From IMG/VR virus record IMGVR_UViG_2541047596_000003: DNA of 64,000 nt. One strand, written 5' to 3'. This DNA comes from a virus (Duplodnaviria; Heunggongvirae; Uroviricota; Caudoviricetes). Positions within the stretch are counted from its first letter, which is position 1; each line of letters opens with the position of its first letter. The notes under the pieces are model-generated. The model did not search any database. It was not told the origin of the DNA and saw nothing but the letters and a program-made list of their open reading frames with translations. Shown here piece by piece: positions 1-64,000 of the stretch. The position numbers and the translations under genes are program-made.

Positions 1-237
1 GCAGTCGCTGAATTTGAACGAGACCTTTTACTTGAACGCACTCATTCCGGGATAGTAAGAGCCCGCGGCGCAGGGAAACGTTTTGGTCGACTACCTGTGT
101 TAAATGAAGAACAGAAACAGGTGGTATTCGAACGAATTAAGTCAGGTGTAAGTATAAGTGCCATTGCCCGGGAATTCAAAACCTCGCGGCAAACCATTTT
201 AAGAGCCAAAGCAAAACTTCAGACACCTGACATATAA
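1..237 (+). CDS. serine recombinase (invertase/resolvase family), C-terminal part; 5' end outside window
   Basis: Frame 1 is open from the window edge to TAA at 235-237; product ends ...[15 protein letters not shown]...[22 protein letters not shown], i.e. catalytic-domain end plus C-terminal HTH typical of resolvase/invertase. Confidence 0.6.
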
Positions 238-457
238 AAAATAATCTCAGTGTGAGATGCTTTACGTCTTCCAAGCCCCCTTCCTTGCCGTAAATGGAAA
301 GATACATCTAATTATAGAATTTATATGTTTTACCCTACGGCAGTGCTGGCCATTCAATATCCTGTGCAGTTGACGTATCAACACGGTTCAGCAACACCCG
401 ATACTTCTTCCAGGCTTCCACCACCAGCACGACAAGATGCCGCATACAGTGACCCAG

Positions 458-652
458 TCAGTCCAGTTTCCAGACAACCAGTGCGTCACCTTTTTGAAGG
501 CGCTTTAAAGCACGTTTTAATCCAGGTCGGCCTGTCCTTATTCCGCTTAATTTATCTTCAAATATTTGTTCACATCCTGCACAAACAAGAGCGTTTCGTT
601 GCAGGTCTGTATTCTGGTCATTTGTTGATACCCTTACATAGCCAATCAGCAC
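458..652 (-). pseudogene. pin-like DNA invertase, N-terminal 64-codon fragment (truncated)
   Basis: GTG at 652 then LIGYVRVSTNDQNTDLQRNAL...VVWKLD followed by a stop; matches recalled N-terminus of Pin/Gin/Hin invertases but ends after ~64 aa. Confidence 0.6.
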
Positions 653-706
653 GCTGAATCTCCCGTCCAAAAGCACAAATCATGCCATGCAGGCCAGAAA
701 CCGCCA

Positions 707-732
707 TTATCTAAAACCTCGGTTTACAGGAA
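707..732. other. gix/pix-like invertase crossover site
   Basis: TTATCTAAAACCTCGGTTTACAGGAA, one mismatch to my recollection of the Mu gix site (TTATCCAAAACCTCGGTTTACAGGAA); lies between pin fragment start and tail-fibre exon. Confidence 0.55.
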
Positions 733-1677
733 ACGATAAATCAGGCTTCTGGCGCATTACAGAAAAACCAGAACGGCGCAGATATTCCGGGAAAAGATAC
801 CTTCACCAAAAACATTGGTGCCTGCCGCGCATATAGCGCATGGCTGAATATTGGAGGCGATAGTCAGGTCTGGACAACTGCGCAATTTATTTCGTGGCTG
901 GAGAGTCAGGGGGCATTTAACCATCCTTACTGGATGTGCAAAGGCTCATGGGCTTATGCAAATAATAAGGTTATTACAGATACAGGTTGCGGAAATATTT
1001 GTCTTGCAGGTGCTGTGGTGGAAGTTATTGGCACTCGCGGCGCAATGACCATACGCGTTACTACGCCGAGCACGTCCAGCGGTGGCGGAATTACTAACGC
1101 TCAATTCACTTATATTAATCATGGTGATGCTTACGCTCCTGGCTGGCGACGAGACTACAACACGAAAAACCAGCAGCCTGCATTTGCTTTAGGGCAAACA
1201 GGACGCAGGGTCGCAAATGATAAAGCTGTTGGCTGGAACTGGAATAGCGGTGTTTATGATGCAGATATCAGTGGTGCATCGACATTAATCCTCCACTTCA
1301 ATATGAATGCGGGGAGTTGCCCTGCTGTACAGTTCCGCGTGAATTACAGGAACGGCGGTATTTTTTATCGTTCAGCGCGTGATGGTTATGGCTTTGAAGC
1401 TAACTGGTCAGAGTTTTACACCACAACACGCAAACCCTCTGCGGGGGATGTTGGTGCATATACGCAGGCAGAATGTAACTCAAGGTTTATTACAGGTATT
1501 CGCCTTGGCGGTCTGTCATCTGTTCAGACATGGAAAGGCCCCGGCTGGTCTGACAGGTCAGGTTATGTCGTTACGGGTTCAGTTAACGGAAACCGTGATG
1601 AATTAATTGATACAACTCAGGCAAGGCCAATTCAGTATTGCATTAATGGGACGTGGTATAACGCGGGGAGTATTTAA
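715..1677 (+). CDS. tail fibre C-terminal variable segment (no N-terminal constant part; ORF track start 934)
   Basis: Frame is open from the stop at 712-714, which lies inside the gix-like site, so the exon would be fused by inversion; Gly/Asn-rich fibre-tip-like sequence followed directly by tfa. Confidence 0.6.
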   Translation, partial: NLGLQETINQASGALQKNQNGADIPGKDTFTKNIGACRAYSAWLNIGGDSQVWTTAQFISWLESQGAFNHPYWMCKGSWAYANNKVITDTGCGNICLAGAVVEVIGTRGAMTIRVTTPSTSSGGGITNAQFTYINHGDAYAPGWRRDYNTKNQQPAFALGQTGRRVANDKAVGWNWNSGVYDADISGASTLILHFNMNAGSCPAVQFRVNYRNGGIFYRSARDGYGFEANWSEFYTTTRKPSAGDVGAYTQAECNSRFITGIRLGGLSSVQTWKGPGWSDRSGYVVTGSVNGNRDELIDTTQARPIQYCINGTWYNAGSI

Positions 1678-1679
1678 CG

Positions 1680-2213
1680 ATGATGCACTTAAAAAACATT
1701 ACTGCTGGCAACCCTAAAACAAAAGAGCAATACCAGCTAACAAAGCAATTTAACATCAAATGGCTTTATTCAGATGATGGAAAAAACTGGTATGAGGAAC
1801 AAAAGAATTTCCAGCCAGACACTTTGAAAATGGTCTATGACCATAACGGCGTTATTATTTGTATTGAAAAGGATGTTTCAGCAATTAATCCAGAGGGTGC
1901 AAGCGTCGTTGAATTACCTGATATTACAGCAAATCGCCGGGCTGATATTTCGGGGAAATGGATGTTCAAAGATGGCGTAGTGATAAAGCGAACTTATACC
2001 GAGGAAGAGCAGAGGCAACAAGCGGAAAATGAAAAGCAAAGCCTGTTGCAACTTGTCAGGGATAAAACCCAGCTATGGGACTCACAGCTACGGCTGGGCA
2101 TCATTTCCGACGAGAATAAACAAAAATTAACCGAGTGGATGCTCTATGCGCAGAAAGTCGAATCTACAGACACTTCCGGCCTGCCAGTAACGTTTCCCGA
2201 ACAACCAGAATGA
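1680..2213 (+). CDS. tail fibre assembly protein (Tfa)
   Basis: 177 aa immediately downstream of the fibre segment; Tfa-like size and position. Confidence 0.75.
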   Translation: MMHLKNITAGNPKTKEQYQLTKQFNIKWLYSDDGKNWYEEQKNFQPDTLKMVYDHNGVIICIEKDVSAINPEGASVVELPDITANRRADISGKWMFKDGVVIKRTYTEEEQRQQAENEKQSLLQLVRDKTQLWDSQLRLGIISDENKQKLTEWMLYAQKVESTDTSGLPVTFPEQPE

Positions 2214-2388
2214 GAGAAGGCCCGCTAGACTATCTTTAATTTCTCGCTCATACAGCCTTGCTTTATGAATAAAACGCACCCCAGCAGCCAGTGCTACTGG
2301 GGACGGAGGTGTTGCTGGTAAAGTTAGGTATTGGATCAATGAGTGAGTCAACATAATATTAAACTCACAATTATAAATCAGCCATATA

Positions 2389-3846
2389 TTAGGAGCGCCA
2401 AAAAAAACCTGAAAACAATATAATAACAGGATAAATTTCAAGGCGACCAAGAATCATAGCTATGCACATTAAACATTTTGCAATGTCATTAAGCACTCCG
2501 AATGACGATGCAGTAGCCCCAAAACCTAATCCCATATTATTAATACATGCAGCCACTGTTGCAAATGATGTAAGAAAATCATATCCCATACCATTTAACA
2601 CCAGTATAAAAAACACCGTGAAGAGAGTATAAAGAAAAAAGAAACTCCATACAGACCTCATTACACGATCTGTAACTATCTTCCCTCCTACATTTACACT
2701 CAACAACGCTCTGGGATGAGAAAGCTGATTTATCTCGTGTTTGCTTTGTTTGAAAAGTATAAGAAATCGAAGTGACTTAATTCCACCACAAGTTGAACCT
2801 ATACATCCCCCAAAGAAACTTGACAACAGCAAAAACACTATCGTGTGCGTGGGCCAACTTGCATAATCCTGCGTAGCTAAACCATTATCAGTGAGCATGG
2901 AGCTGGCAAGAAAAAACGAATGAATAAAACTTCCATGCAAGTCATACATACCTATATGCCAGACCTGGAAAGAGGTAACAATGATCACCCCTAAGGCTAT
3001 TAACAGAAAGAAACGAAGTTCAATATCTCTGATTAAAGGTTTTATCGTTTTCCTGCTAATAACAATATACCAAAGAGTGAAGTTGAAAGCCGATAGCAGG
3101 GAAAAAGAACCAGCCACCAGCTCAACCAAATAGTTATTAAAATATCCGATACTCTCGCTATGAGTTGAGAAACCACCAAGCGAAACTGTGGAAATCCCGT
3201 GACAAATAGCATCAAACAAAGGCATTCCTGCAAGTCTATAACAGACAATACAAGCAATACCTAATAAAGAATAAGTTATCCACAGTGTCCGTGACGTATC
3301 GGCCAGGCGGGGAGTGAGTTTGTCATCCTTAAATGGCCCCGGCATTTCTGACTGATAAAGCTTTGCACCACCAATACCCAATAATGGCAATACTGCAACC
3401 GCCAGAACAATAACTCCTAAACCACCTATAAAATTTAACTGTGACCGATAGTACAAATATGCCCGAGGTAATGAACTAACATCATCAATTACAGTTGCTC
3501 CTGTTGTTGTTATTCCAGAAACCCCTTCAAACAGAGCATCAATGAACGTTAAATTAAGTTCTGAGTCAATCCATAAAGGGAATGCACTAATAACAGAAAA
3601 CAAAATCCAAAACATTACAATTATAATAAACCCATCACGGGTACGTAATTGAATGCCAGATTTCTTAGTTGTATACCACGCTCCGCCACCAATGCAAAAA
3701 AATATAACGAAAGTTATAAAGAAAACGAACAGGATTTTTTCTTTATAAAACAATGCTACAACCATTGGTGGCAACATTGAAAGACTATAGAGCCAAACCA
3801 AGAACCCACACATATGAGTAACAACTCTTACATGAGATGTATTCAT
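2389..3846 (-). CDS. trkG: Trk-system potassium uptake protein TrkG
   Basis: Polytopic membrane protein with TrkH/TrkG-type sequence; ATG at 3846 (MNTSHVRVV) gives 485 aa as in Rac TrkG; ORF track start 3864. Confidence 0.85.
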   Translation of the reverse strand: MNTSHVRVVTHMCGFLVWLYSLSMLPPMVVALFYKEKILFVFFITFVIFFCIGGGAWYTTKKSGIQLRTRDGFIIIVMFWILFSVISAFPLWIDSELNLTFIDALFEGVSGITTTGATVIDDVSSLPRAYLYYRSQLNFIGGLGVIVLAVAVLPLLGIGGAKLYQSEMPGPFKDDKLTPRLADTSRTLWITYSLLGIACIVCYRLAGMPLFDAICHGISTVSLGGFSTHSESIGYFNNYLVELVAGSFSLLSAFNFTLWYIVISRKTIKPLIRDIELRFFLLIALGVIIVTSFQVWHIGMYDLHGSFIHSFFLASSMLTDNGLATQDYASWPTHTIVFLLLSSFFGGCIGSTCGGIKSLRFLILFKQSKHEINQLSHPRALLSVNVGGKIVTDRVMRSVWSFFFLYTLFTVFFILVLNGMGYDFLTSFATVAACINNMGLGFGATASSFGVLNDIAKCLMCIAMILGRLEIYPVIILFSGFFWRS

Positions 3847-3983
3847 ATCTAAATATTCTTTCAATTATAACCACCTTGCTGCAATATTATGATTATACTG
3901 TATAAAATTTAACTCCTCTTAGATCTTACTTCACTGTTCCTTATGAAACAATCATCAAAATGAATCATATTGTAGTTAAGATT

Positions 3984-4460
3984 TTACTTTAAACACTGCT
4001 CGGTTATGTATTGCTGAGCACCTTCAAGTTGGGCCTGCATCATTACCAGTCGTTCCCGGAGGGTGAAATAATCCCGTTCAGCGGTGTCTGCCAGTCGGGG
4101 GGAGGCTGCATTATCCACGCCGGAGGCGGTGGTGGCTTCACGCACTGACTGACAGACTGCTTTGATGTGCAACCGACGACGACCAGCGGCAACATCATCA
4201 CGCAGAGCATCATTTTCAGCTTTCGCATCAGCTAACTCCTTCGTGTATTTTGCATCGAGCGCAGCAACATCACGCTGACGCATCTGCATGTCAGTAATTG
4301 CCGCGTTCGCCAGCTTCAGTTCTCTGGCATTTTTGTCGCGCTGGGCTTTGTAGGTAATGGCGTTATCACGGTAATGATTAACAGCCCATGACAGGCAGAC
4401 GATGATGCAGATAACCAGAGCGGAGATAATCGCGGTTACTCTGTTCATTGCTGACCCCAC
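3984..4460 (-). CDS. Rz-like i-spanin
   Basis: 158 aa, N-terminal TM then coiled-coil, directly downstream of the endolysin; contains embedded +1 lipoprotein ORF. Confidence 0.75.
4043..4228 (-). CDS. Rz1-like o-spanin lipoprotein (embedded in Rz)
   Basis: [20 protein letters not shown] lipobox plus proline-rich body, wholly inside the Rz frame. Confidence 0.65.
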
Positions 4461-4942
4461 AAACAGATTTCACGCTCAATCTCACGACGAGTCATGAGAC
4501 CTTTCCATTGCTTACCGCCAGCATATGTCCAGCGACGTAGCTGATCACATGCGCCTTTGATATCGCCCTGGTTTATTTTGCGAAGAAGCGTCGATGTTCT
4601 GAAATTGCCAGCACCCACGTTGTAAACGAATGAGTAAAGAGCGCCGCGCGTTGTTTCCGGTATATCGACTTTGATGTACGGGTTAATTTGTCTGGCGACC
4701 GTGGCAAGGTCTTTATTCAAGAGTGTTTTGCATTCTGCTTTGGTATACGTTTTACCGAGCATGATGTCTTTTCCTGTATGCCCGTGACATACAGTCCATA
4801 CACCAACAATATCTTTGTATGGTATGTAGCTGACACCTTCCAGACCATCGTTACCACTTGGGCCAGTGATTAACACTGATGCTATAGCAATTGCTCCGCC
4901 ATCAATAGCAGCAGCAACGACTTTTCGTAATGATGGAGGCAT
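4445..4942 (-). CDS. phage lysozyme / endolysin (GH24-like)
   Basis: 165 aa with the lysozyme R family signature ...[19 protein letters not shown]...; between holin and Rz. Confidence 0.85.
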
Positions 4943-5157
4943 TATTCACCTCTCGCAGCCTTGCGCTTATCTTCTTTAATCTTGAAATAAAGGTTTGTCA
5001 GGTACGTCAGCAGGCCAAATACCAGACTACCCAGCACACCGATTGCAGCCCACTGTGACGGAGTTACTCTATCGAGCAACTGTAAAAACCAGTAGCCAGC
5101 ACTGCCTGCGGAGGTGCCGTAGGCAATGCCTGTTGAAATTTTGTCCATGGATTTCAT
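4942..5157 (-). CDS. holin (EssD-like, class II)
   Basis: [26 protein letters not shown]... with SD GGAGGTGA upstream of the ATG at 5157; ORF track start 5214. Confidence 0.75.
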
Positions 5158-5257
5158 AGCCTCACCTCCGCACGGAACGGATGGCATAGTTATTATGTGT
5201 AGGCTTTCAGACACATCAATCAGAGCCTTAATTGATATATATGCTGGAGACGATGCA

Positions 5258-5283
5258 ATATAAAAAGCTCGCCGTAGCGAGCT
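5258..5283 (-). terminator. rho-independent terminator after the lipoprotein pair
   Basis: Hairpin AGCTCGC-CGTA-GCGAGCT (5266-5283); minus-strand RNA follows it with a U-run (A-run 5262-5266 on +). Confidence 0.5.
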
Positions 5284-5408
5284 AATAAAATGTATTTCTC
5301 TGATATTATGTTTATTTGTATTAGCTCAGACTTGACATCACAGGTTTCGTATATAGAACATCATCAAATCTGTCAGTTTGCTATGAATGAGATATAGTAA
5401 TTGAAGAG

Positions 5409-5804
5409 CTAACCTCGCATGTCAAAGCCAGATTTCTGAAAATCTCTGTAGACTTCCGGATTGTTGAAGGCCGGAAATTTGGCTTTATGAGCTGCGGACT
5501 TTATCGCTTCGCAATAGGCTTTATCACCGTTACTGGTAGATATTTTTAACGCCGTGCCATCCTGAGAGAATTCCATATGCAACCTGCATTTTTTCCCTTT
5601 CCAGTTATGCGGCTCATCAAGTTTGGCATTAATTGCAGCTCTGATTCCCCGCGCTTGCGCCCCCCATTCATCCTGATCATCCCAGCGTCCTGAACTGCAA
5701 CTACCTGTAGCAGTAGTTTTGTGGCAATCTGAAGGGTGTAAAGGTGTGCATCCCGCAACAAAACCGACCCAAAAAGTCAACATAACGATTTTCTTTAATC
5801 CCAC
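5409..5804 (-). CDS. lipoprotein with divergent TolA domain III-like C-terminus
   Basis: Signal peptide with lipobox VAGC; C-terminus ...KGKKCRLHMEFSQDGTALKISTSNGDKAYCEAIKSAAHKAKFPAFNNPEVYRDF resembles TolA-III; start 5804 is GTG with SD GAGGAG. Confidence 0.6.
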   Translation of the reverse strand: MGLKKIVMLTFWVGFVAGCTPLHPSDCHKTTATGSCSSGRWDDQDEWGAQARGIRAAINAKLDEPHNWKGKKCRLHMEFSQDGTALKISTSNGDKAYCEAIKSAAHKAKFPAFNNPEVYRDFQKSGFDMRG

Positions 5805-5954
5805 TTCTTGCTCCTCAATCCATTAAAATCTCAGCAATAGTAGTTGTTACGTCCGCCACTGGCTCAGAGCTGACTATCCGCTAAATTTAGCTCAGTGCCG
5901 TAGCTGTGTCAGAACAAACCTAAGCCGAAACCGTTTATTACAAAACAATAAATA

Positions 5955-6383
5955 TCAGGGTTTAAAATCCAGCACCCCATTTTGAAATACTTTATATACT
6001 TCCGGCGAAGGGGGGGCAGGTATATCAGCATTCTTTATCGCATTCATCGCTTCACGACATAAATCGAGGTCTCCACTTTCTCTTTTAACCTCCAGTAGAA
6101 GGCCATTCGGGGCCATATGCATTCTCAGTGTACACTCTTTTCCTGAATACTTACTCGCATCCCCGAACTGTTTTTCGATGGCGCTCTTGATTTGATGGGC
6201 ATACAGACGGATATCCTCACTAACATCAGAAGTACGTTCAGATGAACTCACATACTGTGTCTCTATTGCTTTATCGGAGTAATATGATGTACGGTCATGA
6301 TAATTTGTCGATACAGCATCAGTGCACCCGATAATAATCCCACTAATAATCAACGTAAGAATTGATGCGCTACGAAAACCCAT
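5955..6383 (-). CDS. lipoprotein with TolA domain III-like C-terminus
   Basis: Signal peptide with lipobox IIGC; C-terminal ~90 aa YAHQIKSAIEKQFGDASKYSGKECTLRMHMAPNGLLLEV...CREAMNAIKNADIPAPPSPEVYKVFQNGVLDFKP closely parallels recalled E. coli TolA C-terminus ending ...VYEVFKNAPLDFKP. Confidence 0.65.
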   Translation of the reverse strand: MGFRSASILTLIISGIIIGCTDAVSTNYHDRTSYYSDKAIETQYVSSSERTSDVSEDIRLYAHQIKSAIEKQFGDASKYSGKECTLRMHMAPNGLLLEVKRESGDLDLCREAMNAIKNADIPAPPSPEVYKVFQNGVLDFKP

Positions 6384-6413
6384 TTTTCCTCACATATGTC
6401 ATATAGTAAAGGA

Positions 6414-6442
6414 TTATATATACCGTTGTTTTGGACGCTCAA
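6414..6442 (-). promoter_or_regulatory. candidate sigma70 promoter of the lipoprotein cassette
   Basis: On the minus strand TTGAGC-17 bp-ATATAA(T), about 30 nt upstream of the lipoprotein ATG at 6383. Confidence 0.35.
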
Positions 6443-7319
6443 ACAGCGAATCAGATCAAATAAAACGCACATTTGTTAACATTTACACAAAGTCTGCGTG
6501 GGATATTCTGAAAGAATATCCATAATGTGGAGAGAATCTATTGAAGTGCATGGTGCCGGGTGCCTCCCGGTGAACAAAATGTTCGTGATACCTGTCGGCG
6601 ACAGAAAAGGTTAATGGTATCACCCCACCGCACAGGGGGATTCACCATGCAGGAGTTTTCTTAGCAAACTCACTGCGCGCCCGGCAACTCCCAACCACAT
6701 AAAATGCGGAGTTTGTGGTATTTATGCATATAACTCGCAGGAATTATCTTAAAAAACTGATGTCGATCCGGATTAAAAAGAAGCAGGTCATCATCAGATG
6801 ACTGGAAAAAAGGAAAACAAAAAATACTCATCATACAGTTTTGATTGCAGGGATGAGCCTGCTATGCACAATATGCAGAATATAAGCAAGATAAAAATAT
6901 GCAGGCATATTATTTCGGATTTTGTTATTAACACAACCTTTTTAATAATCATTTGGCATACAATAAACCAGCCCAAAAAGAACCGCCTAAACAGGCGGTT
7001 GGTCAATACAAAGGATGCTTCGTCTTTATTATAGTAATCTGAGGCGTCGGGTGTCTTGTATCAGACAACATATTGTCCCGCTAAACAGCGAATTACAAAC
7101 CACCCTGCAATGATCTCTCATCTCATTTTATATGAGTTGACGACATCAGGATAACGCATCATCAGCCCCTGCCAAGAAATATCAAAACTCCCGCCAGCAA
7201 TGTGTTATCACAATATTGTAAAAAAAACACAGCACCGAAACTATAACTGGTCTCTGTTATAATTTGGAGCAGAAAGACCAGTTGCCCAACTAGCAGCATT
7301 CTCCCCTGCTTTCCTGACG

Positions 7320-7348
7320 TAAAAAAACCGCATTAAGCGGTTTTTTTA
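7320..7348 (-). terminator. tR'-like rho-independent terminator downstream of the Q-like gene
   Basis: AAAAAAACCGC-ATTAA-GCGGTTTTTTT, a symmetric hairpin with U-runs on both strands, ~80 nt after the Q-like stop. Confidence 0.5.
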
Positions 7349-7427
7349 CGATGTCCATGTCTGCAATCCGCCTCGCGATACAGCTTTGCGAAGCATAGCA
7401 AAATTGAAGCAGTTTATACGTAAGAAA

Positions 7428-7970
7428 TCAAGCCATTTTCTCAGCAAATGATTCACGCATGGGAATATATAGGGCATACTCAGCAACAGCTAACCAATTA
7501 GCAATCCGTTTTTCGCATGTGCTAAAACACCACTCTGGGTGTGCATCATTTAGCAATTCAGCCATTTTGCGCTTAGTCATCCCCCGCCCTTCATAGCGTT
7601 GCCGGAGAATGCAAATCAATCCTGGATGCTCTGCCAGCACCTCACTTATGACTCGATCAATACATAACGCCTCTGCATCAGTACAATGCGCCAGCCAGCT
7701 CTTTTGCTTGCCGTTGATCATCTCTCGCAAAAACGCTTCCAGCTCAGCTTTCTCTATTCCCGCTTTTTTCATTCTGCGCAGGGCTTCATTAATGGCTGTT
7801 TTCGTCAGTTTTTTGGATGCCAACAACTGATTGAACATATTCCCTGACCTGCCACCGCCAATATACGACCAGCGCCCCCACATACGTAGTTTTCCCTGAA
7901 TCCAGACACTTTCCAGCGTGGTGAGGCGAAGGTGTTCTCCGCTTTTTCCTGTATTCGTTGGGTAAATCAT
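7428..7970 (-). CDS. putative late-gene antiterminator (Q-like)
   Basis: 180 aa ORF at the Q position, between ybcO-like and the terminator/lysis region; assignment positional. Confidence 0.45.
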   Translation of the reverse strand: MIYPTNTGKSGEHLRLTTLESVWIQGKLRMWGRWSYIGGGRSGNMFNQLLASKKLTKTAINEALRRMKKAGIEKAELEAFLREMINGKQKSWLAHCTDAEALCIDRVISEVLAEHPGLICILRQRYEGRGMTKRKMAELLNDAHPEWCFSTCEKRIANWLAVAEYALYIPMRESFAEKMA

Positions 7971-8257
7971 AAATGACCTTTCTTTCTCCAGATTTCTTGT
8001 GTGCGAAAAACCCCTTCAGCATGCATCAGGCGCAATTCTTCTTTGGTGTAATCGCTGGTTTTTACCCGCCCGTCGATTAGATCGTGGCATGAGCTACAGG
8101 CTATCGCCGCCTGCATATCGTGTGGTTTTGTCGCTGTTCCGCACGTCCCCGCCAGCCTGTAATGCGCCAGCACAGAGGTTTCGGGATTGTGATTGCAGTA
8201 GCCAGGGATTCTGATCTGGCACATCTGGCCTTTAGCCGCTTTACGTAAATTCACCAT
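7967..8257 (-). CDS. YbcO-like putative nuclease (DUF1364)
   Basis: 96 aa, Cys/His-rich (CSSCHDLIDGR); resembles DLP12 YbcO; ATGA overlap with the Q-like start. Confidence 0.55.
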   Translation of the reverse strand: MVNLRKAAKGQMCQIRIPGYCNHNPETSVLAHYRLAGTCGTATKPHDMQAAIACSSCHDLIDGRVKTSDYTKEELRLMHAEGVFRTQEIWRKKGHL

Positions 8258-8856
8258 TACGCAAACTCCAGTAGTTGTGCGGCCACATTTTCAACTTCCT
8301 CCTGAGAGGAGAATTTACGAAACAGAATCCAGTTCCACAGCACATTCAGTACAGATTTATAAACCTGCTGAAACTCGACTTCGTCCATATTCGCAAAAGC
8401 GATGGATTTTGCCCGACGCCCACGGCTACCGTCCGGATAAATATGCTCGGTGTAAAATCCGGCCTGAATGGTTACCCACTCGCGGAAAGCCTCAAACGAC
8501 TTTAGCAACGCCGTATCCCGGGTTCTACGAGTCGCAACGGTGTTAAGGTATTGCTCTGCGGCATCACTCAGGGCTGGCGTGTGTTCCCGACCAACTGATT
8601 CGCACAGGTAATCAACGAAACCAGACAGCAGTTCTCGTTCGCGAGGCGTGATCGCCCCACCGACCGGAGTCCAGTAATCGAATCCCAGTTGCAGGAGTTT
8701 GAAAAAACGCTTGTGGAATGCGTAGTTACGCACACGCTTAAAGTCTGCGTGTATCCACTCACCTATTTTGATTTGATGCAGAAAATCGCAACTCTCCGGC
8801 GTCGCCGGGAGAAGTAAACCAGAAGAAGTTTGTTTGACCAGTTGTATATGCGCCAT
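8257..8856 (-). CDS. YdfU-like DUF1367 phage protein
   Basis: 199 aa ORF coupled to ybcO-like; similarity to Qin YdfU recalled, not computed. Confidence 0.45.
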   Translation of the reverse strand: MAHIQLVKQTSSGLLLPATPESCDFLHQIKIGEWIHADFKRVRNYAFHKRFFKLLQLGFDYWTPVGGAITPRERELLSGFVDYLCESVGREHTPALSDAAEQYLNTVATRRTRDTALLKSFEAFREWVTIQAGFYTEHIYPDGSRGRRAKSIAFANMDEVEFQQVYKSVLNVLWNWILFRKFSSQEEVENVAAQLLEFA

Positions 8857-9136
8857 TTCTCAATCTCTCGATGGCGCAGCGCAGCAGATGCCAGTTGTTC
8901 AGGCTGACGAATAAAGTATAAATAAACTGGCTATGGTGTAAAGCCCCACATAGCATGAACAAACACTACATATCAAATAGCTGGTACAAGGATAGAAATA
9001 CGACATTTATTATTAAAAACGATTAGATAAATTACATTTTAATGTTATGCAAAAGTTCTTTTTTATCATAACATTTCAATAAAAGCATTACAGATGCAAT
9101 CATCCCGTCATCATCAATTATTTAAGGTGGTTAAAC

Positions 9137-9223
9137 ATGGAAAATAACAAGTTCGCACATCTCGCTCCTTTTTTATCCGTAATCCTTTTCGCTTGTTGTT
9201 TTATATGGGCATTATTTTTATAA
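9137..9223 (+). CDS. 28-codon hydrophobic peptide ORF (MENNKFAHLAPFLSVILFACCFIWALFL)
   Basis: ATG 9137 preceded by SD AAGGTGG; single predicted TM; lies in an AT-rich stretch with no ORF of 60 aa or more. Confidence 0.3.
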   Translation: MENNKFAHLAPFLSVILFACCFIWALFL

Positions 9224-9627
9224 AGTAGCCACATGATAAGTTGCTGGAATCATATTTCCCACTCAAGTCATTAACATTTGATAAGATATATCTAAAAGGA
9301 CGCCTTTACATTATTTATGTGTATATAATTTATTTATATACACAGTAAAGGTATCCTGGGAAAATATTTATCGTTAAAAAATACATCATAAATAATTAAG
9401 CTGAAATTTCAGAACACAACTAATACACACAATAAGGTTCAGTAACAATAATCTATGTGGACTACATCGAGATTTTTTGATTAAACTTTAATAACTTATT
9501 CCTAACACACAGAATGCATAAACTAAAAGTAAAACAAATAGTTATACGAAAAACAACCATATTTATTATATCTTCTCCTCTAATCAACATATCAATTATG
9601 TGTTTCATAACAGCTTGACATAACCCT

Positions 9628-9658
9628 CAAAAACACGCATTTATAATGCATGTTTTTG
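9628..9658. promoter_or_regulatory. operator-like palindrome over a TATAAT box upstream of the yeaR-like gene
   Basis: CAAAAACACGCAT-TTATAA-TGCATGTTTTTG (13-bp arms, one mismatch); TTGACA at 9615-9620; resembles NsrR-type sites as I recall them. Confidence 0.35.
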
Positions 9659-9669
9659 AGGAGGTGGTT

Positions 9670-10008
9670 ATGACACACAAGAGAATTCCTAAAGATTGGG
9701 TAATCAAACGCTCAACTCCGTTCTTCACAAAAGAGAACGTACCTTCAGCGTTATTAACACATCATAATACAGCAGCAGGTGTTTTTGGGCAGTTGTGCGT
9801 AATGGAAGGCACTGTAACATATTATGGTTTTACTGATGAGAATGCTACTGAACCGGAGATAAAAGTAGTCATTAATGCTGGCGCTTTTGCAACAAGCCCA
9901 CCACAATACTGGCACCGTGTTGAACTAAGCGATGATGCTCAGTTTAATATTAACTTTTGGGTCGCTCCAGACTTCTCGGGCGAAAAAGTCTATAGCACCA
10001 AAAAATAG
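9670..10008 (+). CDS. YeaR-like DUF1971 protein (TehB N-domain-like)
   Basis: 112 aa from ATG 9670 with SD GAGGAGGTGG; motifs STPFF, HHNTAAGV, MEGTVTYYGF, FNINFWVAP resemble chromosomal YeaR; ORF track start 9646. Confidence 0.6.
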   Translation: MTHKRIPKDWVIKRSTPFFTKENVPSALLTHHNTAAGVFGQLCVMEGTVTYYGFTDENATEPEIKVVINAGAFATSPPQYWHRVELSDDAQFNINFWVAPDFSGEKVYSTKK

Positions 10009-10037
10009 ATGATCATATTAAAAATGCTTTAACAGTC

Positions 10038-10075
10038 AGACCCGGCAGGGCTATCCCCGACGGGTCTCATTTTTG
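10038..10075 (+). terminator. rho-independent terminator after the yeaR-like gene
   Basis: Stem AGACCCG / CGGGTCT with a 16-nt loop, then TTTT at 10071-10074. Confidence 0.45.
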
Positions 10076-10459
10076 TAAATATATTGGTTCTACATTGACA
10101 GGAGACTTCAACCATAAGAAGTAATCTGAATACTTGAGCAATAAATTTACTTAAGATTAATGAGCGCACCTTGCCGGACAAAGATAAACCAAGGTAACAC
10201 CTTTTTTCTAGCCAGTATGTAATCAATCAGAAAGCCGCTCCATAAGAACAACAGCAAGACAATAAATTGCCATTACAGCCGCAATAGCCAGCGCACATTT
10301 GAGAACCAGCACGACACCCCCCTGTATTAGACGCACACCAGTCCTGATAAATATAAGGCTGTCTCGTCAGTGATTCAATACAACTATTGGGTATAGTTTC
10401 TGTGATTTTATTCTGTAGAAATGGAACACAACAACCAGTCACCACCAGCACTTCTTTAA

Positions 10460-10471
10460 ATACGCCAAGTC
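10460..10471. repeat. 12-bp direct repeat AATACGCCAAGT, left copy
   Basis: Perfect copy of the 12-mer also at 12239-12250; the two bracket the low-GC HEPN-like gene. Confidence 0.5.
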
Positions 10472-10484
10472 CGACGCAAGCTAA

Positions 10485-10550
10485 CCTTCTAGTCCGCTTT
10501 GAGCGAGAAGCGGAAGTCTCGGTCTTATTATGTTCTGAGACTAGAAGGTA
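10485..10550. repeat. nested inverted-repeat element
   Basis: Outer 11-bp arms ACCTTCTAGTC / GACTAGAAGGT 44 bp apart, enclosing TCCGCTT/AAGCGGA and AGTCTC/GAGACT stems. Confidence 0.4.
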
Positions 10551-10678
10551 TTTCTTAAGGATGATTATTCGTTACGCCTACATATAATAGAAACAGAAAT
10601 TTAAAGTTTAAATCTAGGTATCTGGCTAATGATACCTAGATTGAATTTGAATCATATTTTGTTAGTTAACTTTAACTA

Positions 10679-12046
10679 TTATCTTTCTCCAACATCCTCT
10701 TCTAAAACATGATCTATCTTATCTACAGGAAGATTATCATACTTAGAAAAATCAAAACCATCGGGAAGTTTATTTTTTGCTGCTTTTAATATTCTTATTG
10801 AATCGTTACCGTTTCTAGAGCGATTTCGCCAATAACATTGATTGTTTTTGTTTGCTCCTTCAAGCAGGGTTAACATTTGCTCGCTTGAGTAATTAGCCAA
10901 GTCTTTGTCAATAAATCTATCAAAATATATATCGGCTCGTTCGAAATCAGCACTATTTATAAAACAAGCAATTCCAAAATCGCGATACTCTGATTCCAAA
11001 CCTAATTCGCTGCAAACATTTTTAAAAATTGCCAAATGTTGCTGGTTGAGAAAATTCCCATTATCCCCGTATTTTTTGTAATATTTTTCAGATATTCTTT
11101 TTGTTACGCGATTAATGTGTTCCTCCGGCGATTCAGATATAAAAAAGGCTATTCCAAAATAAGATATGTTATCTTTTATAATAGGCTTTATGAGTTCTTT
11201 TACTGAATCATCCAAGGCGTTATATATTTCTTTCTCCATGGAAATGAACTCAATTAGTGCCTTAATTGCATCATGGTTATTGGAAATATTGGAGTAATAA
11301 GCAGTTTCTGCTTTAACCGAGTCCACCATGGCTTGCCTGTCTTTTTCAAATATCAGTTTCATAGCTCTGATATTTATCTCTCTATTTTCTAATGGCTTAG
11401 CTTCTTCAGATCTAAACGAAAACTTCCACAACCCCTTGAATATCTTAACTAATACTTCCTTGTTTAAAGATTTGAAATATTTAACATCTAAGTATTTTTT
11501 TAGCGCGTTATCGGAAGGGAATAGGTCCTTTACCTTTTCTAGATCTGCAACAAATGTGGAAAGTATTTTTTGAGACATAAATGGCGGCTTGCTTAATATT
11601 ACTTCTATACTATTCCTAATGTCACTTCTAATCATTTCCTGTGTTGGCTCGAATAACGTATCTTCGTCACTTATTACGGGATGGGCAGATAAATGCCTGT
11701 GTTTTTGAATAAGTAAAACTTTATGGTTTGAAGCAGTGTCTAATAATTGAGTTCTTTCAAAAACTCTTTTAATAAGCTCTTTTTCCCATTTAGGAGAGTA
11801 AGGATCATCGTTTTGTAGTGCTTCAATTTCTAATAATATCTTTTCCGCAACAGCATCGTTATGAACATCTCGCAGTTCTTGGAGCTTAAAAATAATATCA
11901 CATACAACTACTGACCATAGCATCACGGTAGCAGAACGGTAACAACCATTAGCATAGCTCTTATAAACCTCTTCAAAATATTTTCTAGTTCTTCTATCAT
12001 AAATTTTACTCTTCTGAGATTCTAATGAGAATATTCTAACGTCCAT
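10679..12046 (-). CDS. HEPN-like protein, candidate abortive-infection/defence effector (function unproven)
   Basis: 455 aa from ATG 12046 with SD GGAGA; markedly AT-rich versus neighbours; KHRHLSAHP contains an R-x4-H motif after a predicted helical N-terminal region; ORF track start 12094. Confidence 0.6.
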
Positions 12047-12238
12047 AATTTCTCCATGAAAAATATTTAACTCAAATAATTGAATATGAATCATGTAGTC
12101 ATAAATACTTCAAAATTATATTTTTAGCCCACTTAATTCATACAAAACTTCTTTAATAAACTGATTCAGGCCTCATGCATTATGCTTTTAACAAACTATC
12201 CTAACCTTCATAGTGTAAATCTTGATGTTCAATTTTAC

Positions 12239-12250
12239 AATACGCCAAGT
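12239..12250. repeat. 12-bp direct repeat AATACGCCAAGT, right copy
   Basis: Second perfect copy, 1779 bp from the first. Confidence 0.5.
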
Positions 12251-12434
12251 TTCCGTAAATCAATGAATGCGTCGGATTTTACAATAATTTAAAAGAGATG
12301 TTGAATAGTATCCATGAAGTGTAAGGTTAATATACCCAAAACGTCCGCCTCTGGCACAAAGCGGACAACCACGCTAGCTCTACCCTGTGCCACAAAATGT
12401 CAATTTGCATCTGAACTAATGCACTTTAATCTCG

Positions 12435-12857
12435 TCACTTCAATAAATACCGAACATCACCCTGATAAAACGACAATATGCGCTGCATAACTTCACTCTT
12501 CCGGCACTCGCGACAGATTATGTTCTGACGCCTGTCGTAGCGACGTATTTCTCCGTCAGGTAATGACCAGATAAGGTCCGGATCAACCGCAGATGGTTTC
12601 TTCAGCTTTGCCCTTGAGAGCTTTTTACGGGCATTTTGCCAGTCCTTACGCGCCTGTTCAGACGGGAATAACCCGTAACCAGAGTTGTATACATCGCCGC
12701 TGGCAACCAGCTCTCTTGCGAGAACGCTCATCAGATATCTTGTCGCATCTGTCTTGACTTCCAGTTGCCGTAACGTCTCGCGTCCACTCCGGCGTACTAG
12801 CTCAACAACCTGCCCTTTAATTTTTTCCCGCTCTTCCTGTGTAAAAACTTTTGCCAT
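12435..12857 (-). CDS. hypothetical phage protein
   Basis: 140 aa from ATG 12857 (MAKVFTQEER) with SD GGAGG; contains a CRECRK motif; ORF track start 12872 is TTG. Confidence 0.45.
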   Translation of the reverse strand: MAKVFTQEEREKIKGQVVELVRRSGRETLRQLEVKTDATRYLMSVLARELVASGDVYNSGYGLFPSEQARKDWQNARKKLSRAKLKKPSAVDPDLIWSLPDGEIRRYDRRQNIICRECRKSEVMQRILSFYQGDVRYLLK

Positions 12858-12872
12858 AAGCGCCTCCGGCAA

Positions 12873-13634
12873 TCACTTTTCCGACACAATACGACTGGAG
12901 GAATCGACAATCTGTCGGACAATATCCCGGTGCTTGTTCAGCTCCCGCAGCGCGGCGCAGACTCGCTCCCACTTCTGGACATGATTTTTCGCCCGACGCA
13001 GTTCGCGGTTTGCCATATGCAGCGATGGTAAAACCAGGTCATCCGCTTGCGTTTCAGTAAACGATGGCAGCGACTGCACAATGTCCGCCACAGTTTCTGT
13101 TTTAATATCTTCCTGTGTTGCCGCTTCCTGTACTGGTAACGCAACACCGGCTGGCTGAGGAAAGGCTTTACCATCAGTTTCCGCTACCGATGCAGCTTTC
13201 GGCTCTGCTGGTAAATTATCGCCCGGCATGCAGTAACGAAATTTACCGTTCTGATTAACGCGAATCAGACGACCTTTATTGATTGCCATTGCCAGCGTTG
13301 AAGCCACTTTGCGTGATGTGATGCCGAAAAACGTAGCCAGTTCATCCGCCGTTTGTGGGCCACGTTGTTCAATCGTCGCAGTTAAATCGCACTCCGAAAT
13401 TTTTGCGACTGTTGCCGTGGTGGTTTCTTCCGGCAGTTCTGCCTGCTCTGGCTGTTCCTGCTGAACGTTGTTATCAGCCACGCGCCAGGTGTATACGCTT
13501 TTATCAACGAAGCCAGCCTTTTTCAGTTCCCACAGCTCGTTCAGCACTTCTTCACGACTGATATCAAGTCGCGCAGCCAGTTCTACCGACGTAGCTTTCC
13601 CCATTGCTTTCAGTGCGTCAAAAACAGTCTCCAT
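12873..13634 (-). CDS. winged-helix DNA-binding phage protein
   Basis: ATG 13634 ([43 protein letters not shown]) with SD GGGAGAA; ORF track start 13685. Confidence 0.5.
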
Positions 13635-13656
13635 TAAATTTTTCTCCCGGTAAAAA

Positions 13657-14403
13657 TTACTTCGCAATTCCTGGCTGGACGACATTCGGACGCCAGCTCT
13701 CCCAGTTAAAATTCACCCATCGCCCGCCGTTCATGGTCATGCGATCCATAATCCGCTCGCCGAGCAATGTTTTCATGGCCTCATAGTTCAGGTTTGTCAG
13801 CATTCCCACGCTACGCATCGACGCTGTCCGTCGATCAATAATCTGGTGCAGTACCACCTGCTCGTTTTTCGTCTCGCGCTGAATGCCAATTTCATCAAGA
13901 ACCAGCAGATCCACTTCGCACAGTTCCCGCAAAAATTTTTCGCCTGACTGCCCGTCGTCATAGCTGGCGTGGAGGGCACTCATAACATCAGCCACGGTAA
14001 CCACAATCACTGTCTGACCGTCTTTCAGCAGGCGATTCCCGATAGCTGCCGCTAAGTGATTCTTCCCGGTACCAGGTTTTCCGCTGAACGCAAAATTTGT
14101 ACACCCGGTCATCAGTTCATCAGCGATGGATTTCGCCTGACTCAACGCGTATCGCTGCCCTTCGTTCTGCACCTGGTAATTCGAAAACGAGCATTTGCGG
14201 TGCAATGGCTGGATGCCAGAGCGATTCAGAATTTTTTCCACCCGCAACTGACGATTCTGACGGTTGATCTCCTCACAACGTTTCTGGCCTTCGGAAAGTT
14301 GCCACTCGCGCCACTCCGCTACCGTCTTGAATGGCGCGGTTACATGTGACGGGGCCAGTCTGCGGATACGTTCAAGAACGTCGCCTGTCGCAATATTTTT
14401 CAT
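13657..14403 (-). CDS. ydaV: DnaC-like replication protein (helicase loader)
   Basis: 248 aa with Walker [16 protein letters not shown] and Walker [10 protein letters not shown]; same length as Rac YdaV. Confidence 0.85.
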
Positions 14404-14511
14404 GGTCAGTTACCCCCTGAAGCCTGGCGGGATCGCACTATCCGGTAACGAGACGGTGTTAACCTGTCGGAGTAACGTCTCAGGTCGAACACCTTTCGGC
14501 GCGAACAAGCC

Positions 14512-15198
14512 CTAGTATTCGTTGGCGATGCTGTGTCGAATCACCTGCTCAGGTGAAAAACCCTGCTGGCGGAATTTTTCCAGCTCCCGTATCGCCCCGT
14601 TAGCGCCCTGCTCCGTTCGAATCGGTTTTCGCAATGCCTGCCTGAACTGAACCCACTCATGCCAGAGTGTTTCCGGCAACCAGTCAGGCAGCTCGATAGC
14701 CTCCGGTTCGAATTTTTTAGACGCTCGTTTTTGGCGAGGGGGATTTAGGGGGAGATAAGTATTTATATCTTCCTCTTTCTCTTCCTCTGGTAACGCTTTT
14801 TGATCCGTTTTTGTAACGCTGGCAGCGTTACCTTTTCGTTTCAGTTCTCGTATTTTTGTTACTCTCTCGTTTGTAACCGCCCGTTTTTTAGAGCTTTTCC
14901 CGTTATGGCGCTCAAAGTTAGGAAGCGACAACACACCATTAGTTTCGACCAGCCATCCAACCTGAATTAACGCATCAGCAAAACCAGCCATAAAAGTGAT
15001 GCGATCTATTGCACTTTTTGTAACGCCGCGAGCGTTACACTCTGCGTTACCGTCTATCATTTGTTGATCCGCCCATGCCCAGAAGCGAATGACTTTCCCT
15101 AATGCGGCATCTGGATCAATATTCAGAATCTCAGCAAGCCTGAATATTTCCGGCTTATCCGGCGTAATAACTTCGAGCTTTATCCAGTTTGAAGCCAT
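14512..15198 (-). CDS. replication initiation/organiser protein (YdaU-like)
   Basis: 228 aa upstream of the DnaC-like gene, basic C-terminal half; positional call. Confidence 0.55.
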   Translation of the reverse strand: MASNWIKLEVITPDKPEIFRLAEILNIDPDAALGKVIRFWAWADQQMIDGNAECNARGVTKSAIDRITFMAGFADALIQVGWLVETNGVLSLPNFERHNGKSSKKRAVTNERVTKIRELKRKGNAASVTKTDQKALPEEEKEEDINTYLPLNPPRQKRASKKFEPEAIELPDWLPETLWHEWVQFRQALRKPIRTEQGANGAIRELEKFRQQGFSPEQVIRHSIANEY

Positions 15199-15275
15199 TT
15201 GTTTTCACCTTGTAACGCTCGCAGCGTTACATTTAACTGATACCGAACAAAACAGTTCGGTACGATTAATTTCAA

Positions 15276-15698
15276 TCAATGCACTACGACAGAATCGCTA
15301 GGAGAACCGCCGCCGCTGAAATGTGCTTTACGGTAAACGGCCTGGACTGCATCATCATGCGCATCAATTGCCGTACTCAGTGCATCCTGTGCCGCCAGTA
15401 ATGCACGGCGTTCCAGGGTATCGAAGATGCAGAGTCGGTGACGCAGCTCGCGAGGAAGAATTGCCAGAACCGCAGGGATCAGTTTCTGAATTTTTTCCCT
15501 TTGCGCATTCGTTTCACCTTTCAACCAACGATGATAGATATTCTGCTGATTGTTCCAGTCCTTGCCTGGTACCAGGGGCAATTCGCCGCCCCCCTGGCGC
15601 AGATATTCTTCAGTAATTGCGTTAGCGACCCACGCCTGCCCTTTTTCGGCTGCCAGGGCTAACAACACTGATTCGATGTGCTCATGCTTGATTTTCAT
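15276..15698 (-). CDS. ydaT: YdaT-like prophage protein
   Basis: 140 aa (MKIKHEHIESVLLALAAEKGQ...), same length and position as Rac YdaT, co-oriented with the Cro-like gene. Confidence 0.65.
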   Translation of the reverse strand: MKIKHEHIESVLLALAAEKGQAWVANAITEEYLRQGGGELPLVPGKDWNNQQNIYHRWLKGETNAQREKIQKLIPAVLAILPRELRHRLCIFDTLERRALLAAQDALSTAIDAHDDAVQAVYRKAHFSGGGSPSDSVVVH

Positions 15699-15949
15699 GA
15701 ATCAACTCCCATCAGCTTTTTCGTAGTAGTTTTATTTCTGCCAATAGTTAAAATTGCATCGGCAGAAAATAATCCGTTTGATGCATGAGCGATTTTTTCA
15801 GCGTAATTTGTTTCGCCGGTATATTCTGTGCGAGGCAATTTTCCGTTATCCATCCATTTGTAGATTGCTCTTTGGCTGACACCACAAACGTCGGCCACAA
15901 CAGAAACGCGAACAGTTTTGATTACATCTTCAAGTGTTTTCTGGTTCAT
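15695..15949 (-). CDS. Cro/YdaS-like HTH regulator
   Basis: ATG 15949 (MNQKTLEDVIKTVRVSVVADVCGVSQRAIYKWMDNGKLP); ORF track start 16021 would leave no room for divergent promoters. Confidence 0.6.
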   Translation of the reverse strand: MNQKTLEDVIKTVRVSVVADVCGVSQRAIYKWMDNGKLPRTEYTGETNYAEKIAHASNGLFSADAILTIGRNKTTTKKLMGVDS

Positions 15950-16028
15950 ATCACCCTCACAATGTGAACTTTGAGTACATGCTATAACAGAACTGACAGT
16001 ACATTCAAGAGCGAATATCATTGAACTT
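15950..16028. promoter_or_regulatory. immunity-region divergent promoter/operator segment
   Basis: 79-bp gap between divergent HTH genes; contains direct repeats AGTACAT 26 bp apart. Confidence 0.4.
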
Positions 16029-16448
16029 ATGGTTCATGAAGATAAAGCGCGTAAAGAGTTCGCCAGTAGGCTTGCGCTAGCCTGTGAAAACGCTGGTTAT
16101 GAACAACATGGAAGGCAGGCAGAAATTGCCCGTCGAATGAAATTAACACCAAAAGCGGTTAGCAAATGGTTTAATGGTGAAACAATTCCTCGCCGAGAGA
16201 AATTAAGGGAATTAGCAACACTCATTGGAACAACACCAACCTATCTTTTGGGAGAGGATACAGAAGAAAGTGGACAGATACGTTTCTATCAGGAGTTAAA
16301 TCCAAGACAAAAAATCATCATTGACCTTCTGGACGAGCTCCCTGACAGTGAGACAGATGAACTTTTAAAAACTCTTGAGGAGAAAAAACAGAAGTACAAT
16401 GCAATTTACGAAGAGTTAGCACGAAAGAAAAAACAAAAAGCCTCTTAA
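16029..16448 (+). CDS. XRE-family prophage repressor (RacR-like)
   Basis: 139 aa with HTH ...KLTPKAVSKWFNGETIPRREKLRELATLIGTTPTYLLGE; divergent from the Cro-like gene. Confidence 0.65.
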   Translation: MVHEDKARKEFASRLALACENAGYEQHGRQAEIARRMKLTPKAVSKWFNGETIPRREKLRELATLIGTTPTYLLGEDTEESGQIRFYQELNPRQKIIIDLLDELPDSETDELLKTLEEKKQKYNAIYEELARKKKQKAS

Positions 16449-16735
16449 ACCAGCATAAATCCGGTAGCGTCCCCCTCCGGGTTTGTGCTTCACTTTATCC
16501 CGTCTCATTTTTTTATACATAAAATGTACTTAAAGTACTTTACAATGATGAACACAAAGTACATTATATACCTACCAACCCACCCCGCCCCACAGAACGC
16601 CGGGCAATACTTCGAGTTACCAGGCAGTGGTCAGGGGTTAAGTAGCCAGCCCGAGGCGTATGAACATGACGGCGGGATTCAAATTTTGCAGTGCAGCAGT
16701 TAGTTCCGCCACCCGGCGTTAAGGGGATAGATAAG

Positions 16736-16870
16736 ATGGTGCATTACGAAGTAGTTCAGTATTTGATGGATTGTTGCGGTATCACTTACAACCAGGCTGT
16801 GCAGGCTTTACGCAGCAACGACTGGGATCTCTGGCAGGCAGAAGTCGCTATACGTAGCAACAAGATGTGA
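16736..16870 (+). CDS. ydaG: small Rac protein YdaG-like (44 aa)
   Basis: Hand translation MVHYEVVQYLMDCCGITYNQAVQALRSNDWDLWQAEVAIRSNKM; below the ORF-track size cutoff. Confidence 0.55.
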   Translation: MVHYEVVQYLMDCCGITYNQAVQALRSNDWDLWQAEVAIRSNKM

Positions 16871-16880
16871 GATTCGCAAA

Positions 16881-17036
16881 ATGCAAAAAATCGACCTCGG
16901 CAACAACGAATCCCTGGTGTGCGGCGTGTTCCCCAACCAGGATGGAACGTTCACTGCCATGACGTATACCAAAAGCAAAACATTTAAAACCGAAACTGGT
17001 GCGCGCCGATGGTTGGAGAAGCACACAGTAAGCTAA
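16881..17036 (+). CDS. ydaF: small Rac protein YdaF-like (51 aa)
   Basis: Hand translation MQKIDLGNNESLVCGVFPNQDGTFTAMTYTKSKTFKTETGARRWLEKHTVS. Confidence 0.55.
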   Translation: MQKIDLGNNESLVCGVFPNQDGTFTAMTYTKSKTFKTETGARRWLEKHTVS

Positions 17037-17521
17037 CGATTAAAACGTCTACTCCTGCTGTTCCAGAATAACTTCATAAAATGGGAGTATTTTTCGGTGA
17101 CGAGATAATAAGAACAGTTTGCGCTATCACTCTGATGTTGAATGATGCCCTTCCGTTCTAATTTTTTCATAACCGGGTTACGGCAAGGAGAAGTGATAAT
17201 AAGATTTCCTGTTTTAAGGAAATCTTTAAATACAGCGATTTCTTTCTCAGATAAACGAAGCAATACTCGTTGCTCTGGTAGTAATGAATAATGCTTTTGA
17301 ATATGTGCTCGCAATCTTGAGAAGGAAATGGCGACCACGAAAGAAAAGGCAAAAACGATAATCTGAAAGAGCCAAGGTATTTCAGTATAAGCATTGAATG
17401 CGGCAGTAAACTCTTTCGGTATCAGCCAGAGAGTGAGACCAAAAATGATAATCGTATACATAAGTCTTTCGAGTGGCTCGTTAGCAAAAAGTTTCAACAA
17501 TGGAGTAAATACATCCAACAT
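17033..17521 (-). CDS. sieB: superinfection exclusion protein B
   Basis: 162 aa from ATG 17521 (MLDVFTPLLKLFANEPLERLMYTIIIFGL), membrane N-terminus; ORF track start 17644. Confidence 0.75.
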   Translation of the reverse strand: MLDVFTPLLKLFANEPLERLMYTIIIFGLTLWLIPKEFTAAFNAYTEIPWLFQIIVFAFSFVVAISFSRLRAHIQKHYSLLPEQRVLLRLSEKEIAVFKDFLKTGNLIITSPCRNPVMKKLERKGIIQHQSDSANCSYYLVTEKYSHFMKLFWNSRSRRFNR

Positions 17522-17962
17522 ATCAATAACTCTCAACTGTAAGGGTATTGAAATGTTAACACAAGCTCTCGCTGTAGGGGTATAGCCGAGACCACCGAAG
17601 TCTGGAGGTGGTGAAATAAAACCGGGCACAACACGAAGGCGCATTTCCGATATCCATAAAGAGTCGGTCTTGTCTGTTAAATTTAAATGGTGGGAGTGCG
17701 CCTCCGGTTGTAAATAACGACATTGCTGTGTGTAGTCCTGGCGGCATCAGTTTTTTTCTTGAAGTTCGGCTGATGTCCGCCCTTTTTAAAGTGAATTTTG
17801 TGATGCGGTGAATGCGGCTAAGCGCACGTGGCACAGTTAAAAGTCATGTTAGTCCTTATTGGTTTGGGTGGGAAAGCCGACTGTAATTGTTAACTGGTTG
17901 CAGTCACCTGGAGGCACCAGGCACCGCATCAACAAAGTTCATTTGTAAAAATGGAGATAATT

Positions 17963-18184
17963 ATGATTGCACATCACTTCGGAACTGATGAAATACCACG
18001 TCAGTGTGTGACTCCTGGCGATTATGTTCTTCATGAAGGCCGGACATATATTGCCTCGGCAAACAATATTAAAAAGCGAAAACTATATATTCGTAACCTG
18101 ACCACAAAAACATGCATTACTGACCGCATGATTAAAGTCTTCCTCGGTCGTGATGGTTTACCTGTAAAGGCGGAGTCATGGTGA
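17963..18184 (+). CDS. kilR: KilR cell-division inhibitor
   Basis: 73 aa [29 protein letters not shown]... from ATG 17963 with SD GGAGA. Confidence 0.8.
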
Positions 18185-18354
18185 TGACTAAGAAAATAAA
18201 ATGTGCTTACCACCTTTGCAAAAAAGACGTTGAAGAAAGCAAAGCTATTGAAAGAATGCTTCACTTCATGCACGGGATTTTATCAAAAGACGAACCGAGA
18301 AAATATTGCAGTGAAGCTTGTGCCGAAAAAGACCAGATGGCACATGAACTTTAA
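18184..18354 (+). CDS. ydaE: YdaE-like small Cys-rich protein (56 aa)
   Basis: Hand translation [56 protein letters not shown]. Confidence 0.65.
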   Translation: MTKKIKCAYHLCKKDVEESKAIERMLHFMHGILSKDEPRKYCSEACAEKDQMAHEL

Positions 18355-18428
18355 TTAATTGACTATTCGAAACTGAATTTATGCCAGAAATGGCAGGTAT
18401 TCGCTCAACCTTAATTAAGGAGAAAAAC

Positions 18429-18704
18429 ATGATTACCAATTATGAAGCCACTGTTGTAACTACCGATGACATTGTTCACGAGGTGAATCTGGAAGGAAAG
18501 CGCATTGGCTACGTAATTAAAACAGAAAATAAAGAAACCCCATTCACTGTGGTTGATATCGATGGTCCATCAGGCAACGTAAAAACACTTGATGAAGGTG
18601 TCAAAAAAATGTGCCTGGTGCATATCGGAAAGAATCTGCCCGCAGAAAAAAAAGCCGAATTTCTGGCAACTCTAATTGCAATGAAATTAAAAGGTGAAAT
18701 CTGA
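18429..18704 (+). CDS. racC: RacC
   Basis: 91 aa from ATG 18429 (MITNYEATVVTTDD...) with SD AAGGAG. Confidence 0.75.
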   Translation: MITNYEATVVTTDDIVHEVNLEGKRIGYVIKTENKETPFTVVDIDGPSGNVKTLDEGVKKMCLVHIGKNLPAEKKAEFLATLIAMKLKGEI

Positions 18705-18805
18705 AAGAAATAGCCTGCGTATGGCGCAGGCTATGAACAGTGTGTATCCGGCAAGATCATTCACTGAACAAAACGAATTTTAATCTGAGTTGAGGTTAAA
18801 AAACA

Positions 18806-21406
18806 ATGAGCACAAAACCACTCTTCCTGTTACGGAAAGCGAAAAAATCATCCGGTGAACCTGACGTCGTCCTGTGGGCAAGCAACGATTTTGAATCGAC
18901 CTGTGCCACTCTGGACTACCTGATCGTTAAGTCAGGTAAAAAACTGAGCAGCTATTTTAAAGCTGTTGCCACGAATTTTCCTGTCGTTAATGACCTGCCC
19001 GCTGAAGGTGAGATCGATTTTACCTGGAGTGAACGCTATCAACTCAGCAAAGACTCCATGACATGGGAACTAAAACCGGGAGCAGCACCAGACAACGCTC
19101 ATTATCAAGGCAATACCAACGTCAACGGCGAAGACATGACTGAGATTGAGGAGAATATGCTAATCCCAATTTCTGGCCAGGAACTGCCCATTCGTTGGCT
19201 TGCTCAACACGGCAGCGAAAAACCGGTAACGCACGTTTCACGCGACGGACTCCAGGCATTACACATTGCTCGGGCTGAAGAACTACCGGCTGTTACTGCC
19301 CTGGCTGTTTCCCACAAAACCAGCCTGCTCGACCCGCTGGAAATTCGCGAACTCCACAAACTGGTTCGTGACACTGACAAAGTTTTCCCTAATCCTGGTA
19401 ATTCAAACCTGGGACTGATAACTGCTTTTTTCGAAGCATACCTGAACGCTGACTACACCGATCGAGGACTGCTGACAAAAGAGTGGATGAAGGGTAATCG
19501 TGTTTCACACATCACTCGCACGGCTTCCGGTGCTAATGCTGGCGGCGGAAACCTCACCGATCGCGGCGAAGGTTTCGTACACGATCTGACGTCACTGGCG
19601 CGCGACGTAGCCACTGGCGTACTGGCCCGTTCAATGGATCTGGACATCTATAACCTTCATCCGGCACACGCTAAACGCATTGAGGAAATTATCGCTGAAA
19701 ATAAACCGCCCTTTTCTGTTTTCCGCGACAAATTCATCACCATGCCTGGCGGGCTGGATTATTCCCGCGCCATCGTGGTTGCGTCCGTAAAAGAAGCACC
19801 AATTGGGATCGAGGTCATCCCCGCGCACGTCACTGAATATCTGAACAAAGTACTGACTGAAACCGATCATGCCAACCCTGATCCGGAAATCGTGGATATT
19901 GCCTGCGGTCGCTCCTCTGCCCCGATGCCGCAGCGAGTAACAGAAGAAGGAAAACAGGATGATGAAGAAAAACCGCAACCATCTGGAACAACGGCAGTTG
20001 AACAGGGAGAGGCTGAAACAATGGAACCGGACGCAACTGAACATCATCAGGACACGCAGCCGCTGGATGCTCAGTCACAGGTAAATTCTGTTGATGCGAA
20101 ATATCAGGAACTGCGGGCAGAACTCCATGAAGCCCGGAAAAACATTCCATCAAAAAATCCTGTCGATGCCGATAAATTGCTTGCTGCATCACGTGGTGAA
20201 TTTGTTGACGGAATTAGCGACCCGAACGATCCGAAATGGGTAAAGGGGATCCAGACTCGCGATTGTGTGTACCAGAACCAGCCAGAAACGGAAAAAACCA
20301 GCCCAGATATGAATCAACCTGAGCCAGTAGTGCAACAGGAACCGGAAATAGCCTGCAATGCCTGCGGCCAGACTGGCGGGGATAACTGCCCTGACTGTGG
20401 TGCGGTGATGGGCGACGCAACATACCAGGAAACATTCGATGAAGAGAGTCAGGTTGAAGCTAAGGAAAATGATCCGGAGGAAATGGAAGGCGCTGAACAT
20501 CCGCACAATGAGAATGCTGGCAGCGATCCGCATCACGATTGCAGTGATGAAACTGGCGAAGTCGCAGATCCCGTAATCGTAGAAGACATAGAGCCAGGTA
20601 TTTATTACGGAATTTCGAATGAGAATTACCACGCGGGTCCCGGTATCAGTAAGTCTCAGCTCGATGACATTGCTGATACTCCGGCACTATATTTGTGGCG
20701 TAAAAATGCCCCCGTGGACACCACAAAGACAAAAACGCTCGATTTAGGAACTGCTTTCCACTGCCGGGTACTTGAACCGGAAGAATTCAGTAACCGCTTT
20801 ATCGTAGCACCTGAATTTAACCGCCGTACAAACGCCGGAAAAGAAGAAGAGAAAGCGTTTCTGATGGAATGCGCAAGCACAGGAAAAACGGTTATCACTG
20901 CGGAAGAAGGCCGGAAAATTGAACTCATGTATCAAAGCGTTATGGCTTTGCCGCTGGGGCAATGGCTTGTTGAAAGCGCCGGACACGCTGAATCATCAAT
21001 TTACTGGGAAGATCCTGAAACAGGAATTTTGTGTCGGTGCCGTCCGGACAAAATTATCCCTGAATTTCACTGGATCATGGACGTGAAAACTACGGCGGAT
21101 ATTCAACGATTCAAAACCGCTTATTACGACTACCGCTATCACGTTCAGGATGCATTCTACAGTGACGGTTATGAAGCACAGTTTGGAGTGCAGCCAACTT
21201 TCGTTTTTCTGGTTGCCAGCACAACTATTGAATGCGGACGTTATCCGGTTGAAATTTTCATGATGGGCGAAGAAGCAAAACTGGCAGGTCAACAGGAATA
21301 TCACCGCAATCTGCGAACCCTGTCTGACTGCCTGAATACCGATGAATGGCCAGCTATTAAGACATTATCACTGCCCCGCTGGGCTAAGGAATATGCAAAT
21401 GACTAA
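18806..21406 (+). CDS. recE: exonuclease VIII (RecE)
   Basis: 866 aa, the length of K-12 RecE; acidic linker and C-terminal nuclease domain; followed by recT with overlapping ATGACTAA. Confidence 0.9.
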
Positions 21407-22208
21407 GCAACCACCAATCGCAAAAGCCGATCTGCAAAAAACTCAGGGAAACCGTGCACCAGCAGCAGTTAAAAATAGCGACGTGATTAGTTTTATTAAC
21501 CAGCCATCAATGAAAGAGCAACTGGCAGCAGCTCTTCCACGCCATATGACGGCTGAACGTATGATCCGTATCGCCACTACAGAAATTCGTAAAGTTCCGG
21601 CGTTAGGAAACTGTGACACTATGAGTTTTGTCAGTGCGATCGTACAGTGTTCACAGCTCGGACTTGAGCCAGGTAGCGCCCTCGGTCATGCATATTTACT
21701 GCCTTTTGGTAATAAAAACGAAAAGAGCGGTAAAAAGAACGTTCAGCTAATCATTGGCTATCGCGGCATGATTGATCTGGCTCGCCGTTCTGGTCAAATC
21801 GCCAGCCTGTCAGCCCGTGTTGTCCGTGAAGGTGACGAGTTTAGCTTCGAATTTGGCCTTGATGAAAAGTTAATACACCGCCCGGGAGAAAACGAAGATG
21901 CCCCGGTTACCCACGTCTATGCTGTCGCAAGACTGAAAGACGGAGGTACTCAGTTTGAAGTTATGACGCGCAAACAGATTGAGCTGGTGCGCAGCCTGAG
22001 TAAAGCTGGTAATAACGGGCCGTGGGTAACTCACTGGGAAGAAATGGCAAAGAAAACGGCTATTCGTCGCCTGTTCAAATATCTGCCCGTATCAATTGAG
22101 ATCCAGCGTGCAGTATCAATGGATGAAAAGGAACCACTGACAATCGATCCTGCAGATTCCTCTGTATTAACCGGGGAATACAGTGTAATCGATAATTCAG
22201 AGGAATAA
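21399..22208 (+). CDS. recT: recombinase RecT
   Basis: 269 aa from ATG 21399 ([14 protein letters not shown]...) overlapping the recE stop; ORF track start 21342. Confidence 0.9.
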
Positions 22209-22264
22209 TTCAGCCTGGCGGTGTAATGCACCGCCAACTTGAAATATTTTTTATGAGAAAAATT

Positions 22265-22459
22265 ATGAGATATGACAATGTTAAACCATGTCCATTTTGT
22301 GGTTGTCCATCAGTAACGGTGAAAGCCATTTCAGGATATTACCGAGCGAAGTGTAACGGATGCGAATCCCGAACCGGTTATGGTGGAAGTGAAAAAGAAG
22401 CACTCGAAAGATGGAATAAACGAACCACTGGAAATAATAATGGAGGTGTTCATGTATAA
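22265..22459 (+). CDS. ralR: restriction alleviation protein RalR (Lar)
   Basis: 64 aa MRYDNVKPCPFCGCPSVTVKAISGYYRAKCNGCESRTGYGG... Confidence 0.8.
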   Translation: MRYDNVKPCPFCGCPSVTVKAISGYYRAKCNGCESRTGYGGSEKEALERWNKRTTGNNNGGVHV

Positions 22460-22661
22460 AATTACCGCCACTATTGAAAAGGAAGGTGGCACTCCTACTA
22501 ACTGGACAAGATATTCAAAATCTAAACTAACGAAATCAGAATGCGAAAAAATGCTCTCAGGTAAAAAAGAAGCAGGCGTTTCCAGAGAGCAGAAAGTAAA
22601 ACTGATAAATTTTAATTGCGAGAAACTTCAGTCCTCGAGAATTGCATTGTATTCAAATTAA
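22452..22661 (+). CDS. ydaC: YdaC
   Basis: 69 aa from ATG 22452 (MYKITATIEKEGGTPTNW...). Confidence 0.6.
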   Translation: MYKITATIEKEGGTPTNWTRYSKSKLTKSECEKMLSGKKEAGVSREQKVKLINFNCEKLQSSRIALYSN

Positions 22662-22739
22662 AACTTCATAGCTGATTATTAATAATCAACATCGGGCGTC
22701 AATTTCAGTCTAACATTGGCGCCTGCCAGAGGTGATGCG

Positions 22740-22955
22740 ATGGCACAAGTAATCTTTAATGAAGAGTGGATGGTTGAATACGGCCTGATGCTTCGCACTG
22801 GTCTGGGGGCCAGACAAATTGAAGCATACCGCCAGAACTGTTGGGTGGAGGGCTTCCACTTCAAACGAGTATCTCCTTTAGGTAAGCCAGACAGCAAACG
22901 AGGGATTATCTGGTACAACTATCCAAAGATAAATCAGTTTATCAAAGACTCATGA
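22740..22955 (+). CDS. xisR: excisionase (XisR)
   Basis: 71 aa from ATG 22740 with SD GAGGTGA, immediately upstream of the integrase. Confidence 0.7.
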
Positions 22956-22956
22956 T

Positions 22957-24192
22957 ATGTCTAAATTACCAACAGGTGTCGAGATTAGAGGTAGATACAT
23001 TCGCATCTGGTTCATGTTTCGAGGAAAACGATGTCGGGAAACATTAAAAGGCTGGGAGATTACAAACAGTAATATTAAAAAGGCCGGAAATTTAAGAGCG
23101 CTGATAGTTCATGAAATAAACTCCGGTGAATTTGAGTATTTAAGACGTTTTCCCCAGTCCAGCACTGGGGCAAAAATGGTGACAACGAGAGTCATAAAAA
23201 CGTTCGGAGAGCTTTGTGATATCTGGACAAAAATTAAAGAGACAGAGTTAACAACAAACACAATGAAGAAAACGAAATCACAATTAAAAACACTCAGAAT
23301 AATAATTTGTGAAAGTACCCCGATATCACATATTCGTTATAGCGATATCTTAAACTACCGGAATGAACTGCTGCATGGAGAAACGCTTTACCTGGATAAT
23401 CCAAGATCCAACAAAAAAGGAAGAACCGTGCGCACAGTTGATAACTATATCGCCCTGCTCTGTTCGCTATTGCGTTTTGCGTATCAGTCGGGATTTATAT
23501 CAACCAAACCATTTGAAGGAGTAAAAAAATTACAGCGAAACAGAATAAAGCCTGATCCGTTATCTAAAACAGAATTCAATGCATTAATGGAAAGTGAAAA
23601 AGGACAGAGCCAGAACTTGTGGAAATTTGCCGTTTACTCAGGACTTCGTCACGGGGAACTGGCAGCTCTGGCGTGGGAGGATGTGGATCTCGAAAAGGGA
23701 ATAGTGAATGTCAGAAGAAACCTGACGATACTTGATATGTTCGGTCCCCCAAAAACAAATGCCGGGATCCGAACAGTAACACTACTGCAGCCTGCTCTTG
23801 AAGCACTGAAGGAGCAATACAAACTGACCGGGCATCATCGCAAAAGCGAAATCACCTTTTATCATCGGGAGTACGGCAGAACCGAAAAGCAAAAACTGCA
23901 TTTTGTTTTCATGCCCAGGGTGTGTAACGGAAAACAAAAACCTTATTACTCGGTAAGCAGTTTGGGGGCAAGGTGGAATGCAGCAGTAAAACGTGCTGGT
24001 ATTCGCCGCCGTAATCCGTACCATACGCGGCATACTTTTGCCTGCTGGCTGTTGACGGCAGGAGCGAACCCGGCATTTATAGCCAGCCAAATGGGGCATG
24101 AAACTGCGCAGATGGTGTATGAAATTTACGGTATGTGGATTGATGACATGAACGACGAACAGATAGCCATGTTGAATGCGCGGTTATCGTAG
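22957..24192 (+). CDS. intR: tyrosine integrase IntR
   Basis: 411 aa; C-terminal catalytic region with ...HTRHTFACWLLTAGANPAFIASQMGHE...; ends 52 bp before ttcA. Confidence 0.9.
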   Translation: MSKLPTGVEIRGRYIRIWFMFRGKRCRETLKGWEITNSNIKKAGNLRALIVHEINSGEFEYLRRFPQSSTGAKMVTTRVIKTFGELCDIWTKIKETELTTNTMKKTKSQLKTLRIIICESTPISHIRYSDILNYRNELLHGETLYLDNPRSNKKGRTVRTVDNYIALLCSLLRFAYQSGFISTKPFEGVKKLQRNRIKPDPLSKTEFNALMESEKGQSQNLWKFAVYSGLRHGELAALAWEDVDLEKGIVNVRRNLTILDMFGPPKTNAGIRTVTLLQPALEALKEQYKLTGHHRKSEITFYHREYGRTEKQKLHFVFMPRVCNGKQKPYYSVSSLGARWNAAVKRAGIRRRNPYHTRHTFACWLLTAGANPAFIASQMGHETAQMVYEIYGMWIDDMNDEQIAMLNARLS

Positions 24193-24243
24193 TTGCAAAG
24201 TTTGCCCCCAATTTGCCCCATTTAGTACCAGAGAACTGAAATA

Positions 24244-25179
24244 ATGCAAGAAAATCAACAAATTACAAAGAAAGAACAATACAACCTGAACAAATTACAA
24301 AAACGTCTGCGTCGTAACGTGGGCGAAGCCATTGCTGACTTCAATATGATTGAAGAAGGCGATCGCATCATGGTTTGCCTCTCCGGGGGTAAAGACAGCT
24401 ATACCATGCTGGAGATTCTGCGCAATTTGCAGCAAAGCGCGCCAATCAATTTTTCGCTGGTGGCTGTTAACCTCGATCAAAAGCAACCGGGCTTCCCGGA
24501 ACACGTTCTGCCCGAGTATCTTGAAAAGCTGGGCGTTGAGTACAAGATTGTTGAAGAGAATACTTACGGTATCGTGAAAGAGAAGATTCCAGAGGGCAAA
24601 ACCACTTGCTCACTGTGTTCTCGCCTTCGTCGCGGTATCCTTTATCGTACCGCAACGGAACTGGGGGCGACGAAGATCGCGTTGGGTCACCATCGTGACG
24701 ATATCCTGCAAACGTTGTTCTTAAATATGTTCTACGGCGGTAAGATGAAAGGTATGCCTCCGAAACTGATGAGCGATGATGGCAAACATATCGTTATTCG
24801 TCCGCTGGCCTACTGCCGCGAGAAAGATATTCAGCGATTTGCCGATGCAAAAGCGTTCCCGATTATTCCGTGCAACCTGTGCGGTTCACAGCCTAACCTG
24901 CAACGTCAGGTGATTGCTGACATGTTGCGTGACTGGGATAAACGTTATCCAGGGCGTATCGAGACGATGTTCAGCGCGATGCAGAATGTGGTGCCGTCGC
25001 ATCTGTGCGATACCAACCTGTTCGATTTCAAAGGCATCACCCACGGTTCTGAAGTGGTTAACGGGGGTGATCTGGCGTTTGATCGCGAAGAGATCCCACT
25101 ACAACCGGCGGGCTGGCAGCCAGAAGAAGATGAAAATCAGTTGGATGAGTTACGGCTGAATGTGGTTGAAGTGAAATAA
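24244..25179 (+). CDS. ttcA: tRNA 2-thiocytidine biosynthesis protein TtcA
   Basis: 311 aa with PP-loop SGGKDS and CxxC motifs; the known Rac integration-site gene. Confidence 0.9.
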
Positions 25180-25187
25180 TCAGGATA

Positions 25188-25259
25188 GCGCCCGATGCGC
25201 AAGCGTATCGGGCTACTCTTATGGAGGCCGGATAAGACGCGGCCAGCGTCGCATCCGGC
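25188..25259. repeat. REP/BIME element (two REP units)
   Basis: GCGCCCGATGCGCAAGCGTATCGGGC and GCCGGATAAGACGCGGCCAGCGTCGCATCCGGC, canonical E. coli REP palindromes. Confidence 0.6.
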
Positions 25260-25307
25260 AATCCCGAATAAGATGTTTACTCTTGCACCCGGCAATTCAA
25301 CATTTCA

Positions 25308-26681
25308 TTATTTTAATAACCGCACCCGGCACGTTTTTCCTTTAATCTTCCCGCCCTGTAACTGTTTCCATGCTTTATGAGCAACAGCCTGACGGACCGC
25401 GACATAGACATGCGCCGGATGCACGGCGATTTTGCCAATATCTGCGCCATCAAGCCCGATATCTCCTGTCAGTGCACCTAATACATCACCCGGGCGCATT
25501 TTGGCTTTTTTCCCGCCATCGATACACAACGTTGCCATTTCTGCTTCCAGCGTCGCAATGGAACTATTAGCTGGCGGCGTTTGCCAGTTAAGTTTTATCT
25601 GCAACATGTCAGAAATGATATTGGCCCGCTGTGCTTCTTCCGGAGCACAGAAACTAATCGCCAGACCGCTATTTCCTGCACGAGCTGTACGACCGATGCG
25701 ATGTACATGAACTTCAGGGTCCCACGCCAGCTCAAAGTTCACCACCAGCTCAAGCGATTTAATATCCAGACCACGCGCAGCAACATCAGTCGCGACCAGT
25801 ACACGGGCGCTACCGTTAGCAAAACGTACCAGGGTCTGATCGCGATCGCGTTGCTCCAAATCGCCGTGTAATGACAATGCACTTTGCCCTACTTCATTCA
25901 GCGCGTCGCAGACAGCCTGGCAATCTTTTTTGGTATTGCAAAACACCACGCAAGAGGATGGCTGATGCAAGCTTAATAACCGTTGCAACAGAGGAATTTT
26001 GCCTTTGCTGGATGTCTCATAAAATTGTTGTTCAATGGGTGGCAAAGCATCTGTTGAGTCAATTTCAATCGCCAAAGGATCGCGTTGCACTCGTCCGCTG
26101 ATTGCAGCGATGGCTTCCGGCCAGGTTGCCGAAAACAGAAGCGTCTGTCGAGATGCAGGCGCAAAACGGATGACATCATCAATGGCATCGCTAAATCCCA
26201 TATCCAGCATGCGGTCGGCCTCATCCATCACCAGCGTATTCAACGCATCCAGTGATACCGTGCCTTTTTGCAGGTGATCCAGCAAACGCCCCGGCGTTGC
26301 CACGATAATATGCGGCGCATGTTGCAACGAATCACGCTGCATACCGAACGGTTGACCACCGCACAACGTCAAAATTTTGGTATTTGGCAGAAAACGCGCC
26401 AGCCGACGCAATTCACCTGCCACCTGATCCGCCAGTTCACGCGTAGGACACAGCACTAAAGCCTGGGTTTGAAATAGCGACGCATCAATTTGCTGTAACA
26501 AGCCGAGGCCAAAAGCCGCCGTTTTGCCGCTGCCGGTTTTCGCCTGCACGCGAACATCTTTTCCGGCAAGGATCGCCGGAAGCGCGGCGGCCTGCACCGG
26601 CGTCATGGTTAAATAACCCAACTCATTAAGGTTCGTGAGTTGGGCGGGAGGCAAAACATTCAGGGTAGAAAAAGCGGTCAC
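25308..26681 (-). CDS. dbpA: ATP-dependent RNA helicase DbpA
   Basis: 457 aa DEAD-box helicase: GSGKT Walker A, DEAD box, SAT, HRIGRTAR. Confidence 0.9.
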   Translation of the reverse strand: MTAFSTLNVLPPAQLTNLNELGYLTMTPVQAAALPAILAGKDVRVQAKTGSGKTAAFGLGLLQQIDASLFQTQALVLCPTRELADQVAGELRRLARFLPNTKILTLCGGQPFGMQRDSLQHAPHIIVATPGRLLDHLQKGTVSLDALNTLVMDEADRMLDMGFSDAIDDVIRFAPASRQTLLFSATWPEAIAAISGRVQRDPLAIEIDSTDALPPIEQQFYETSSKGKIPLLQRLLSLHQPSSCVVFCNTKKDCQAVCDALNEVGQSALSLHGDLEQRDRDQTLVRFANGSARVLVATDVAARGLDIKSLELVVNFELAWDPEVHVHRIGRTARAGNSGLAISFCAPEEAQRANIISDMLQIKLNWQTPPANSSIATLEAEMATLCIDGGKKAKMRPGDVLGALTGDIGLDGADIGKIAVHPAHVYVAVRQAVAHKAWKQLQGGKIKGKTCRVRLLK

Positions 26682-26710
26682 AATCTATTCTCGTGGTCAT
26701 CGACGCAAAG

Positions 26711-26884
26711 TTAGCAGGCGCGTATCCTCGCAGATCTACGCTCACGATGCGACAATTTAATCGGTTCTTCATCGGGTGGTGGGTCAGGCATGGGTTGCGG
26801 GCGAGGGATCGGATCGGGCACTGGAACAGGATCGCCAGGAATCGGTTCAGGGACAGGAATTTGCAAATAAATAAGTGTCGTCAT
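26711..26884 (-). CDS. proline-rich small ORF (57 aa), uncertain
   Basis: MTTLIYLQIPVPEPIPGDPVPVPDPIPRPQPMPDPPPDEEPIKLSHRERRSARIRAC with SD GAGGG; below ORF-track cutoff. Confidence 0.3.
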   Translation of the reverse strand: MTTLIYLQIPVPEPIPGDPVPVPDPIPRPQPMPDPPPDEEPIKLSHRERRSARIRAC

Positions 26885-26941
26885 ATTTCCCTCTGGTCAT
26901 TGGGTGGACTCTTAAAGGGTAGACGCTGATAAATAACAGGC

Positions 26942-26969
26942 AAAAAAAAGCCGACTCATCAAAGTCGGC
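26942..26969 (-). terminator. rho-independent terminator downstream of zntB
   Basis: Hairpin AGCCGACT-CATCAA-AGTCGGC preceded on + by A8, giving a U-run on the minus transcript. Confidence 0.45.
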
Positions 26970-27158
26970 GTCGTACGAATCAATTGTGCTATGCAGTAAT
27001 TCAAAAAAGGAAGTAAGACAATATGGAGCGCAACGCCCATCGCTTGACGTTGCATTCACCTGCAAGAGAGATATTGCCCTGAATGGGTAGAGAGTTTATT
27101 GACTTCGCTCAAACTTTGCGGCGTTTTTGTATACAGACAGCCGGAAAAATTGCTTTTG

Positions 27159-28163
<1,005 letters not shown>

Positions 28164-28537
28164 TTATTTTGTAGTCTAGCCTTCTGGCCCTGTTACGCAA
28201 CATCTCATCACCCCATTACCCTGAAATGATTAATAAAATTCTGTCTAAATTGAATACAAAAAGCAAAATGCTTTTCCGTATACAAACCGTGTGAAGTGTT
28301 AAATAGCGTCTATCATTATCAGAATTATCTGATCATATGACGTGGCTTTTTTGCGATCGGATAGCAACAAAAATTGATAAAAATAACGGGATCTCAATGA
28401 TTACGCACAACTTCAATACCCTGGACTTACTCACCAGTCCTGTCTGGAATGATTAGTGTAACGAATAATCATTTATAAAACATAATGTTATGTTGTTTTT
28501 GATTTTAGTTTTTGATATTTGGTCACTATTTGGTACA

Positions 28538-28567
28538 CAAAAAGAAACGAGGCGTTAGCCTCGTTTC
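28538..28567 (-). terminator. rho-independent terminator at the prophage tail-fibre end
   Basis: Hairpin GAAACGAGGC-GTTA-GCCTCGTTTC; the minus transcript follows with a U-run. Confidence 0.45.
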
Positions 28568-28610
28568 TCGGCGATGCTTTCAACATCACCATGCTATCAC
28601 TGCCGCATCA

Positions 28611-28895
28611 TTAAGCCCATGCGCGGACGCCTGGATCTGGAACGATGAAAGGCTCAAGCTGAGAAATATCAACATCGTCACCAGTTATACGCACGTTGAC
28701 GTAATAACCTTTTTTCCCAATAAGTACAGGTGTCTCGCTTTCTGGATCGTCGAATACAAGGACAAAACCGATATCATCAATAAACACGGTTGACCAATTG
28801 GCATCCAGCCAGCCGCTATTAATCACAATGTCGTTGTATTGCTGTTTGTCAGTAAATTGCAAGCTAACGTCTTTCATGTTAACCACCTTAAACAA
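28611..28895 (-). CDS. hypothetical protein downstream of tail fibre (possible fibre chaperone)
   Basis: 94 aa, start overlaps the tail-fibre stop. Confidence 0.4.
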   Translation of the reverse strand: MFKVVNMKDVSLQFTDKQQYNDIVINSGWLDANWSTVFIDDIGFVLVFDDPESETPVLIGKKGYYVNVRITGDDVDISQLEPFIVPDPGVRAWA

Positions 28896-30684
28896 TTTCG
28901 CTTAATTGCGCATCAGTTAATGCCTTATGCCATACTCGAAAATTTCTAACATGACCAAATAAATGACGTTGTCCTGTCGTTGTCTGACCACCGATACGAA
29001 TAGTTGCGGAGCTTTGAATATAAGTCCAGGTTGTTTTTGTTTCGCTGCTTAACTTACCGTTACTGACTACACATGTGGACCGTTCGGACTTTACCCGCAT
29101 ACCAATAAGCATTTTTTCCAGCCCGGCATTTTCATTTATTCGTCGGTTTGAACCACCTATATCACAATACGGAAAACCGTCGTACCCACCTGATGAACCA
29201 AACCCCATTACGATCGCCGCTCCGGTTTGATGACCGCCGGTATCAAAAACACGCGGCGCTGCATTTGGCGTTTTATACCAGTTCTTATGTACCTCACAAA
29301 GAACCGTAAAAGGAAGATTATAAAGGTTATTCTTGATTGGGACTGTCACCATATCGCTTGCCCGCGTTGCTGGTGCCGACCCCGTAACAATAAAAGATGA
29401 TGCGCCTGCACCAGCCTCAATCTGTGGAGTGGTTACATCGAGACAATCCCCTGATGCCACCATCTGACCTGTATCCGGAGAATACTGGACGAAACCACCA
29501 ACCGTATTTTCTGTTGTATCTGCTTTTAATGTAGCCTCAAAAAATATCCAGCCAGTTGCATCATCCTTAACAGACCTTGCTGTAACACGGCTTGTCTGAC
29601 CTGTCTTGCTAATTATGCGGGTGGTAAGGTTCAGGTTTGCTGCTCCTATTGATGTCCTTACCTCCCCATCATAATGTTCAAATAAAATACGAACGGCGAT
29701 ATTATCAACTTCACTTTTTACCCGACAGGATATAGTTACATGCTTTTCGTCCCCTGAAGTATCAACCCCTCCGGCACTCGAATACAGTCCGATAATGGTA
29801 TGCGCTTTACTTGTACCAACAATCGAATCCTGTACGACAAACCGGCCATAATTAAACCCAAAACTATCTGTGCCTGTTTCTGTAACGTCCAGTGAAGTTG
29901 ACTTATTCCACTTCGAAGGGTCTGTACTGTTTATTAACAGGTTTGTGCGCGTCCCCTCAATCAGTAATCCTTCGCGTTCAAAACGTGGCTCATTAATACC
30001 AGCCACAGTTAAAACACCTGATTTGTTAATGTAAGTAGCAGTGCTTGCGCGTGAGAAAGAAACAACTTTATCTGATGATATTGTTTTTTCTTCCCCATTA
30101 ATGGTTACTTTTTTAGTACCAGGGCCGTAGCCCGTGATCATATCGAGAGAATCGTTAAACGGTATCCATACGTCCGGCAGCGGTTGCAAAACATACGCGT
30201 AAGGCTGTGCGGTCTGATTGGCGTATTCGTGGGCTTCGTCTCTGTATGTCTTAGCTGAATCGGCTGCGCTTGTCGCTGTTGTTGCAGCGTTGGTTGCAGT
30301 GGTAGCTGATTGTGATGCTAATTTTGAGGCTGAAATCACATCTTTGTTGTCGCTAAAAAATTCAACTGCGTCCGCTATTTCTGATTCTTTGCCCTGATAG
30401 TAACGCAGTGTTTCGGCGACATCCTGAGCAAGACCATCCACAGAGATCGAATCTGAAAGCAGGATGCTAAATTTAGTTCCAGCCGGAATAGCCGGACTTG
30501 CCGCAGGAGTTACCGACAAACTTGTTGCGCTTTTTACCTTTGTGATTGAAAAAATCTGCACCGGATCGCTAATGGCAATAAGAGTGCAACCCACTCTGAT
30601 CAGAGATAATGCGGCGTTGAATTCAGTCCCTGCCCCGGTAACTGTGTTTCCGCTAACAGCTATAGTGCCTGTTGTGTAAATCAT
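28888..30684 (-). CDS. side tail fibre protein
   Basis: 598 aa, Thr/Ser/Gly-rich, downstream of J. Confidence 0.7.
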   Translation of the reverse strand: MIYTTGTIAVSGNTVTGAGTEFNAALSLIRVGCTLIAISDPVQIFSITKVKSATSLSVTPAASPAIPAGTKFSILLSDSISVDGLAQDVAETLRYYQGKESEIADAVEFFSDNKDVISASKLASQSATTATNAATTATSAADSAKTYRDEAHEYANQTAQPYAYVLQPLPDVWIPFNDSLDMITGYGPGTKKVTINGEEKTISSDKVVSFSRASTATYINKSGVLTVAGINEPRFEREGLLIEGTRTNLLINSTDPSKWNKSTSLDVTETGTDSFGFNYGRFVVQDSIVGTSKAHTIIGLYSSAGGVDTSGDEKHVTISCRVKSEVDNIAVRILFEHYDGEVRTSIGAANLNLTTRIISKTGQTSRVTARSVKDDATGWIFFEATLKADTTENTVGGFVQYSPDTGQMVASGDCLDVTTPQIEAGAGASSFIVTGSAPATRASDMVTVPIKNNLYNLPFTVLCEVHKNWYKTPNAAPRVFDTGGHQTGAAIVMGFGSSGGYDGFPYCDIGGSNRRINENAGLEKMLIGMRVKSERSTCVVSNGKLSSETKTTWTYIQSSATIRIGGQTTTGQRHLFGHVRNFRVWHKALTDAQLSEIV

Positions 30685-30729
30685 CGCAATAACTCCGTTT
30701 TGTTAATTAACTAAACAATTCTACCATTT

Positions 30730-30745
30730 TGTGATCTGTGTTACA
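30730..30745. promoter_or_regulatory. CRP-like site TGTGATCTGTGTTACA
   Basis: TGTGA-N6-TTACA; overlaps a CCATTTTG motif at 30724-30731. Confidence 0.3.
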
Positions 30746-30881
30746 CTTTGGGCTTATACATAATGTATTTTTTGATCTATATCAACATACGAAATGATAG
30801 CTTCTGCGGTGATTTGCTCATCGGATGGGTGGATCATCACGAACAACAAATGACAGTAAAACAAACAGTAAGGTGAATACA

Positions 30882-31127
30882 ATGAAAAAACTAATTGTTG
30901 CTTGCATCTTATCAGCTCTGTCTTTTGGTGCTTTTGCTTCTGTAAATTCGACAGATAAGAGTGATGCTGGCACTGCTCAATATGGTGATACTGGCCTTGA
31001 TAACCAACGTTCGAGTTATTTCAATACTGACTCATGGAAAGAAAAACAACTACAAGGTAAAATTATTGACAGTGAATGTAATTTACCTATCCATTTTTCT
31101 GGTGTAAATGATGGGTGTAAAAAATAA
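30882..31127 (+). CDS. small secreted protein (antisense moron between J and the tail fibre)
   Basis: ATG 30882 with SD AAGGTGA; signal peptide MKKLIVACILSALSFGAFA; ORF track start 30825. Confidence 0.5.
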   Translation: MKKLIVACILSALSFGAFASVNSTDKSDAGTAQYGDTGLDNQRSSYFNTDSWKEKQLQGKIIDSECNLPIHFSGVNDGCKK

Positions 31128-31140
31128 AAACAATGCATAA

Positions 31141-31170
31141 AAAAAACGGGGCTTATGCCCCGTTTTTTAT
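31141..31170. terminator. bidirectional rho-independent terminator
   Basis: AAAAAA-CGGGGC-TTAT-GCCCCG-TTTTTT between convergent J and the moron. Confidence 0.6.
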
Positions 31171-34100
31171 GCTGTCGTTGATGTTCTAAATGATCCGGTG
31201 CCTCTTGCTACTATCATTGTTGGAGAATACAACGCGGTACAATATGCGTATCCTTCAGATGATGATGTTTGAGGACAATATATTTTCCCGATAATATCTG
31301 ATGCTTTTAAACCAGAAAAAGCGCATTGCACTGTTAATGTGCATCCACCATAAGGCACGTAATATGAAATTGTTTTGTTTTTATCTCCGCAACTAAACGT
31401 TACGTTATAAGTGGATCTATATTCACCAGACATTAATGAAATAGTCGCCATAAGCATAACTGATTTCGTCAATGCATTATCCGTGCTGTCTTTATATGTG
31501 ATGGTTGCGCTATAACTTCCGTTATGCCCAAGCACTCGATCTGGACCAACCCCCATGTTAGCAACGTCACCGACAAATGATTTTGCCTCTACTGTACCTT
31601 TAAACTTCCCGCTTGTGGCCTGAATCTCACCAGTGAATTTACCAGATGTTGCGTACACCGTACCGCGTACAGTGACGTTGTTGAACTCCGCATTGCCGTT
31701 TTTATTTAGCATCCAGCCAGCCGAACCAGCTTTATAGTTGGTTGACTGAATTTGCTGCGCAATCTTCGCGGTAGTGATTGATGCGTCTCTGATCCACGCA
31801 TCACGGATGTAGCAAGCACCGTTAGTAACATAGAACGGGGTCTGATAGGAGCCACCTGCCGCAGTCATAAGCACGAAACGGTCAACGAGGAAAATACACT
31901 GCGATTGAACGTTAGTCCCGCTACCAGTAAGGCCGAGCGACATTCCTGTAGCGTATTTCATACCGTTTTTATCAGTGGCAATCTTAATTGAATATGACGC
32001 ATCAACGTTACCTTTGAAGTCAGTCAGTGCTTTTGATGTCGTTTCTATCGCCGTTGTGTTTCCGTTAATAGTTACTTTCAACTGGTCGATTCTGGTTGAC
32101 AATGCCTCGTCTGCCGTTGCCATAGCCTGTGACCATTCCGTGATGCTTGAGTTTACATCGTCGAAAGATGCCGAGATCTGGCCAAATTTTTCCGCGCTTG
32201 ATGTTTCATGCGTAGAAAGTGCAGTTGACACTTCGGATACTTTCGAATTAATCGTACTGGTAAGCGATGAGTTAAGGCTGCTGATTGCGTCAGTGCGTGC
32301 ATTCTTCTCATCTGCGATCGCTTTATCCATCCTGGTTACGTTGCTTGTCACCTTGCTATCGAGCGTGGAAATTGACGCATTAACCCCGCTAATAGCTTCT
32401 GCGCGTGCGCTCGCCTCATCTGCGATTGCTTTATCAAGACGGGAAACGCTCGCGTCGGTTTTGCTTTCAAGACTACTGACGCTGGCGTTAACGTTGCTAA
32501 TAGCTTCTGCGCGTGCGCTCGCCTCATCTGCGATTGCTGTGTCTACCCTTGCTATTTCCGCTTTTGTTTTTGTTTGTCCTTTCCTGTATTTCGCCTCAAT
32601 AACAGTGCTCATCTTGCTTTGCGCCATTGAGTTATTAATAAGCGCCAGAGATGCGTTTTGCAGACTTGCTTTCGCCTGATCTATCTCGTCGCTGTTTTTA
32701 TCAACCTCACTTTTAACGCCGCCAAGCGTCGCGCTGATACCTGATATCGCCTGAGCACGTGCGCTTGATTCATCAGCGATAGCTTGATCAAGACGGCTAA
32801 CACTGGCATTTGTGTTATTTTCAAGCGTTGTTAAATCAGCTTTAACCACTGTTATTGCGTCGCTTCTTGCCTGCGTTTCATCTGATATTGCATTATCGAG
32901 GCGCTTAACGCTGGCGTCAGTTTTCTTGTCAAGTGTTGAGATACTTGCGTTCACGTCGCTGATAGCCTGAGTACGCGCACTTGTTTCGTCTGCAATTGCC
33001 TGATCAAGACGGTTTACGCTGGCGTCAGTTTTCTTGTCAAGATTGCTTATTGAGGCATTTACACCGTTAATAGCTTCAGCGCGGGCGCTGGCCTCGTCAG
33101 CTACTGCGCGTTGCACATTAGAGATCTGACCTTTAAGGTTTGTGTCCATCACATTCATTTCTGCCGTGATGGTTTCCAGTGATTCCGCTGTCGCTTTTTT
33201 CTCTTCAGCGATAACGTTGTCAATGCGGTCAATTTCCGCTTTCGTCTCTGTCCTGCCTTTCTTGTACTGAGCGGTAAGAGTTACGCGAGTGTTAGTCTGT
33301 GCAAGCGAGTTATTAATAAGAGCAAGTGAGGCGTTTTGCAGACTTGCTTTTGCTTGCGCCAGTTCGCTGCCAACTTTTTCGCTAGACACCTCCAGCGAGT
33401 CGATTCTCGACTCATGCTGTCCAATATCATCGGCGTTTTCCTTAACTTTTTTATAAAGATCTTCCGTTTCTTTTTTGAGCGTATCAGTATCAGCTTTTAT
33501 TGATCCTGTTTCTATGGTTAGGTTGTCAGTTTCAGTCCTTAAATCGTCAGTTATGTTGGTCAGATTATCAGTTGCAGTTTTGAGGTTGTCAGTAGCAGTT
33601 TTAAGGTCATTCGTAGCGCTTTCGATAAGATCAGTGCGGTCGCCTAGATCTTTAATGTCACCAACCATTTCTTTAAATTGTTTGGAATTCATTACGTCTT
33701 TGGTGACGTAATCGGTAATTTCATCAAAGTTTTCTGTTGGCTTACCTGACGCTTCCACAAAGTCAGACACACCAAAAGCGTTACGCGCGCGCACATAAAC
33801 GTAATATGTGTGACCTGTATTCATGCCGCCAAACGTCCACTGATGACCACGCCCGGTATATTGTGCTTTAGTGGTTATTGATGCCGGATCAGTGATCTGC
33901 GTTTCACCTGAGTAATAAAACTCGTAACTGGTATCAGTGGTGAGCGTTGTTCTGCTGATCGGGTAAACTGTAGCCTGGAATACACCGGGAACCCAATTAA
34001 CGCCAACTGGGGCCGCTGGTGCGCCAATAACCAGATCGACAATGCTTTCCGCACCCTTCATGCCCGTGTCATTTCTGCCACGAATGCCTAATGAGTAGTT

Positions 34101-36137
34101 GCCAGCATCAATGCCATAAAAATCATAACTGTAATTCGTGGTTTCGTAGCTTTTAACTACAGCGCCTTCGGCGTTATACACGCGAATCTCAAAGGTCAGG
34201 CGACGCGTTGTCGTCTGTGTTTCCCATGTTGCGCGACATTGAACCGTTTCAGATCCAACGTTTAACACCTTCAGATTTTCAATGTTCGGCACGCGGAAGT
34301 GATTAAGCGTGTCGTTATTGATCTCGAAGATTGCGCCATTATCGACTACGGCCTGCTTATGTGGATCATGCTGTGCGGCCTCGATGGTGTATACGCTGTT
34401 ATTTTCTGTTTCTGCTACACTGGTGATTCGACATAAAACGGGTTTTGCTGCGTTGGTTGATACAGCAAAAACAGTGCCGTTACGAATCCACGCCGGGGCG
34501 GCTGCAAGGGTGATAATGTTCCCGTTAACTCCGATGATCTGGTGTTTTTTAAATTTACCATCGCTATCAAGTAAGCTGATGGTGTCGCCAGCCGCGATAT
34601 ATTCAGAATCAACCTTGTCGACCGTGATCGCTCTGCCATTGTTCGCCACGATGCGACCGCCTAAACGAGCGCCTGCGCGATTATTATCGAGGATCTCGAT
34701 TATATCCCCCGGCGTAAAGTGAATGGCGTCACGGGCCATTTTAAATGTGAATTTTGACGGCTCGCGTTTCGCTGTTTCGATCAGCCATTTACCAGCGCGG
34801 TGCGCTTGCCCGCGTGAAGTGCAACCGAACGCCTCCAACGTGGTTTCGTTATAACCATCACGGGCGATTAGTTTATCATCTGCGACATATTCTTTTGATT
34901 GCTCCCAGCCGTTTTCAGGGTCAGTCCAGGATACGATCACGGCGTTGTAGCATTCTGCGCGTGCGATACTTGAACGAGTAAACGCGCCATCAACGACGTT
35001 TGCATTTGTGATGGTGGCGATTGGATCTTGTGGCGCATCAATCATCACGGTAAGACGTTGTCCGTCCCATAACGCGATACCACGGAACATACCTGCGATG
35101 TTATCCAGTAGGTCGCGGGCGCTCATTTGCTCCGTAATGTAAGCGTTAAGCGTCATGCGAGGTTCAAGGCCACCATAGCCATCATCAACCAACTGATCGC
35201 AGTATTGAGAAAGCACGTACAAAGCGCCATCATCAACATCAATGTAACCAGCATGTCGAGCAAGTCCAAAGCGCTCGTTTTTAACCAGATACCGGAAAAG
35301 CCATGCAGGGTTATTGGTATACGCCTTTTTAAATCCACCAAGCCATAAACCTGAATATGTGCGCGTTTCAGGGTTGTAATTGTCAGGCACATCAACAATC
35401 AGGCCGCGAAGGTGATAGGTGCGGGTAGGCGTATCAGTATACTGATCATGGTCAATTACGGCGCCAGCTACAGCGGTATGAGGATAAGACAGATTATCAT
35501 CTATTATTTCGCTGTAACTACTCCACCGCGTATCATTCCGCAATAGATCGCCGTTGCTGTCTGGTGTTATGCGACGAACGCGAATATCAAACGGTTTTTC
35601 ATCCGGCGCTTTAATGATGTGAGCTTCCAGGTATTCACCGCTTTGTTTACCAGGGCCAATGTGTATGTCTTTAATCAGCGACCACGTAGAAGATGATGAC
35701 GGTTTAACATCAACCATCAACATGACGGATGTATTATATTGATTGCCCTTTTCATCTGACTGAACGAGAGCATCAACACCAAGATTCAACCTGACGCGGG
35801 TAACGTTTGGATCTGAAACAGTCCTGATTATTGGTGTGTCGTGAGTTACCTTTGCGTTGACAATAACGGTTGACTCAATGGCGTTAAAACCATTAATCGG
35901 CGATTGGTCAGCCGTGCCGTTGCGCCAGGCTATACTAATCCCCGGAATTGATGTATTCCCGTTTGCGTCAGTAACAGGAGTGTCATTAAGCATCACGTCA
36001 TTCAATGGCGCTTTCTGGTTTACCGGACCGTATATCGGCCCTTCGCTGAGAATATCTAAAACACGATAAAACTGTTTGTGATACAGGTTATCGTTCAATA
36101 ATGTTGGTGTTTTGGCTTTGCCGCCGCCGCTACTCAT
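31167..36137 (-). CDS. host specificity protein J (central tail fibre), extended 1656-aa form
   Basis: N-terminal ~1100 aa collinear with recalled lambda J (e.g. ...YHLRGLIVDVPDNYNPETRTYSG...GCTSRGQAHRAGKWL...); C-terminal extension with tandem coiled-coil repeats. Confidence 0.9.
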   Translation of the reverse strand: MSSGGGKAKTPTLLNDNLYHKQFYRVLDILSEGPIYGPVNQKAPLNDVMLNDTPVTDANGNTSIPGISIAWRNGTADQSPINGFNAIESTVIVNAKVTHDTPIIRTVSDPNVTRVRLNLGVDALVQSDEKGNQYNTSVMLMVDVKPSSSSTWSLIKDIHIGPGKQSGEYLEAHIIKAPDEKPFDIRVRRITPDSNGDLLRNDTRWSSYSEIIDDNLSYPHTAVAGAVIDHDQYTDTPTRTYHLRGLIVDVPDNYNPETRTYSGLWLGGFKKAYTNNPAWLFRYLVKNERFGLARHAGYIDVDDGALYVLSQYCDQLVDDGYGGLEPRMTLNAYITEQMSARDLLDNIAGMFRGIALWDGQRLTVMIDAPQDPIATITNANVVDGAFTRSSIARAECYNAVIVSWTDPENGWEQSKEYVADDKLIARDGYNETTLEAFGCTSRGQAHRAGKWLIETAKREPSKFTFKMARDAIHFTPGDIIEILDNNRAGARLGGRIVANNGRAITVDKVDSEYIAAGDTISLLDSDGKFKKHQIIGVNGNIITLAAAPAWIRNGTVFAVSTNAAKPVLCRITSVAETENNSVYTIEAAQHDPHKQAVVDNGAIFEINNDTLNHFRVPNIENLKVLNVGSETVQCRATWETQTTTRRLTFEIRVYNAEGAVVKSYETTNYSYDFYGIDAGNYSLGIRGRNDTGMKGAESIVDLVIGAPAAPVGVNWVPGVFQATVYPISRTTLTTDTSYEFYYSGETQITDPASITTKAQYTGRGHQWTFGGMNTGHTYYVYVRARNAFGVSDFVEASGKPTENFDEITDYVTKDVMNSKQFKEMVGDIKDLGDRTDLIESATNDLKTATDNLKTATDNLTNITDDLRTETDNLTIETGSIKADTDTLKKETEDLYKKVKENADDIGQHESRIDSLEVSSEKVGSELAQAKASLQNASLALINNSLAQTNTRVTLTAQYKKGRTETKAEIDRIDNVIAEEKKATAESLETITAEMNVMDTNLKGQISNVQRAVADEASARAEAINGVNASISNLDKKTDASVNRLDQAIADETSARTQAISDVNASISTLDKKTDASVKRLDNAISDETQARSDAITVVKADLTTLENNTNASVSRLDQAIADESSARAQAISGISATLGGVKSEVDKNSDEIDQAKASLQNASLALINNSMAQSKMSTVIEAKYRKGQTKTKAEIARVDTAIADEASARAEAISNVNASVSSLESKTDASVSRLDKAIADEASARAEAISGVNASISTLDSKVTSNVTRMDKAIADEKNARTDAISSLNSSLTSTINSKVSEVSTALSTHETSSAEKFGQISASFDDVNSSITEWSQAMATADEALSTRIDQLKVTINGNTTAIETTSKALTDFKGNVDASYSIKIATDKNGMKYATGMSLGLTGSGTNVQSQCIFLVDRFVLMTAAGGSYQTPFYVTNGACYIRDAWIRDASITTAKIAQQIQSTNYKAGSAGWMLNKNGNAEFNNVTVRGTVYATSGKFTGEIQATSGKFKGTVEAKSFVGDVANMGVGPDRVLGHNGSYSATITYKDSTDNALTKSVMLMATISLMSGEYRSTYNVTFSCGDKNKTISYYVPYGGCTLTVQCAFSGLKASDIIGKIYCPQTSSSEGYAYCTALYSPTMIVARGTGSFRTSTTA

Positions 36138-36150
36138 GGTTTTTCTCCTG

Positions 36151-36681
36151 TTAACTTACAACGTCTAAGGCGTCTCTATTGTTGCTTGTGTCTATGCCTA
36201 ACGATCCGACGTTTGAACCTATTTTCATTTCACCTAATAGTATTGGCACTGGTCTACCCTGGCCCACCTTGTTTTCAATGCTGGTGTAGGTGTTGTTCGT
36301 TATGGTGTTATCTTGTGCGCTTTCTGCCGATGTTTTTATCTTCATGTTGCGGGACATAAAGATTGAGAACGCAACGCTAACCACCGAAACACCAATCAGG
36401 ATCCAGCCTACAACACCAATCCCAGCAATACCGCCTTCAACTACTGGCGCAATAATGACGGTAGTTCCGTCAGGGTATTTACTATTAACCGCTGCCGGGG
36501 CCGTCTTTTCGTTATAATCTTTCCCGGCAATCCGTAACCGCAAAGGTGTATTTAAAAAAGCCTTCTTGAACTCCTGATTCTGCGCGGTCAATAGGCTAAG
36601 TCCTTGTGCTGGCGTATCAACGTTTAAACACACTTTGCCGTAATATCTTCGAAGATTGCCCGTAAATCTAAATTTGAGCAT
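36151..36681 (-). CDS. tail assembly protein I
   Basis: 176 aa between K and J, lambda gene order. Confidence 0.75.
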   Translation of the reverse strand: MLKFRFTGNLRRYYGKVCLNVDTPAQGLSLLTAQNQEFKKAFLNTPLRLRIAGKDYNEKTAPAAVNSKYPDGTTVIIAPVVEGGIAGIGVVGWILIGVSVVSVAFSIFMSRNMKIKTSAESAQDNTITNNTYTSIENKVGQGRPVPILLGEMKIGSNVGSLGIDTSNNRDALDVVS

Positions 36682-37355
36682 TTGTCAGATCTCCATATTG
36701 AATGCGTTTGTCGAACATACGCGGGCCGCATTTGCTCGCGGCGGCTTAGCAGTCCGGCATTGTCATGATGCAAAACAGTGTTATCGCCCAGGTAAATCAT
36801 CGCGTGACATGGGTCAGCACCCTTGAACGGCTGGCGAATAATCACGTCACCAGGCTGAATGCTTTGCGCATCAACCATGAAAAACCCGTTCAATGGCAGG
36901 TTTTTTATGTACAGGTTTTCCCCACGCAGCCACCACCCATCGTGGCGTTCAAAGTCAGGCAGATCCACGCCGCAAAGGTGATAGGCGTCACGAAAAAGCG
37001 AGTAGCAATCTGTTTTCCCGTGTTCAAATTTACGGCCTAACAGGTGCGCCACCGGGCGGAATTTCCTCACCATGCCACCGGAACATAAAAACCACGGCAG
37101 GCCGGAAATAACCTGCTGTTGTCGATCCCGTGCCGACAATACCGGAATATCTTCAACGTGAGAGTGGAAAACGGCTGTTATAACGCCCAATTCGTCAGCT
37201 TTGATATAATCGTCAGGCGAGATTTTAAAGCTGTTGTGCGGCGTTTCAGACACGTTAGCGCACGGGTAAAAATAATCGTTATCTATCACCAGCCCGCACA
37301 CTTCCTCGCGCGGGTGGGCTGCTGCATAGCGAATCATTTTATCTTCAAGTGCCAT
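36624..37355 (-). CDS. tail assembly protein K
   Basis: ATG 37355 (MALEDKMIRYAAAHPREEVCG...); ORF track start 37451. Confidence 0.8.
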   Translation of the reverse strand: MALEDKMIRYAAAHPREEVCGLVIDNDYFYPCANVSETPHNSFKISPDDYIKADELGVITAVFHSHVEDIPVLSARDRQQQVISGLPWFLCSGGMVRKFRPVAHLLGRKFEHGKTDCYSLFRDAYHLCGVDLPDFERHDGWWLRGENLYIKNLPLNGFFMVDAQSIQPGDVIIRQPFKGADPCHAMIYLGDNTVLHHDNAGLLSRREQMRPAYVRQTHSIWRSDKCSNLDLRAIFEDITAKCV

Positions 37356-37357
37356 AA

Positions 37358-38062
37358 TCAACCCACCTTGCTCGATCCTGGGAAACATGAAATTGGTAAC
37401 GGATTCGGGCGCGGGAAACGTAAACGGCAACCGCTCAGGCGGTGGCTGCATTTATCCAGCTTTGGATCGCTGGTCGATTCGTCTTTATCAGTAGCTACAG
37501 GGCCGCCACTGTATCCGCAACCGTCGCCGCGATATTGCCATTGGCAAACGTCAGCAAGGATTGTGCGCCCTGGGATAACCGCCTTGTCAGCATCAATTGG
37601 CGTTGACAGCTCATATTGCACCTGGTCGGCTGTTTCTTCGCTCATCGCCTCAACGACGTAAAAAGACACCGCCTCGATAGACGGATCTGCATCCGGGTTG
37701 CCGTTGGGGAAGTTGATGGCGTCCAGGTATTTTACTTCCACCTGGCGGCGTGTAACTTTCATTCCTCGCAGGTCGTTGAAATCGTTATTCATCCCGGTGA
37801 TTAGGCCGCCAATGTTGGCTACAACCATTTGCGGGCGTGAATAGACACCCTCGTTTTTCATTTCGAAGCCAGTGGCCTCGATAGGGTAGCTGTTGTAAGC
37901 CACCCCCTTCCAGATAACCGGGCCGTAATAGCCATTCACGCCGGAATGGAAGCGGATAACCTCGCCACCCAGGGGCGTGAGGTCTAATTCAAACAAGTCA
38001 ATTACCGCGCCGACTCCGGCATCGACGGAATCAATAATCATTTCTCTCGGAATATTGCGCAT
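37358..38062 (-). CDS. minor tail protein L
   Basis: 234 aa collinear with recalled lambda L (...GVGAVIDLFELDLTPLGGE..., CQWQYRGDGCGYSG). Confidence 0.85.
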   Translation of the reverse strand: MRNIPREMIIDSVDAGVGAVIDLFELDLTPLGGEVIRFHSGVNGYYGPVIWKGVAYNSYPIEATGFEMKNEGVYSRPQMVVANIGGLITGMNNDFNDLRGMKVTRRQVEVKYLDAINFPNGNPDADPSIEAVSFYVVEAMSEETADQVQYELSTPIDADKAVIPGRTILADVCQWQYRGDGCGYSGGPVATDKDESTSDPKLDKCSHRLSGCRLRFPRPNPLPISCFPGSSKVG

Positions 38063-38080
38063 TTTCTCACCTTGTCATTC

Positions 38081-38096
38081 TGTGATCTGCGTCACG
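38081..38096. promoter_or_regulatory. CRP-like site TGTGATCTGCGTCACG
   Basis: TGTGA-N6-TCACg centred ~63 bp upstream of the predicted start of the adjacent moron promoter. Confidence 0.35.
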
Positions 38097-38116
38097 CTAA
38101 ATCATACCAAAATGGA

Positions 38117-38145
38117 TTGATCGCGGTTTTTACAATATGTATATT
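38117..38145 (+). promoter_or_regulatory. candidate sigma70 promoter of moron cassette 1
   Basis: TTGATC-17 bp-TATATT, preceded by CAAAATGG at 38108-38115. Confidence 0.4.
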
Positions 38146-38191
38146 TTACTCAAACGGAAGCATAGTTAACAAAATGGCGCGGAGGTGCGTT

Positions 38192-38380
38192 ATGACTGAA
38201 AAGCTATGGAAGTTGACGGTATTCATGACAGACGGTAGGGAAAAGGTTATCGCCCTGTATGACGACGAGGGTGAAGCATTGGTTGACGCGCTTTTACTTG
38301 CTGAGGATGACCGCCTTTTGGGATACCAGATCGAACCTGTCAAATATGAGGCTAACAAAAATGAAAAAATACAGTCTTGA
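38192..38380 (+). CDS. hypothetical small protein (moron cassette 1, paralogue a)
   Basis: 62 aa MTEKLWKLTVFMTDGREKVIALYDDEGEALVDALLLAEDDRLLGYQIEPVKYEAN... with SD GGAGG. Confidence 0.4.
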   Translation: MTEKLWKLTVFMTDGREKVIALYDDEGEALVDALLLAEDDRLLGYQIEPVKYEANKNEKIQS

Positions 38381-38708
38381 TGTGTGGTTAAGTGGTAGCA
38401 AGGAGTGTTTCGGATTATTTGATAGCGAAGAAGTAGCCCTGGAAGAAGGCAGGATTCTTGAATGTAGTTTAGGCCATCCAGTGAAATATGCTGCTAATCC
38501 GGTACAGATAGTTGATGAGGTGGAAGATATGAACCCGAAAGATATTAATGGTAGCTTCACTGCTTATTATGCAGATTCTATGGACCAGTCTTGCCCTGGT
38601 GAAATACACGCAAAAGGTTTCCCGGCTGACGATCCAGAAGCAAAACGCGAATACGAAAAAGCGGCGAAAGATTTCTGTATCGATAACCTTTCAGCATTCG
38701 ATAAATAA
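38361..38708 (+). CDS. hypothetical protein (moron cassette 1, paralogue b)
   Basis: 115 aa; N-terminal 45 aa share the L.V....G...L.D.E..AL.....LG....KY.AN pattern with the upstream ORF. Confidence 0.4.
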   Translation: MKKYSLDVWLSGSKECFGLFDSEEVALEEGRILECSLGHPVKYAANPVQIVDEVEDMNPKDINGSFTAYYADSMDQSCPGEIHAKGFPADDPEAKREYEKAAKDFCIDNLSAFDK

Positions 38709-38717
38709 GGCGGCAAC

Positions 38718-38966
38718 ATGGGGCGGCGCAATCACGGTGATTATGTGTACACGTTGAAACAGGCCGCCCGCCTCATCGGTTATCATGAACACGAATTTAT
38801 TGATTTGCTGATTGAGCGCGGGATACTGTACCAGGTCTGTTTAACGCTGTACCCGAAAGCGAAATACCTACATGAAAAGTTATTCATCATCATGACGGAT
38901 GAAAACCAGGTTAACCATTCATTCGTCACTGATAAGGGCGTTAATTATCTGCGTGATAACTTATAG
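38718..38966 (+). CDS. hypothetical small protein with possible HTH (moron cassette 1)
   Basis: 82 aa; YTLKQAARLIGYHEHEFIDLLIERGIL is helix-turn-helix-like. Confidence 0.4.
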   Translation: MGRRNHGDYVYTLKQAARLIGYHEHEFIDLLIERGILYQVCLTLYPKAKYLHEKLFIIMTDENQVNHSFVTDKGVNYLRDNL

Positions 38967-39091
38967 GTGACTGATTATAAAAATAGAAGTTTTGGCGCTA
39001 ATAATAATGGGGTTGATAGTATTTGGCGTTCATGCTGTAGATCTGGACTGGAAAACGATAGCAGAAAATATAGCATTAATGGAAATAGAAT

Positions 39092-39125
39092 AAAAATAAC
39101 CCCGCTTCGCGCGGGGTCGTGTTTA
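39092..39125. terminator. bidirectional rho-independent terminator
   Basis: CCCCGC-TTCGC-GCGGGG between the + moron cassette and the minus 65-aa ORF; U-rich flank on the minus transcript. Confidence 0.55.
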
Positions 39126-39320
39126 TACGCCATCAACCAAAAATAAAACCTCCTTCCCTTCCCGGGATCTACACCCAACGTACCCATCACCAACGTCGTG
39201 AAGATACCATATATCGCCGTTGTCAGCTTTTACAGTAAGGTCGTTGATCTCATAGTCGTCAAACAATGTAAAAGCGTAAGTTTTGTCAACTACACAAGTC
39301 CCGTACATAACAACCCCCAT
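39123..39320 (-). CDS. hypothetical small protein downstream of M
   Basis: 65 aa, start coupled to the M stop. Confidence 0.4.
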   Translation of the reverse strand: MGVVMYGTCVVDKTYAFTLFDDYEINDLTVKADNGDIWYLHDVGDGYVGCRSREGKEVLFLVDGV

Positions 39321-39673
39321 TAGCCAACAACTTGCTCAAACGTTGCGTTTAGCGTGTACAAAGGCCCGTCTTTAGTCATGCTCCATTGCCGACAGACAAA
39401 AAGCCTTTGCACGTTATCCATTGACGGCGACCAGTAAAAAGCCTCGACCGCGCCGCGCGCCCTCAAGAATGCTTCCGCCTGGATTGCTACGTTTCCACCA
39501 TCACCACATCCGGCGCTACTGCCTTTAAACACCAGGGTGTAGCTATCAAGCAATGGATTGATACCTTTTACCTGTCTTTGCTCATAACCATCGCCCAGCT
39601 TAACAACAGATACGTCTGGCTTCCTGGTCACGCTGTAGCTTCTTTGCGGCGTCCATCTGAACACTTCCGGCAT
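39320..39673 (-). CDS. minor tail protein M
   Basis: 117 aa; ...KLGDGYEQR... and C-terminal FEQVV as in recalled lambda M. Confidence 0.8.
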   Translation of the reverse strand: MPEVFRWTPQRSYSVTRKPDVSVVKLGDGYEQRQVKGINPLLDSYTLVFKGSSAGCGDGGNVAIQAEAFLRARGAVEAFYWSPSMDNVQRLFVCRQWSMTKDGPLYTLNATFEQVVG

Positions 39674-39732
39674 AAAACCCCCACAAGTTACATTTTGTAT
39701 ATATCTTTACGCGCTTCTACGCGAAAAATAAG

Positions 39733-39749
39733 ATCATTGTCACAATGAT
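39733..39749. promoter_or_regulatory. 17-bp perfect palindrome (operator-like)
   Basis: ATCATTGT-C-ACAATGAT upstream of the moron cassette 2 promoter. Confidence 0.3.
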
Positions 39750-39771
39750 TATAGCTAGTTTACAAAATGGC

Positions 39772-39800
39772 TTCACATAGCACGCAACAAGATGTATATA
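39772..39800 (+). promoter_or_regulatory. candidate sigma70 promoter of moron cassette 2
   Basis: TTCACA-17 bp-TATATA preceded by CAAAATGG at 39763-39770. Confidence 0.4.
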
Positions 39801-39840
39801 GAAAGCAAGAAGAAAGTAGTACCAACGAAGGAGGCCCAAA

Positions 39841-39996
39841 ATGAAACGCTATGTAGTAGTAATGCTAAATAACGCATTCGAACAAGTGGAAATAGCAATC
39901 GTTAAGGGTTTCGACGACGCATTCAAATACGGTCAATTCATGATGAATGCGAAAGAAGATGAATACCGGGACTTCTTCCTGAAGGCACTTAACTAA
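39841..39996 (+). CDS. hypothetical small protein (51 aa, moron cassette 2)
   Basis: MKRYVVVMLNNAFEQVEIAIVKGFDDAFKYGQFMMNAKEDEYRDFFLKALN with strong SD GAAGGAGG. Confidence 0.4.
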   Translation: MKRYVVVMLNNAFEQVEIAIVKGFDDAFKYGQFMMNAKEDEYRDFFLKALN

Positions 39997-40013
39997 GGAT
40001 GATGGGGTGAGTT

Positions 40014-40268
40014 ATGAAACTGGTAGCGATTGACAGAAATCTGAAAGCACAGAAAAACGCACAGGACCGGATCATCAAGAAAGGTAAGGAATTACTTAAA
40101 GCCTTTCTGAGAAAAGAAGTTTACCCCAAAAAGTTACGCGACGGTTACGGATACAAAATGGATATCAATCTTGATTGGAGGCTGTTTAGCGAAGATTTGA
40201 AGGTTTGGTTAATTGTTGAGCACCATGCCTATAACAAGTTATGTGGCGTGAAAGGCACTCATAAGTGA
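40014..40268 (+). CDS. hypothetical basic protein (84 aa, moron cassette 2)
   Basis: ORF-track ORF with SD GGGGTGAG. Confidence 0.45.
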   Translation: MKLVAIDRNLKAQKNAQDRIIKKGKELLKAFLRKEVYPKKLRDGYGYKMDINLDWRLFSEDLKVWLIVEHHAYNKLCGVKGTHK

Positions 40269-40321
40269 GTCGAGATATTCGAAAGGGGATATATCGCGCG
40301 GAATGGTCGTTTATAAATACG

Positions 40322-40360
40322 AAAAATAACCCCGGCATTGCACCGGGGTTTAGTTTATTT
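40322..40360. terminator. bidirectional rho-independent terminator
   Basis: CCCCGG-CATTGCA-CCGGGG with T-rich tail; overlaps the tape-measure stop. Confidence 0.5.
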
Positions 40361-42697
40361 GCGGCGAGGTTGCAACATTCCGCCTGGTCTTTGAGATTCC
40401 CTTGTTATCATTTTCATGGCTACACGTTCCATTGTTAATTCAAGTCTGCGGCTGTCTTCGTCGCTGAATCCGTTCGTGGTCTGAATGCTGATACTGACAG
40501 GCATACTAATACCGCCACCGCCGCCAATATCACGGCCCGGAATAACTCTGCCGTTCTCGCCAGGGATCATATATTGATTGCCGTTAGATGTCTGGAATAG
40601 CTCCGGCCTGTTGTGTTCCCCTACGCGGTACATATTACCACCAATGACGCTACCACCATTAAAGCGACCGCCGCCGAAAATTGACGTAGCCAGCGACATG
40701 ATCGCAGTGAGCGCCGCCGAACCAGCCGCCGCCCAGCTACCGCCAGTTGACGCCGCAGTTGCCGCCGCTGCTGGGGCCGCCGCCGCAGCAATGCTTCCCT
40801 GAGCTGCTACCGCGCTTGCTGTTGTACTTGTTTGCGTGGCCTTGCTTTGTGTCTCCATCATGATCTGATCTGCTATCCAGTTTGCAGCTATGTCTGAGAG
40901 TCTGTTACCGATATTGCCGAGTATATTGCTTCCTAAGTTAGCAAAAACATCACTCAATGATTGAGTGCCGTTTAACAGGCCAACAAGTGCATTGCTCATA
41001 CCACCTTTAAGGCCATTAACGCAATCACCGATAAGGCTGTTTGTGTCGCTTTGCGCCTGCCATTGCTCCCACTTCAGATCGCGGATCTGTTGCTCATAGG
41101 CTAACAGTTCCTGTTTCTGTTGCGCTTCCGTCACGCCCAGGTCGATAAGCATTTGCTTACGGACGGCCCATTCATTTTGAACCTGCTGAATAGGGTCTAC
41201 TTCGCCCTTTAGCTGATCCATCGGGCTTACTATTTGCTCCCATTTGTCGCGCAATTCCTCTACCGGAATTTGTGCTAATTCTTCCTTTAGTTCCTTACCT
41301 ATCCCTTTTTGCGCGGCGCGGTACTCAAGGAGAGTGATTTTACCCTGGGCGAATGCAGCATCAATGGCCTTGCCGCTCTCTAACGCTTTGCGCATAGCGG
41401 CGGCGTCTTTGTTGTACTGGTCAGAAACGCTTATACCTTTATCGCCAAGACGATCAGCTTCAGATTTCTTCTCTTTTTTCTGTTTTTTCGGTTTGTCTAC
41501 TGGCTTGTCGAATCCGGTAATCGCTCCGTCATTGGCGGCATTCTGTTCATTTTTCCTTGCTTCTTCTGTAGCCTGGATTGCTGCGGTCAGATCATCCTGT
41601 AGTTGCATGACCTTGCCAACGGTCTTACCGTATTTCTTCTCGTAGTTGCTGTTATATTCGTCGGTTTGCTCTCCTACGACCTCCTTCATCCATTTGTAGG
41701 CATCCATTAGTGCCTTGATTGGCGTCACCATTGCGATGATCTTCTCGGCTACCTCGCCAGCCTTGATTCTGACATCTTCAAACATGTCGATGAATTCGCC
41801 ACCAGCCGTCTTCAGGGTGTTAAAGCAGGTTTTAGCGAAATCAGCGCCTTCACCTAAAGCCTTAACACCTTTCGTTACAAGATCGATACCAGCAACAACC
41901 GTATCGGATACACCGAAAAGATCATCCAATTGCTCAATAAGTCCCATAACCTCGACTTTAAGCTCATTCAGGGCCATGCCGGATGTGCGCGGCAACTGCG
42001 CAAACTTCTCGTTTGTTTCCTGCGTAGCCGCCTGGATTGCGTTAACCATCCTTTCTGCCGTGATCTTACCGTCCAGCATTTCGGCGCGGAATTGGCCCAT
42101 TGATAACCCCATCTGGCGTGCCATTGTCTGTACGATGGTCGGGGTGTTTTCTAACAGGCTGTTGAATTCTTCAGCACGCAACACGCCACCGTCGATAGAC
42201 TGACGGAATTGACGCATTGAGTTTGACATCTGCTCCGCTGACGCGCCGCCCAACGCCCCCATTTTCTGAATCGTACCTACCAGGTTAAGCAATTGCCCTT
42301 CAGTGGCGGACGTGTTCTTCAGTGAGATAGCTAAGCCTTGCCACAGATCCCCGGTATCCTTCATGCTTTGGCCTGTTTCTTTTGATATTGCTTTCAGGCC
42401 ATCAAAAACCCGTCCGGCGGACTCCGCATCGCCCGTAAGCATTTTGATTTTTACGCGAAGCATTTTTGCTTGCTCCGCCATATCCATAAATTGACGCACG
42501 GCCTCCGCAGCAATTAGCAAATGGATAACCCTGGTCAGTGCCTTGATGGATGTTTTCAGGGTGTTTACCTGGCGGTCAGCCTGTTTTGCGCCGCGCTCTA
42601 TACGCCCAAAGGCCTGGTCTGCCTGTCGTTGTGCAACGAGAAGTTGACCAGTTTTCGCATCAACTTCGTAATAAATTGTACCTACACTGGTAGCCAT
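40355..42697 (-). CDS. tail length tape measure protein
   Basis: 780 aa, long helical protein with Ala/Gly-rich C-terminus, upstream of M. Confidence 0.85.
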   Translation of the reverse strand: MATSVGTIYYEVDAKTGQLLVAQRQADQAFGRIERGAKQADRQVNTLKTSIKALTRVIHLLIAAEAVRQFMDMAEQAKMLRVKIKMLTGDAESAGRVFDGLKAISKETGQSMKDTGDLWQGLAISLKNTSATEGQLLNLVGTIQKMGALGGASAEQMSNSMRQFRQSIDGGVLRAEEFNSLLENTPTIVQTMARQMGLSMGQFRAEMLDGKITAERMVNAIQAATQETNEKFAQLPRTSGMALNELKVEVMGLIEQLDDLFGVSDTVVAGIDLVTKGVKALGEGADFAKTCFNTLKTAGGEFIDMFEDVRIKAGEVAEKIIAMVTPIKALMDAYKWMKEVVGEQTDEYNSNYEKKYGKTVGKVMQLQDDLTAAIQATEEARKNEQNAANDGAITGFDKPVDKPKKQKKEKKSEADRLGDKGISVSDQYNKDAAAMRKALESGKAIDAAFAQGKITLLEYRAAQKGIGKELKEELAQIPVEELRDKWEQIVSPMDQLKGEVDPIQQVQNEWAVRKQMLIDLGVTEAQQKQELLAYEQQIRDLKWEQWQAQSDTNSLIGDCVNGLKGGMSNALVGLLNGTQSLSDVFANLGSNILGNIGNRLSDIAANWIADQIMMETQSKATQTSTTASAVAAQGSIAAAAAPAAAATAASTGGSWAAAGSAALTAIMSLATSIFGGGRFNGGSVIGGNMYRVGEHNRPELFQTSNGNQYMIPGENGRVIPGRDIGGGGGISMPVSISIQTTNGFSDEDSRRLELTMERVAMKMITRESQRPGGMLQPRRK

Positions 42698-42717
42698 GAT
42701 TTAACCTCATGCAAAAA

Positions 42718-42733
42718 TGTGATCTGTGTATCT
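42718..42733. promoter_or_regulatory. CRP-like half-site element TGTGATCTGTG
   Basis: Same 11-mer as at 30730; centred ~60 bp upstream of the predicted start of the cassette 3 promoter. Confidence 0.3.
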
Positions 42734-42750
42734 ATTTTATACAAAATGGC

Positions 42751-42779
42751 TTTACTTCAACGACTCCATTTTGTATAAA
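42751..42779 (+). promoter_or_regulatory. candidate sigma70 promoter of moron cassette 3
   Basis: TTTACT-17 bp-TATAAA; CAAAATGG at 42742-42749 and inverted copy at 42766-42773. Confidence 0.4.
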
Positions 42780-42824
42780 GAAGCCAAAGGGAATGGTCAG
42801 TAAATCAAGTTAGCGTGGTGGGTT

Positions 42825-43484
42825 ATGAAACGGTTAGCAAAAGTGGCAATGATTGCGGCGGTATTGGGTCTGGTTGGTTGCAATGAGGATAATGAAAAAG
42901 CGCCTATAGTGACCACTCAAGAACAACAAGCATTAGCAGAGAAAAATGCTAAATGGCTTGCAGAACAACAAGCAAAACAAGCCGCATATGAGGCACAGTT
43001 AGCAAAAGAAAAAGCTGGTAAACAGTGGCTTGTGGTCGAAAGAAAAGATGATATGCAGGACACAAAAAACGTGTTCCTTTTCGTGAAAGCAGAACATTTC
43101 AGCGGAAGTCTTGATGCTTTCCCTACACTGAAAGCACGGGATGAAAACAAACCTGTATTAACAATCGCTTGCCAGGGTAATAAAACAAAAATGTTCGTAG
43201 CATGGTCAAACCATGTAACTGACGCTGGGGACACTACTTATATTAACTACCGGATCGGCGATCACAAAGCTGTAGCTACTGAATGGAGTCGGTCAACTAA
43301 CTATAAAGCTCTTGGATTATGGAACGGCAAAAAAGCCATTCCAATGATTAAAAAACTGGTTAACGAAAAACAATTTATCATTGAAGTAGTGCCGGAAGCT
43401 GGCGACATTGAGAAAGCAGTGTTTAACATTGATGGTCTTTATAACCACATCGACAAAGTGAAAAACGCTTGCAACTGGAATTAA
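42825..43484 (+). CDS. lipoprotein (moron cassette 3)
   Basis: 219 aa; signal peptide MKRLAKVAMIAAVLGLVGC with lipobox; coiled-coil-like N-terminal region. Confidence 0.6.
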   Translation: MKRLAKVAMIAAVLGLVGCNEDNEKAPIVTTQEQQALAEKNAKWLAEQQAKQAAYEAQLAKEKAGKQWLVVERKDDMQDTKNVFLFVKAEHFSGSLDAFPTLKARDENKPVLTIACQGNKTKMFVAWSNHVTDAGDTTYINYRIGDHKAVATEWSRSTNYKALGLWNGKKAIPMIKKLVNEKQFIIEVVPEAGDIEKAVFNIDGLYNHIDKVKNACNWN

Positions 43485-43493
43485 GGGTGAAAC

Positions 43494-43814
43494 ATGAAAC
43501 GCGATGAATGGATGAGAAAATGGGAACATAAACAAGTAGCATATAATCGCAAGATGAACCGCGAATTTGACTTCGGTGTCGCAGAGCGTGATTGTGGGTA
43601 TAAAGGAAATCTAAATGGTGCATATGTTCAACATGTTGGCGATAAACAGTATTATTACATTGTCAACTTCAACCATGTATTGCACGCAGATCTGGTTGTT
43701 ATTGATGGGAAAACAAAAATAGTAGCGAATAAACGCATTAATAAGAACGCAGCAATCAATATATTAACAGTGATTCGCACCCAGATGAATGTGCTTTACG
43801 AAAAAATAGCATAA
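43494..43814 (+). CDS. hypothetical protein (moron cassette 3)
   Basis: 106 aa with SD AAGGGTGA, 10 bp after the lipoprotein gene. Confidence 0.5.
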   Translation: MKRDEWMRKWEHKQVAYNRKMNREFDFGVAERDCGYKGNLNGAYVQHVGDKQYYYIVNFNHVLHADLVVIDGKTKIVANKRINKNAAINILTVIRTQMNVLYEKIA

Positions 43815-43831
43815 GCGAACTTAACAAAAAC

Positions 43832-43855
43832 GCCCGGATCTACCGGGCTTTTTCT
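43832..43855. terminator. rho-independent terminator of moron cassette 3
   Basis: GCCCGG-ATCTAC-CCGGGC followed by TTTTT. Confidence 0.6.
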
Positions 43856-44526
43856 TGCTCGCGATTTTTCATTCTTTTTAGTATCTCCATAGCACCATTC
43901 ATTCCATCGTCATAAGCCTTTTTATCCAGCAATACATTTGGGCGTTTTTGTTTGTTTCTTGCTTCTGGCGGCGTTTTAGCGCGTACAACGGCCCTATATC
44001 CGGTCATTGTCATATTCCATGCTTCTGATTCTGATAACCCCAGGTGAGCTACGGCAGAATAAACGAATTCCAGCACGTTAAAAGTCGGCTTATATTCCCC
44101 TTCCCGGATCTCTCCGGCGTCTTCTTCTGGCCCGTCACCGATTAAACCGTGGTACATGCAATGTTGTGCCAGCGTGATAACGTCACTGGTCGGCATCAGT
44201 CCGGGTTTTAGTCGTAACTTGCCGGAAGAAGTTAACCTACATTCACCCAATAACGGGGCTATTTCGTCGTCTGAGCAACATTTCAGGATGCGCATTGACG
44301 TTTGTACTATCTCACCATAACACCGCGCCATAATGCGATTGCGGAGGCCTGGATCTGTAGGCAATCGTGATGGGTATTTGCTGCCGTGGATAAGTGCGAA
44401 ATATTCGACAAGCTCACTATCGTTGCCGATTTTAGCCATCGCAGCAAAGCAAGGATTAAACTCATAGCGCTTACCGTTCACCACAGCCGCAAATTGTCCT
44501 GTACGAACATGGATCATAGTATTCAC
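43840..44526 (-). CDS. putative tail assembly chaperone (G/GT-position protein)
   Basis: 228 aa between the major tail and tape measure genes; positional call. Confidence 0.4.
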   Translation of the reverse strand: MNTMIHVRTGQFAAVVNGKRYEFNPCFAAMAKIGNDSELVEYFALIHGSKYPSRLPTDPGLRNRIMARCYGEIVQTSMRILKCCSDDEIAPLLGECRLTSSGKLRLKPGLMPTSDVITLAQHCMYHGLIGDGPEEDAGEIREGEYKPTFNVLEFVYSAVAHLGLSESEAWNMTMTGYRAVVRAKTPPEARNKQKRPNVLLDKKAYDDGMNGAMEILKRMKNREQEKAR

Positions 44527-44572
44527 CTTAAAAGAAAAGGGGCCAAATGGCCCCGATTGTTAATATTGGCTG

Positions 44573-45049
44573 TTATGCTGGCGGAACGTCGCCTACCGTT
44601 ACCTTGCCAGCGCTTTCGCACTCAATGGACCAGGTGGAAACATCATCGTGTGGATCTTCTTCTTTAAAGGAAGTGCAAAGGAATGGGCCTTCAGTTACGT
44701 CTACAGGAGAAACGATCTTCAGCCATACATAAGGTTGTGATCCGGTGGTTTCACCTGGCGTAATTACGTGGCGTTTCAGCGCTTTCTGATTATGGATTTC
44801 TTCAGTGCGGGACACACCGTCGCCGGAGAAAGAAACGGATTTGTAAGTAACCATTGATTCTTTCGTGTAATCGGCTGATTTATCGGCGGTGGCGTCAGCG
44901 GTTTCCCATTCAACGGAAAGTGTTTTACCACGCATCATGCCTAACGCTTTGTACGCTCCAGTTTCCGGCTTCGCATTTGGACAAGCGATAGCGAAGAATA
45001 CAGCAACGTCACGGCCTGTAAACGTGCCTTTTTCGCAAGTCTGAGACAT
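44573..45049 (-). CDS. major tail (tube) protein
   Basis: 158 aa immediately upstream of the chaperone position; positional call. Confidence 0.5.
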   Translation of the reverse strand: MSQTCEKGTFTGRDVAVFFAIACPNAKPETGAYKALGMMRGKTLSVEWETADATADKSADYTKESMVTYKSVSFSGDGVSRTEEIHNQKALKRHVITPGETTGSQPYVWLKIVSPVDVTEGPFLCTSFKEEDPHDDVSTWSIECESAGKVTVGDVPPA

Positions 45050-45062
45050 GTTAATTTACCTC

Positions 45063-45449
45063 TTATCTTGATATGATGGTTTGAAAAGCTACGGTAAAAA
45101 TAAAGCGCCCTTCTCTTGTCTGCATTGCAGGGATAGCGCCAACTGGCTTCATGTGTGTAATTTTATCAGTTTTATATTCTGTTAACATACTTTGACGGAT
45201 GGCATCGGCAAGGTCTTCCACTTCACTGATATTTGTATCATTACGCGCTGAAATAACCAGAATGCGGAAATAATCACGGGTTATTGCTTCTTCACCAGCC
45301 GCGCCGCCGTTTTGCTGGATTACGATGTATCTGTCATTATTCGAATTGCTCCGCTCATTCCAGAAACGGGCCTGCAAAATATAGCCCTCATCGTATCCGT
45401 GGGATTGAATCCAATCCCTTATTTCGTCGTATACTTCGCTGCGCTTCAT
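45063..45449 (-). CDS. tail terminator / minor tail protein (U-position)
   Basis: 128 aa; positional call. Confidence 0.4.
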   Translation of the reverse strand: MKRSEVYDEIRDWIQSHGYDEGYILQARFWNERSNSNNDRYIVIQQNGGAAGEEAITRDYFRILVISARNDTNISEVEDLADAIRQSMLTEYKTDKITHMKPVGAIPAMQTREGRFIFTVAFQTIISR

Positions 45450-45910
45450 GTTTTGTAACCTTCTACAATCTCTTTATAAATATCGTCGGCGTTGTTTGGA
45501 TCTTCGAATGCCTTGCGCAAGAATTCCGGCTCCGCGTTTGGGTCCCAATATTTACCTTTGCCAGTACCGCCGCCGAACTCAATTACCTGTTTCGGCCCGA
45601 AATCTGAAAGGTTATTTGTTTTCCCGAAATGTTCACGCGGCTGGCCTTTTAATGTGCCTGGCATATTGTGCACCCATTCAGCGTAACGGGCTGTATATCC
45701 CAGCCGTAACTGCATACCCTCCGCCGTGTTACCTATATATTGAAATTGGCTGTTAATTAAAAAACCCGTATCAACTGGTGTCATGTTTGCCGCAAAGCCA
45801 CCAGCCAGCATACCGACGCGCCATAAAACTTCGTGCGTCTTTTTATCGGTGATTTCCTTTAGCTCCTGCTTTAATCTCTCACGGACGCGTTTAACTCCCC
45901 TGATAGGCAT
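45446..45910 (-). CDS. tail completion protein (HK97 gp10-like position)
   Basis: 154 aa; positional call. Confidence 0.45.
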   Translation of the reverse strand: MPIRGVKRVRERLKQELKEITDKKTHEVLWRVGMLAGGFAANMTPVDTGFLINSQFQYIGNTAEGMQLRLGYTARYAEWVHNMPGTLKGQPREHFGKTNNLSDFGPKQVIEFGGGTGKGKYWDPNAEPEFLRKAFEDPNNADDIYKEIVEGYKT

Positions 45911-45912
45911 GA

Positions 45913-46302
45913 TTAACCCCCTGTCACGATCTTATAATCCGGCGTGTCGTTAAACATGCTCATATCCCATTCAACGATCCCGGTTATAACGTTGGCCCCA
46001 GCCGCAAGCGGGTCGGCAATAGCAGTAGTGTCACCAGTGGCAAGCATCCATCCTTTTTCCGGGCGCTGTACTGGCTGCATCTTGTGAAGCAGTTCGGTAT
46101 ATACGGTTATTGTGTTGCTCACCTCGTTGCCGTTTGCGTCTGTTGCAGTTCCGTCAGTACGCTCCCATGCACAATCTACCAGGTATGGCGTACCGTATAC
46201 ATCGGAGTTTGTCCAGTCGTCACGCGTTACGGGGTAAATGGTGGCTAACGCCTTGTAAGTAAATCTCGATAGCTTACTCATAGCCGTAACTCCATTTAAC
46301 AA
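45913..46302 (-). CDS. head-tail adaptor / head closure protein
   Basis: 129 aa; positional call. Confidence 0.4.
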   Translation of the reverse strand: MLNGVTAMSKLSRFTYKALATIYPVTRDDWTNSDVYGTPYLVDCAWERTDGTATDANGNEVSNTITVYTELLHKMQPVQRPEKGWMLATGDTTAIADPLAAGANVITGIVEWDMSMFNDTPDYKIVTGG

Positions 46303-46465
46303 TTTTCGGATGAGTTTTCGCCACGCGCGGGCAAAGAATTACCCATAAGCCAGCATCATTGAGGTAGGCCGCCACCTGGCGTCCGCTATCCGTTTTAACC
46401 CACACGCGGGTAAATGGTTTCGGCAATACTGGATTTGGTAATGTCAGGTCGTTCCACATTGTCAC
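46274..46465 (-). CDS. hypothetical small structural-module protein
   Basis: 63 aa ORF coupled between connector genes. Confidence 0.3.
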   Translation of the reverse strand: MTMWNDLTLPNPVLPKPFTRVWVKTDSGRQVAAYLNDAGLWVILCPRVAKTHPKIVKWSYGYE

Positions 46466-46884
46466 ATCCTCCTGCTCTTACCAATCCACAGCCCGGCGTG
46501 CGCGGTGTTTTCTGGATCTGCTGGAATCAGTTCGGCTGTACAGTGATGTTTATCAATGGAGTAAAGCAACGAATAGGCCGCCTTCCATCGTTTGTTGAAA
46601 TCGACATAGCGGTATGACTGACTCGCACCGTTCGGCCCAGTCTGCGAGGAAACGTATTTATCAGCCTGGCTTAGTCCTAACAGGCCAATCAGATAAAGCT
46701 GAATCAATGTTGCAGTGGAGGCCGGATAGTTGGCATCAAGGCATTCATTAACGCTATTTGCCTGCTCCACCAGCAAAGATAAGATAATGTCTGGCAGGTC
46801 AATACCCTGGCTTTCAAGATATTCCCGCGCCTGTTCTGTAGTGACCATTTTGTTTGCTCCACATACAAAAAAAATCCCCGGCAT
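46462..46884 (-). CDS. head-tail connector protein (gp6-like position)
   Basis: 140 aa directly downstream of the capsid gene. Confidence 0.45.
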   Translation of the reverse strand: MPGIFFVCGANKMVTTEQAREYLESQGIDLPDIILSLLVEQANSVNECLDANYPASTATLIQLYLIGLLGLSQADKYVSSQTGPNGASQSYRYVDFNKRWKAAYSLLYSIDKHHCTAELIPADPENTAHAGLWIGKSRRM

Positions 46885-46913
46885 CGCGCCGGGGAGTTAC
46901 AGGAAATACGAAA

Positions 46914-47966
46914 TTATTTGTGACCGTAAACAACACCGGAACGGCCCAGCATGTCGCAGGTGATTTGTAAGCCTTCGGCAGACATGATTTTGAAGTTGTA
47001 GTTATCGGTAGGCATGGTGCGCGGCAGAGGCACTACGCCAGTAGTCATACCAACCAGCGGGGTAATGACGTTGCGGCGGCGTTGATAGGCAATGAACTCG
47101 TTGCCTTTCAGTGCATAGGTCTGACGGATTTCTTTAACCGGAATGAACGGTTTAACGATATTCAGAACACTGCCTACGACAGTCCCGTTTGCAATGTGCG
47201 GCGCTGCCAGGTTAGCCATAATTTCAGGTGACACCCACATGAGATCATACTGGTCAACGCGGTTGTTGCGGGCCATAACACCGAATGCACCAGTGGTGAA
47301 GAATTTGATGAGAGCATCGAATCCGTCAGTGGTGAGATCTTCGGAGGTCATGACTAGTTTCTGGGTATTGCGGTGATTTTTAATACCCTGGCCAGGTTTA
47401 CCGTTGACGTTGATTTTTGCGTTACCGTTAAGGTAATAATCAACGCGGGCCTTGTTGAATTTTTGCAGTTTCAGGCGCTGGCTATCCAGTGCAAGGTCAA
47501 TACCAACAGTTTTCAGACCTTCGGAATGACGCCAGCTGACACCGTAACCCGCTGCGAACATCGGGATCGGGTCGCCATCGCTGCCATATTCAGTGTGATC
47601 GAAGCCATGCGGGGCTTGACCATCGATACTAACGACAACTTCATCGTTAATATCACCGGATACGCTGTACATTTTCTCGGTTTTACCGATTGGCAATACG
47701 GTTTGCACAGCCATCAAATCGTTTACGATTTCAATACCAGTCTCTTCGGTGCTCATTTCGATAATCTGGTTATCGACAGCTTTCCAGAACTCCTGATCGA
47801 AGCCGCCAACGGCATTACATGCCAGGATGTCAGCGGTCATGTTTGCCATATTTGCGGCAATAAGAGCGCCGTCCTGATCATTGAACATGTTGCGCTGCGC
47901 CCAAAGGTGATCCCACTGGGCACGAATGCGGCTGTTGGTAGCAAGGTTGTGTTTATTAAACAACAT
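46914..47966 (-). CDS. major capsid protein
   Basis: 350 aa at the capsid position; not lambda E-like in sequence. Confidence 0.7.
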   Translation of the reverse strand: MLFNKHNLATNSRIRAQWDHLWAQRNMFNDQDGALIAANMANMTADILACNAVGGFDQEFWKAVDNQIIEMSTEETGIEIVNDLMAVQTVLPIGKTEKMYSVSGDINDEVVVSIDGQAPHGFDHTEYGSDGDPIPMFAAGYGVSWRHSEGLKTVGIDLALDSQRLKLQKFNKARVDYYLNGNAKINVNGKPGQGIKNHRNTQKLVMTSEDLTTDGFDALIKFFTTGAFGVMARNNRVDQYDLMWVSPEIMANLAAPHIANGTVVGSVLNIVKPFIPVKEIRQTYALKGNEFIAYQRRRNVITPLVGMTTGVVPLPRTMPTDNYNFKIMSAEGLQITCDMLGRSGVVYGHK

Positions 47967-47985
47967 AGTTTTTCACCTCTTATTA

Positions 47986-48387
47986 TTATGCAACGCGGAC
48001 ACGTACAAAATCAGCCGCTTCAAGGGTTACAGTTTCCTGGCAGAAAGCGAAAACAGGTTCATCAGATGTAACCAATTTAAAGCCACCTTCACCAATGGTG
48101 ATGGCAGCGTCTTTGGTGTAAGCACCTTCAGGAAGCAGAATCGCAAATTCACGTCCTTCTTCTGCGTAGTCAGCAACCACGGAATGACCAACCGGGATCG
48201 CATCTTCAATGCCTAAACCTTCATGGTATGCCGGGTTAACAACATAAATACGTCCTGTGGTATCAGTTGCGGCAGCGAATTTACCAGACGCCATTTTTAC
48301 CGGAGTACCCGGCTTAAGTGCTGCGGCAGATACTGCTGTTTCAGTAACGGATTTGCCGTCAATATTTACACGACGAAAACGGGCCAT
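47986..48387 (-). CDS. putative head decoration / structural protein
   Basis: 133 aa between scaffold-like and capsid genes. Confidence 0.4.
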   Translation of the reverse strand: MARFRRVNIDGKSVTETAVSAAALKPGTPVKMASGKFAAATDTTGRIYVVNPAYHEGLGIEDAIPVGHSVVADYAEEGREFAILLPEGAYTKDAAITIGEGGFKLVTSDEPVFAFCQETVTLEAADFVRVRVA

Positions 48388-48397
48388 AATTCACCTC

Positions 48398-49684
48398 TTA
48401 TGCGAAATAGTTGTTAATGTCAGGGGTGGCAGGTTTATTTCCACCAGCGGCTGAGTTTGCTGCCATTGGTGCTGCTTTACCCAGGGATTTAAACATTGCG
48501 TCTAACGCTTCACCACTTAATGCGTTAGCAACAATTTCGCCGTGTACTTTTGCTACTGCGGCGCGTTTTTCTGCTTCTTCTTTATTTGCGTTTGCTGCGA
48601 TCTCTTCTTTAATCGCTTTCTGATTGGTCTGTAATTCTTCAACGCTTGCCTGTACTGGTTTTAATGCCTCTGCTACTGCATTAGCGATATTGGCGGATAA
48701 GCCTTCGTTAATTTCTTTTACCAGTTCGGCGCGTTCTTCTTTGGTCAAAGGCATGGGATCGTCCTCCGATTTATTGGCCTTAATTTTTTCATTCAGGGAG
48801 AAAAGATTAGAAAGGTGTTCAGCGAACTGCGTAAACCAGGATTTACTTTCCTCGTTGGTTGCAAGCTCGCCATTATTGAGAATAATTTTATCAGCCTGTT
48901 TTTCATATGCGCAAACTTGAGCACTTTCTGTATTAGTGGCGATCGTCACTTCTTTATCAGTGAAGTCCACCACATACACGTAATCGGCATCAGGAAATAA
49001 TTCACGCGCCGCGTCGGTTAATTGTTTCTCAAGCGTACGGTAACTGTTTTCTTTCATTGCCACCGCCATTAACGGTTTCGCCTGGTCAGTATTAACCATC
49101 AACCCTACACCCTGTTCAGGTGATGCGGCTGGCGGCTCATGCAGCAAAATAGCGTCATGGTCGATCGACATAATTTTTACTACATGGTCAGCGCCCTGGG
49201 CTTTCATCTCTTCAGTAGCTGGCATACGCTGACGATATACAGCGACGGACGACCAGATAGGATCTTTGCTTTCTCCTTTCTCCAGTGCTTCCAGTCGGGT
49301 TAATAATTCACGCCCCTGTTCTGAATGGCTGGCTGTTTCAATATCCACCCATTTTTCCACATAAACACGATTGCCGCGTAATTCAACGTTTCTGTTCCAC
49401 GCTCCACAAAACCCGGTGTTCAATCCTTCCGGGCTAAATGCGGAAACAAATTTACCGTCAACGGTAGGATGACCCAGCGGGGCGAGTGTCCCCTCCAGTG
49501 ACTGGTAATTAGCGATAATTTCAGCTTCCGGGTAATATTCACGATTCATAACGATATTGAATGGCAGCGTATATGATGGCACAACAATGTGCTCGCGTCC
49601 GTTATAAGTTTCCCGGCGTATGGTATTAGCGGTTAATTTGGTATTAACCTGAATCAGTTCTTTACTCACGGTTTTTACTCCCAA
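48398..49684 (-). CDS. putative prohead protease / scaffolding protein
   Basis: 428 aa; C-terminal half Ala/Glu/Lys-rich coiled-coil-like. Confidence 0.5.
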   Translation of the reverse strand: MGVKTVSKELIQVNTKLTANTIRRETYNGREHIVVPSYTLPFNIVMNREYYPEAEIIANYQSLEGTLAPLGHPTVDGKFVSAFSPEGLNTGFCGAWNRNVELRGNRVYVEKWVDIETASHSEQGRELLTRLEALEKGESKDPIWSSVAVYRQRMPATEEMKAQGADHVVKIMSIDHDAILLHEPPAASPEQGVGLMVNTDQAKPLMAVAMKENSYRTLEKQLTDAARELFPDADYVYVVDFTDKEVTIATNTESAQVCAYEKQADKIILNNGELATNEESKSWFTQFAEHLSNLFSLNEKIKANKSEDDPMPLTKEERAELVKEINEGLSANIANAVAEALKPVQASVEELQTNQKAIKEEIAANANKEEAEKRAAVAKVHGEIVANALSGEALDAMFKSLGKAAPMAANSAAGGNKPATPDINNYFA

Positions 49685-50616
49685 TCTTCGCCATATTTAG
49701 CGTGCGCAACTTTATAGTTTTCTTGCGCCCGATCTAATATTCGTTCGTTTAATATGTTACCGTCTTCGTCAACTAATACGGTAATCGTGCTACATTTGCA
49801 GTTAATTGAATTAGGGGATCTACTCCACCATTCGCGCTGCTCATCTATGGTGTATGTTTTACCGTGCCGCTGCGCGTGCGATAGCCTGGTAGTCGGTGAT
49901 AATGCCGAAATGTGCATTTGCATAGTGCGCAGATTAAATTCTTCTGTCGCCGCTTCTGCCTCATCCATACGCGCTGTGCGTAACGCTGTGCATATTTCAG
50001 TTCGAGCAATACGTTTACACCTGTATAGCGGTAATTGCGTCTCCTGATTCAATGTGCGCGCTATTTCCAGTGGGTTTAAACCACGGGCCATGCCTTCAGT
50101 TAATCGCCGGGCCATATCCTTTTTGATCTGTGCGGTCAGCCCGCGCATTTCCTCAAATACACGGGTACGGACCAGAGCAAGGCGTGTTCGGTAAGTTGTA
50201 CTGGATAACACGGCAGATACATCAGGGTAGGCGCTTGAGTACGTGACAGACTGGTTAGCAAGGTTGGCATGTTCCTGTGCCGTGCCGCGCTGATAGGCCA
50301 CCTTCACGTAATTCTGCCAGAACCAGAAGTTTTCCGGGTCTGTTAGCTCGAATATCTCATCAATCATGTCGCTGGCATCCTCCAGCATGTCGTGAAATTC
50401 ATCCATGTAAATCTGAAAGGTGTATTTCTTATTAACAGCCAGGCTATATTGTATCCTGTCCAATATGGCGATATATGGATCGGCTACTTTTTTCAGGCAG
50501 GATTTGAAACGCTTAATAGCGCCAGACCTCAACCTCCCTGTCATGGTCGGGTCTTCGGTGTTAGATGGCATTATCGCGGCTGGAGGTATTCGCCTGATTA
50601 TTTTCTTCACCTTCAT
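49675..50616 (-). CDS. head morphogenesis protein (minor head protein, Mu F / SPP1 gp7-like)
   Basis: 313 aa downstream of the portal gene. Confidence 0.55.
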   Translation of the reverse strand: MKVKKIIRRIPPAAIMPSNTEDPTMTGRLRSGAIKRFKSCLKKVADPYIAILDRIQYSLAVNKKYTFQIYMDEFHDMLEDASDMIDEIFELTDPENFWFWQNYVKVAYQRGTAQEHANLANQSVTYSSAYPDVSAVLSSTTYRTRLALVRTRVFEEMRGLTAQIKKDMARRLTEGMARGLNPLEIARTLNQETQLPLYRCKRIARTEICTALRTARMDEAEAATEEFNLRTMQMHISALSPTTRLSHAQRHGKTYTIDEQREWWSRSPNSINCKCSTITVLVDEDGNILNERILDRAQENYKVAHAKYGEDWE

Positions 50617-51955
50617 TGTCGTTTTCCTCGTCGTCCAGTTCTACTTCCTGCGTTGGCCCTTCATACCCGGCAGCCTCGCGGATCTCGTCACCGTCGAATA
50701 CTTGTTCACCTGTGGCGAGACATGCCTGATTGATTTGCGCCATTTTGTATGCCGCGTCGAGTAGCTCGGCTTTCGTCATGGCGTTAAGGTCGTCCCACAG
50801 TACCGACACGTCGACTGGCATACTGATAAGGCGGAGATCTGCCATCTTGCGGAATAGTTCCTCAAGCTCGCCTCCTATTTCCTCCCGGCGGGTCATACAG
50901 CGGTTATTGAAGTAGCGGAGGTCTTCGGTTGATGCACGCTCACCCTGCTGATTCCCAACCAGGATACGCGTTGGAATGTCGATACCAGCGGCGGCGGTTT
51001 GCAGGTTGACGTCATAGGTAGCTGATGGATCCGCCACGGCAGTAACCAGCGGGCTAACGGTTGCTCCCTGTAATGCCATCATCACATCATTACCTTTATT
51101 TATATCCTCTGCCGCTTCATTGAATTTTTCGCGTAGCTCTGCAACGTCGCAACCGTATGTTGCAGCCAGGGAACGAAAATCAATCTCTTTGTCGAATGAG
51201 ATAGCCAGTTGACGCGCTGCGTTTTTCAGAAAGGATTCACCGCTACCGCCTTCCACTTTCTCCAGCGATACAAAAGCGTTATAGGACGGCTCAAGGAAAG
51301 CGATGGCATCATCAGAATAATCACCGAAGATAAATATGCGATCTGGATGTATCTTTCTTGCTATGGTCTTACTGTTAATGCGCTCCTTGTATTCCCACCA
51401 TGTCGGCAGGCCATAGCTTTCACTTTCCGGATCTTCTTCGAAGTCCTTCGGTGTAAGAGCACCAGCCCATACAGGGGTAAATTTGGCAATGCCTACACCT
51501 TTCGTCACTGGCTGATCCCACGGCTGGTTATCCCTGACGTGAATTAACAGGCCAGCATAACGACCAATGAGGCGGCGGCGATCGCATTCAGCTATGACGC
51601 GCCAGAAACGATTATCAAATCGTTTTTTGATTTCTCTTTCCCACGGCGTTTCCTTTTTTGCTTTCTCGTCTTCCGTACCTTCGATCAGCGTTGGCCTGGT
51701 GCGCCAGCACGTAGTGATGATCTTCTCAATAGCACCGTGAGCGATACCACCGCGACGATACAGTTTGTATAAATCGGCATAGGTGATTTCTTCTTTGAAT
51801 CCGTATTCACTCCACGCAGCATCACGTTTTGCATCAATACCCATTGAGAATGGGTTAGCGGCTGCATAGCGGGCAAAGGCCGCCTGTCGTTGTGACAAGG
51901 CAGCATTAACCGCCAGTTCTACATTAGATGGCATAATGTTTACTCCTGAATACAT
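50561..51955 (-). CDS. portal protein
   Basis: 464 aa downstream of the large terminase, acidic C-terminal tail. Confidence 0.75.
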   Translation of the reverse strand: MYSGVNIMPSNVELAVNAALSQRQAAFARYAAANPFSMGIDAKRDAAWSEYGFKEEITYADLYKLYRRGGIAHGAIEKIITTCWRTRPTLIEGTEDEKAKKETPWEREIKKRFDNRFWRVIAECDRRRLIGRYAGLLIHVRDNQPWDQPVTKGVGIAKFTPVWAGALTPKDFEEDPESESYGLPTWWEYKERINSKTIARKIHPDRIFIFGDYSDDAIAFLEPSYNAFVSLEKVEGGSGESFLKNAARQLAISFDKEIDFRSLAATYGCDVAELREKFNEAAEDINKGNDVMMALQGATVSPLVTAVADPSATYDVNLQTAAAGIDIPTRILVGNQQGERASTEDLRYFNNRCMTRREEIGGELEELFRKMADLRLISMPVDVSVLWDDLNAMTKAELLDAAYKMAQINQACLATGEQVFDGDEIREAAGYEGPTQEVELDDEENDNEGEENNQANTSSRDNAI

Positions 51956-52082
51956 GTTTACGCGTTGCTACGCGAAAAATAGAAAAACTTGCGGGGGATT
52001 GTGGGACAGATTTTATGTAGCCAATTGAGAATTATTCTTGTTCATCTTCGAAAATTTTTCGAAGTTGATAATAATCAATAAC

Positions 52083-53597
52083 TTAAAATCCGCGCAGGCG
52101 TTTAGGTAACATAAGACCCATCGCCTGTGGTTGGCTTAATTCAGTGATCCCCCATACCATCGCATCCATACGGTCAGGGGATTTTTTAGCGGTAGCTGGC
52201 ACATATTCCATCATTTGATTTTCCAGCGTGTACAGGCTGCCAGTGTGGGCTACCCTACCCTGTGCATACAATGCAGATATTGGTTCGGCGCGGGCAAATT
52301 TACCCTTGCTTGCGTGCACCTTAACAATGCGGCCCTTAAATCCTGCATTGCGTAGTGTGGCCTCTGCCATATCACCACCCTGGTTGGTTTCGATAACCAT
52401 CGCGTCAGCTTCATGGATGTTGTAGGCGTTCATTGCTGCTTGCGCCCAGTCATTAGGTGACATGCGGCCTGAGTAGTCACCGTCTACTGAATACTGAGCA
52501 TTCTTGCCACCACCATAAGCGGAACAGGCTACAATCCCTGTTTCGTCTGACTCATCAGATGATGTTGTCGCCGGGTCGATGGCTATCACCGTGCGAATTT
52601 TCTCCTGCGTTATCTGCATCCTGTGCGCGGCGGTTATCATCGCTTCAGTCCACAATGCGCCCTCTTGATCGAACTTGCGCGGACACTGCATATATTGAGC
52701 TTCGAATGTTCGGCGATGTGATTTAAGAGTTGATTCATCTTTATCACTATGCTTATGCAACCATAGCCAGCCATCCGGCAGGTTGTGAGGAACAGGAATA
52801 GCGAATTTGTTTTCCGGGTACAGATCCCAATAGTCAAGACTGTTGTCGATCTTCACTGGCAGGCAAAGGTGATGCCATTTCTCACCACTACCGCCACGTA
52901 ACAGGTAGCCGGATAAATCATCGTAGTGGATACGCTGCATGATGACGATCACTGGCGTTGTTTGCACAGCCAGGCGCGAAGAAAGCGTGTCGTTGTAATT
53001 GGTATTAACCTGCTTTCGCACCACATCAGAATAAGCGTCAGCTGGTTTCAGGGGATCATCAATAATCATTGCGCCGTTAAACCCAGGTTCCATGTACCCG
53101 GCGCGGAACCCTGTCACCTGTCCAAGCGATGACGTCGCATACACGCCGCCACCCTGAGTGGTCCACCACAGGTTTTTCGCGTTCGAATCGTTGCGCATTT
53201 GCATAGGCCACAATTCCTGATATTGCGGCATCGTGATTATGTTTCTTGTCTCTGAGGAATTAAGCAAGGCGAGTCCGTGTGAATACGATACATGCAGGAA
53301 TCTGGTGCGGGGTTCTATTGCGAGGCAGCGGGCCATCATGTGAATTGTGGCAATCATTGTTTTGCCATAGCCCGGTGGGATGTTGATTATCAACCTGGTG
53401 ATTTCACCATTAATAACTCGTTGTAGCGTATCGGCAATTATTCTGTGATGACGCCCAACCAAAAAGTCCTTGCCAACCTGTTGCTTATAAAAGTAGGAAC
53501 TAAAAAACAAAGGTGCTGATATGTCTTTGGGAGCACAACCTTTAACACACAACCCCCTTAGAACCTCTCTGTCAATCTTTGTCGTCGCAGTCTCCAT
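52083..53597 (-). CDS. terminase large subunit
   Basis: 504 aa; ATPase motifs PPGYGKT and MIIDDPLKP; C-terminal nuclease-like region; overlaps the small subunit end. Confidence 0.85.
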   Translation of the reverse strand: METATTKIDREVLRGLCVKGCAPKDISAPLFFSSYFYKQQVGKDFLVGRHHRIIADTLQRVINGEITRLIINIPPGYGKTMIATIHMMARCLAIEPRTRFLHVSYSHGLALLNSSETRNIITMPQYQELWPMQMRNDSNAKNLWWTTQGGGVYATSSLGQVTGFRAGYMEPGFNGAMIIDDPLKPADAYSDVVRKQVNTNYNDTLSSRLAVQTTPVIVIMQRIHYDDLSGYLLRGGSGEKWHHLCLPVKIDNSLDYWDLYPENKFAIPVPHNLPDGWLWLHKHSDKDESTLKSHRRTFEAQYMQCPRKFDQEGALWTEAMITAAHRMQITQEKIRTVIAIDPATTSSDESDETGIVACSAYGGGKNAQYSVDGDYSGRMSPNDWAQAAMNAYNIHEADAMVIETNQGGDMAEATLRNAGFKGRIVKVHASKGKFARAEPISALYAQGRVAHTGSLYTLENQMMEYVPATAKKSPDRMDAMVWGITELSQPQAMGLMLPKRLRGF

Positions 53598-54087
53598 GAG
53601 TATTGTACTCCTTATTCAGGTTATCGATTATCTCAAGGACAGTAGTCTGATTTACTTCTACCTGGACGGGTGCTTCTTCCTTGTTACCGACGATCTCCTG
53701 TGTGACGCGTTCGCCGTATTTGCGCGGCTGGAGTTTTGCCAGTAGCCACTTGCGTGTCTCAATCATCAGTTGATGGCGGCGCAATTGGTCCTTATCTGCG
53801 TTCTCTGCGGCATCAGCCAGATCGATGATTTCATCAGCCAACACCTCGAAGCCGATCTCCTTCGCGCGTACATACATGTCCGAAAATTCAGGCACATCAC
53901 GAAACCATTTCAGGATTGTTGAACGGGTAGGCATACCAGGCATTTTTGATATTTTGTTAATACTCTGACCGTCCGCTACCAGTTCGCAGATCTCTAACGC
54001 TTTCTCTTCGGTATAACCATGCGGACGGCCCACCTTTTTAGCGGCTGGCTTTTTGTCGTCAGCTTTTGCATTTTTAGTGCGGGCCAT
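53572..54087 (-). CDS. terminase small subunit
   Basis: 171 aa with N-terminal HTH-like region, immediately upstream of the large subunit. Confidence 0.65.
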   Translation of the reverse strand: MARTKNAKADDKKPAAKKVGRPHGYTEEKALEICELVADGQSINKISKMPGMPTRSTILKWFRDVPEFSDMYVRAKEIGFEVLADEIIDLADAAENADKDQLRRHQLMIETRKWLLAKLQPRKYGERVTQEIVGNKEEAPVQVEVNQTTVLEIIDNLNKEYNTHGDCDDKD

Positions 54088-54252
54088 AATTCACCTCTCA
54101 ATATTTATTGATGATATATACGCAAGCAACAAAACTTGCACAGTATGTTAATACTTCCAACCAATCGAATAGCTCCTTCATTGTTTGCCCTTTATGTGAA
54201 GAAAACGATAACGACTAATAACGTGCATATAGCCATGATTAAGAAATCGCCG

Positions 54253-54327
54253 TCAGACATTAATAATAAGCCCCACAATAACAACCGCAGCGATACATAC
54301 GAATAATACGGCTTCGATAGCTTCCAT
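54253..54327 (-). CDS. micro-ORF 7, 24-aa hydrophobic peptide MEAIEAVLFVCIAAVVIVGLIINV
   Basis: ATG 54327, SD AGGTGA, TGA at 54253-54255; single predicted TM. Confidence 0.3.
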   Translation of the reverse strand: MEAIEAVLFVCIAAVVIVGLIINV

Positions 54328-54335
54328 ATATTCAC

Positions 54336-54404
54336 CTATTGAGTCAGCGCGGTCATGGTAAGAACAATCGCAACGATCAGGAAAAAGAAATCAAGCCATT
54401 TCAT
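54336..54404 (-). CDS. micro-ORF 6, 22-aa hydrophobic peptide MKWLDFFFLIVAIVLTMTALTQ
   Basis: ATG 54404 overlaps the upstream stop as ATGA. Confidence 0.3.
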   Translation of the reverse strand: MKWLDFFFLIVAIVLTMTALTQ

Positions 54405-54481
54405 TTTTTAAACTCCCGATAAACATCTACGGCAATGACTACAACTACAGCCACCAGCAATAGCATTTCGTATGCGTTCAT
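54401..54481 (-). CDS. micro-ORF 5, 26-aa hydrophobic peptide MNAYEMLLLVAVVVVIAVDVYREFKK
   Basis: ATG 54481 with SD GAAGGT. Confidence 0.3.
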   Translation of the reverse strand: MNAYEMLLLVAVVVVIAVDVYREFKK

Positions 54482-54492
54482 TGTGGATACCT

Positions 54493-54567
54493 TCAGCTTT
54501 CAATGAATATCATGATCGCCAGCCATACAGCGACGCAGGCAGAAAGGATAATTAGCGGGTCAATCAT
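54493..54567 (-). CDS. micro-ORF 4, 24-aa hydrophobic peptide MIDPLIILSACVAVWLAIMIFIES
   Basis: ATG 54567 with SD GGGGTGA. Confidence 0.3.
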   Translation of the reverse strand: MIDPLIILSACVAVWLAIMIFIES

Positions 54568-54572
54568 ATTTT

Positions 54573-54683
54573 TCACCCCACCAAATACTTGATATATACG
54601 TTTATCAGCGCAACTATAATAGAACCAGCAAGAAACACAGAAACGCCGATTAATCCGGCAATGATGTAAGCGTCCATAATCAT
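54573..54683 (-). CDS. micro-ORF 3, 36-aa hydrophobic peptide MIMDAYIIAGLIGVSVFLAGSIIVALINVYIKYLVG
   Basis: ATG 54683 with SD GGAAG; shares MDAY(I/L) start with micro-ORF 2; translation checked codon by codon. Confidence 0.35.
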   Translation of the reverse strand: MIMDAYIIAGLIGVSVFLAGSIIVALINVYIKYLVG

Positions 54684-54745
54684 TACTTCCACAACAAAAA
54701 CAATATTACAGCCGCCGCCATTCCGATAAATAAATAAGCGTCCAT
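54683..54745 (-). CDS. micro-ORF 2, 20-aa hydrophobic peptide MDAYLFIGMAAAVILFLLWK
   Basis: ATG 54745; stop overlaps the next start. Confidence 0.3.
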   Translation of the reverse strand: MDAYLFIGMAAAVILFLLWK

Positions 54746-54747
54746 AA

Positions 54748-54837
54748 TCAGTCTCGCATAGACATAACTACCAGAAACAGGCAAAGGATGAATCCAGCCG
54801 CCATCCCGCCGACGAAAGTTAGTATTGACGCAATCAT
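54748..54837 (-). CDS. micro-ORF 1, 29-aa hydrophobic peptide MIASILTFVGGMAAGFILCLFLVVMSMRD
   Basis: ATG 54837 with SD GAGG, 5 nt after the HExxH gene stop; translation checked codon by codon. Confidence 0.35.
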   Translation of the reverse strand: MIASILTFVGGMAAGFILCLFLVVMSMRD

Positions 54838-54839
54838 AA

Positions 54840-55382
54840 TCAGCCTCGTTTAAAACTCATAACACGCGGTACAAGCGCTTCTTTTGCTTTCGGCTTACGT
54901 TTACCTTTCTTCGCTGGCTTTTCTTCTTCCTTCGGCTGTTCTGCCTGTTCCAGCGCCTGATCGACGACTTCTGCCGCCTGCATTGCTGCAACCTGTGCTT
55001 CGTTTGATTCTGCTAGGATAGGGAAAAACGCATCGAAGATACGGCCTACCATGTAAGCGTAAGTCTCATTCGCCGGATGGGTAGGATCCGTGGTAGCCAC
55101 GACGCCTACATCACTTAAAACGTGGAATGTAGTGTGGGCGCATTCATGGACCAGCGTTCCCAACTCATTGTTGAATACTGCGATCACGTAGAAGTTACCA
55201 CCATTCTCGCCAGTGCAAGTAAGCGTTAATCCTCCAGCCAACTCGAAATCAGGTTCAATCGGAATTCCTGCCTTTTCGCAAAATTCATAGAACATCTCGC
55301 GGGTCGGGCAAAAGAAAACGGTTGTATGCTCAAAGAGTGGGATCTTAAATTGAGGCAATTTAATGCCTTTAGCCTTAGCCAT
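54840..55382 (-). CDS. HExxH-motif protein, putative zinc metallopeptidase
   Basis: 180 aa with SD AGGAGA; LVHECAHTTFH motif; Lys-rich C-terminal tail. Confidence 0.5.
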   Translation of the reverse strand: MAKAKGIKLPQFKIPLFEHTTVFFCPTREMFYEFCEKAGIPIEPDFELAGGLTLTCTGENGGNFYVIAVFNNELGTLVHECAHTTFHVLSDVGVVATTDPTHPANETYAYMVGRIFDAFFPILAESNEAQVAAMQAAEVVDQALEQAEQPKEEEKPAKKGKRKPKAKEALVPRVMSFKRG

Positions 55383-55661
55383 CAGAATAATCTCCTATTC
55401 TGAAAAATATAACCCCCGCAAAACTCGACACCGCAGGGAGTGAAAACAGTTATAAAACACTGAAAACGGCGCTTCATCAGTACCGTTTCCAGAATTTTAT
55501 AAAATTGGTGAATGGCGCTTTCTTCTACCCAGGTAGCGCCTGACCTGTTAATGGGACTGTTGATCCGGTATTACGTGTTTTTGACTATTCCGCCGTCGCT
55601 CGCGGGAAGGATTGGCCCGGTTATGGCTGGCTGACAGAAACGGCGACACGTCCACGCGCTG

Positions 55662-56150
55662 CTATTCTTTGCGTAAACACTGAGTTTTGATGTAGTCCTG
55701 TAGGCCAGTGATCTGTGCGTCTTTCTCTTTTAGTTGTTCTCTGAGGGATAGATAAGATTGTCTAGCAGTGGCATCAAGCTCGCAGGTGGCTCCATCAATG
55801 CGGCTGGCGGTCGCGGCGGGGTCGGACACTCGCACGGGTATTGCGTTGACGCGCAACCGGATAGTACCGTTATCAATGCCAGTGCGCAGATCGGCAATGT
55901 CAGATCTGATAGCTTTAATCTCATCGTGATACCTCTTATCAAGTTTTGACAGTTCGGCGTTTCGCTCCTTCATCTGCTGAATAGTGTTACTTGCCGTTTT
56001 CAGTGCGCCTTTCGTTACCGTGACTTCTTCCTGTAACCTTGCCGCCTCACCCTGGTAATAACATGTTACGGCGGTCAGTCCGGCAATAATGCAAACAACA
56101 GCGGCGAAAATTAACGCCTTCACCTTGTCCACGTTTCCCCCCATTCGCAA
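55662..56150 (-). CDS. Rz-like i-spanin
   Basis: 162 aa, N-terminal TM plus coiled coil, contains embedded lipoprotein ORF. Confidence 0.75.
55730..55924 (-). CDS. Rz1-like o-spanin lipoprotein (embedded)
   Basis: ATG 55924; [24 protein letters not shown] lipobox then proline-rich body; ORF track start 55942. Confidence 0.6.
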   Translation of the reverse strand: MRLKLSDLTLPICALALITVLSGCASTQYPCECPTPPRPPAALMEPPASLMPLLDNLIYPSENN

Positions 56151-56611
56151 ACGGCATATTCAACCTCGCGGCGGTTTACCAGGCCTTGCCACTTCTTACC
56201 GCCAGCGTATACCCAGCGTTTAAGCTGTGCGCACGCTTCTGATTTCTTGCCGTCATTGAGTAGTTTTAGTAAGGTTGATGTTTTGAAGTTGGTAGCGCCT
56301 ACGTTATAGGCGAATGAATAAAGTGCTGCGCGGGTAAAATCTGATATTTCGACTTTGATATATGGGTCAATCGCTTTTGCGGTCTTGTGTAGATCTTTAT
56401 TTAACAAAGCATCGCATTCTGATTGCGTGTAAGTCTTACCAAGCATGATGTCTTTTCCGACGTGTCCATAACATATCGTGTAAACACCGATGACATCTCT
56501 GTATGGCTTATACTCAACGCCTTCAAGATCTTTTATCATCACCGCCGCAATAGCGATCGCCCCACCAGCCGCCGCCGCAACAATCTTGTTTTTCAGCGAT
56601 TGGCTAATCAT
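56120..56611 (-). CDS. phage lysozyme / endolysin
   Basis: 163 aa paralogous to the Rac-type endolysin at 4445-4942. Confidence 0.85.
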
Positions 56612-56812
56612 TTACTTATTCCCCATTCGCGCGTCGTGTTCCTCTTGCGCCCGCTTGTTCTCCTGTGATTTGAAGTAATAATTAACGGCAAATGTGCCTA
56701 CGGTTGATAAGATACCAACGAAAACAGCGATGTCATTGATGGTTATCGCGCCGAAAAAAGCAGTTACGGCCCCAGTCACATACGCACACGCCTCCCGTAT
56801 TCTGTCGAACAT
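56612..56812 (-). CDS. holin
   Basis: 66 aa with two hydrophobic helices and charged C-terminus, directly upstream of the endolysin, SD GGAGG. Confidence 0.7.
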   Translation of the reverse strand: MFDRIREACAYVTGAVTAFFGAITINDIAVFVGILSTVGTFAVNYYFKSQENKRAQEEHDARMGNK

Positions 56813-56830
56813 AGATTTTCCTCCAACAAA

Positions 56831-56855
56831 GCAAAAACCCGGCGCGGGGCCGGGT
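56831..56855 (-). terminator. rho-independent terminator just upstream of the holin
   Basis: CCCGGC-GCGGG-GCCGGG followed on the minus transcript by UUUUUGCUUU. Confidence 0.5.
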
Positions 56856-56919
56856 AATTACAATTTCGCATTGTTAGGAAATATTTTAATCTGTTTGTTT
56901 GCGCTCTACAAATACGGCG

Positions 56920-57147
56920 TTAACGATAAGGTCCAAGCAAACGAACAAGCCATTCTTTGTATTTGACGGCAACGTGTTTTGGTGCAAAATATCCTTGCAC
57001 TTCCTTACCGCCTCGCCACTCCCTTCTAAATTCGCACTCGTTTTGATACTCCTTTCCGCTTTTACTATCCAGCCAGCAAGCAGGTGAGTAACCTTTTTCA
57101 CTTCCGAACCGATGCCATATTGATGACAGCAAAACCCTTTCTTCCAT
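56920..57147 (-). CDS. hypothetical small protein upstream of the lysis cassette
   Basis: 75 aa ORF at the position where an antiterminator would be expected; no recognisable Q features. Confidence 0.3.
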   Translation of the reverse strand: MEERVLLSSIWHRFGSEKGYSPACWLDSKSGKEYQNECEFRREWRGGKEVQGYFAPKHVAVKYKEWLVRLLGPYR

Positions 57148-57342
57148 ATTACCCCCAACAAATACGGCTTTACTGCTTTCTGTATATCAGGCCATTATCA
57201 AGCAATGTTTGCATGTGTTCGCGATCCATGCCGCTTGATTCCCAATGTGGATCGTCATCAGGTCTTATCATCACCTTATTACCTTTAAGTAAATAGACGA
57301 TGTTAAATACCTTATGCAAATAGATGCCGTCTTCGATCTCGT

Positions 57343-57525
57343 TCACAGGTCGCTAACCTTCACCACGTCGCCGTTATAAAGCATGATTTCAATTATTTCC
57401 CGCGTCATATCCATGAATGGCTCTTTCCACTCGCCACCATCGATACTGATACGAATATCATTACCCTCCACGCGGTAAAACATTTCATCAATGAGGTTCA
57501 CGGCGTATATACCATCTTCAATCAT
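57343..57525 (-). CDS. hypothetical early-region protein
   Basis: 60 aa, coupled array. Confidence 0.4.
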   Translation of the reverse strand: MIEDGIYAVNLIDEMFYRVEGNDIRISIDGGEWKEPFMDMTREIIEIMLYNGDVVKVSDL

Positions 57526-57750
57526 TTAATCGCCCTCTTTAAACATCCTGAACTTAATATCGCCAATCTTGCTCCAATGTCCGTGATTAAACATCGTGAT
57601 AACTTCTTTCGCTGTCACAGGTAAAACCGTTTCATGCCACGGTTCAAACTGGCGTGATCGCATCATTACGTGTTCACCTTCAAGGCGATAATAAGCGCGT
57701 GACACCAATGACTGATAAACGCCGTCATATTGATGGTCGCTATTTCCCAT
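57526..57750 (-). CDS. hypothetical early-region protein
   Basis: 74 aa, coupled array. Confidence 0.4.
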   Translation of the reverse strand: MGNSDHQYDGVYQSLVSRAYYRLEGEHVMMRSRQFEPWHETVLPVTAKEVITMFNHGHWSKIGDIKFRMFKEGD

Positions 57751-57940
57751 TTTTACGCTCCTTAATGGCTCGCTTAATCTGCACTAGCGTTGCATCGAAG
57801 AAAGCGATAAACACCGCTACAGGCCAGAAAGGAATCTCAAGGCCACCACGATCGAGATCGTTATATTTGATGAAACAAGACATCAGGATAGCGCCAGCGA
57901 TATAAAGGAGAAATACAGCAAAGATAAGACATTCAATCAT
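57740..57940 (-). CDS. small membrane protein (two TM helices)
   Basis: 66 aa, MIECLIFAVFLLYIAGAILMSCF... and PFWPVAVFIAFF... Confidence 0.4.
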   Translation of the reverse strand: MIECLIFAVFLLYIAGAILMSCFIKYNDLDRGGLEIPFWPVAVFIAFFDATLVQIKRAIKERKNGK

Positions 57941-58075
57941 CCTCTTTCTCCCCGCCTAAATGTTGATATATTTTTTCAGCATTTTCCCCGCGCTCAAAAC
58001 AATAATGCTCAAACATGCGCCAGTGTTCACTAAGAAACATAACAATAAACTTGTTTACGTATTCGTCATCCATCG

Positions 58076-58387
58076 TTAATCATCCTCTTCATCGTCTTCT
58101 TGTTCAGCTAGGAAATCATCGACAGAACAGTAAGTAACTGGCGGGATATATTCGAAGTCATCCGTATCAAGATCGAGCGTCCTGCTGTCGCCGTCGTCGT
58201 CAATCGTATTCATTCCTAACTCACCGAAAGGGCCGTACCCAATGTGGCCCAGGTATTCGCAACCAATCGTAAACCCAGGGTATTCGCCTTTACACCGGAT
58301 TTTGTAAGGTTTATTTGATGCGCTCAATTTCCGACCCTCCACTTTCTGCTTCAGTGATTTTGTATTCTGCCGCCAGTTCAGCGCCAA
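58076..58387 (-). CDS. acidic small protein (start uncertain)
   Basis: C-terminal ~45 aa are ~45% Asp/Glu; track start overlaps upstream gene by 77 nt, internal ATG at 58213 possible. Confidence 0.4.
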   Translation of the reverse strand: MALNWRQNTKSLKQKVEGRKLSASNKPYKIRCKGEYPGFTIGCEYLGHIGYGPFGELGMNTIDDDGDSRTLDLDTDDFEYIPPVTYCSVDDFLAEQEDDEEDD

Positions 58388-58634
58388 GCAATTCCACTTC
58401 CATATTAGCGATACCCTGGAACATCAGATAGGCAAAAACTAGGCTTTTAATTCTATCCGGGTCTTCAAGATGGTCTGCATTAAAAGGCGGTTCCGATACG
58501 TGGAAGCATTTAACATGCGCATCGTCTTCAGTGGCTACACGGAAACATGCGCCAGGTTGCCCGGCGAATTCCCCCAATCTTTCTTCGTTCGGTAAAGTAC
58601 CACGGAAAACTTTAACGCTGATAAATTTAGTCAT
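58311..58634 (-). CDS. hypothetical early-region protein
   Basis: 107 aa ORF. Confidence 0.45.
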   Translation of the reverse strand: MTKFISVKVFRGTLPNEERLGEFAGQPGACFRVATEDDAHVKCFHVSEPPFNADHLEDPDRIKSLVFAYLMFQGIANMEVELLGAELAAEYKITEAESGGSEIERIK

Positions 58635-58637
58635 TGT

Positions 58638-58892
58638 TTATTCTCCTTCGTAAAGAGTTGCCACCAGTTCGGCATCTGTTAGCGTGTTATAATCTGTATA
58701 AAACCCGCAACGCATAAGTGAAGAAAGGCCAGCCACTTTGCACCACATAGGGGTCGATTCGCTCAAATATTCATTCTCCCTTTTTTCGCTGTATTCCAGT
58801 TCATAAAACCGACTATTGTTAACACTCTCAATTACACGGCTGTATGTGCCATCAAGCCTACTAACTCCGCGCCATAGTCTGATCACAACCAT
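58638..58892 (-). CDS. hypothetical early-region protein
   Basis: 84 aa ORF. Confidence 0.4.
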   Translation of the reverse strand: MVVIRLWRGVSRLDGTYSRVIESVNNSRFYELEYSEKRENEYLSESTPMWCKVAGLSSLMRCGFYTDYNTLTDAELVATLYEGE

Positions 58893-58931
58893 AATTTCTA
58901 CTCCGTTTGATGGGGCTATTCGGCCCCGTGT

Positions 58932-59072
58932 TTATTCTTCTTCTCCTCCTCTAAATCCTAAGCACTCCGCGTATTCGTCAATGCTTAATGCTTCTTCACC
59001 TGGTGCCAATACTTCAAAGTAGCGGGCGTATAGTTCGAAAACCCAGGCCGGATATTTAGCGTTAGCGTTCAT
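58932..59072 (-). CDS. hypothetical small protein (46 aa)
   Basis: Hand-translated MNANAKYPAWVFELYARYFEVLAPGEEALSIDEYAECLGFRGGEEE with SD AAGGGGG; below track cutoff. Confidence 0.3.
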   Translation of the reverse strand: MNANAKYPAWVFELYARYFEVLAPGEEALSIDEYAECLGFRGGEEE

Positions 59073-59081
59073 GGTTCCCCC

Positions 59082-59360
59082 TTATGCCATGCGTGCAAAT
59101 TCAAGTGATTTGCATTCGTAGTCTTCCTCTGCCTGTTCGATGACTGCCATCATCATTTCGTTTGCGTTGTTGAATGCGTTGCTTTGTGCGAACTTGTCGG
59201 CTCCACCTTCTTCTTCGAACTCCGCGTTGTTTGCTGCAATGTAGTGATATTCGATGTTGTTCAGGTAAGGGCTTGCAGCGTGTGCTGGGTCTTCTTTCTC
59301 CACCATCTCCCAAAATGCGTTTAAGCGAGATTCGACTTCTTTGTTAATCCAGCGTTTCAT
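59082..59360 (-). CDS. hypothetical early-region protein
   Basis: 92 aa ORF. Confidence 0.45.
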   Translation of the reverse strand: MKRWINKEVESRLNAFWEMVEKEDPAHAASPYLNNIEYHYIAANNAEFEEEGGADKFAQSNAFNNANEMMMAVIEQAEEDYECKSLEFARMA

Positions 59361-59441
59361 TTTTCTACCCTCCGCATCGTTCTCTCTTCAGCTTCTTTAT
59401 AACAAAATGGCACTTCCGAAACAATGCCATTTCGTAAACCT

Positions 59442-59457
59442 TGTGATACAGATCACA
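59442..59457. promoter_or_regulatory. perfect CRP-type palindrome TGTGATACAGATCACA
   Basis: TGTGA-N6-TCACA in the 98-bp gap between early genes; adjacent AAATGGCA/TGCCATTT inverted repeat at 59404-59433. Confidence 0.4.
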
Positions 59458-59458
59458 T

Positions 59459-59683
59459 TTACGTTTCTTCCGTAAAAGTAACCTTCATCGCCCCATCCGA
59501 ACTACGGACAACATAACGACCAATACCGCCTAGCGGCCCTGCATACCATAAGTGACCGTAAGTGTCAGTCACGACGATAAACGGAAATTTAGGAGACAAT
59601 CCCATCGGTTTTTCAGCCGTATACTGTGCGCCTTCTTCAAAACAGCCTAATTTCGATTCGTTACACGTTAAAATCATTTTCAT
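59459..59683 (-). CDS. small early protein, paralogue family member D
   Basis: 74 aa; shares F-E-E-G..Y...TD...W motif with the three upstream ORFs. Confidence 0.45.
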   Translation of the reverse strand: MKMILTCNESKLGCFEEGAQYTAEKPMGLSPKFPFIVVTDTYGHLWYAGPLGGIGRYVVRSSDGAMKVTFTEET

Positions 59684-59919
59684 ACCCCTACATACGAAAA
59701 CGCAGCAAAAGCACCACCACCAGCACGCGCATAAACAAGTGCCGTGCCATACCCCATCTTATAAAATCGCCATAACTGACCCTGGTCGTCAGTAATGGCA
59801 TGAATATATTCCTGATCCTTTGCGTCAACCAATGCCGCGCCAACCTCGTAGATCTTGCCATTCTTAAAAAACGCGCTGCATCGTGAGTATGTGCACTGGT
59901 ATCTATGTTTCCGATTCAT
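59680..59919 (-). CDS. small early protein, paralogue family member C
   Basis: 79 aa ...FFKNGKIYEVG...ITDDQGQLWRFY... Confidence 0.45.
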   Translation of the reverse strand: MNRKHRYQCTYSRCSAFFKNGKIYEVGAALVDAKDQEYIHAITDDQGQLWRFYKMGYGTALVYARAGGGAFAAFSYVGV

Positions 59920-59929
59920 AGCACCTCAC

Positions 59930-60187
59930 TTATTCCGGTTTACTGCCTTCGCGGGCGCAAAACTCCGCGATCTCACGGAAATCATGCACTATGCGATAAA
60001 TATACAAACCAGCGGCGTTATTGATATAGCTAACATAAGCGAAATAAACTTTATCATCATCGCCAGTTATCGCCATTGCACCATCACCGCCCGGTGCGCC
60101 GTGAAGTTGAACGCCGCAATAGATCTTCCCTTCTTCAAATATATTGCGGTCGCGCGTCTGTATTAGCTCAAAATATAAATGTTTCAT
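59930..60187 (-). CDS. small early protein, paralogue family member B
   Basis: 85 aa ...FEEGKIYCGV...ITGDDDKVYFAY... Confidence 0.45.
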   Translation of the reverse strand: MKHLYFELIQTRDRNIFEEGKIYCGVQLHGAPGGDGAMAITGDDDKVYFAYVSYINNAAGLYIYRIVHDFREIAEFCAREGSKPE

Positions 60188-60196
60188 GCTTAACCC

Positions 60197-60412
60197 TCAC
60201 CACTTAACAAAACGCGCCATTACGCGATTATCAAAACTACCCTTAACAACCCCTTTCGCATGATCGCCGTAAAATTGCCACGCATCGCCGTCATTATCTT
60301 TTACATAATGAATACCGCCCGCGCCGCGCTTGCACCCGTTAAGAAGGTCAACGCTATATAATTCCCCAACAGTAAAGCACACAGTGTCAGAATAAACGCA
60401 CCTTGCAAACAT
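60197..60412 (-). CDS. small early protein, paralogue family member A
   Basis: 71 aa ...FTVGELYSVD...VKDNDGDAWQFY... Confidence 0.45.
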   Translation of the reverse strand: MFARCVYSDTVCFTVGELYSVDLLNGCKRGAGGIHYVKDNDGDAWQFYGDHAKGVVKGSFDNRVMARFVKW

Positions 60413-60414
60413 AA

Positions 60415-60666
60415 TCAGAAAACCCCTTTATAATCGACCGTGTATTTTACCACCAATTTCCACTCGCTATAGTTTTCCATGTCGCGCGGCTGCCAGCCTT
60501 TCATGCCTACAGCACTACGCGCAGCGTGGCGGCGATAATCGTCATTAAGATCGGCAATGCACCACGGTTGAAGGAAGAACATATAATTCGCTTCGTTAAC
60601 CAGAATAGCCATCATCCGTCCAGTGGCCTTATCTTTCGCCCTGAAATAACTTACCTTGATTTTCAT
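60415..60666 (-). CDS. hypothetical early-region protein
   Basis: 83 aa ORF. Confidence 0.4.
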   Translation of the reverse strand: MKIKVSYFRAKDKATGRMMAILVNEANYMFFLQPWCIADLNDDYRRHAARSAVGMKGWQPRDMENYSEWKLVVKYTVDYKGVF

Positions 60667-60878
60667 TTTAATACCTCGTCGATCAGCATTTCTTCTTCCA
60701 GGTTAGCCGGACGTTTACGGAATATCCCGGCAAAAACCAGGTCATCAAGTAGGTCTTTGCGTTTAAATAGCCACTCTTTCATTATTACCCCGTCATCGCT
60801 GCGATATACGACGCCGTTTTTCAAAAAATAAAAAGTGCGGGTATTTGTTTGAAGGTATAAATCTTCGTAGACGTCCAT
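60663..60878 (-). CDS. hypothetical early-region protein
   Basis: 71 aa ORF, ATGA coupling. Confidence 0.4.
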   Translation of the reverse strand: MDVYEDLYLQTNTRTFYFLKNGVVYRSDDGVIMKEWLFKRKDLLDDLVFAGIFRKRPANLEEEMLIDEVLK

Positions 60879-60882
60879 GATA

Positions 60883-61110
60883 TTAACCCTCGACTACTTG
60901 CAAGCCGCGCCCCTTATCGCCTACGAAGTCGCCCAGGCTAAACGTATATGACCACGCCGGGTTAATGTAGTAATCATCAGCACCGTGAGCGATAAGGTCT
61001 TTACCCAAAATGACGCAGGTCACATCATCAGAATGAACAACGTCTACCGTTTCCCCTACCACGCGTTTTAATGATGGGTAGCCGTGATCGTGCAAGAATT
61101 TAACTTTCAT
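60883..61110 (-). CDS. hypothetical early-region protein
   Basis: 75 aa ORF. Confidence 0.4.
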   Translation of the reverse strand: MKVKFLHDHGYPSLKRVVGETVDVVHSDDVTCVILGKDLIAHGADDYYINPAWSYTFSLGDFVGDKGRGLQVVEG

Positions 61111-61394
61111 ATTTCTTTCCCTTTATAAGTAACAGCATCAGCGATCAACAATACCGCCAGCAATTCACCGTCATGTAACGGGTCTGGAATAGCAAAAAAT
61201 ATGTCGCTGTTTTTGTCCGGCACTACTACGCGCATATTTCCCTGTTTGTCTTCATGCACGAACCACGGCTTTTCGTGTGGCTCAAACATGCCGAAAAGTA
61301 ATTTAAGATCTATTTCTTCACCCTTCGTGAATAACGACACATCAGTTGTAGTGATAACTAACGCTTTCTGATCTGCTGTTTTCTTCGCTCTCAT
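61107..61394 (-). CDS. hypothetical early-region protein
   Basis: 95 aa ORF, ATGA coupling. Confidence 0.4.
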   Translation of the reverse strand: MRAKKTADQKALVITTTDVSLFTKGEEIDLKLLFGMFEPHEKPWFVHEDKQGNMRVVVPDKNSDIFFAIPDPLHDGELLAVLLIADAVTYKGKEI

Positions 61395-61624
61395 TCCTCT
61401 GTCTCCCAGCGGTCTATGCTGATTAAAAAGTCCCGGATAGCGTGTCGCTCGTCGCGCGTCGGTTTACGCTTCCGGTAAATTTTGAAATCGAACCATTCTT
61501 TTTCTTGTTCGAAGTCCAGATCGTAAGCAAGCGCCTCGATATATCCGCAGTCGTGATACTGGTAAGCCACGCCAGCACGAACAAAAAAGCGGGTTTTATC
61601 CCGCTTGTGTTCATAGATACGCAT
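61391..61624 (-). CDS. hypothetical early-region protein
   Basis: 77 aa ORF. Confidence 0.4.
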   Translation of the reverse strand: MRIYEHKRDKTRFFVRAGVAYQYHDCGYIEALAYDLDFEQEKEWFDFKIYRKRKPTRDERHAIRDFLISIDRWETEE

Positions 61625-61634
61625 ATTTGCCCCA

Positions 61635-61865
61635 CTATGCAGTCGTGTAACTATCTACCAGCTTTTCATCCTTCATTCTGGCAAGCTGGGAGATATTCAT
61701 CGTGTAGCCTTCATCAGAGAAAAGCCACTCCGCAGCCTTGCGACGAAAAGCTATATCATCATGGTTGCGCGTCCATGTAGCGATCACCACGCGCTTTCCA
61801 TCAGTGGCAAACATGGTTAATTCGTTATCAACAACGTCGATAGCCTGCCAGATTTTTAGTTCCAT
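61635..61865 (-). CDS. hypothetical early-region protein
   Basis: 76 aa ORF. Confidence 0.4.
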   Translation of the reverse strand: MELKIWQAIDVVDNELTMFATDGKRVVIATWTRNHDDIAFRRKAAEWLFSDEGYTMNISQLARMKDEKLVDSYTTA

Positions 61866-62221
61866 GATTTATCACCGTAGATCTTGAATAGTTCACACGC
61901 TTTCTGATCTTCAAATATATTCATATGCAGGTCACGCAGACGGCGCATTGTTCGGAATCGCGGTCTAAACTCCTGGCTCCGTTTAATGTATTTGCCGCCA
62001 ATTGAATAAATATGCCCGTATGAATACCATCTATTCCCTACCCATATTTCATATTCTTTGCCTTCGTAATTGAATTTTATCGTTAGCTCGTCCACTTCAA
62101 CTATTAACCCTTTATCAATGATGCCATTAAGCATTTCGTCCCATTCTTTCAGGAATGGATGCTGATAAAAACCGAAAAGCGTATTTGCAGCGTGGCAAAG
62201 GTAATCAATGATTATTTGCAT
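61856..62221 (-). CDS. hypothetical early-region protein
   Basis: 121 aa ORF. Confidence 0.45.
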   Translation of the reverse strand: MQIIIDYLCHAANTLFGFYQHPFLKEWDEMLNGIIDKGLIVEVDELTIKFNYEGKEYEIWVGNRWYSYGHIYSIGGKYIKRSQEFRPRFRTMRRLRDLHMNIFEDQKACELFKIYGDKSWN

Positions 62222-62441
62222 ATTCCCACCTTCTCAATATGTAGTAAATGTTATCGTAAGCTATATTATCCGCATCTTCCTGTGTTATATGTCTGGCATC
62301 AAAAAAGAAATCAGCGTCGTGCCATACATGAAAAAGAAGTCGCGCGAATTGTCTGCGGCGGCGCTTACTGCGTGATAGTTCGTTAAATTCTATTAACGCT
62401 TTATCATATGCTCTTATCATGCGCTTACGGTTACTTTTCAT
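62205..62441 (-). CDS. small basic early protein, tandem paralogue 2
   Basis: 78 aa MKSNRKRMIRAYDKALIEFNEL..., paralogous to 62446-62646. Confidence 0.45.
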   Translation of the reverse strand: MKSNRKRMIRAYDKALIEFNELSRSKRRRRQFARLLFHVWHDADFFFDARHITQEDADNIAYDNIYYILRRWEYANNH

Positions 62442-62445
62442 ATTG

Positions 62446-62646
62446 TCACCACATCATATAGTAAACGTTATCATCTGCTAATTCGTCTGCGTCTCTTTGG
62501 CAGTCGATTGTCGCATCATCTTCGTGCCATTCTTTAGCAAATAAACGCGCCCATTTACGACGCTCACGTTTATTGTGCCGCAGGTCACTAAAAACCATTA
62601 AAGCCTTGTCGTAAGCTCTTACCAGGCGTTTCATTCTACTTTTCAT
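62446..62646 (-). CDS. small basic early protein, tandem paralogue 1
   Basis: 66 aa MKSRMKRLVRAYDKALMVFSDL... Confidence 0.45.
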   Translation of the reverse strand: MKSRMKRLVRAYDKALMVFSDLRHNKRERRKWARLFAKEWHEDDATIDCQRDADELADDNVYYMMW

Positions 62647-62852
62647 TTTTCACCCTTCCTTAATTCCTTAATTTCAATATTGCGTAACCGGACGTCGCAC
62701 GGCGTTTCAGATTTACCAGTAAGCGCCAGCGTCAGGTTTTCAGGTGTCGTGTAAAGAATTATCTCTTTACCAGTGCTAAATTTAATTTCTATGCGGATCT
62801 CGTTTTCATCACCGCACAATACGCGGCTAATTGACAGGCCAGCTTTTTTCAT
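62643..62852 (-). CDS. hypothetical early-region protein
   Basis: 69 aa ORF. Confidence 0.4.
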   Translation of the reverse strand: MKKAGLSISRVLCGDENEIRIEIKFSTGKEIILYTTPENLTLALTGKSETPCDVRLRNIEIKELRKGEK

Positions 62853-62865
62853 TGCTCAACAAACC

Positions 62866-63165
62866 TTAAAATCTGTATTGCCAGTAAATATCACACTTTA
62901 TTGCAAATACCTTCACCGGATCAGGGCCGAATAGTGGATGTTGAATCAACTTGATTTCGTACCCCATGTAAGGCAATACGATAATCCGGTCTTTCTCATC
63001 ATCCGATGGATAACCCCATTTAATGATTAATCTTGTGTACTCCCGCCCCTCCAGGCGTTTACGCCAGTATTCATTGTAAAGCCGGTATTCTTCCACCTTC
63101 TTTCCCGCCCGGATGGCGTGGAAGTATTCACCTTTTAAATTCAAATGTAAGTGTTTATTTGCCAT
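62866..63165 (-). CDS. possible ASCH/DUF3850-like protein
   Basis: 99 aa; ...LKGEYFHAIRAGKKVEEYRL... resembles the ASCH-like N-terminal motif; weak. Confidence 0.35.
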   Translation of the reverse strand: MANKHLHLNLKGEYFHAIRAGKKVEEYRLYNEYWRKRLEGREYTRLIIKWGYPSDDEKDRIIVLPYMGYEIKLIQHPLFGPDPVKVFAIKCDIYWQYRF

Positions 63166-63424
63166 CGCTATGATCCTGTAAACAGTCGTTATAGCCTTCG
63201 ATGTATCCGGTTAATCCTGTGTTACTTACTGACCAATCAGCCGAACGGCGCTTGATGGCCTTGTCCATAGTCATCTCGTCACCTGGCCCGCCTGGCTCGA
63301 TGTATTTTCTTAAATCCCTTACTATCCACGCCCTTAATTGTTGCGTATCACTGCACACACGCGCCGTTAATGTCAGATTATTAACCAGCTTTGCGAATAG
63401 ATGTTCTTTTAATTTAGGCTTCAT
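63155..63424 (-). CDS. hypothetical early-region protein
   Basis: 89 aa ORF. Confidence 0.4.
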   Translation of the reverse strand: MKPKLKEHLFAKLVNNLTLTARVCSDTQQLRAWIVRDLRKYIEPGGPGDEMTMDKAIKRRSADWSVSNTGLTGYIEGYNDCLQDHSDGK

Positions 63425-63614
63425 CCTTCACCTCGCGACGATAGATTTCTACTGGCTTAACCGGAATAGCGTTAAAATCCCCTTCATCCAGTGCGGCAAT
63501 AAACGTTAGCGCCAACCGTGCTTCAACACCGCTTAAATACTTGCACCATGCCTCACCGTTATAATCTTCAAAAAGAATAATCACTTTTTTCATGTTTATC
63601 TCTTGTTGTTTCAT
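63414..63614 (-). CDS. hypothetical early-region protein
   Basis: 66 aa ORF. Confidence 0.4.
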   Translation of the reverse strand: MKQQEINMKKVIILFEDYNGEAWCKYLSGVEARLALTFIAALDEGDFNAIPVKPVEIYRREVKDEA

Positions 63615-64000
63615 TATTCACCCCGTGTCACTCGTTTAATTTCGTTATCAGCCCGCGCCTCTTCTTTGAACAATTCAGTAATGGCGTCTTCATAGAAAGC
63701 ACGGTATTTCTTCCACCACGTTGATCGGCTTACCGGAAATACAAGCTGATTAACCGCACGCCGGACAAGATCTACAGGGAAACGCGAGTACCCGCGCCCG
63801 CCGCAGTGCTGGCACGTTTTGAATACTGGCATTTCCGCCGCTTCGCTGGCTGCTTTATCCGGTACTTCGCCACGCCCCTTGCACCTCTGGCAATGGTTTT
63901 TAACGTAGCCTTTGCCGTTGCACCGCGAGCAAACTGTCGATGTGTATTCACAATATGGATTCGGTAAAAGCCCGTTACCTCCGCACTTAGGGCAAACCTT
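63614..64000 (-). CDS. DnaJ-type zinc-finger (CxxCxGxG x4) protein, 5' end outside window
   Basis: Frame is open from the window edge down through the track ORF 63614-63832; four motifs CPKCGGNG, CSRCNGKG, CQRCKGRG, CQHCGGRG. Confidence 0.55.
   Translation of the reverse strand, partial: KVCPKCGGNGLLPNPYCEYTSTVCSRCNGKGYVKNHCQRCKGRGEVPDKAASEAAEMPVFKTCQHCGGRGYSRFPVDLVRRAVNQLVFPVSRSTWWKKYRAFYEDAITELFKEEARADNEIKRVTRGE

Follow-up and report, generated by a model that had tools for sequence, protein, structure and literature searches.

The DNA analyzed here, a 64-kb stretch referred to below as the window, is an mEp021-group ("mEpimmI") prophage of Escherichia coli M1/5. The comparison set comprised the phages mEp021, mEp010, mEp013, mEp044, mEp515, and mEp554; over the region from the lysis genes to terS, the window shows 86–91% DNA identity to the group and the same gene order. 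This phage group has been described in PMC11893012. On the minus strand, a lysis cassette is followed by a conserved non-coding spacer, a gene for an HExxH-motif protein, a gap of 752 nt (54088-54839), and terS. These flanking features are the following:

56837-56855, minus strand: terminator-like hairpin upstream of the holin gene; TERM_5 of the mEp021 record is at the matching position
55662-56812, minus strand: lysis cassette (holin, endolysin, and Rz), upstream of the gap
56612-56812, minus strand: holin, 66 aa, two hydrophobic stretches
56120-56611, minus strand: endolysin with a Gly/Ala-rich SAR-like N-terminus
55662-56132, minus strand: Rz
55383-55661, minus strand: conserved non-coding spacer from Rz to the HExxH gene, with a hairpin then a U-run near its 3′ end; TERM_6 in the mEp021 record
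54840-55382, minus strand: HExxH-motif protein, 180 aa, Lys-rich tail, upstream neighbor of the gap; matches phrog_1365 (unknown function)
53572-54087, minus strand: terS, Sf6 type, downstream neighbor of the gap; PF20901, E = 1.4e-36

The lysis products of related phages match PF16080 (holin), PF00959, and PF03245. Neither RefSeq nor the mEp021 record annotates a gene in the gap. As stated in the initial annotation, neither strand of 54088-54839 contains an ORF of 60 aa or more. The minus strand carries nine tiny hydrophobic ORFs, A to I, which extend from 54098 to 54837 and fill the whole gap:

54748-54837, minus strand: gene A, 29-aa single-pass membrane peptide, MIASILTFVGGMAAGFILCLFLVVMSMRD; family pN/pS 0.31
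54683-54745, minus strand: gene B, 20 aa, MDAYLFIGMAAAVILFLLWK; found in 5 loci, all identical, so that no selection test is possible
54573-54677, minus strand: gene C, 34 aa from MDAY, MDAYIIAGLIGVSVFLAGSIIVALINVYIKYLVG; family pN/pS 0.23
54493-54567, minus strand: gene D, 24 aa, MIDPLIILSACVAVWLAIMIFIES; pN/pS 0.27; 37 loci, length invariant
54401-54481, minus strand: gene E, 26 aa, MNAYEMLLLVAVVVVIAVDVYREFKK; pN/pS 0.24; 40 loci; stop codon overlapping the start of F (ATGA)
54336-54404, minus strand: gene F, 22 aa, MKWLDFFFLIVAIVLTMTALTQ; pN/pS 0.12
54253-54327, minus strand: gene G, 24 aa, MEAIEAVLFVCIAAVVIVGLIINV; pN/pS 0.37; 8-nt overlap with the start of H
54192-54260, minus strand: gene H, 22 aa, beginning MSDGDF, MSDGDFLIMAICTLLVVIVFFT; pN/pS 0.30
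54098-54181, minus strand: gene I, 27 aa, beginning MKELFDW, MKELFDWLEVLTYCASFVACVYIINKY; pN/pS 0.07, the lowest value, with pS 0.27

ORFs A to G had been recognized before with the same coordinates; H and I had been missed, and the count rises from seven to nine. Gene C has an alternative start, an upstream ATG at 54683, which would give a peptide of 36 aa. For H, we retained the ATG: a GTG-initiated form of 47 aa, overlapping G, is open in the window but was rejected because stop codons interrupt the extension in other alleles. The start of A lies 2 nt past the stop codon of the HExxH gene, and 10 nt separate the end of I from the ATG of terS. The ORFs are tightly packed and co-oriented with one another and with the HExxH gene, as previously noted; the other flanking genes have the same orientation. 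Clear stop/start overlaps, described at first as several, are limited to the E/F and G/H junctions, whereas the other junctions are gaps of 2–11 nt; the B/C junction would become a 1-nt overlap if C began at its upstream ATG.

Each of the nine peptides, and not only the seven for which this had been proposed, is predicted to form a single transmembrane helix, the maximal 15-residue Kyte–Doolittle mean ranging from 2.2 to 3.4. A Shine–Dalgarno sequence had been attributed to most ORFs. Strong anti-Shine–Dalgarno pairing is present upstream of A, D, F, and G (−6.4 to −9.8 kcal/mol, the strongest being that of D), but it is weak for B, C, E, H, and I (−3.0 to −4.7 kcal/mol). The pairing of terS is strong (−10.1 kcal/mol) and lies partly inside the 3′ end of gene I.

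Such an arrangement is far from what composition produces. When the count is restricted to ATG ORFs that do not overlap, are 20 aa or longer, and reach transmembrane-grade hydropathy, the minus strand has nine, occupying 94% of the gap, and the plus strand none. In 2,000 dinucleotide-preserving shuffles of the gap, the mean number of such ORFs was 0.76 and the maximum 4, with a coverage of at most 67%. Over the whole window, eight of the ten tiny hydrophobic ORFs located outside long ORFs are in this one gap. The array shows a strong codon periodicity, T representing 54% of second positions and G 38% of first positions, and its GC content is 40% versus 47% in the flanks.

The same gap was analyzed in 43 distinct related loci. 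Each contains 3 to 13 ORFs, which belong to about 20 peptide families, and the gap length ranges from 318 nt (three genes) to 1154 nt (thirteen genes). These 43 loci represent 38 architectures, in which the order of the families is collinear and the junctions are stereotyped. The last position is occupied by gene I or its paralog P in 40 loci; among the other three, the start of the I sequence is variant or extended in two, and in one (L049) the copy is fused. Duplication, previously suggested by a repeated MDAY motif, contributed to the array. The motif corresponds to a 29-nt direct repeat common to B and C (79% identity), and we identified the paralogous family pairs B-O (z 7.5), E-N (z 10.4), F-L (z 6–7), I-P (z 10.5), and J-R. 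Gene B itself looks like a chimera combining a C-type start with an O-family core. An origin from tandem DNA repeats was considered and rejected: Tandem Repeats Finder detected no tandem repeat, the only repeats are short ones at junctions, and the families are diverged paralogs. At the level of sequence comparison, these loci show a cassette assembled from a pool of about 20 families, with gain, loss, duplication, and exchange of single genes but no change in family order.

Within IMG/VR, gene I is confined to contigs of the mEp021 group. Scans of this database anchored on terS and gene I retrieved only these same contigs and one unrelated low-GC contig devoid of the array, and a terS-anchored scan with one genome per species found no array. 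The study defining the mEpimmI group does not mention the array, which was not counted in its pangenome analysis (PMC11893012), and no comparable array, at once dense, collinear, and combinatorially variable, came up in our literature search.

The reading frames are kept in the related phages, and synonymous changes are in excess. Pooled over sequence pairs that are not independent, pN/pS is 0.24 in the proposed frames, whereas the two shifted frames give 0.93 and 1.48. Fourteen families show variation, and each of them has a pN/pS between 0.07 and 0.43, for a pS of about 0.2–0.4. Summed over families, variable sites number 116, 72, and 225 at codon positions 1, 2, and 3, respectively. ORF lengths within families are invariant or differ by multiples of 3, including in family C, whose members measure 96–117 nt with one call of 183 nt. 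Between the window and its nearest relative, the sole indel sits in a spacer between ORFs. A generic selection for hydrophobicity could account for part of the pN/pS signal but not for values as low as 0.07–0.14, as observed in families I, F, K, and N. The substitution patterns show that the ORFs of the array are real protein-coding genes under purifying selection. A few copies in the related loci are frameshifted or have lost their start codon; individual members are therefore dispensable.

One of these genes is also found elsewhere. A copy of gene A with 90–96% DNA identity exists as a stand-alone gene in 91 Vequintavirus-type records, where its neighbors are unrelated small genes. The alignment with bas55_0158 of Vequintavirus JeffSchatz shows 94.4% identity over 90 nt and 27–37% in the flanks, the similarity stopping at the gene borders. 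The sole match of a tblastn search against plasmids was a 137.5-kb record that resembles a Vequintavirus genome. Judged from these alignments, the 90-nt gene A has moved between the mEp021 group and the virulent Vequintaviruses.

Family and database searches provided no direct clue to function. None of the nine peptides matched Pfam or PHROG (E ≤ 0.01), holin families included, and nothing significant was obtained with NCBIfam and PADLOC, including any type I toxin family. A collection of 5.8 billion protein clusters was queried with the concatenated peptides, single peptides being below its 40-aa minimum; the peptides were otherwise absent from it, the only matches being three read-through proteins miscalled by translating TGA as Trp. 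Between 52000 and 58000, an Rfam E-value scan for structured RNAs yielded nothing beyond two chance hits below threshold.

The HExxH protein, encoded just upstream of the array, has no Pfam family match, and neither a sequence search against the PDB nor a Foldseek search of the PDB with its AF2 model (pLDDT 76) retrieved a significant match. One source labels a relative of this protein "PolyVal metallopeptidase." The initial annotation placed the array immediately downstream of the HExxH gene and suggested that both form one operon. Position and orientation agree with this proposal, and the array, the HExxH gene, and terS probably belong to a single transcription unit; on the coding strand, the array contains neither a promoter-like site nor a convincing terminator-like one. 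This link is not obligate, however: P22-like phages have a homologous HExxH gene at the same position and no array of tiny ORFs. For the same reason, an obligate system in which the HExxH protein would process the peptides was rejected as unsupported. Minus-strand promoter-like sites are absent in and near the array in a scan limited to sigma-70 consensus sites, a result with which expression from the lysogen remains compatible. One weak terminator-like hairpin lies within gene C (54660-54644), and terminator-like sites in the scanned region are not above shuffle expectation.

The explanation that we favor, with a probability of roughly 0.55, is that the nine unannotated genes constitute a translationally coupled late-operon cassette of single-pass inner-membrane microproteins acting as separate accessory modulators of membrane proteins, and that the array is the form that a hypervariable accessory cassette, restricted to the temperate coliphages of the mEp021 group, takes in this prophage. 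The cassette would have no promoter of its own and would be read, during lytic growth, from transcripts that also cover the lysis, HExxH, and terminase genes on either side. Translation would start at usable Shine–Dalgarno sequences for four genes and probably by termination–reinitiation at overlapping or close stop/start junctions for the others. The peptides combine a membrane-spanning hydrophobic stretch with a charge asymmetry, the flanks of the helix having a mean charge of −1.04 on the N side and +0.67 on the C side over 20 families, and they are thus predicted to insert as single-pass inner-membrane microproteins. Because the N-termini are acidic and the C-termini neutral or basic, this insertion would be uniformly N-out/C-in, like that of small phage coat proteins, which use YidC and the membrane potential. 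The weakest step is function: each peptide on its own may bind a larger membrane protein through helix–helix contacts. As the peptides match no characterized family, this putative role as membrane-protein modulators is proposed by analogy. Host inner-membrane proteins would be more likely targets than the phage's own holin, candidates being transport or DNA-entry channels and membrane-embedded defense or stress effectors. The array would then be an interchangeable toolbox and not one machine.

A more specific possibility, which we put forward tentatively, is that the array is a combinatorial library for counter-defense or host takeover, in which every helix would neutralize its own inner-membrane protein of the host, such as an abortive-infection effector embedded in the membrane or a channel through which the DNA of competing phages enters. 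The gain, loss, duplication, and transfer of single genes, including the transfer to virulent Vequintaviruses, might then be the trace of an arms race waged with single helices.

A contribution to the timing of lysis is also conceivable, although we regard it as doubtful. Antiholin-like or holin-assisting helices would bind the transmembrane segments of the holin or shift the membrane potential, and thereby time the release of the SAR-like endolysin. The lysis cassette lies in the same orientation about 0.8 kb upstream of the array, whose placement near a holin/SAR-like endolysin cassette fits a lysis role equally well; the 66-aa holin with its two hydrophobic stretches and the SAR-like N-terminus of the endolysin point the same way. 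Holin/SAR-endolysin systems are sensitive to membrane energization. Other phages also have several holin-like membrane genes, such as P1 (PMC9025707) and Gordonia phages (PMC9671378). However, a conserved spacer of about 280 nt and the HExxH gene separate the array from the lysis genes, and its content does not follow the holin. The holin is nearly invariant among the related loci (median identity 98.5%), yet one identical allele coexists with arrays of 3 to 12 genes in gaps of 318–1126 nt, without co-variation. Known holins are about 60 aa or longer and have at least one transmembrane domain and a charged cytoplasmic C-terminal tail. The peptides, of 20–34 aa, are less than half the size of the phage's own 66-aa holin; no holin family model matches them, and a mean C-flank charge of merely +0.67 does not give the charged-tail form. 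Gene A, in addition, stands alone among unrelated small genes in Vequintaviruses. The resemblance to small membrane toxins or to holins and antiholins pointed out in the initial annotation is thus a likeness of shape.

The toxin half of that resemblance leads to another explanation, which we consider unlikely: type I-toxin-like or viroporin-like helices that depolarize or permeabilize the inner membrane, for host shut-off, abortive killing, or prophage addiction. In size and hydrophobicity, the peptides are comparable with Ibs, TisB, Ldr, and ShoB (reviewed in PMC8309996 and PMC12648545), and type I toxins do occur in prophages (PMC12648545). Three promoter-like sites are present on the plus strand within the array, but they match 9 of 12 positions, and the total of six sites found is not above the 7.8 expected by chance. 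No Pfam or NCBIfam model matches. The genes have neither individual promoters nor leaders, and they overlap or are 2–11 nt apart; with such packing, there is no space for an antisense control of each gene, the defining feature of type I systems. Moreover, a late operon with nine to thirteen toxins would be redundant with the holin. A toxin–antitoxin identity is therefore unlikely. It is still less probable that translation matters and its products do not, the ORFs either serving only to hold ribosomes on the mRNA, so that Rho-dependent polarity is avoided and terS is supplied with ribosomes, or being young proto-genes born from an AT-rich spacer. The exact filling of the gap from the HExxH stop codon to the terS Shine–Dalgarno sequence, the coupled junctions, the GC content of 40% versus 47% in the flanks, and the decay of individual copies would all fit; hydrophobic intergenic smORFs are, moreover, common in Enterobacteriaceae, partly as a result of AT-rich composition (PMC11188072). 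Amino acid conservation nevertheless goes well beyond composition, with a pN/pS of 0.07–0.43 versus values near or above 1 in the shifted frames, and gene A is kept as an isolated gene in another phage lineage. Furthermore, since a 318-nt gap with three genes works as well as a 1154-nt gap with thirteen, neither gap length nor a ribosome relay is what is conserved.

Finally, the position directly upstream of the terminase genes and the lack of any gene call there in RefSeq and the mEp021 record might suggest a non-coding element, a cos or pac packaging site or a regulatory DNA or RNA, with incidental ORFs. We give this very little credence. The content of the region, 318–1154 nt in 38 architectures, varies too much for a cos or pac site and is incompatible with a fixed recognition sequence, and substitutions are concentrated at synonymous positions, unlike those of structural DNA or RNA; no Rfam match and no tandem repeat was found. 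The Sf6 type of terS also argues against it, as headful packaging with this type presumably starts from a pac site within terS or close to it. In this neighborhood, the non-coding block that is truly conserved is the Rz–HExxH spacer, with at least 95% identity in most columns of 37 distinct sequences; this spacer is itself a candidate location of pac.

RefSeq and the type-phage record leave 0.3–1.2 kb of the late operon blank, in phages reported to be as prevalent as lambdoid phages in human gut samples (PMC11893012). With up to 13 genes per genome and about 20 families, the array is possibly among the most variable loci of the group. It offers a compact natural test bed for phage membrane microproteins, natural variants of 3 to 13 genes being available, and gene A is common to the Vequintaviruses of the BASEL collection, which can be engineered. 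Should host membrane proteins be the targets, the peptides would be a source of minimal transmembrane inhibitors. A counter-defense library would represent a new class of phage anti-defense or exclusion locus, invisible to current gene callers and protein databases, and lysis tuning would add a new regulatory layer to holin/SAR-endolysin lysis.

Several known systems share part of these features. The E. coli proteins AcrZ, MgrB, MgtS, and CydX are likewise of 50 aa or less, contain little beyond one transmembrane helix, and are routinely missed by annotation; such small inner-membrane regulators act through binding to a larger membrane protein (PMC12648545). They differ by being single chromosomal genes with their own regulation, whereas in the array 9–13 genes for unrelated or paralogous peptides follow one another head-to-tail within the late operon of a phage; the two groups share no sequence similarity. 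In lysis regions, the SAR endolysin of P1 is accompanied by LydA, LydB, LydC, and LydD (PMC9025707); in Gordonia phages, as many as four genes for proteins with one to four transmembrane helices abut the lysin genes (PMC9671378). Like the array, these are sets of several small membrane genes near an endolysin, SAR-like in type, that differ among related phages. Unlike them, the array encodes peptides of only 20–34 aa, up to 13 in number, apart from the lysis genes and with a content independent of the holin allele. Type I toxins (Ibs, Ldr, TisB, ShoB, and Hok) are hydrophobic helices of about 19–50 aa, some of them in tandem multi-copy arrangements and some on prophages. Each has its own promoter, structured leader, and antisense RNA, whereas the array has no antisense signal above chance.

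Small-gene families have reportedly been predicted in phage genomes by Fremin et al. in 2022. In Enterobacteriaceae, intergenic smORF families are conserved, under purifying selection, mostly hydrophobic, and often co-directed with their neighbors (PMC11188072). These surveys concern scattered single smORFs and not a dense array as observed here. [quoted passage not shown] With regard to topology, the array peptides have neither a structural hint nor a sequence similarity linking them to coat proteins of the Pf3/M13 type, which are filamentous virion components. Coat proteins of this type have a short acidic N-tail, one helix, and a basic C-terminus and insert N-out/C-in through YidC and the membrane potential. 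In gene architecture, the psm-alpha operon of Staphylococcus aureus comes closest, with four tandem ORFs of about 21 codons carried by one transcript. PSMs are secreted as amphipathic cytolysins and have a dedicated exporter; the peptides of the array, with no exporter nearby, differ from them in being uniformly hydrophobic transmembrane helices.

The 752-nt gap between the gene for the HExxH protein (180 aa) and the terminase small subunit gene terS contains the seven tiny ORFs of the initial annotation (54253-54837), all of which were found. Two further ORFs of the same style, H and I, are present, so that the array comprises nine genes, named A to I from 54837 down to 54098, and fills the whole gap. 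Spacers of 2 nt and 10 nt separate A from the HExxH stop codon and I from the terS ATG, respectively. The features concerned are as follows.

54840-55382, minus strand, HExxH gene
54088-54839, minus strand, gap occupied by the array
54192-54260, minus strand, ORF H (22 aa)
54098-54181, minus strand, ORF I (27 aa)
53572-54087, minus strand, terS

The minus strand of the gap carries nine non-overlapping ATG ORFs with transmembrane-grade hydropathy, covering 94% of its length, and the plus strand none. In 2000 dinucleotide-preserving shuffles of the gap, such ORFs averaged 0.76, with a maximum of 4 and a coverage of at most 67%. Eight of the ten tiny hydrophobic ORFs located outside long ORFs in the whole 64-kb window lie here. 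Codon composition in the array is marked by 54% T at position 2 and 38% G at position 1. Shine-Dalgarno sequences had been proposed for most ORFs; A, D, F, and G pair well, but B, C, E, H, and I show weak pairing. Likewise, the proposed stop/start overlaps hold for only some junctions, which measure, from A to I, +2, +5, +5, +11, −4, +8, −8, and +10 nt; initiating C at an upstream ATG turns the B/C junction into a 1-nt overlap. A 47-aa GTG-initiated form of H in the window was rejected, as other alleles have stop codons within the extension, and the start of H is therefore the ATG.

We compared the array with 47 related IMG/VR loci, retrieved via the HExxH protein, and with GenBank and metagenome loci. 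The reading frames, whose conservation in homologous phages had been proposed as a check, are conserved. Among the 14 families with variation, pN/pS ranges from 0.07 to 0.43, and the pooled value is 0.24 in the proposed frame versus 0.93 and 1.48 in the shifted frames. Variable sites summed over the families number 116, 72, and 225 at codon positions 1, 2, and 3, respectively, and length differences between ORFs of one family, where there are any, are multiples of three. Sequence comparison establishes the coding nature of the nine ORFs as far as evidence of this kind can. Compared with its nearest non-identical relative, L004 (3544-4294), the array shows a single indel, in the H-I spacer, and all 49 differences fall within the E-I half, the A-D half (~390 nt) being identical. 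This pattern indicates a recombination mosaic with a recent breakpoint inside the array. Decayed copies also exist (a frameshifted J in L023, an H remnant in L011, and no H called in L027, L029, and L030), implying that individual members are dispensable.

Among related loci, the gap measures 318-1154 nt, and its coding strand has 3-13 tiny hydrophobic ORFs. Their peptides group into about 20 families following a collinear order, (O/A/B/S)-C-N-Q-D-(J/R)-T-K-E-L-F-G-H-L'-M-(I/P), with 38 family combinations in 43 distinct loci. C, D, E, and F are each called in 34-40 of these 43 loci, and the last position is occupied by I or its paralog P in 40, the remainder having a variant or fused copy. 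The first ORF begins 2 nt past the HExxH stop in every locus. Between the last ORF and terS there are usually 10 nt, except in a few loci with an inserted soluble gene of 47 aa. This optional acidic gene, observed in about five relatives, encodes 47-48 aa (MVSNEELKMADEIRK...).

L005 4294-4440 (also L009, L026, L029, and L042), soluble acidic gene between the last tiny ORF and terS, absent from the window

Paralogous relationships were supported against composition-preserving shuffles for E-N (z 10.4), I-P (z 10.5), J-R (z 9.0), B-O (z 7.5), and F-L (z 6-7). B resembles a C-type start fused to an O-type core, in line with the 29-nt repeat shared by the starts of B and C and with the junction CGAGRCTGATTATG, which recurs. 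The array contains no tandem DNA repeat. The N-flank is net-negative in 15 of 20 families (mean −1.04) and C-flanks are neutral to basic (mean +0.67); by the positive-inside rule, these charges predict a uniform N-out/C-in topology.

The 2-kb region containing the array matches the E. coli M1/5 chromosome (NZ_CP053296.1) at 100% identity and the temperate phages MagusPhagus, mEp010, mEp013, mEp021, mEp044, mEp515, and mEp554 at 86-91%. MagusPhagus and the mEp phages make up the 'mEpimmI' group, non-lambdoid coliphages of the gut that are Nus-dependent (PMC11893012). The gap has no annotated gene in RefSeq or in the mEp021 record; the PHANOTATE-based MagusPhagus and mEp010 records include some small ORFs, several longer than those described here and all unnamed. 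The minus-strand order is terminator-like hairpin, holin, endolysin, Rz, spacer, HExxH, gap, terS, terL, and portal.

55383-55661, minus strand, Rz-HExxH spacer, 280 nt, non-coding, its 3' end a hairpin followed by a U-run (TERM_6 in the mEp021 record)

In 37 distinct related sequences, most columns of this spacer show at least 95% identity, exceeding the conservation of the flanking genes; the spacer may be a regulatory or pac element. The minus-strand gene at ~50561-51934 (457 aa) is named 'anti-CBASS protein Acb1 family protein' in RefSeq, a name that is probably misleading: the same-position product in relatives matches PF06381 (Phage_portal_3). Another candidate small membrane-protein gene is a 66-aa minus-strand ORF (57740-57940) with two hydrophobic stretches (MIECLIFAVFLLYIAGAILMSCF...), which lies upstream of the lysis cassette in a set of small accessory genes.

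None of the peptides matched a PHROG, Pfam, PADLOC, or NCBIfam model. In a large protein collection their sole trace is P0121-P0123 (139-166 aa, from ENA contigs <900 bp), gene-calling artefacts that read through the array with TGA as Trp. A structured RNA was set aside, as the region has no Rfam match. A packaging site was rejected too: the content is too variable, the changes are synonymous-biased, the conserved non-coding block nearby is the Rz-HExxH spacer, and terS is of the Sf6 type (PF20901). The array is not tied to the HExxH gene either, as ST64T and other P22-like phages have an HExxH homolog without it; in ST64T, orf-129 lies between Rz and terS and is followed by a soluble 134-aa gene in place of the array. 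Homologs of the N-terminal 125 residues (among them L104 2501-2890) occupy the Rz-to-terS position in P22-like phages (ST64T orf-129, epsilon34 gp70); further ones are located close to sieA in P22 and, under the name hkcC, in HK620. The HExxH motif is conserved. The AF2 model of the HExxH protein had no Foldseek match in PDB, leaving its fold unclassified. In all collections scanned, the array was limited to the mEp021 group; of 5426 complete E. coli genomes, 35 carry it.

Outside this group, tblastn with the concatenated peptides matched only gene A, in ~90 records of rV5/FV3-like Vequintavirus; blastn retrieved 91 records with 90-96% identity, most of which lack an annotation there. The A allele of L012 and JeffSchatz bas55_0158 are 94.4% identical over all 90 nt, with five differences, three of them synonymous. 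Their flanks are 27-37% identical, and the best local alignment spans −11 to +95 relative to the ORF. In Vequintavirus, A stands alone among unrelated small genes. Gene A has thus been transferred horizontally, as a piece of the size of one gene, between a temperate phage group and a group of virulent myoviruses with the same host species. This argues that a single peptide is a functional unit independent of the array, the HExxH gene, and this phage's lysis proteins. The Vequintavirus copy also occurs in eleven 'Campylobacter phage' records (MG065684.1, MG065654.1, and others) and a 137.5-kb E. coli 'plasmid' record (CP057073.1), which look like Vequintavirus genomes filed under other labels.

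The comparisons demonstrate conserved coding frames for nine single hydrophobic helices, their modular gain, loss, duplication, and transfer, and their lack of family membership. The coding strand has no promoter-like site within the array or close to it, and the single terminator-like match inside the array is weak; during lytic growth, the array thus probably shares its transcription with the lysis, HExxH, and terminase genes. Rightward transcription in the mEpimmI group depends on Gp17 antitermination (PMC11893012). Translation would probably proceed partly from the ORFs' own Shine-Dalgarno sites and partly by reinitiation, and the peptides would insert N-out/C-in into the inner membrane. 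In the weakest step of this scheme, each might bind a larger membrane protein, as do AcrZ, MgrB, and MgtS in E. coli (PMC12648545). A role in lysis timing competes seriously with this reading: the N-terminus of the endolysin is SAR-like, the small holin carries two hydrophobic stretches, and P1, also with a SAR endolysin, has several holin-like proteins (PMC9025707). A tie to the holin was rejected, since one holin allele accompanies gaps of 318-1126 nt; across relatives the holin is nearly invariant (median 98.5% identity). We favor host proteins over the phage's own holin as targets because A functions in another phage, the content of the array does not follow the holin allele, and the combinatorial turnover resembles an accessory or arms-race locus.

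The array is a real, clean, and experimentally tractable finding that exposes an annotation blind spot; its function is inferred, and small hydrophobic phage ORFs are unsurprising in themselves. Fremin et al. (2022) reportedly predicted small-gene families in phage genomes. Hydrophobic microproteins of phages and enterobacteria are a known kind (PMC11188072, PMC12648545). We found no description, in the mEpimmI group's paper or in the literature searched, of a dense series of single-helix genes of 20-47 codons, up to 13 of them, that are translationally packed, collinear in order, and combinatorially variable. In actinophages, holin-like genes occur in groups of up to four (PMC9671378).

Follow-up and report, generated by a model that had tools for sequence, protein, structure and literature searches.

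PHROG 1365 is an uncharacterised family of phage proteins whose members include gp49 of mEp021, Orf129 of phage L, gp49 of ST64T, gp70 of epsilon34 and HkcC of P22 and HK620. The genes for these proteins all lie in late operons, and most are found between the spanin and small terminase genes. HkcC differs in its location, the ant moron of P22 and HK620; P22 hkcC has been placed there among genes of unknown function and is itself so described (PMC2629481). The literature on hkcC, Orf129 and phage HExxH anti-defence proteases yielded no functional study. Among the closest known systems outside the family are the minigluzincins (proabylysin and projannalysin) and other minimal soluble zincins (e.g., PDB 3e11). 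Minimal soluble zincins of ∼100 residues, such as the minigluzincins, are known to be active enzymes.

Three other groups of HExxH proteins invite comparison. The metallopeptidase (MPTase) domains of phage polyvalent proteins (e.g., N4 vRNAP; PF18818) combine a β-sheet, an HExxH helix and a following helix with a glutamate, and they have been proposed to process the polypeptide of which they are part (Iyer et al. 2017, PMC5512222). SprT-like, Spartan and Wss1 proteins are small HExxH zincins with DNA-binding regions. The third group comprises ImmA/IrrE (M78) and CapP. Here we describe a member of PHROG 1365 from an mEp021-like (mEpimmI) E. coli prophage, contained in a stretch of 64,000 nucleotides that was analysed as a whole (the window). 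We propose, with modest confidence, that this late-operon gene encodes a minimal stand-alone zincin-type metallopeptidase, probably a dispensable, conflict-related accessory enzyme with a cytoplasmic substrate.

The gene and its family

The gene occupies positions 54840..55382 on the minus strand and encodes 180 amino acids (aa) from an ATG start, with a Shine-Dalgarno sequence, AGGAG, at 55392-55396, 9 nt 5′ of the ATG. In the product, GTLVHECAHTTFHVLSDVGV includes the HExxH motif as H79-E80-C-A-H83 (LVHECAHTTFH), and the C-terminus is a Lys-rich tail (EQPKEEEKPAKKGKRKPKAKEALVPRVMSFKRG). The initial annotation had placed an HExxH protein with such a tail between the spanin genes and a co-oriented array of micro-ORFs, and the list of open reading frames confirms this arrangement. 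On three counts the ORF is beyond chance. Its HExxH is the single occurrence in the 21,685 residues of the window (six frames, stop-free stretches of ≥100 aa); codons 1–135, compared among 24 distinct alleles of related prophages, give a median pN/pS of 0.066; and the motif is invariant in 100 homologues. The ORF is thus a genuine conserved prophage gene, and it is under strong purifying selection. A second copy within the window was considered and excluded, the other 180-aa ORF (7428-7970) being Q-like.

By its sequence, the protein belongs to PHROG 1365: residues 1–131 match positions 3–124 of the 127-position phrog_1365 profile (E 2.4e-31), and mEp021 gp49 is its orthologue. It is ∼90% identical to its counterparts in seven sequenced mEp-type phages, 92–95% identical to mEp021 gp49 (mEp021_49), ∼46% to Orf129 and ST64T gp49, and 37% to P22 HkcC (BLAST E 4e-22). 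Homology to these members covers the whole ∼125-aa domain and includes the same HExxH...E residues. A phmmer search returned 157 homologues, mostly stand-alone proteins of 110–140 aa; the best 150 of the 157 are all stand-alone, with sizes of 67–189 aa. A profile search for further homologous proteins mostly returned close relatives again. Proteins of the mEp clade differ from their PHROG 1365 relatives in an extra 45–60 residues that form an acidic helix and a basic tail, and in the micro-ORF array that follows the gene. The basic tail is present in the mEp-clade proteins and in two other homologues (P0121 and P0118), and is missing from most ∼120-aa members.

The family has a varied distribution. 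Among close relatives it is patchy. In P22-like phages its genes are found at two different late-operon sites, and some of these genomes have the two paralogues together (38% identity); P22 hkcC itself adjoins the immI (mnt/arc/ant) region. Distant members are found in accessory settings of other kinds, such as an overlap with a Tad2-like gene beside ParB_N genes, and some of them reside in early or accessory regions remote from the terminase.

Position in the late operon

Upstream of the gene, on the same minus strand, are the holin (56612-56812), the endolysin (56120-56611) and the Rz spanin (55662..56150; named ‘Rz-like spanin’ in phage MagusPhagus), in which Rz1 (55730-55942) is embedded. 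Downstream, again on the minus strand, lie the micro-ORF array, an Sf6-type small terminase subunit (53572..54087; phrog_1482, E 5e-51, with PF20901 on its orthologues) and the large terminase (52083-53597). Between Rz and the gene is a spacer of 280 bp (55383..55661, minus strand) that holds the AGGAG sequence and two terminator-like hairpins with U-runs, one at 55460-55492 (−16.5 kcal/mol, z −3.9) and the other at 55413-55439 (−11.8 kcal/mol, z −1.3). The mEp021 record has an annotated terminator at the equivalent place. An Rfam scan of the spacer gave no family match, and on the strand of the gene a promoter scan detected no sigma-70-like site. The gene has the same orientation as the lysis and terminase genes on either side of it, and in mEp021 Q is located upstream. 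We infer that expression is late: Q-antiterminated transcription would reach the gene through the two hairpins, and the gene would be translationally coupled to whichever gene comes next.

The position after the lysis genes, which had been regarded as unusual, is in fact typical of the family in enterobacterial temperate phages, where its genes are commonly found between the spanin and the small terminase, typically with 2–3 nt separating the stop from the start codon that follows, and it recurs alongside lysis cassettes and terminases of different kinds. The small terminase is the next or next-but-one gene in at least 10 of 25 dereplicated lineages; these small terminases span at least four different families, with stop-to-start distances of −4 to +3 nt. 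Similarly tight stop/start coupling is also seen with unrelated downstream genes.

The recurrent tight coupling to small-terminase genes of several families could instead mean that the protein has a packaging-related role. As a packaging or morphogenesis protease working with the terminase or the head module, it might strip DNA-bound proteins before packaging or process a head or terminase component; the basic tail at its C-terminus might serve to bind DNA or a component of the capsid. The head module of the prophage comprises portal, MuF-like, phrog_760, decoration and capsid genes, and no recognisable prohead protease was found in the structural module. An analogy is provided by HNH proteins, which adjoin terminase genes in HK97-like phages. 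We nonetheless consider a packaging protease unlikely. The gene is elsewhere, in the ant moron, in P22 and HK620, two paralogues are present in some phages, distant members lie far from the terminase, and close relatives carry the gene only patchily. Moreover, gp49 is not one of the mEp021 proteins that were given a virion structural annotation on the basis of mass spectrometry, and P22 assembly is not known to need proteolysis. In particular, the protein does not fit a prohead maturation protease, which would have its gene between those for portal and major capsid, a serine or ClpP-like fold and a place in proheads: the gene lies upstream of the small terminase, and its product is a predicted metallo-type zincin that lacks a virion annotation.

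Predicted fold and active site

Examination of the AlphaFold2 model and the phmmer homologues divides the protein into two parts. Residues 1–135 (54978..55382, minus strand) form a domain of catalytic type. The C-terminal extension, residues 136–180 (54843..54977, minus strand), is predicted to continue a long acidic helix and then to become a disordered Lys/Arg-rich tail ending in ALVPRVMSFKRG; residues 149–180 have pLDDT values below 50. A MinD-like amphipathic membrane anchor at the C-terminal ...VPRVMSFKRG was considered and dropped because hydrophobic moment values do not discriminate.

An alignment of 100 homologues (A3), reaching down to 22% identity, has a mean column identity of 15%, and its only invariant columns are H79, E80, H83 and E106. 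The HExxH motif (H79 E80 C81 A82 H83; 55134..55148, minus strand) is on helix 74–91. E106 (55065..55067, minus strand) belongs to the motif N-E-T-Y-A-Y, where helix 103–134 begins; it is 23 residues past H83, and its helix is the next one after that of HExxH. H87 is variable among the same homologues. The four invariant residues read as a zincin HExxH with a downstream glutamate of the gluzincin type. H79 and H83, together with E106 as the third ligand, are predicted to hold a zinc ion, and E80 is predicted to act as the general base.

The model built from the 100-sequence alignment has a pLDDT of 94.9 and a pTM of 0.88. Its strands are residues 11–13, 21–25, 51–57 and 63–69, and its helices residues 28–38, 44–48, 74–91 and 103–134. 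The features expected of a zincin are present in the model, namely a mixed β-sheet and an N-terminal helix preceding the active-site helix, and the order is strands, HExxH helix, then Glu-bearing helix. This arrangement matches the published description of the zincin core (PMC5512222), and the predicted fold has zincin topology. The initial annotation had read the HExxH motif as a metallopeptidase signature, asked for structure prediction, and allowed that the lack of a metalloprotease fold together with a lack of conserved HExxH residues would tell against it; because a zincin topology is predicted and the residues are conserved, the motif holds up as a genuine zincin-type signature.

Similarity to solved structures is weak. 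Foldseek found no significant match to the model in the PDB, and when the single protein was searched by sequence against the PDB, the one match (E 0.96) was attributable to chance. The weak matches in PDB profile searches were all to zinc metallopeptidases or to the metallopeptidase region of N4 vRNAP, aligned over a strand and the HExxH; those to the N4 region had E values of 0.6–0.8. Scanned against Pfam, NCBIfam and PADLOC, the window protein and the family consensus had no match at threshold, and the sole sub-threshold matches were TIGR04267 (E 0.26) and DUF4344 (E 0.14). The window protein shares with the polyvalent MPTases the succession of β-sheet, HExxH helix and Glu-bearing helix, and both are carried by phages. 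An hhalign comparison with N4 vRNAP aa 2130–2448 gave a probability of 59% over 34 columns (two strands and the HExxH), and one homologue is called ‘PolyVal Metallopeptidase superfamily domain’ in a public nr record. PF18818 (MPTase-PolyVal) matched neither the window protein nor the consensus and is missing from the 25 Pfam families listed as most frequent for the 100 members; no ArdC chain in the PDB was reached by the A3 profile (E ≤ 10). Polyvalent MPTases are domains of giant multidomain proteins, whereas the window protein is a stand-alone protein with a ∼120-aa domain, is not annotated as a virion component, and has nothing attached to it to process.

It is conceivable, if rather improbable, that the protein is not a peptidase at all, and that its zincin-like site serves another hydrolytic, structural or regulatory metal role or belongs to a binding or inhibitor module. 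The peptidase activity of family members is predicted, the similarity to solved peptidases is weak, and ∼120 aa leave scant room for a substrate cleft. However, the four invariant residues are exactly the gluzincin catalytic set, and they include the general-base glutamate, which a merely structural metal site would not require; the active soluble zincins of ∼100 residues also count against this alternative. From the invariant residues and the model we infer that the protein binds zinc and is a peptidase.

Still less probable is a regulatory or repair protease of a known kind, whether an ImmA/IrrE-like enzyme that cleaves a repressor or a DNA-dependent enzyme like SprT or Spartan that uses its Lys-rich tail on DNA. 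Both families had been put forward for the HExxH motif, and neither assignment survived comparison. The basic tail does recall DNA-binding tails, P22 hkcC adjoins an immunity region, and 27 of the 100 family members have sub-threshold matches to SprT-like PF10263 (best E 4e-4). Yet neither the window protein nor the consensus matches PF10263, and hhalign of the family profile with E. coli SprT gave probabilities of 4% (single sequence) and 9% (20-sequence profile), with the active site outside both alignments; the SprT hypothesis was rejected on these negative results. In SprT the third ligand is a histidine (HELAHLLVWKH; HExxHx5H), in place of which the present family has an invariant glutamate, the predicted ligand, and a variable H87. 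Spartan-type proteins also differ in their zinc ribbon, which is missing here, and most members of the family lack the basic tail. The M78 model (PF06114) likewise matched neither the window protein nor the consensus and does not appear in the list of the 25 commonest Pfam families of the 100 members. Compared with ImmA/IrrE and CapP, the protein is much smaller, and its location and orientation are those of a late-operon gene, too late for an induction switch. No HTH (ImmR-like) repressor gene adjoins it; its neighbours are Rz/Rz1 and either micro-ORFs or the small terminase.

The micro-ORF array and the proposed role

Directly downstream and co-oriented is an array of eight hydrophobic single-transmembrane micro-ORFs of 20–36 aa as counted from ATG starts (54098..54837, minus strand). 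The ATG of the first is 2 nt past the stop of the HExxH ORF, whose last codons, AAA CGA GGC TGA, contain the Shine-Dalgarno sequence (GAGG) of the next ORF; this embedded signal may account in part for the conservation of the terminal K-R-G codons. Micro-ORFs each have their own ATG and, at 20–47 aa, consist almost entirely of a transmembrane segment. The array, with 2–10 copies, is present in all mEpimmI-like loci examined and is missing downstream of most other family members.

The initial annotation had suggested a functional link between the HExxH protein and these micro-peptides, which finds no support in the comparison: only adjacency ties them together. The least probable of the alternatives is an enzyme that matures, trims or degrades the transmembrane micro-proteins as part of one functional module. 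Its favourable points are the 2-nt spacing and embedded Shine-Dalgarno at every mEpimmI-like locus examined, the maintenance of the micro-ORFs as cassettes, and a 56-aa transmembrane ORF directly after the gene at one non-mEp locus (L065). Against it, the array is confined to one clade, and elsewhere the next gene mostly encodes a small terminase, Dec, or a phrog_513 or phrog_571 protein, with equally tight coupling. The P0121 homologue, which is 54% identical and has the same acidic helix and basic tail, lacks the array, and a small terminase gene starts 3 nt after it. The micro-ORFs also have no leader, and since each has its own start codon, there is no polyprotein that needs cleavage. Because the array always follows the gene within the mEp clade, a clade-specific link between the two may exist there.

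The reading that we prefer remains a late, conflict-related accessory peptidase. Late in infection the enzyme would cut one specific protein of the cytoplasm, or a small number of them, and the target would be a protein of the host or of a competing element; with such a target, the role would therefore be one in conflict and not in micro-peptide maturation. The sole basis for proposing conflict is distribution and context, and what we count in its favour is behaviour of an accessory type, namely the two late-operon sites, the coexisting paralogues, the place of P22 hkcC in the ant moron, the varied accessory contexts and the lack of a virion annotation for mEp021 gp49. A more specific and distinctly unlikely version is that PHROG 1365 constitutes an unrecognised class of mini-zincins devoted to the late destruction of a component of host immunity or abortive infection, for example a sensor of terminase, portal or capsid proteins. 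Such a function would explain the coupling to the first packaging gene, the coexisting paralogues and the distant members beside Tad2-like genes. The mEp clade would then have a larger late counter-defence or exclusion module, in which the enzyme is joined by its added basic tail and the variable array of transmembrane micro-proteins.

If the prediction of a peptidase is right, the product of a widespread and ignored late-operon gene ranks among the smallest known proteases of the zincin type; the gene is found even in such model phages as P22, L and HK620, as well as in the mEpimmI group, which is prevalent in the gut. The most exciting part of the original finding, the proposed link to the micro-peptides, is unsupported, and the gain is an annotation at the level of a family and not a new kind of system. 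The prediction would also place PHROG 1365, along with hundreds of ‘hypothetical proteins’ from prophages of E. coli and Salmonella, in a biochemical class. Because both P22 and mEp021 lend themselves to genetics, the substrate and any role in counter-defence or packaging could be found quickly.

The HExxH gene and its probable transcription

The HExxH ORF (54840–55382, minus strand; 180 aa with an ATG start in the ORF listing) has an AGGAG Shine-Dalgarno sequence 9 nt 5′ of its ATG. The motif of its product, GTLVHECAHTTFHVLSDVGV, corresponds to H79-E80-x-x-H83, and the C-terminus reads EQPKEEEKPAKKGKRKPKAKEALVPRVMSFKRG. On the same strand lie a holin (56612–56812), an endolysin (56120–56611), Rz (55662–56150; Rz1, 55730–55942, is embedded in it), a 280 bp spacer and the HExxH ORF, followed on its 3′ side by eight hydrophobic micro-ORFs (54098–54837), the small terminase (53572–54087) and the large terminase (52083–53597). 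The initial annotation had the ORF, motif, C-terminus and gene order right in every detail. When every stop-free stretch of 100 aa or more in the window is translated, HExxH turns up only once in 21,685 residues, and the median pN/pS over codons 1–135 is 0.066 across 24 distinct alleles from related prophages; the motif is therefore not a chance occurrence. Judged by eye, the product of the other 180-aa ORF of the window (7428–7970, minus strand) looks like a Q-type antiterminator, and this ORF is no further copy of the HExxH gene; a second lambdoid-type element seems to be present in positions 1–17000.

Positions 54000–56900 share ∼90% DNA identity with Escherichia phages MagusPhagus, mEp010, mEp554, mEp044, mEp013, mEp021 and mEp515. 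These mEp-type phages are members of mEpimmI, a group of non-lambdoid, Nus-dependent temperate siphoviruses from the human gut (PMC11893012). The orthologue of the ORF is mEp021_49, a 194-aa ‘hypothetical protein’ (92–95% identical), and E. coli genome assemblies contain more than 100 near-identical proteins, all unnamed.

The spacer between Rz and the HExxH ORF contains two tandem terminator-like hairpins, each with a U-run (55413–55492, minus strand). The stronger lies at 55460–55492 (−16.5 kcal/mol, z −3.9), and the other, at 55413–55439, corresponds to a terminator annotated in mEp021. A promoter scan found no sigma-70-like promoter on the gene’s strand in the spacer, which also has no Rfam match. 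Because mEp021 has a Q-like late regulator upstream, and terminase and head genes lie downstream of the HExxH gene on the same strand, we most simply read the gene as part of a Q-antiterminated late transcript, which implies that antiterminated polymerase would read through the hairpins. Two short candidate ORFs in the spacer (55382–55477, 31 aa; 55548–55655, 35 aa; both minus strand) overlap the terminator-like hairpins, and MagusPhagus annotates 31- and 35-aa CDSs in the corresponding spacer.

Zincin-like features of the protein family

The window protein has no match at threshold in Pfam, NCBIfam or PADLOC scans. It falls into phrog_1365 of PHROGs (E 2.4e-31, residues 1–131), a family of unknown function. 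With residues 1–135 as the query, an exhaustive phmmer search across 1.8 billion representative proteins returned 157 relatives; the matches listed are stand-alone proteins of 67–189 aa, mostly 110–140 aa.

Alignment of 100 family sequences, down to 22% identity and with a mean column identity of 15%, leaves only four invariant columns: H79, E80, H83 and E106. E106 lies within a conserved N-E-[TA]-[YF]-[CA]-Y segment, 23 residues past the second histidine. Judged from sequence, this is the gluzincin arrangement, in which the two histidines and the downstream glutamate would be the zinc ligands and the motif glutamate the base. H87, which gives the window sequence its HExxHxxxH appearance, is not conserved. 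An AlphaFold2 model of residues 1–135, built with the same alignment as input (pLDDT 94.9, pTM 0.88), contains strands 11–13, 21–25, 51–57 and 63–69, helices 28–38 and 44–48, an HExxH helix (74–91) and a long helix (103–134) beginning at E106. This topology matches the zincin core of phage metallopeptidase (MPTase) domains as described in PMC5512222. A Foldseek search of the model against solved structures in the PDB returned nothing significant. The matches from a profile search of PDB sequences, all weak (E 0.16–0.8), were confined to zinc metallopeptidases and the virion RNA polymerase of phage N4, and covered the strand pair and HExxH. The matched region of the polymerase is an MPTase domain according to Iyer et al. 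(PMC5512222); hhalign of the family profile against it gave 59% probability over 34 columns. In nr, the automated name of one homologue is ‘PolyVal Metallopeptidase superfamily domain’. The four-residue conservation and predicted fold topology uphold the original metallopeptidase reading: the window protein is likely a zincin-type metallohydrolase, most probably a peptidase, with predicted zinc binding and catalysis.

The initial annotation had compared the protein with SprT-like and ImmA/IrrE enzymes, and neither comparison was borne out by profile tests, third ligand or gene neighbours. SprT was a serious candidate because 27 of the 100 members have sub-threshold PF10263 matches (best E 4e-4). 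The window protein and the family consensus have no PF10263 match, the third zinc ligand is histidine in SprT (HELAHLLVWKH) whereas the predicted one in the family is the invariant glutamate, and hhalign against E. coli SprT gave a probability of 4% with a single sequence and 9% with a 20-sequence profile, the active site being unaligned. No ImmA/IrrE (M78) match was obtained for the window protein or the consensus, M78 is not among the 25 families listed as most frequent in members, and the HExxH gene has no repressor gene beside it. PF18818 (MPTase-PolyVal) likewise gave no match, and the window protein stands alone whereas polyvalent-protein MPTases are parts of polyvalent proteins. We regard the family as an uncurated clade of minimal gluzincin-like enzymes with a possible remote kinship to the polyvalent-protein MPTases.

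Distribution and genomic position

A tblastn search of sequenced phages found homologues in 73 P22-like phage records as well as in mEp-type phages. Two paralogue types occur in the P22-like phages. The Orf129 type (∼46% identical to the window protein) includes proteins of phage L, ST64T (gp49), ST104 (orf47), epsilon34 (gp70) and g341c (gp66); the HkcC type (∼37%) is that of P22 and HK620. The P22 ORF was named hkcC, ‘of unknown function’ (PMC2629481), and is listed as unknown in PMC4837284; its frame (2489–2866, plus strand, of the P22 locus L003) lacks annotation in the TPA reference record BK000583. This frame overlaps the 5′ part of the longest sieA frame on the opposite strand. Our literature search for family members found no functional study. 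In genome scans, Citrobacter, Kluyvera, Pantoea, Serratia, Yersinia, Xenorhabdus, Proteus, Klebsiella and Salmonella all had family members, which places the family across Enterobacterales.

The location after the lysis genes, initially thought unusual, is in fact the rule for the family in enterobacterial temperate phages. The gene lies between an Rz-like spanin and dec or the small terminase in ST64T and phage L, and in nearly all 80 IMG/VR loci retrieved by family-alignment search it is co-oriented, after endolysin and Rz and before the terminase genes. This order is constant despite holins, endolysins and terminases of different families. In about half of 25 lineages (dereplicated at ∼85% identity) the next start codon lies −4 to +3 nt from the stop, and the stop-to-next-ATG distance is 2–3 nt in many (window 54837–54850; loci L061, L062, L066, L074, L087 and L090). 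The last codons of the HExxH gene contain the Shine-Dalgarno sequence of the gene that follows, be it a micro-ORF, a phrog_513 gene or a small terminase gene (of several families); the overlapping ribosome-binding site may account in part for why the terminal K-R-G codons are conserved. A gene for a small protein of phrog_571, a group without known function, is often but not always a neighbour. Homing-endonuclease genes of the HNH_3 type (plus AP2-like) occur in close relatives (L088/L089, 2739–3263 and 4563–5000; L087, 2752–3273), inserted in the endolysin/Rz gap and directly 3′ of the HExxH gene. L087, a related metagenomic phage, also has an intein in its MuF-like head-morphogenesis gene (PF14890 and PF04233; from 8491 onward).

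The family is mobile within genomes. In P22 and HK620, hkcC is part of the ‘ant moron’ (PMC2629481), flanked by gene 16/sieA and mnt, and both paralogues, 38% identical to each other, coexist in several P22-like phages. Distant members occupy quite different accessory or early contexts. In L108 (region 3729–4570) and L109 (region 3639–4570), the genes for P0163 and P0165 begin 4 nt before the end of the gene upstream, which is Tad2-like (PF11195) in L108 and without a Pfam match in L109. Both blocks contain two ParB_N genes and an AAA NTPase, with a thioredoxin also in L108, which suggests an accessory or counter-defence cluster. The gene for another member, P0127, adjoins a dNMP kinase.

Candidate roles and the micro-peptide array

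We propose a mini-zincin that would be expressed late, act in the cytoplasm and cut one or a few specific proteins. The absence of mEp021 gp49 from the products annotated ‘virion structural protein’ after published virion mass spectrometry argues weakly against a packaged, injected enzyme. An accessory role in conflict seems to us more likely than a core morphogenetic one, given the patchy, moron-like distribution, the two insertion sites, the co-resident divergent paralogues, the rapid divergence outside the four putative catalytic residues and the accessory-gene neighbourhoods of distant members. A packaging-associated role, to which the recurrent coupling to the small terminase would point, appears unlikely. 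The structural module of the prophage (portal, MuF-like protein, phrog_760, decoration protein and capsid protein) contains no recognisable prohead protease; a maturation protease is still disfavoured by where the gene lies and by the P22 precedent. That the family consists of late-acting counter-defence proteases is a quite doubtful proposition.

The micro-ORF array was found in 15 mEpimmI-type loci as 2 to 10 co-oriented ORFs of 20–47 aa, each of them little more than a single transmembrane helix. Recurring peptide ‘cassettes’ (e.g., MNAYEMLLLVAVVVVIAVDVYREFKK and MKWLDFFFLIVAIVLTMTALTQ) differ in number and order between loci. The array separates the HExxH gene from the small terminase in the window (54098–54837, minus strand), L001, L002 and L007–L036, and most of the micro-ORFs are not called as genes in public records. 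Residues ∼136–180 of the window protein are an addition of the mEp clade, in which the last helix is prolonged and followed by a disordered basic tail (pLDDT <50). In the homologue P0113, unrelated sequence takes the place of the tail at a site with an HNH homing-endonuclease gene inserted immediately behind the HExxH gene, so the tail may be dispensable for core function. Hydrophobic-moment values do not support a membrane anchor; that the tail binds DNA or a partner is speculation. The link to the micro-peptides suggested in the initial annotation is unsupported, and their processing by the enzyme is very improbable: the array is restricted to one clade, small terminase or other genes coming directly next in most other family members; the micro-ORFs lack leaders and start from individual start codons, which leaves nothing to process; and, decisively, P0121, which shares 54% identity with the window protein and ends in an extension of the same type (an acidic helix, a stretch rich in Lys and ...YVPRIARYKRG), is encoded without an array, the small terminase lying 3 nt downstream. 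By sequence and model, phrog_1365 appears to be an uncurated group within the zincin-like metallopeptidases, one already present, unnoticed, in classic model phages.

Follow-up and report, generated by a model that had tools for sequence, protein, structure and literature searches.

A dense array of 28 small genes between the Q antiterminator and holin genes of an mEpimmI-group prophage, probably belonging to the delayed-early transcript

The lambda nin region and the lambdoid exo-xis (ea) region consist of small, non-essential, co-oriented genes with stop/start overlaps, variable content and mostly unassigned functions, carried in N-dependent delayed-early operons; their products are assumed to bind host proteins. 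In lambda, ST104 and Stx phages, sequence lying between Q and the lysis cassette is part of the late operon; in Stx and other lambdoid phages this Q-to-S moron region forms a hot spot of variable cargo. Stx-type cargo is late and Q-dependent because pR' and tR' directly follow Q. The canonical Q cassettes of lambda and P22/ST104 have in common a lambda-family Q, a −10 element, 6–7 nt, AAC(A/G)(A/G)T and a terminator, the promoters reading TTGACT-17-TAAATT-6-AACGAT in lambda (pR') and TTGCAA-17-TATCAT-6-AACAGT in ST104.

Here we describe an array of small genes at the same Q-holin map position in a prophage captured in a 64-kb stretch of DNA (the window). The prophage sequence matches Escherichia coli M1/5 at 100% and phages mEp044, mEp010 and mEp021 at 85%, and it is a member of the mEpimmI (mEp021) group hosted by E. 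coli M1/5, with the gene order, repressor, Gp17 and Q described for that group (Negrete-Mendez et al. 2025, PMC11893012). The same study noted that accessory genes cluster in variable regions; the Q-to-holin interval with its paralogues and the late promoter were outside its analysis. Arrays of this kind are ordinary phage accessory regions, but the position of this one is unusual. It resembles nin in having ninG and rusA immediately upstream on its Q side, and both nin and exo-xis in being served by an N-like antiterminator, Gp17 (93% identical in this prophage). In contrast to nin, it lies downstream rather than upstream of Q, and it differs from both regions in its much larger size (28 genes in 6.7 kb), in a strict group-wide slot order and in three sets of tandem paralogues.

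Extent, coding status and variation of the array

All features described below lie on the minus strand. The array (56920–63614) is bounded upstream by the Q gene, which follows ninG and rusA, and downstream by the lysis cassette, beginning with the RefSeq-annotated holin gene (56612–56812; mEp021 gp46), the first late gene. An ORF scan returned an unbroken chain from 57170 to 63614, to which g00 (56920–57147) is additional. The 28 genes are translationally coupled, span 46–121 codons (45–121 aa) and leave a coding fraction of 96.6%; with the corrected start of g06 (see below), 24 of the 27 junctions overlap (n = 13) or measure 0–15 nt (n = 11), and three are larger (22, 39 and 98 nt). These figures bear out the dense, co-oriented array with mostly overlapping or abutting stop and start codons of the original prediction, which had counted at least 27 small genes from 57343 to the window edge. 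Its limits required correction: the array starts two genes nearer the holin (g01 and g00), and a presumed small gene at the window edge (63614–63832) is the C-terminus of the 242-aa Q protein, whose C-terminal part (63614–64000) runs off the window. Q is annotated in RefSeq as 'antitermination protein', matches PF03589 (E = 1.5e-32) and aligns over its full length with lambda Q (35% identity, E = 1e-47), which identifies it by homology as a lambda-family Q antiterminator. As anticipated, the array interval holds no repressor, integrase or replication gene; these lie beyond the window edge, 10–20 kb further on.

All 28 ORFs are real genes under purifying selection. The competing view, that they are mostly gene-calling artefacts or decaying remnants devoid of function, can point to the six genes missing from the RefSeq annotation and to the lack of a known domain in any of the array proteins, but dN/dS calculated from orthologues in 43 related loci was 0.03–0.37 for 28 of 28 genes, those six included. 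Phage-only PHROG families were matched by 24 of 27 array genes, coding is dense and confined to a single strand, and the predicted structure of g02 is confident (pLDDT 95.5). The selection analysis effectively refutes this view, which we regard as scarcely credible. Homologues of the array proteins are all 'hypothetical' rather than housekeeping proteins, and the ORFs are kept as coding in relatives. The picture of dense, one-strand, partly duplicated small phage genes without housekeeping annotation stands, while the accompanying term 'early' was imprecise.

The array was found in 44 of 44 relatives examined, in an interval of 2.0–6.8 kb. Across these relatives it comprises 42 gene families in about 29 recurrent slots of fixed order; each phage holds a subset of the slots, with the largest number filled in M1/5. 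Changes in content come about through the gain and loss of whole-gene cassettes, with breakpoints mostly at gene boundaries and occasional in-gene fusions (chimeric proteins P0034 and P0036). Six array genes (g15, g16, g17, g19, g20 and g21) belong to the core of the phage group, so the array cannot be regarded as dispensable accessory cargo throughout.

Gene complement and paralogue sets

Read from Q, the array opens with g27 (63414–63614, 66 aa, phrog_35000; dN/dS 0.18, 38 loci), whose start shares 1 nt with the Q stop, and g26 (63155–63424, 89 aa, phrog_29262; dN/dS 0.18). The ASCH-like g25 (62866–63165, 99 aa, phrog_625; dN/dS 0.08), with a Pfam ASCH match below threshold, has homologues in 332 phages, and g24 (62643–62852, 69 aa, phrog_1222; dN/dS 0.08) in 228. 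Next come g23 (62446–62646, 66 aa, phrog_8758; dN/dS 0.08) and g22 (62205–62441, 78 aa; dN/dS 0.33), the latter absent from the RefSeq annotation and belonging to a family of 36 clusters found exclusively in E. coli. Their predicted paralogy (62205–62646) was confirmed at 49% identity (E = 3.5e-22), together with the common opening MKS(N/R)xKR(M/L)(I/V)RAYDKAL.

The core genes follow as g21 (61856–62221, 121 aa, phrog_16975; 42/43 loci, dN/dS 0.09), whose broad family comprises 205 clusters (50% identity), none of them named; g20 (61635–61865, 76 aa; mEp021 gp38); g19 (61391–61624, 77 aa; mEp021 gp39; 43/43 loci, dN/dS 0.05); g17 (60883–61110, 75 aa, phrog_5009; mEp021 gp40; dN/dS 0.10); g16 (60663–60878, 71 aa; dN/dS 0.04, 43 loci), which RefSeq lacks; and g15 (60415–60666, 83 aa, phrog_38609; mEp021 gp42; dN/dS 0.09). 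They are interrupted by g18 (61107–61394, 95 aa, phrog_33175; dN/dS 0.10). The length annotated for gp42 in mEp021 is too short.

Four consecutive genes (59459–60412) had been proposed to form a family: g14 (60197–60412, 71 aa, phrog_31142; dN/dS 0.07), g13 (59930–60187, 85 aa), g12 (59680–59919, 79 aa) and g11 (59459–59683, 74 aa; dN/dS 0.12), of which g14 and g12 are absent from the RefSeq annotation. Motifs F-x-x-G-x-x-Y and (T/K)D-x-x-G are indeed common to all four, while support for membership is graded. Profile-profile comparison (hhalign) paired g14 with g12 at 95% (E = 5e-8), g13 with g12 at 52% (E = 1.5e-4) and g14 with g11 at 25% (E = 7.5e-4), ranking 1, 3 and 5 among 351 family pairs; g12 and g14 are thus solid members, g13 is a probable one and g11, which keeps the invariant F, G and Y, a marginal one. 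A third set, overlooked in the original prediction, consists of g03 (57526–57750, 74 aa; E = 2e-5), the modelled g02 (57343–57525, 60 aa) and g01 (57170–57346, 58 aa, GTG start; mEp021 gp45), all phrog_15318. Copies per phage across the three sets range over 0–5, 0–3 and 0–2, reflecting tandem duplication.

The holin-proximal part further contains the acidic g10 (59082–59360, 92 aa, pI 4.4, phrog_7287; dN/dS 0.03), g09 (58932–59072, 46 aa, phrog_22232; dN/dS 0.08), g08 (58638–58892, 84 aa, phrog_32200, E = 2.5e-56; dN/dS 0.35; absent from RefSeq), g07 (58311–58634, 107 aa, phrog_23107; 39 loci, dN/dS 0.37) and g06 (58076–58327), with a very acidic C-terminus. RefSeq has only the last 45 aa of g06; a conserved TTG at 58327 gives 83 aa, equal to the profile length of its match phrog_25234, and the N-terminal peptide is kept across all relatives, with stop codons just ahead of it. 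Then come g05 (57933–58073, 46 aa, phrog_15754; dN/dS 0.27) and the hydrophobic g04 (57740–57940, 66 aa, phrog_10061; dN/dS 0.22), probably a membrane protein judging by its maximum hydropathy of 2.59. Nearest the holin, g00 (75 aa; dN/dS 0.16, 9 loci; absent from RefSeq) is a cassette between GCCGTATTTGT direct repeats (57168–57158 and 56918–56908), and shows third-codon-position changes among relatives.

A predicted late block at the holin end and the timing of expression

Directly before the holin gene lies a predicted Q-dependent late regulatory block (56828–56911). By analogy with known promoters it comprises a −35 element TTGTAG (56911–56906), a −10 element TAAAAT (56888–56883) and a pause-element-like AACAAT (56875–56870), in the composite TTGTAG-17-TAAAAT-7-AACAAT, followed by terminator t5 (hairpin at 56855–56837, with T-run), which has been reported as experimentally demonstrated in mEp021. 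The layout is that of lambda pR' and of the ST104 promoter with its terminator. The ~85-bp block is near-invariant in 29 sequence variants, whichever gene precedes it, and its composite signature has a single occurrence in the window, where 0.015 would be expected; one variant of the block has a weak −35 element (3/6) and the other lacks it. We infer from this analogy that the late promoter, pause element and Q-binding site lie in the block. The predicted terminated leader would be ~45 nt by manual count, compared with 194 nt for lambda 6S RNA, and Q would be separated from its target by 2.0–6.8 kb, as against ~45 bp in the canonical cassette.

Whereas in Stx phages such a block follows Q, here the pR'-like element stands at the holin end, and the cargo would therefore be upstream of the late promoter. 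The array would then probably lie between Q and its target promoter as part of the delayed-early transcript: polymerase modified by Gp17 would transcribe it along with Q, the array forming the far end of the rightward delayed-early operon, and would also pass a hairpin terminator in mid-array, leaving the late promoter, the sigma-dependent pause element and t5 to the invariant block. The occurrence of a g25 homologue in the exo-xis pL-operon array of Stx2a phage F451 indicates early-type gene content. The 'early region' originally proposed, in the sense of the classical immunity and replication region, does not apply downstream of ninG-rusA-Q, and the term holds only through the inferred placement of the late promoter.

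Alternatively, the late operon could begin with the array, under a Q-dependent promoter located at the 3' end of Q or within it, with t5 acting simply as an internal terminator passed by Q-modified polymerase. The late promoters of lambda and ST104 do start no more than ~45 bp from the stop codon of Q, and the mEp021 homologue of g16 (gp41, 93% identical) is labelled 'virion structural protein', which would fit late expression and counts against delayed-early timing; since the mEp021 record also flags SSB as structural, the label may reflect abundance rather than incorporation. We nevertheless consider this arrangement unlikely: the Q stop runs without intergenic space into the start of a gene that differs between relatives, synonymous variation at the Q 3' end is not suppressed, neither the rest of the window nor the rest of the prophage contains another −10/pause/terminator signature, and the sole invariant non-coding block is the one ahead of the holin.

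A different regime is suggested by the only sizeable gap in the array (59361–59458), a candidate internal terminator plus CRP class-I promoter. It contains a perfect CRP consensus (59457–59442), the sole one in the window (0.05 expected), a hairpin with T-run (~59435–59402; ΔG −16.7 to −19.9 kcal/mol) and a promoter-like TTGTTT-17-TATAAA pair (59424–59419 and 59401–59396), from which the CRP site is centred at −61.5 by manual count. Part or all of the array, especially g10–g00, might instead comprise lysogenic-conversion genes, driven by the CRP-dependent promoter in the repressed prophage and benefiting the host through, say, superinfection exclusion, defence or physiology; t5 would close this unit, and g04 resembles a small membrane protein. 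The junction is indeed kept although neighbouring genes differ between loci, and the hairpin is present in 33 of 44 loci. Both CRP half-sites, and with them the perfect site, are kept in only 15 of 44, however, shuffled sequence yields at least as many promoter-like matches as this region, PADLOC matches none of the proteins, and the distal genes are translationally coupled with the proximal half into one long unit. Lysogenic conversion therefore seems to us an improbable account. We favour, with moderate confidence, an mEpimmI accessory array that occupies the space between Q and its target promoter and shares a delayed-early transcript with Q.

Possible roles of the array products

Array proteins gave no match to known anti-defence, host-takeover or defence families. 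A hint towards a takeover or anti-defence role, and the only one, comes from structure prediction: the g12 model adopts a rare fold, the six-stranded beta-barrel seen in Gp54 from phage Bas11 (PDB 9axb), a non-essential protein that serves as a direct trigger bound by the immune sensor CapRel-SJ46, and the g11–g14 family may have this fold. The match is between model and structure, at 9% identity, and no sequence-level similarity was detected. Whereas Gp54 is the CapRel-SJ46 trigger in Bas11, the resemblance here is one of fold only, in a temperate phage with four diverged tandem copies.

The array products appear to be small proteins, most of them cytoplasmic and many of them acidic. By analogy with those of the nin and exo-xis arrays, they would probably act by binding host proteins, in takeover, counter-defence or the modulation of lysogeny.

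Map position and coding status of the small-gene array

Over the region discussed here, the source record matched the chromosome of E. coli M1/5 (NZ_CP053296) at essentially 100%. Four single-base differences from NZ_CP053296.1 were seen across 37343-64000 (at 48063, 58848, 59415 and 62124), three of them within the array of small genes, including one in the loop of a hairpin in the middle of that array. The closest cultured phages were mEp044, mEp010, mEp554, mEp013, mEp021 and MagusPhagus, ~85% identical across between half and two thirds of the region. They are members of mEpimmI, a recently described group of Nus-dependent, non-lambdoid temperate coliphages (PMC11893012). Read along the minus strand, the RefSeq annotation of the prophage gives an integrase, a plus-strand replication block, a LexA-like repressor, a long minus-strand operon (Gp17-like protein, erf, ssb, methylases, ninG, rusA and an 'antitermination protein'), the small genes, and then the late genes (holin, lysozyme, Rz, terminase, head and tail genes). 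The array is therefore placed between a Q-type antiterminator gene and the lysis cassette. As originally predicted, the interval holds no repressor, integrase or replication gene, and extension past the window edge located the immunity, replication and integration modules 10-20 kb further on.

Several genes on the late side of the array drew separate attention. Between the spanin and terminase genes, 54840-55382 (minus strand) encodes a 180-aa hypothetical protein with an HExxH motif (VHECAHT), which suggests a small metallopeptidase-like product. The 457-aa gene at 50561-51934 (minus strand) carries the PGAP name 'anti-CBASS protein Acb1 family protein', a name that looks doubtful because the gene occupies the portal position by synteny with mEp021. 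Three plus-strand inserts interrupt the run of minus-strand tail genes (38718-38966, 40014-40268 and 42825-43484) and look like typical morons; they encode a KilAC antirepressor-domain fragment, a ParE-like toxin and a TagO-like protein.

The ORF listing gave an unbroken minus-strand chain of 28 genes from the Q stop codon (63614) to the holin gene, numbered here from g00 at the holin end to g27 next to Q (56920-63614). The run of small co-oriented genes seen in the original prediction is thus real, with two additions at its distal end, g01 (57170-57346) and g00 (56920-57147; 75 aa, without annotation). The ORF that would have looked like a further small gene at the window edge (63614-63832) is the C-terminal end of Q, which is 242 aa long and matches PF03589 (E = 1.5e-32). 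One start codon was also revised: g06 spans 58076-58327 and encodes 83 aa from a conserved TTG (58327), not 45 aa as annotated, since every relative keeps the upstream peptide, with stop codons immediately ahead of it. A regulatory role considered for the 97-nt 'gap' preceding g06 was rejected, as this stretch is coding. Once this start is corrected, coding sequence makes up 96.6% of the array. Of its 27 junctions, 13 overlap, 11 fall at 0-15 nt and three are larger (22, 39 and 98 nt), so that 24 are overlapping or ≤15 nt, in line with the closely packed run of small, co-oriented genes that had been described. The 39-nt gap separating g09 from g08 contains a hairpin that was discarded as a terminator, as it has no T-run on the coding strand, and an Rfam search of 55000-64000 returned no match.

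Selection was assessed with 43 related, non-identical loci that had been collected using Q as the query. All 28 genes had dN/dS values of 0.03-0.37, including six that are missing from the RefSeq (PGAP) annotation of M1/5 (56920-57147, 58638-58892, 59680-59919, 60197-60412, 60663-60878 and 62205-62441), and 24 of the 27 proteins scanned matched PHROG families, which are phage-only and all of unknown function. On these two grounds, the array ORFs are real genes. Neither outcome that would have spoken against the original prediction was found: the ORFs are conserved as coding in related phages, and the homologues are not housekeeping phage proteins of known function. Fifteen of the 28 proteins have a pI < 6. 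The product of g04 (57740-57940; 66 aa), five genes upstream of the holin gene and present in 36 relatives, has two hydrophobic stretches and is probably a small membrane protein.

Predicted position of the late promoter relative to Q

Q is homologous to lambda Q over its full length (35% identity, E = 1e-47) and falls in PF03589, the Q-lambda family. In the canonical cassette, the Q gene is directly followed by pR', a -10-like sigma-dependent pause element and a terminator. Here, the Q stop codon overlaps the next start codon, leaving no intergenic space, and the gene that follows differs among relatives; synonymous sites at the 3' end of Q show no unusual conservation, and no promoter, pause element and terminator signature occurs there. 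A late promoter within or just after Q was rejected on these observations.

At the other end of the array, the ~95 nt before the holin start codon (holin, 56612-56812, minus strand) are almost invariant in 29 sequence variants, whatever gene precedes them. This stretch reads TTGTAG-17-TAAAAT-7-AACAAT, followed after 14 nt by a strong hairpin with a T-run and then the holin ribosome-binding site; the predicted promoter, pause element and terminator block within it spans 56828-56911 (minus strand). At the level of sequence, the layout is that of lambda pR' (TTGACT-17-TAAATT-6-AACGAT), with a promoter, a pause element at about +1 to +6 and an intrinsic terminator. A comparable arrangement, TTGCAA-17-TATCAT-6-AACAGT plus terminator, forms the late promoter of ST104 after its gene 23, and the ST104 Q is the closest Q outside the mEpimmI group. 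We searched for a composite signature (a -10-like box, 6-7 nt, AACRRT and a perfect-stem terminator within 90 nt), and it occurred once in the 64-kb window (both strands) and once in the 46.6-kb prophage locus, compared with an average of 0.015 in shuffled sequences. The holin-proximal hairpin corresponds to terminator t5 of mEp021, which is listed as experimentally demonstrated (PMC11893012). A generic promoter scan found no excess of sigma-70-like sites in the region. Within the block, the part of the spacer next to the -10 (AACAAAYAGAT) is invariant and the -35 varies (29 sequence variants), which would be consistent with a Q-binding element placed as in lambda; the putative Q-binding site is the AACAAACAGAT spacer of the predicted late promoter. 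Placement of the late promoter at the holin end is thus the best-supported reading, with a predicted terminated leader RNA of only ~45 nt.

This placement departs from two known arrangements. In lambda and ST104 the late block starts within ~45 bp of the Q stop codon, whereas the distance from Q to the predicted promoter is 6.7 kb here and 2.0-6.8 kb in relatives. In Stx-type phages, the moron region between Q and S lies downstream of pR'/tR', whereas the sole signature here is downstream of the array.

With the late promoter at the holin end, the array would lie between Q and its target and would be transcribed together with Q, forming the last part of the delayed-early operon. In mEp021, that operon depends on the N-like antiterminator Gp17 (PMC11893012), and a 93% identical Gp17 homologue is present here, along with an array upstream of the predicted pR'-like block. 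The term 'early region' used in the original prediction is therefore probably right as a statement of timing, arrived at by inference, but not as one of location, as the array lies between Q and the lysis cassette and the immunity and replication modules are elsewhere. One observation pulls the other way: the mEp021 protein gp41 (L002 12222-12470), a homologue of g16, carries an annotation as virion structural protein that is based on mass spectrometry, which counts against early timing. The single-stranded DNA-binding protein is flagged as structural in the same mEp021 record, so detection of gp41 may reflect abundance and not true virion incorporation. A provisional pairing of gp41 with g15 was wrong.

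Variation among relatives and the paralogue families

The interval between Q and holin is found in all relatives, ranging from 2.0 kb (mEp021, 8 genes) to 6.8 kb, with M1/5 having the largest in the sample. Clustering of ORFs from 44 loci produced 42 families in strictly collinear order, occupying ~29 recurrent slots, with a subset present in each phage. Gene number ranges from 8 to 28 per phage, a variation among close relatives that is typical of dispensable cargo, and six slots (g15, g16, g17, g19, g20 and g21) are near-universal. A scan of genome contigs with Q returned no loci. The ends of segments found in M1/5 and missing elsewhere fall mostly at gene boundaries, and the array therefore changes by whole-gene cassettes. 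The gene g00 is present in only 9-10 relatives and is bracketed by an 11-nt direct repeat, GCCGTATTTGT (57168-57158 and 56918-56908), after the stop codons of g01 and g00, an arrangement like that of an inserted cassette. Recombination between different array genes also happens, as shown by two database relatives of g14, P0034 and P0036, in which the g14 N-terminus is fused to the C-terminus of g06 and g01, respectively. The join point is the D(N/D)DGD motif common to the partners, and the fusions indicate deletions by such recombination.

Three paralogue sets were recognised. The adjacent genes g22 and g23, paired in the original prediction by a common N-terminal motif, do share that motif and are 49% identical (E = 3.5e-22). 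The proposed four-gene family at 59459-60412 (g11-g14) stood in part. When all four are aligned, the F, G and Y positions do not vary and a (T/K)D-x-x-G motif can be made out. Profile-profile comparison linked g14 to g12 at 95% (E = 5e-8), g13 to g12 at 52% and g14 to g11 at 25%, ranking 1, 3 and 5 among 351 family pairs. Membership thus appears solid for g12 and g14 and probable for g13, but only marginal for g11. By eye, g06 resembled a fifth member (GFTIGCEY and IDDDGD) but was rejected: against a cleaned g11-g14 family profile it scored -0.1 bits, below shuffled controls, and hhalign gave 1.7%. The third set comprises g01, g02 and g03, all of which match phrog_15318. Among 5.8 billion proteins, the three families are very narrow, with 45 (g11-g14), 112 (g01-g03) and 36 (g22/g23) clusters at 90% identity, every cluster coming from E. 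coli or its phages and none carrying a domain or name. Copies per phage vary from 0 to 5, 0 to 3 and 0 to 2, respectively.

The only sizeable non-coding gap in the array lies between g11 and g10 (59361-59458, minus strand). It contains a perfect CRP consensus, TGTGATCTGTATCACA, at 59442-59457, the only one in the window (0.05 expected), and a hairpin of -17 to -20 kcal/mol followed by TTTTGTT. The gap also holds TTGTTT-17-TATAAA, relative to which the CRP site is centred at ~-61.5, as counted on the sequence. Of 44 loci, 33 have the hairpin and 15 the perfect CRP site, and the flanking genes differ between loci. This junction possibly contains a CRP-dependent promoter for the distal eleven genes, paired with the hairpin; the hairpin as an internal terminator crossed by antiterminated polymerase is a lead, not a result.

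Candidate functions and significance

No array protein scored above threshold in Pfam or NCBIfam, PADLOC matched none of the 28 proteins to its defence-system component models, and neither two family profiles nor six single proteins gave a significant match when searched against PDB sequences; described anti-defence proteins had no match through Pfam, NCBIfam, annotated PHROG or PDB sequence. The g25 protein scored 17 bits against Pfam ASCH (cut-off 21.2) over the N-terminal 26 residues only and is ASCH-like below threshold; its RefSeq orthologues are named ASCH. The g25 and g24 families are large and spread over hundreds of phages. In the pL operon of the Stx2a phage F451, a g25 homologue of the same family is part of the exo-xis accessory array, which fits early-type cargo. 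Stx phages carry g24 homologues a few kb in from the left end. The g21 family is also broad, with 205 clusters at 50% identity, all without a name.

Two structures were predicted. The model of g12 points to the six-stranded small beta-barrel fold of Gp54 (PDB 9axb), the protein of phage Bas11 that triggers CapRel-SJ46 defence, for the g11-g14 family. The likeness is confined to the fold: identity is 9%, and a profile of 32 sequences did not retrieve 9axb at E ≤ 5. Neighbours of the model in BFVD were small uncharacterised proteins of T1-like phages (TM 0.6-0.79); those phages are of the same family as Bas11 of the BASEL collection. A reasonable guess from the model is that the g11-g14 family comprises small host- or defence-interacting proteins; fold likeness does not establish an anti-defence role.

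The phage group itself is published and the genes are deposited as hypothetical proteins. The study of the group (PMC11893012) notes that variable genes gather in variable regions, and it contains no analysis of the Q-to-holin interval, its paralogues or the late promoter. New here are the location of the array with respect to the predicted late promoter, which would put the Q gene 2-7 kb away from where Q acts, together with the slot-ordered pan-array, the corrected gene calls, the internal junction and the Gp54-like fold. Like the nin and exo-xis regions of lambda, this is an accessory array of small, coupled, variable genes, mostly of unknown function.

Small early phage gene arrays have in the past been a source of anti-restriction, anti-CRISPR and other host-interfering proteins. 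The present one is large and tractable, with 28 conserved genes and a natural presence/absence series over no fewer than 44 related phages, including the mEp phages, which can be cultivated on E. coli K-12. If neither the Q separation nor the Gp54 link holds, it is an ordinary phage gene block of unknown function. Taken jointly, the observations allow a speculative picture, which we consider unlikely: the mEpimmI Q would have been drawn 2-7 kb from its target promoter, and the gap filled by a slot-ordered, rapidly reshuffled host-interaction and counter-defence island expressed just before the late genes. The Gp54-like barrels (0-5 copies per phage) would then be diversified binders, inhibitors or decoys, of immune sensors of the CapRel kind, and the mid-array CRP-linked promoter would tie part of the island to host physiology. 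A rare Gp54(Bas11) fold in a four-copy family offers a concrete hypothesis for that protein class, along with natural variants, and a lambda-type Q that is likely several kb from its promoter bears on how strictly Q must be made near its site of action.

Follow-up and report, generated by a model that had tools for sequence, protein, structure and literature searches.

A lambda-type Q antiterminator gene with a probable second zinc ribbon, divided by the edge of an E. coli prophage sequence

The DNA analysed here, referred to throughout as the window, is a stretch of 64,000 nucleotides of viral origin. From its edge at position 64000 to a stop codon at 63614-63616, the minus strand holds an uninterrupted frame of 128 codons, which begins KVCPKCGGNGLLPNPYCEYTSTVCSRCNGKGYVKNHCQRCKGRGEVPDKAASEAAEMPVFKTCQHCGGRGYSRF... 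and, on translation, contains exactly the four cysteine motifs that had been named in a preliminary description of this sequence:

63971-63994, minus strand, motif 1, CPKCGGNG
63908-63931, minus strand, motif 2, CSRCNGKG
63869-63892, minus strand, motif 3, CQRCKGRG
63791-63814, minus strand, motif 4, CQHCGGRG

The open reading frame listed in the track at 63614-63832 covers only the portion downstream of an internal methionine, which is residue 171 in the full protein. The pattern C..C.G.G has five matches in the six frames of the 64 kb window; four of these are the motifs above, which span 204 nt, and the fifth includes a stop codon. As shuffled windows average 0.3 matches, against the five seen, the cluster is far beyond chance, and the claim that four CxxCxGxG motifs share one minus-strand frame running into 63614-63832 is borne out.

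The remainder of the gene was found in the chromosome of E. coli M1/5, which is 100% identical to window positions 63000-64000, 99.97% identical to 55000-64000 and 99.7% identical to 23961-56000. Window positions 1-23960 had no counterpart in the M1/5 segments compared, which means that the window derives from a different strain with practically the same prophage; an integrase gene that is intact in the window and reduced to a fragment in M1/5, described at the end, leads to the same conclusion. The frame is intact in M1/5 upstream of the window edge, continuing for 114 codons to an ATG, and the protein has 242 aa (WP_001703271.1) and the RefSeq name 'antitermination protein'. Its N-terminal 114 residues, which lie beyond the window, were taken from this near-identical record; by identity with M1/5, the gene would reach window coordinate 64342, past the edge.

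The completed protein is a member of the Q-lambda family of antiterminators (PF03589), which is distinct from the Q21 (PF06530) and Q82 (PF06323) families (Yin et al. 2022, PMC9388147). The full protein scores 112 bits against the Pfam Antiterm profile (PF03589; cutoff 26.7), and the window-encoded part alone scores 77.7 bits, over profile positions 3-87 of 87. PHROG 127 ('anti-termination protein Q-like') is matched over its whole length at 270 bits, and the top PDB sequence match is phage lambda Q (7UBM_Q, E 6.7e-39); neither Q21 nor Q82 was matched in a Pfam scan of the full protein at E-values up to 1. In the HMMER alignment residues 1-114 correspond to lambda Q 1-114 and residues 150-240 to lambda 117-207, the two proteins being collinear over their full length and sharing the torus segment, the helical helix-turn-helix (HTH) body and the zinc-ribbon arm. 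Most homologs (nearly all) in a large protein collection have the precomputed domain string PF27659 + PF03589 + PF00684. The gene order agrees with this assignment in the M1/5, mEp021 and MagusPhagus annotations, which place Q after the nin/rusA region and, in the same orientation, ahead of the genes for lysis and structural proteins; on one strand, the order is ninG, rusA, a small ORF, Q, about 25 small ORFs, holin, lysozyme, Rz, terminase, portal, capsid and tail. It is very likely that the window holds the 3' half of the gene for a late-gene antiterminator of the Q-lambda family, from an E. coli prophage of the mEp021 type (the mEpimmI phage group, PMC11893012), and that this protein acts as lambda Q does; analogy with lambda Q points to antitermination activity. 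The gene is an ordinary, previously annotated lambda-type Q. In the literature searched we found neither experiments on this protein or on any four-motif Q nor structural studies of any four-motif Q, and searches for a DnaJ-like Q, a four-motif Q or QuuQ returned nothing relevant. The window-encoded part of the gene is divided as follows:

63614-64000, minus strand, 3' 387 nt of the Q antiterminator gene, residues 115-242 and stop codon
63893-64000, minus strand, residues 115-150, probable extra zinc ribbon: motif 1, short beta-hairpin, motif 2 and a 5-residue linker
63788-63892, minus strand, residues 151-185, equivalent of the lambda arm: motif 3, strand-helix-strand, motif 4
63617-63787, minus strand, residues 186-242, C-terminal half of the Q body with the HTH, aligning to lambda Q 153-207

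The preliminary description had seen in these motifs a DnaJ-type four-repeat domain, apparently without a J domain in the visible part, and had suggested a chaperone-mimicking or nucleic-acid-binding early protein. Its reading of an early phage gene with motifs of the CxxCxGxG type stands, the gene belonging to the early rightward operon of a prophage, but the stand-alone DnaJ-type domain does not. The DnaJ/Hsp40 cysteine-rich domain (PF00684; PDB 1EXK) and Q both have four CxxCxGxG zinc knuckles, with a marginal profile match and a weak local fold resemblance between them. When the profile search that had been proposed was made, DnaJ_CXXCXGXG gave 33.0-34.1 bits, barely above its cutoff of 32.7; the match covers profile positions 1-52 of 65, equivalent to motifs 2-4, that is three of the four motifs. 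The cutoff is not reached by close homologs, with 25-29 bits, or by lambda Q, which has two motifs and gives 23.1 bits at positions 14-52. Because lambda Q also gives this sub-threshold score, the likeness is general to the Q-lambda arm: it is a local property of the zinc-knuckle superfamily and no evidence of chaperone function. The spacing, which had been described as that of DnaJ, differs from it, the motifs of Q lying 21, 13 and 26 residues apart; pairing in Q is probably tandem (1+2, 3+4), unlike the nested layout of DnaJ, where zinc pairing is 1+4 and 2+3. No J domain, G/F region or DnaJ C-terminal domain was matched in Pfam or NCBIfam in the completed 242-aa protein, and DnaJ equivalog models gave 14-25 bits against cutoffs of 338-556. 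A DnaJ-type cysteine-rich protein, whether a chaperone mimic, a holdase or a DnaK-interacting early protein, has next to no probability and is effectively refuted by the completed ORF, which is that of a characterised zinc-ribbon protein with the motifs inside a DNA- and RNA polymerase-binding antiterminator. The suggestion of nucleic-acid binding came closer than that of chaperone mimicry, the arm of lambda Q being in contact with DNA (PMC9388147). CxxCxGxG repeats are not diagnostic of chaperones; here the window edge had halved a standard late-gene antiterminator, so that its zinc-ribbon arm resembled an orphan DnaJ domain.

The arm of lambda Q (residues 114-152) holds one zinc through C118/C121 and C144/C147 in a 'type I shuffled zinc ribbon', and touches positions 11-13 of the Q-binding element (QBE), sigma region 4 and the beta' zinc-binding domain (PMC9388147). 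In the alignment, these four ligands correspond to C151, C154, C177 and C180 of the protein described here, which are invariant in 44 homologs, and the spacing of 26 residues between motifs 3 and 4 equals that of lambda. Secondary structure was taken from the AF2 model of a 96% identical homolog in which all four motifs are identical (P0001). The predicted strand-helix-strand order of the arm fits lambda B1-H3-B2, and helices are predicted in the body at 190-200 and 206-239 (191-201 and 207-240 in P0001 numbering); in lambda Q the HTH has been assigned in the body (PMC9388147). Residues 115-149, which are unmatched in the HMMER alignment, make up a 35-residue insert directly after residue 114, not present in lambda Q, with strands of a short beta-hairpin predicted between its two motifs. 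Motifs 3 and 4 make up the lambda arm, and motifs 1 and 2 most likely bind a second zinc in a separate small ribbon inserted at the junction of arm and body, a tandem pairing that is suggested by the spacing, the homology and the predicted secondary structure. All four cysteine pairs are present in 43 of 43 aligned full-length homologs from Escherichia, Serratia, Citrobacter, Salmonella, Enterobacter, Pantoea, Raoultella and Xenorhabdus. Among homologs the distances from motif 2 to 3 (13 residues) and from motif 3 to 4 (26) are essentially fixed, with a shift of one residue where motif 3 is CxC, and that from motif 1 to 2 varies between 19 and 58 residues.

Homologs of this protein were detected by tblastn in 250 of 50,697 phage records. 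Gene length was compared in 39 full-length rows sampled evenly down the tblastn ranking: 20 were long-form genes of 720-819 bp (among them those of mEp010, mEp021 and phi80 and quuQ of a Stx2a-converting phage), quuQ and the others besides phi80 being assigned to this form by length and not by motif count, and 19 were lambda-length genes of 621 bp (including those of lambda and HK022 and gene 23 of P22). Long-form genes thus account for about half of the lambda-type Q sample from phage records, and in every long-form protein checked the extra segment is a presumed second, variable zinc ribbon, which falls outside the lambda structures.

Three known relatives frame the comparison. Lambda Q (PF03589; PDB 4MO1, 7UBJ-7UBN) occupies the same slot between nin and lysis genes and shares the N-terminal segment that forms the exit-channel torus in lambda, the four-helix HTH body and the zinc ribbon with its 26-residue cysteine spacing and strand-helix-strand insert, at a BLAST-level identity of about 35% over the full length; it differs in having 207 aa instead of 242, without the 35-residue insert at 114/115 and the presumed second zinc site. 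Phi80 Q (gp58, 269 aa), which is 32-35% identical, has motifs at 115, 169, 182 and 207 and the same spacings of 13 and 26, but its motif 1-2 loop has about 46 residues against 13 here and its motif 3 is CxC. The third is mEp021 gp37, a 'putative late gene regulator Q' of the mEpimmI group (PMC11893012) with the same gene order and 84% identity, which differs in its extra-ribbon allele and in having fewer small ORFs between Q and holin.

The extra ribbon is the variable part of these proteins. Among mEp021-type Qs, residues 115-150 occur as two alleles that are only 39% identical, against 89-100% for the remainder of the protein, and the DNA similarity to mEp021 stops at window position 63883, inside motif 3. 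This may mean simply that variation is tolerated in the ribbon, or that the ribbon is an exchangeable module under selection. A quite unlikely form of the second possibility is that it is a functional exchangeable module between body and arm which alters the docking of Q on the paused polymerase or on DNA, with selection as the source of its hypervariability; one example would be evasion of a factor, from the host or a competing phage, that targets Q. In lambda Q the neighbouring residues are in contact with the beta' zinc-binding domain, and the arm extends to the QBE and to sigma region 4; a second ribbon at this point could change docking. Among the five loci that have the conserved block ahead of the holin gene, described below, the ribbon allele did not co-vary with which of the two sequence versions precedes the -10. 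What novelty is left in this gene lies in the second zinc ribbon of long-form Qs, which is uncharacterised.

By homology with lambda Q, the protein would be made from the early rightward operon, would bind the QBE in the late promoter through its C-terminal HTH body and zinc-ribbon arm, and would engage RNA polymerase held at a sigma-dependent promoter-proximal pause. Together with NusA, the conserved N-terminal 44 residues would then form a ring that narrows the RNA exit channel, so that terminator hairpins would be blocked and the polymerase would read through into the lysis and structural genes. The N-terminal segment reads MNLESILKFHFPKSP...GMAQS here and MRLESVAKFHSPKSP...GMAQS in lambda. 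Certain residue substitutions make lambda Q defective in antitermination (PMC9388147); of the residues concerned, G39, L58 and T206 (T239 here) are kept and others are conservatively replaced (V6I and L202I).

In lambda the target of Q is adjacent to its gene, but at this locus a late promoter beside Q was considered and rejected: Q and the next ORF leave no gap, no site there resembled a promoter and the DNA is not conserved with mEp021. A candidate was instead found further downstream. The roughly 90-110 bp before the holin gene are the only non-coding segment between Q and holin that is kept in all relatives examined, and five mEp021-type loci show hardly any variation in the block between about 56900 and the holin ATG. 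This region contains:

56870-56911, minus strand, candidate pR'-type late promoter, proposed from layout and conservation
56832-56855, minus strand, intrinsic terminator ACCCGGCCCCGCGCCGGGT followed by a T-run (terminator scan), between the candidate promoter and holin
56612-56812, minus strand, holin gene, the first of the lysis/late operon (RefSeq annotation of the M1/5 prophage)

The candidate promoter has a -35 TTGTAG (56911-56906), a 17-nt spacer and a -10 TAAAAT (56888-56883), followed after 7 nt by a candidate -10-like pause element AACAAT (56875-56870) and then GCG. The same layout is seen in lambda pR' (TAAATT, 6 nt, AACGAT GGG) and in the annotated pR' of phi80 (TAGATT, 7 nt, AACGCT GGG, then a terminator). 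The -35 is weak, fitting 3/6 positions, and differs between two subgroups of relatives; because of this poor fit, a sigma-70 promoter scan of the window did not flag the candidate. A degenerate -10/spacer/AACnnT pattern was not enriched, with 16 occurrences in the window against about 24 in shuffles. With a weak, unflagged -35 and a pattern that is not rare, it is context and conservation that point to the pre-holin block as the probable pR' targeted by Q. A strong terminator (56855-56837) starts about 14 nt after the candidate pause element, and the mEp021 record has an identical hairpin, TERM_5, as well as an identical promoter block ahead of holin. The mEpimmI paper lists terminator t5 as experimentally demonstrated (PMC11893012), and we assume that TERM_5 and t5 are the same. 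This terminator would probably be the first to be read through by Q-modified RNA polymerase, on the way to the lysozyme, Rz, terminase, portal, capsid and tail genes, which extend along this strand as far as about 28.6 kb. It lies within about 20 nt of the pause element, compared with about 190 nt in lambda, and as some 25 small ORFs intervene, the probable target promoter stands 6.7 kb away from Q, a distance not seen in lambda or phi80. The second ribbon and this 6.7-kb separation in mEp021-type phages raise modest open questions for Q loading.

As a separate observation, the phi80 record (1690-1799) places a Q-binding site, TCGCGGA, in the -35/-10 interval of pR'. Upstream of the candidate -10 the sequence is TCGCGCA in one subgroup of mEp021-type loci (MagusPhagus and MFDS1019527), and AGCGCA in the other subgroup, which includes the window. 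This likeness may mark a shared QBE half-site or may be a coincidence.

Two readings that keep the Q ancestry of this gene were weighed against the one we prefer. A true homolog of lambda Q might load at another late promoter, inside or just after Q, in which case the 25 small ORFs would be late genes and the pre-holin terminator only one of several that are read through. This would resemble lambda and phi80, where the distance between pR' and the stop codon of Q is at most about 45 bp, and the poor, unconserved -35 of the candidate and its common pattern also speak in its favour. We nevertheless consider it fairly unlikely, given that the stop codon of Q overlaps the start of the next ORF, with no intergenic gap, and that the DNA directly 3' of Q is unrelated in mEp021 although the C-terminal HTH body of Q is 89% identical; these two features make a lambda-style adjacent pR' improbable. 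Moreover, the promoter scan found no promoter-like site on the minus strand in 63400-63900, and the pre-holin block is the sole conserved non-coding segment between Q and holin in the relatives examined. Far less probable still is that the protein derives from Q and has no antitermination function, as a relic in a defective prophage or a repurposed DNA-binding regulator. Many E. coli prophage Q homologs are found in cryptic prophages, and the extra ribbon adjoins residues which in lambda touch the beta' zinc-binding domain, a contact that it could disturb. Yet the prophage looks complete, its plaque-forming kin mEp021, mEp010 and MagusPhagus carry the gene, the N-terminal torus segment and all zinc ligands are conserved, and a Q with four motifs occurs also in phi80, a classical phage that is viable. 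We favour a working antiterminator of the lambda type, with the pre-holin promoter as its probable target.

Other features of the window were recorded in the course of this analysis. The approximately 25 small ORFs between Q and the lysis cassette (56920-63614, minus strand) are of unknown function and mosaic among relatives, and include two tandem paralogs at 62446-62646 and 62205-62441. The last part of this interval holds an unannotated ORF of 75 aa with no Pfam match (56920-57146, minus strand), flanked by an 11-bp direct repeat, GCCGTATTTGT, at 57168-57158 and 56918-56908. Because mEp021 has a single copy of the repeat and no 75-aa ORF, the segment looks like a moron-type insertion; the same insert is present in the MLI107 prophage. 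The repeat is not enriched in the window as a whole, where it has 3 matches, a number reached in 20 of 100 shuffles.

Within the structural region, the gene at 50561-51934 (minus strand) is named by RefSeq (PGAP) 'anti-CBASS protein Acb1 family protein' and occupies the portal position; Pfam Phage_portal_3 matches it with 64.8 bits against a cutoff of 33.8, and the Acb1 name looks like a mis-annotation or the sign of a fused or embedded domain. Genes in the opposite orientation lie among the tail genes at about 38190-43815 (plus strand), encoding in M1/5 a KilAC antirepressor fragment, a ParE-like toxin and a TagO-like protein, and are probably morons. Positions 1-25179 are the end of a Rac-like prophage, with a TrkH-family transporter at 2389-3864 and RecE/exonuclease VIII at 18806-21406. 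An intact integrase gene at 22957-24192 adjoins ttcA in the window, and M1/5 has only an integrase fragment at this site.
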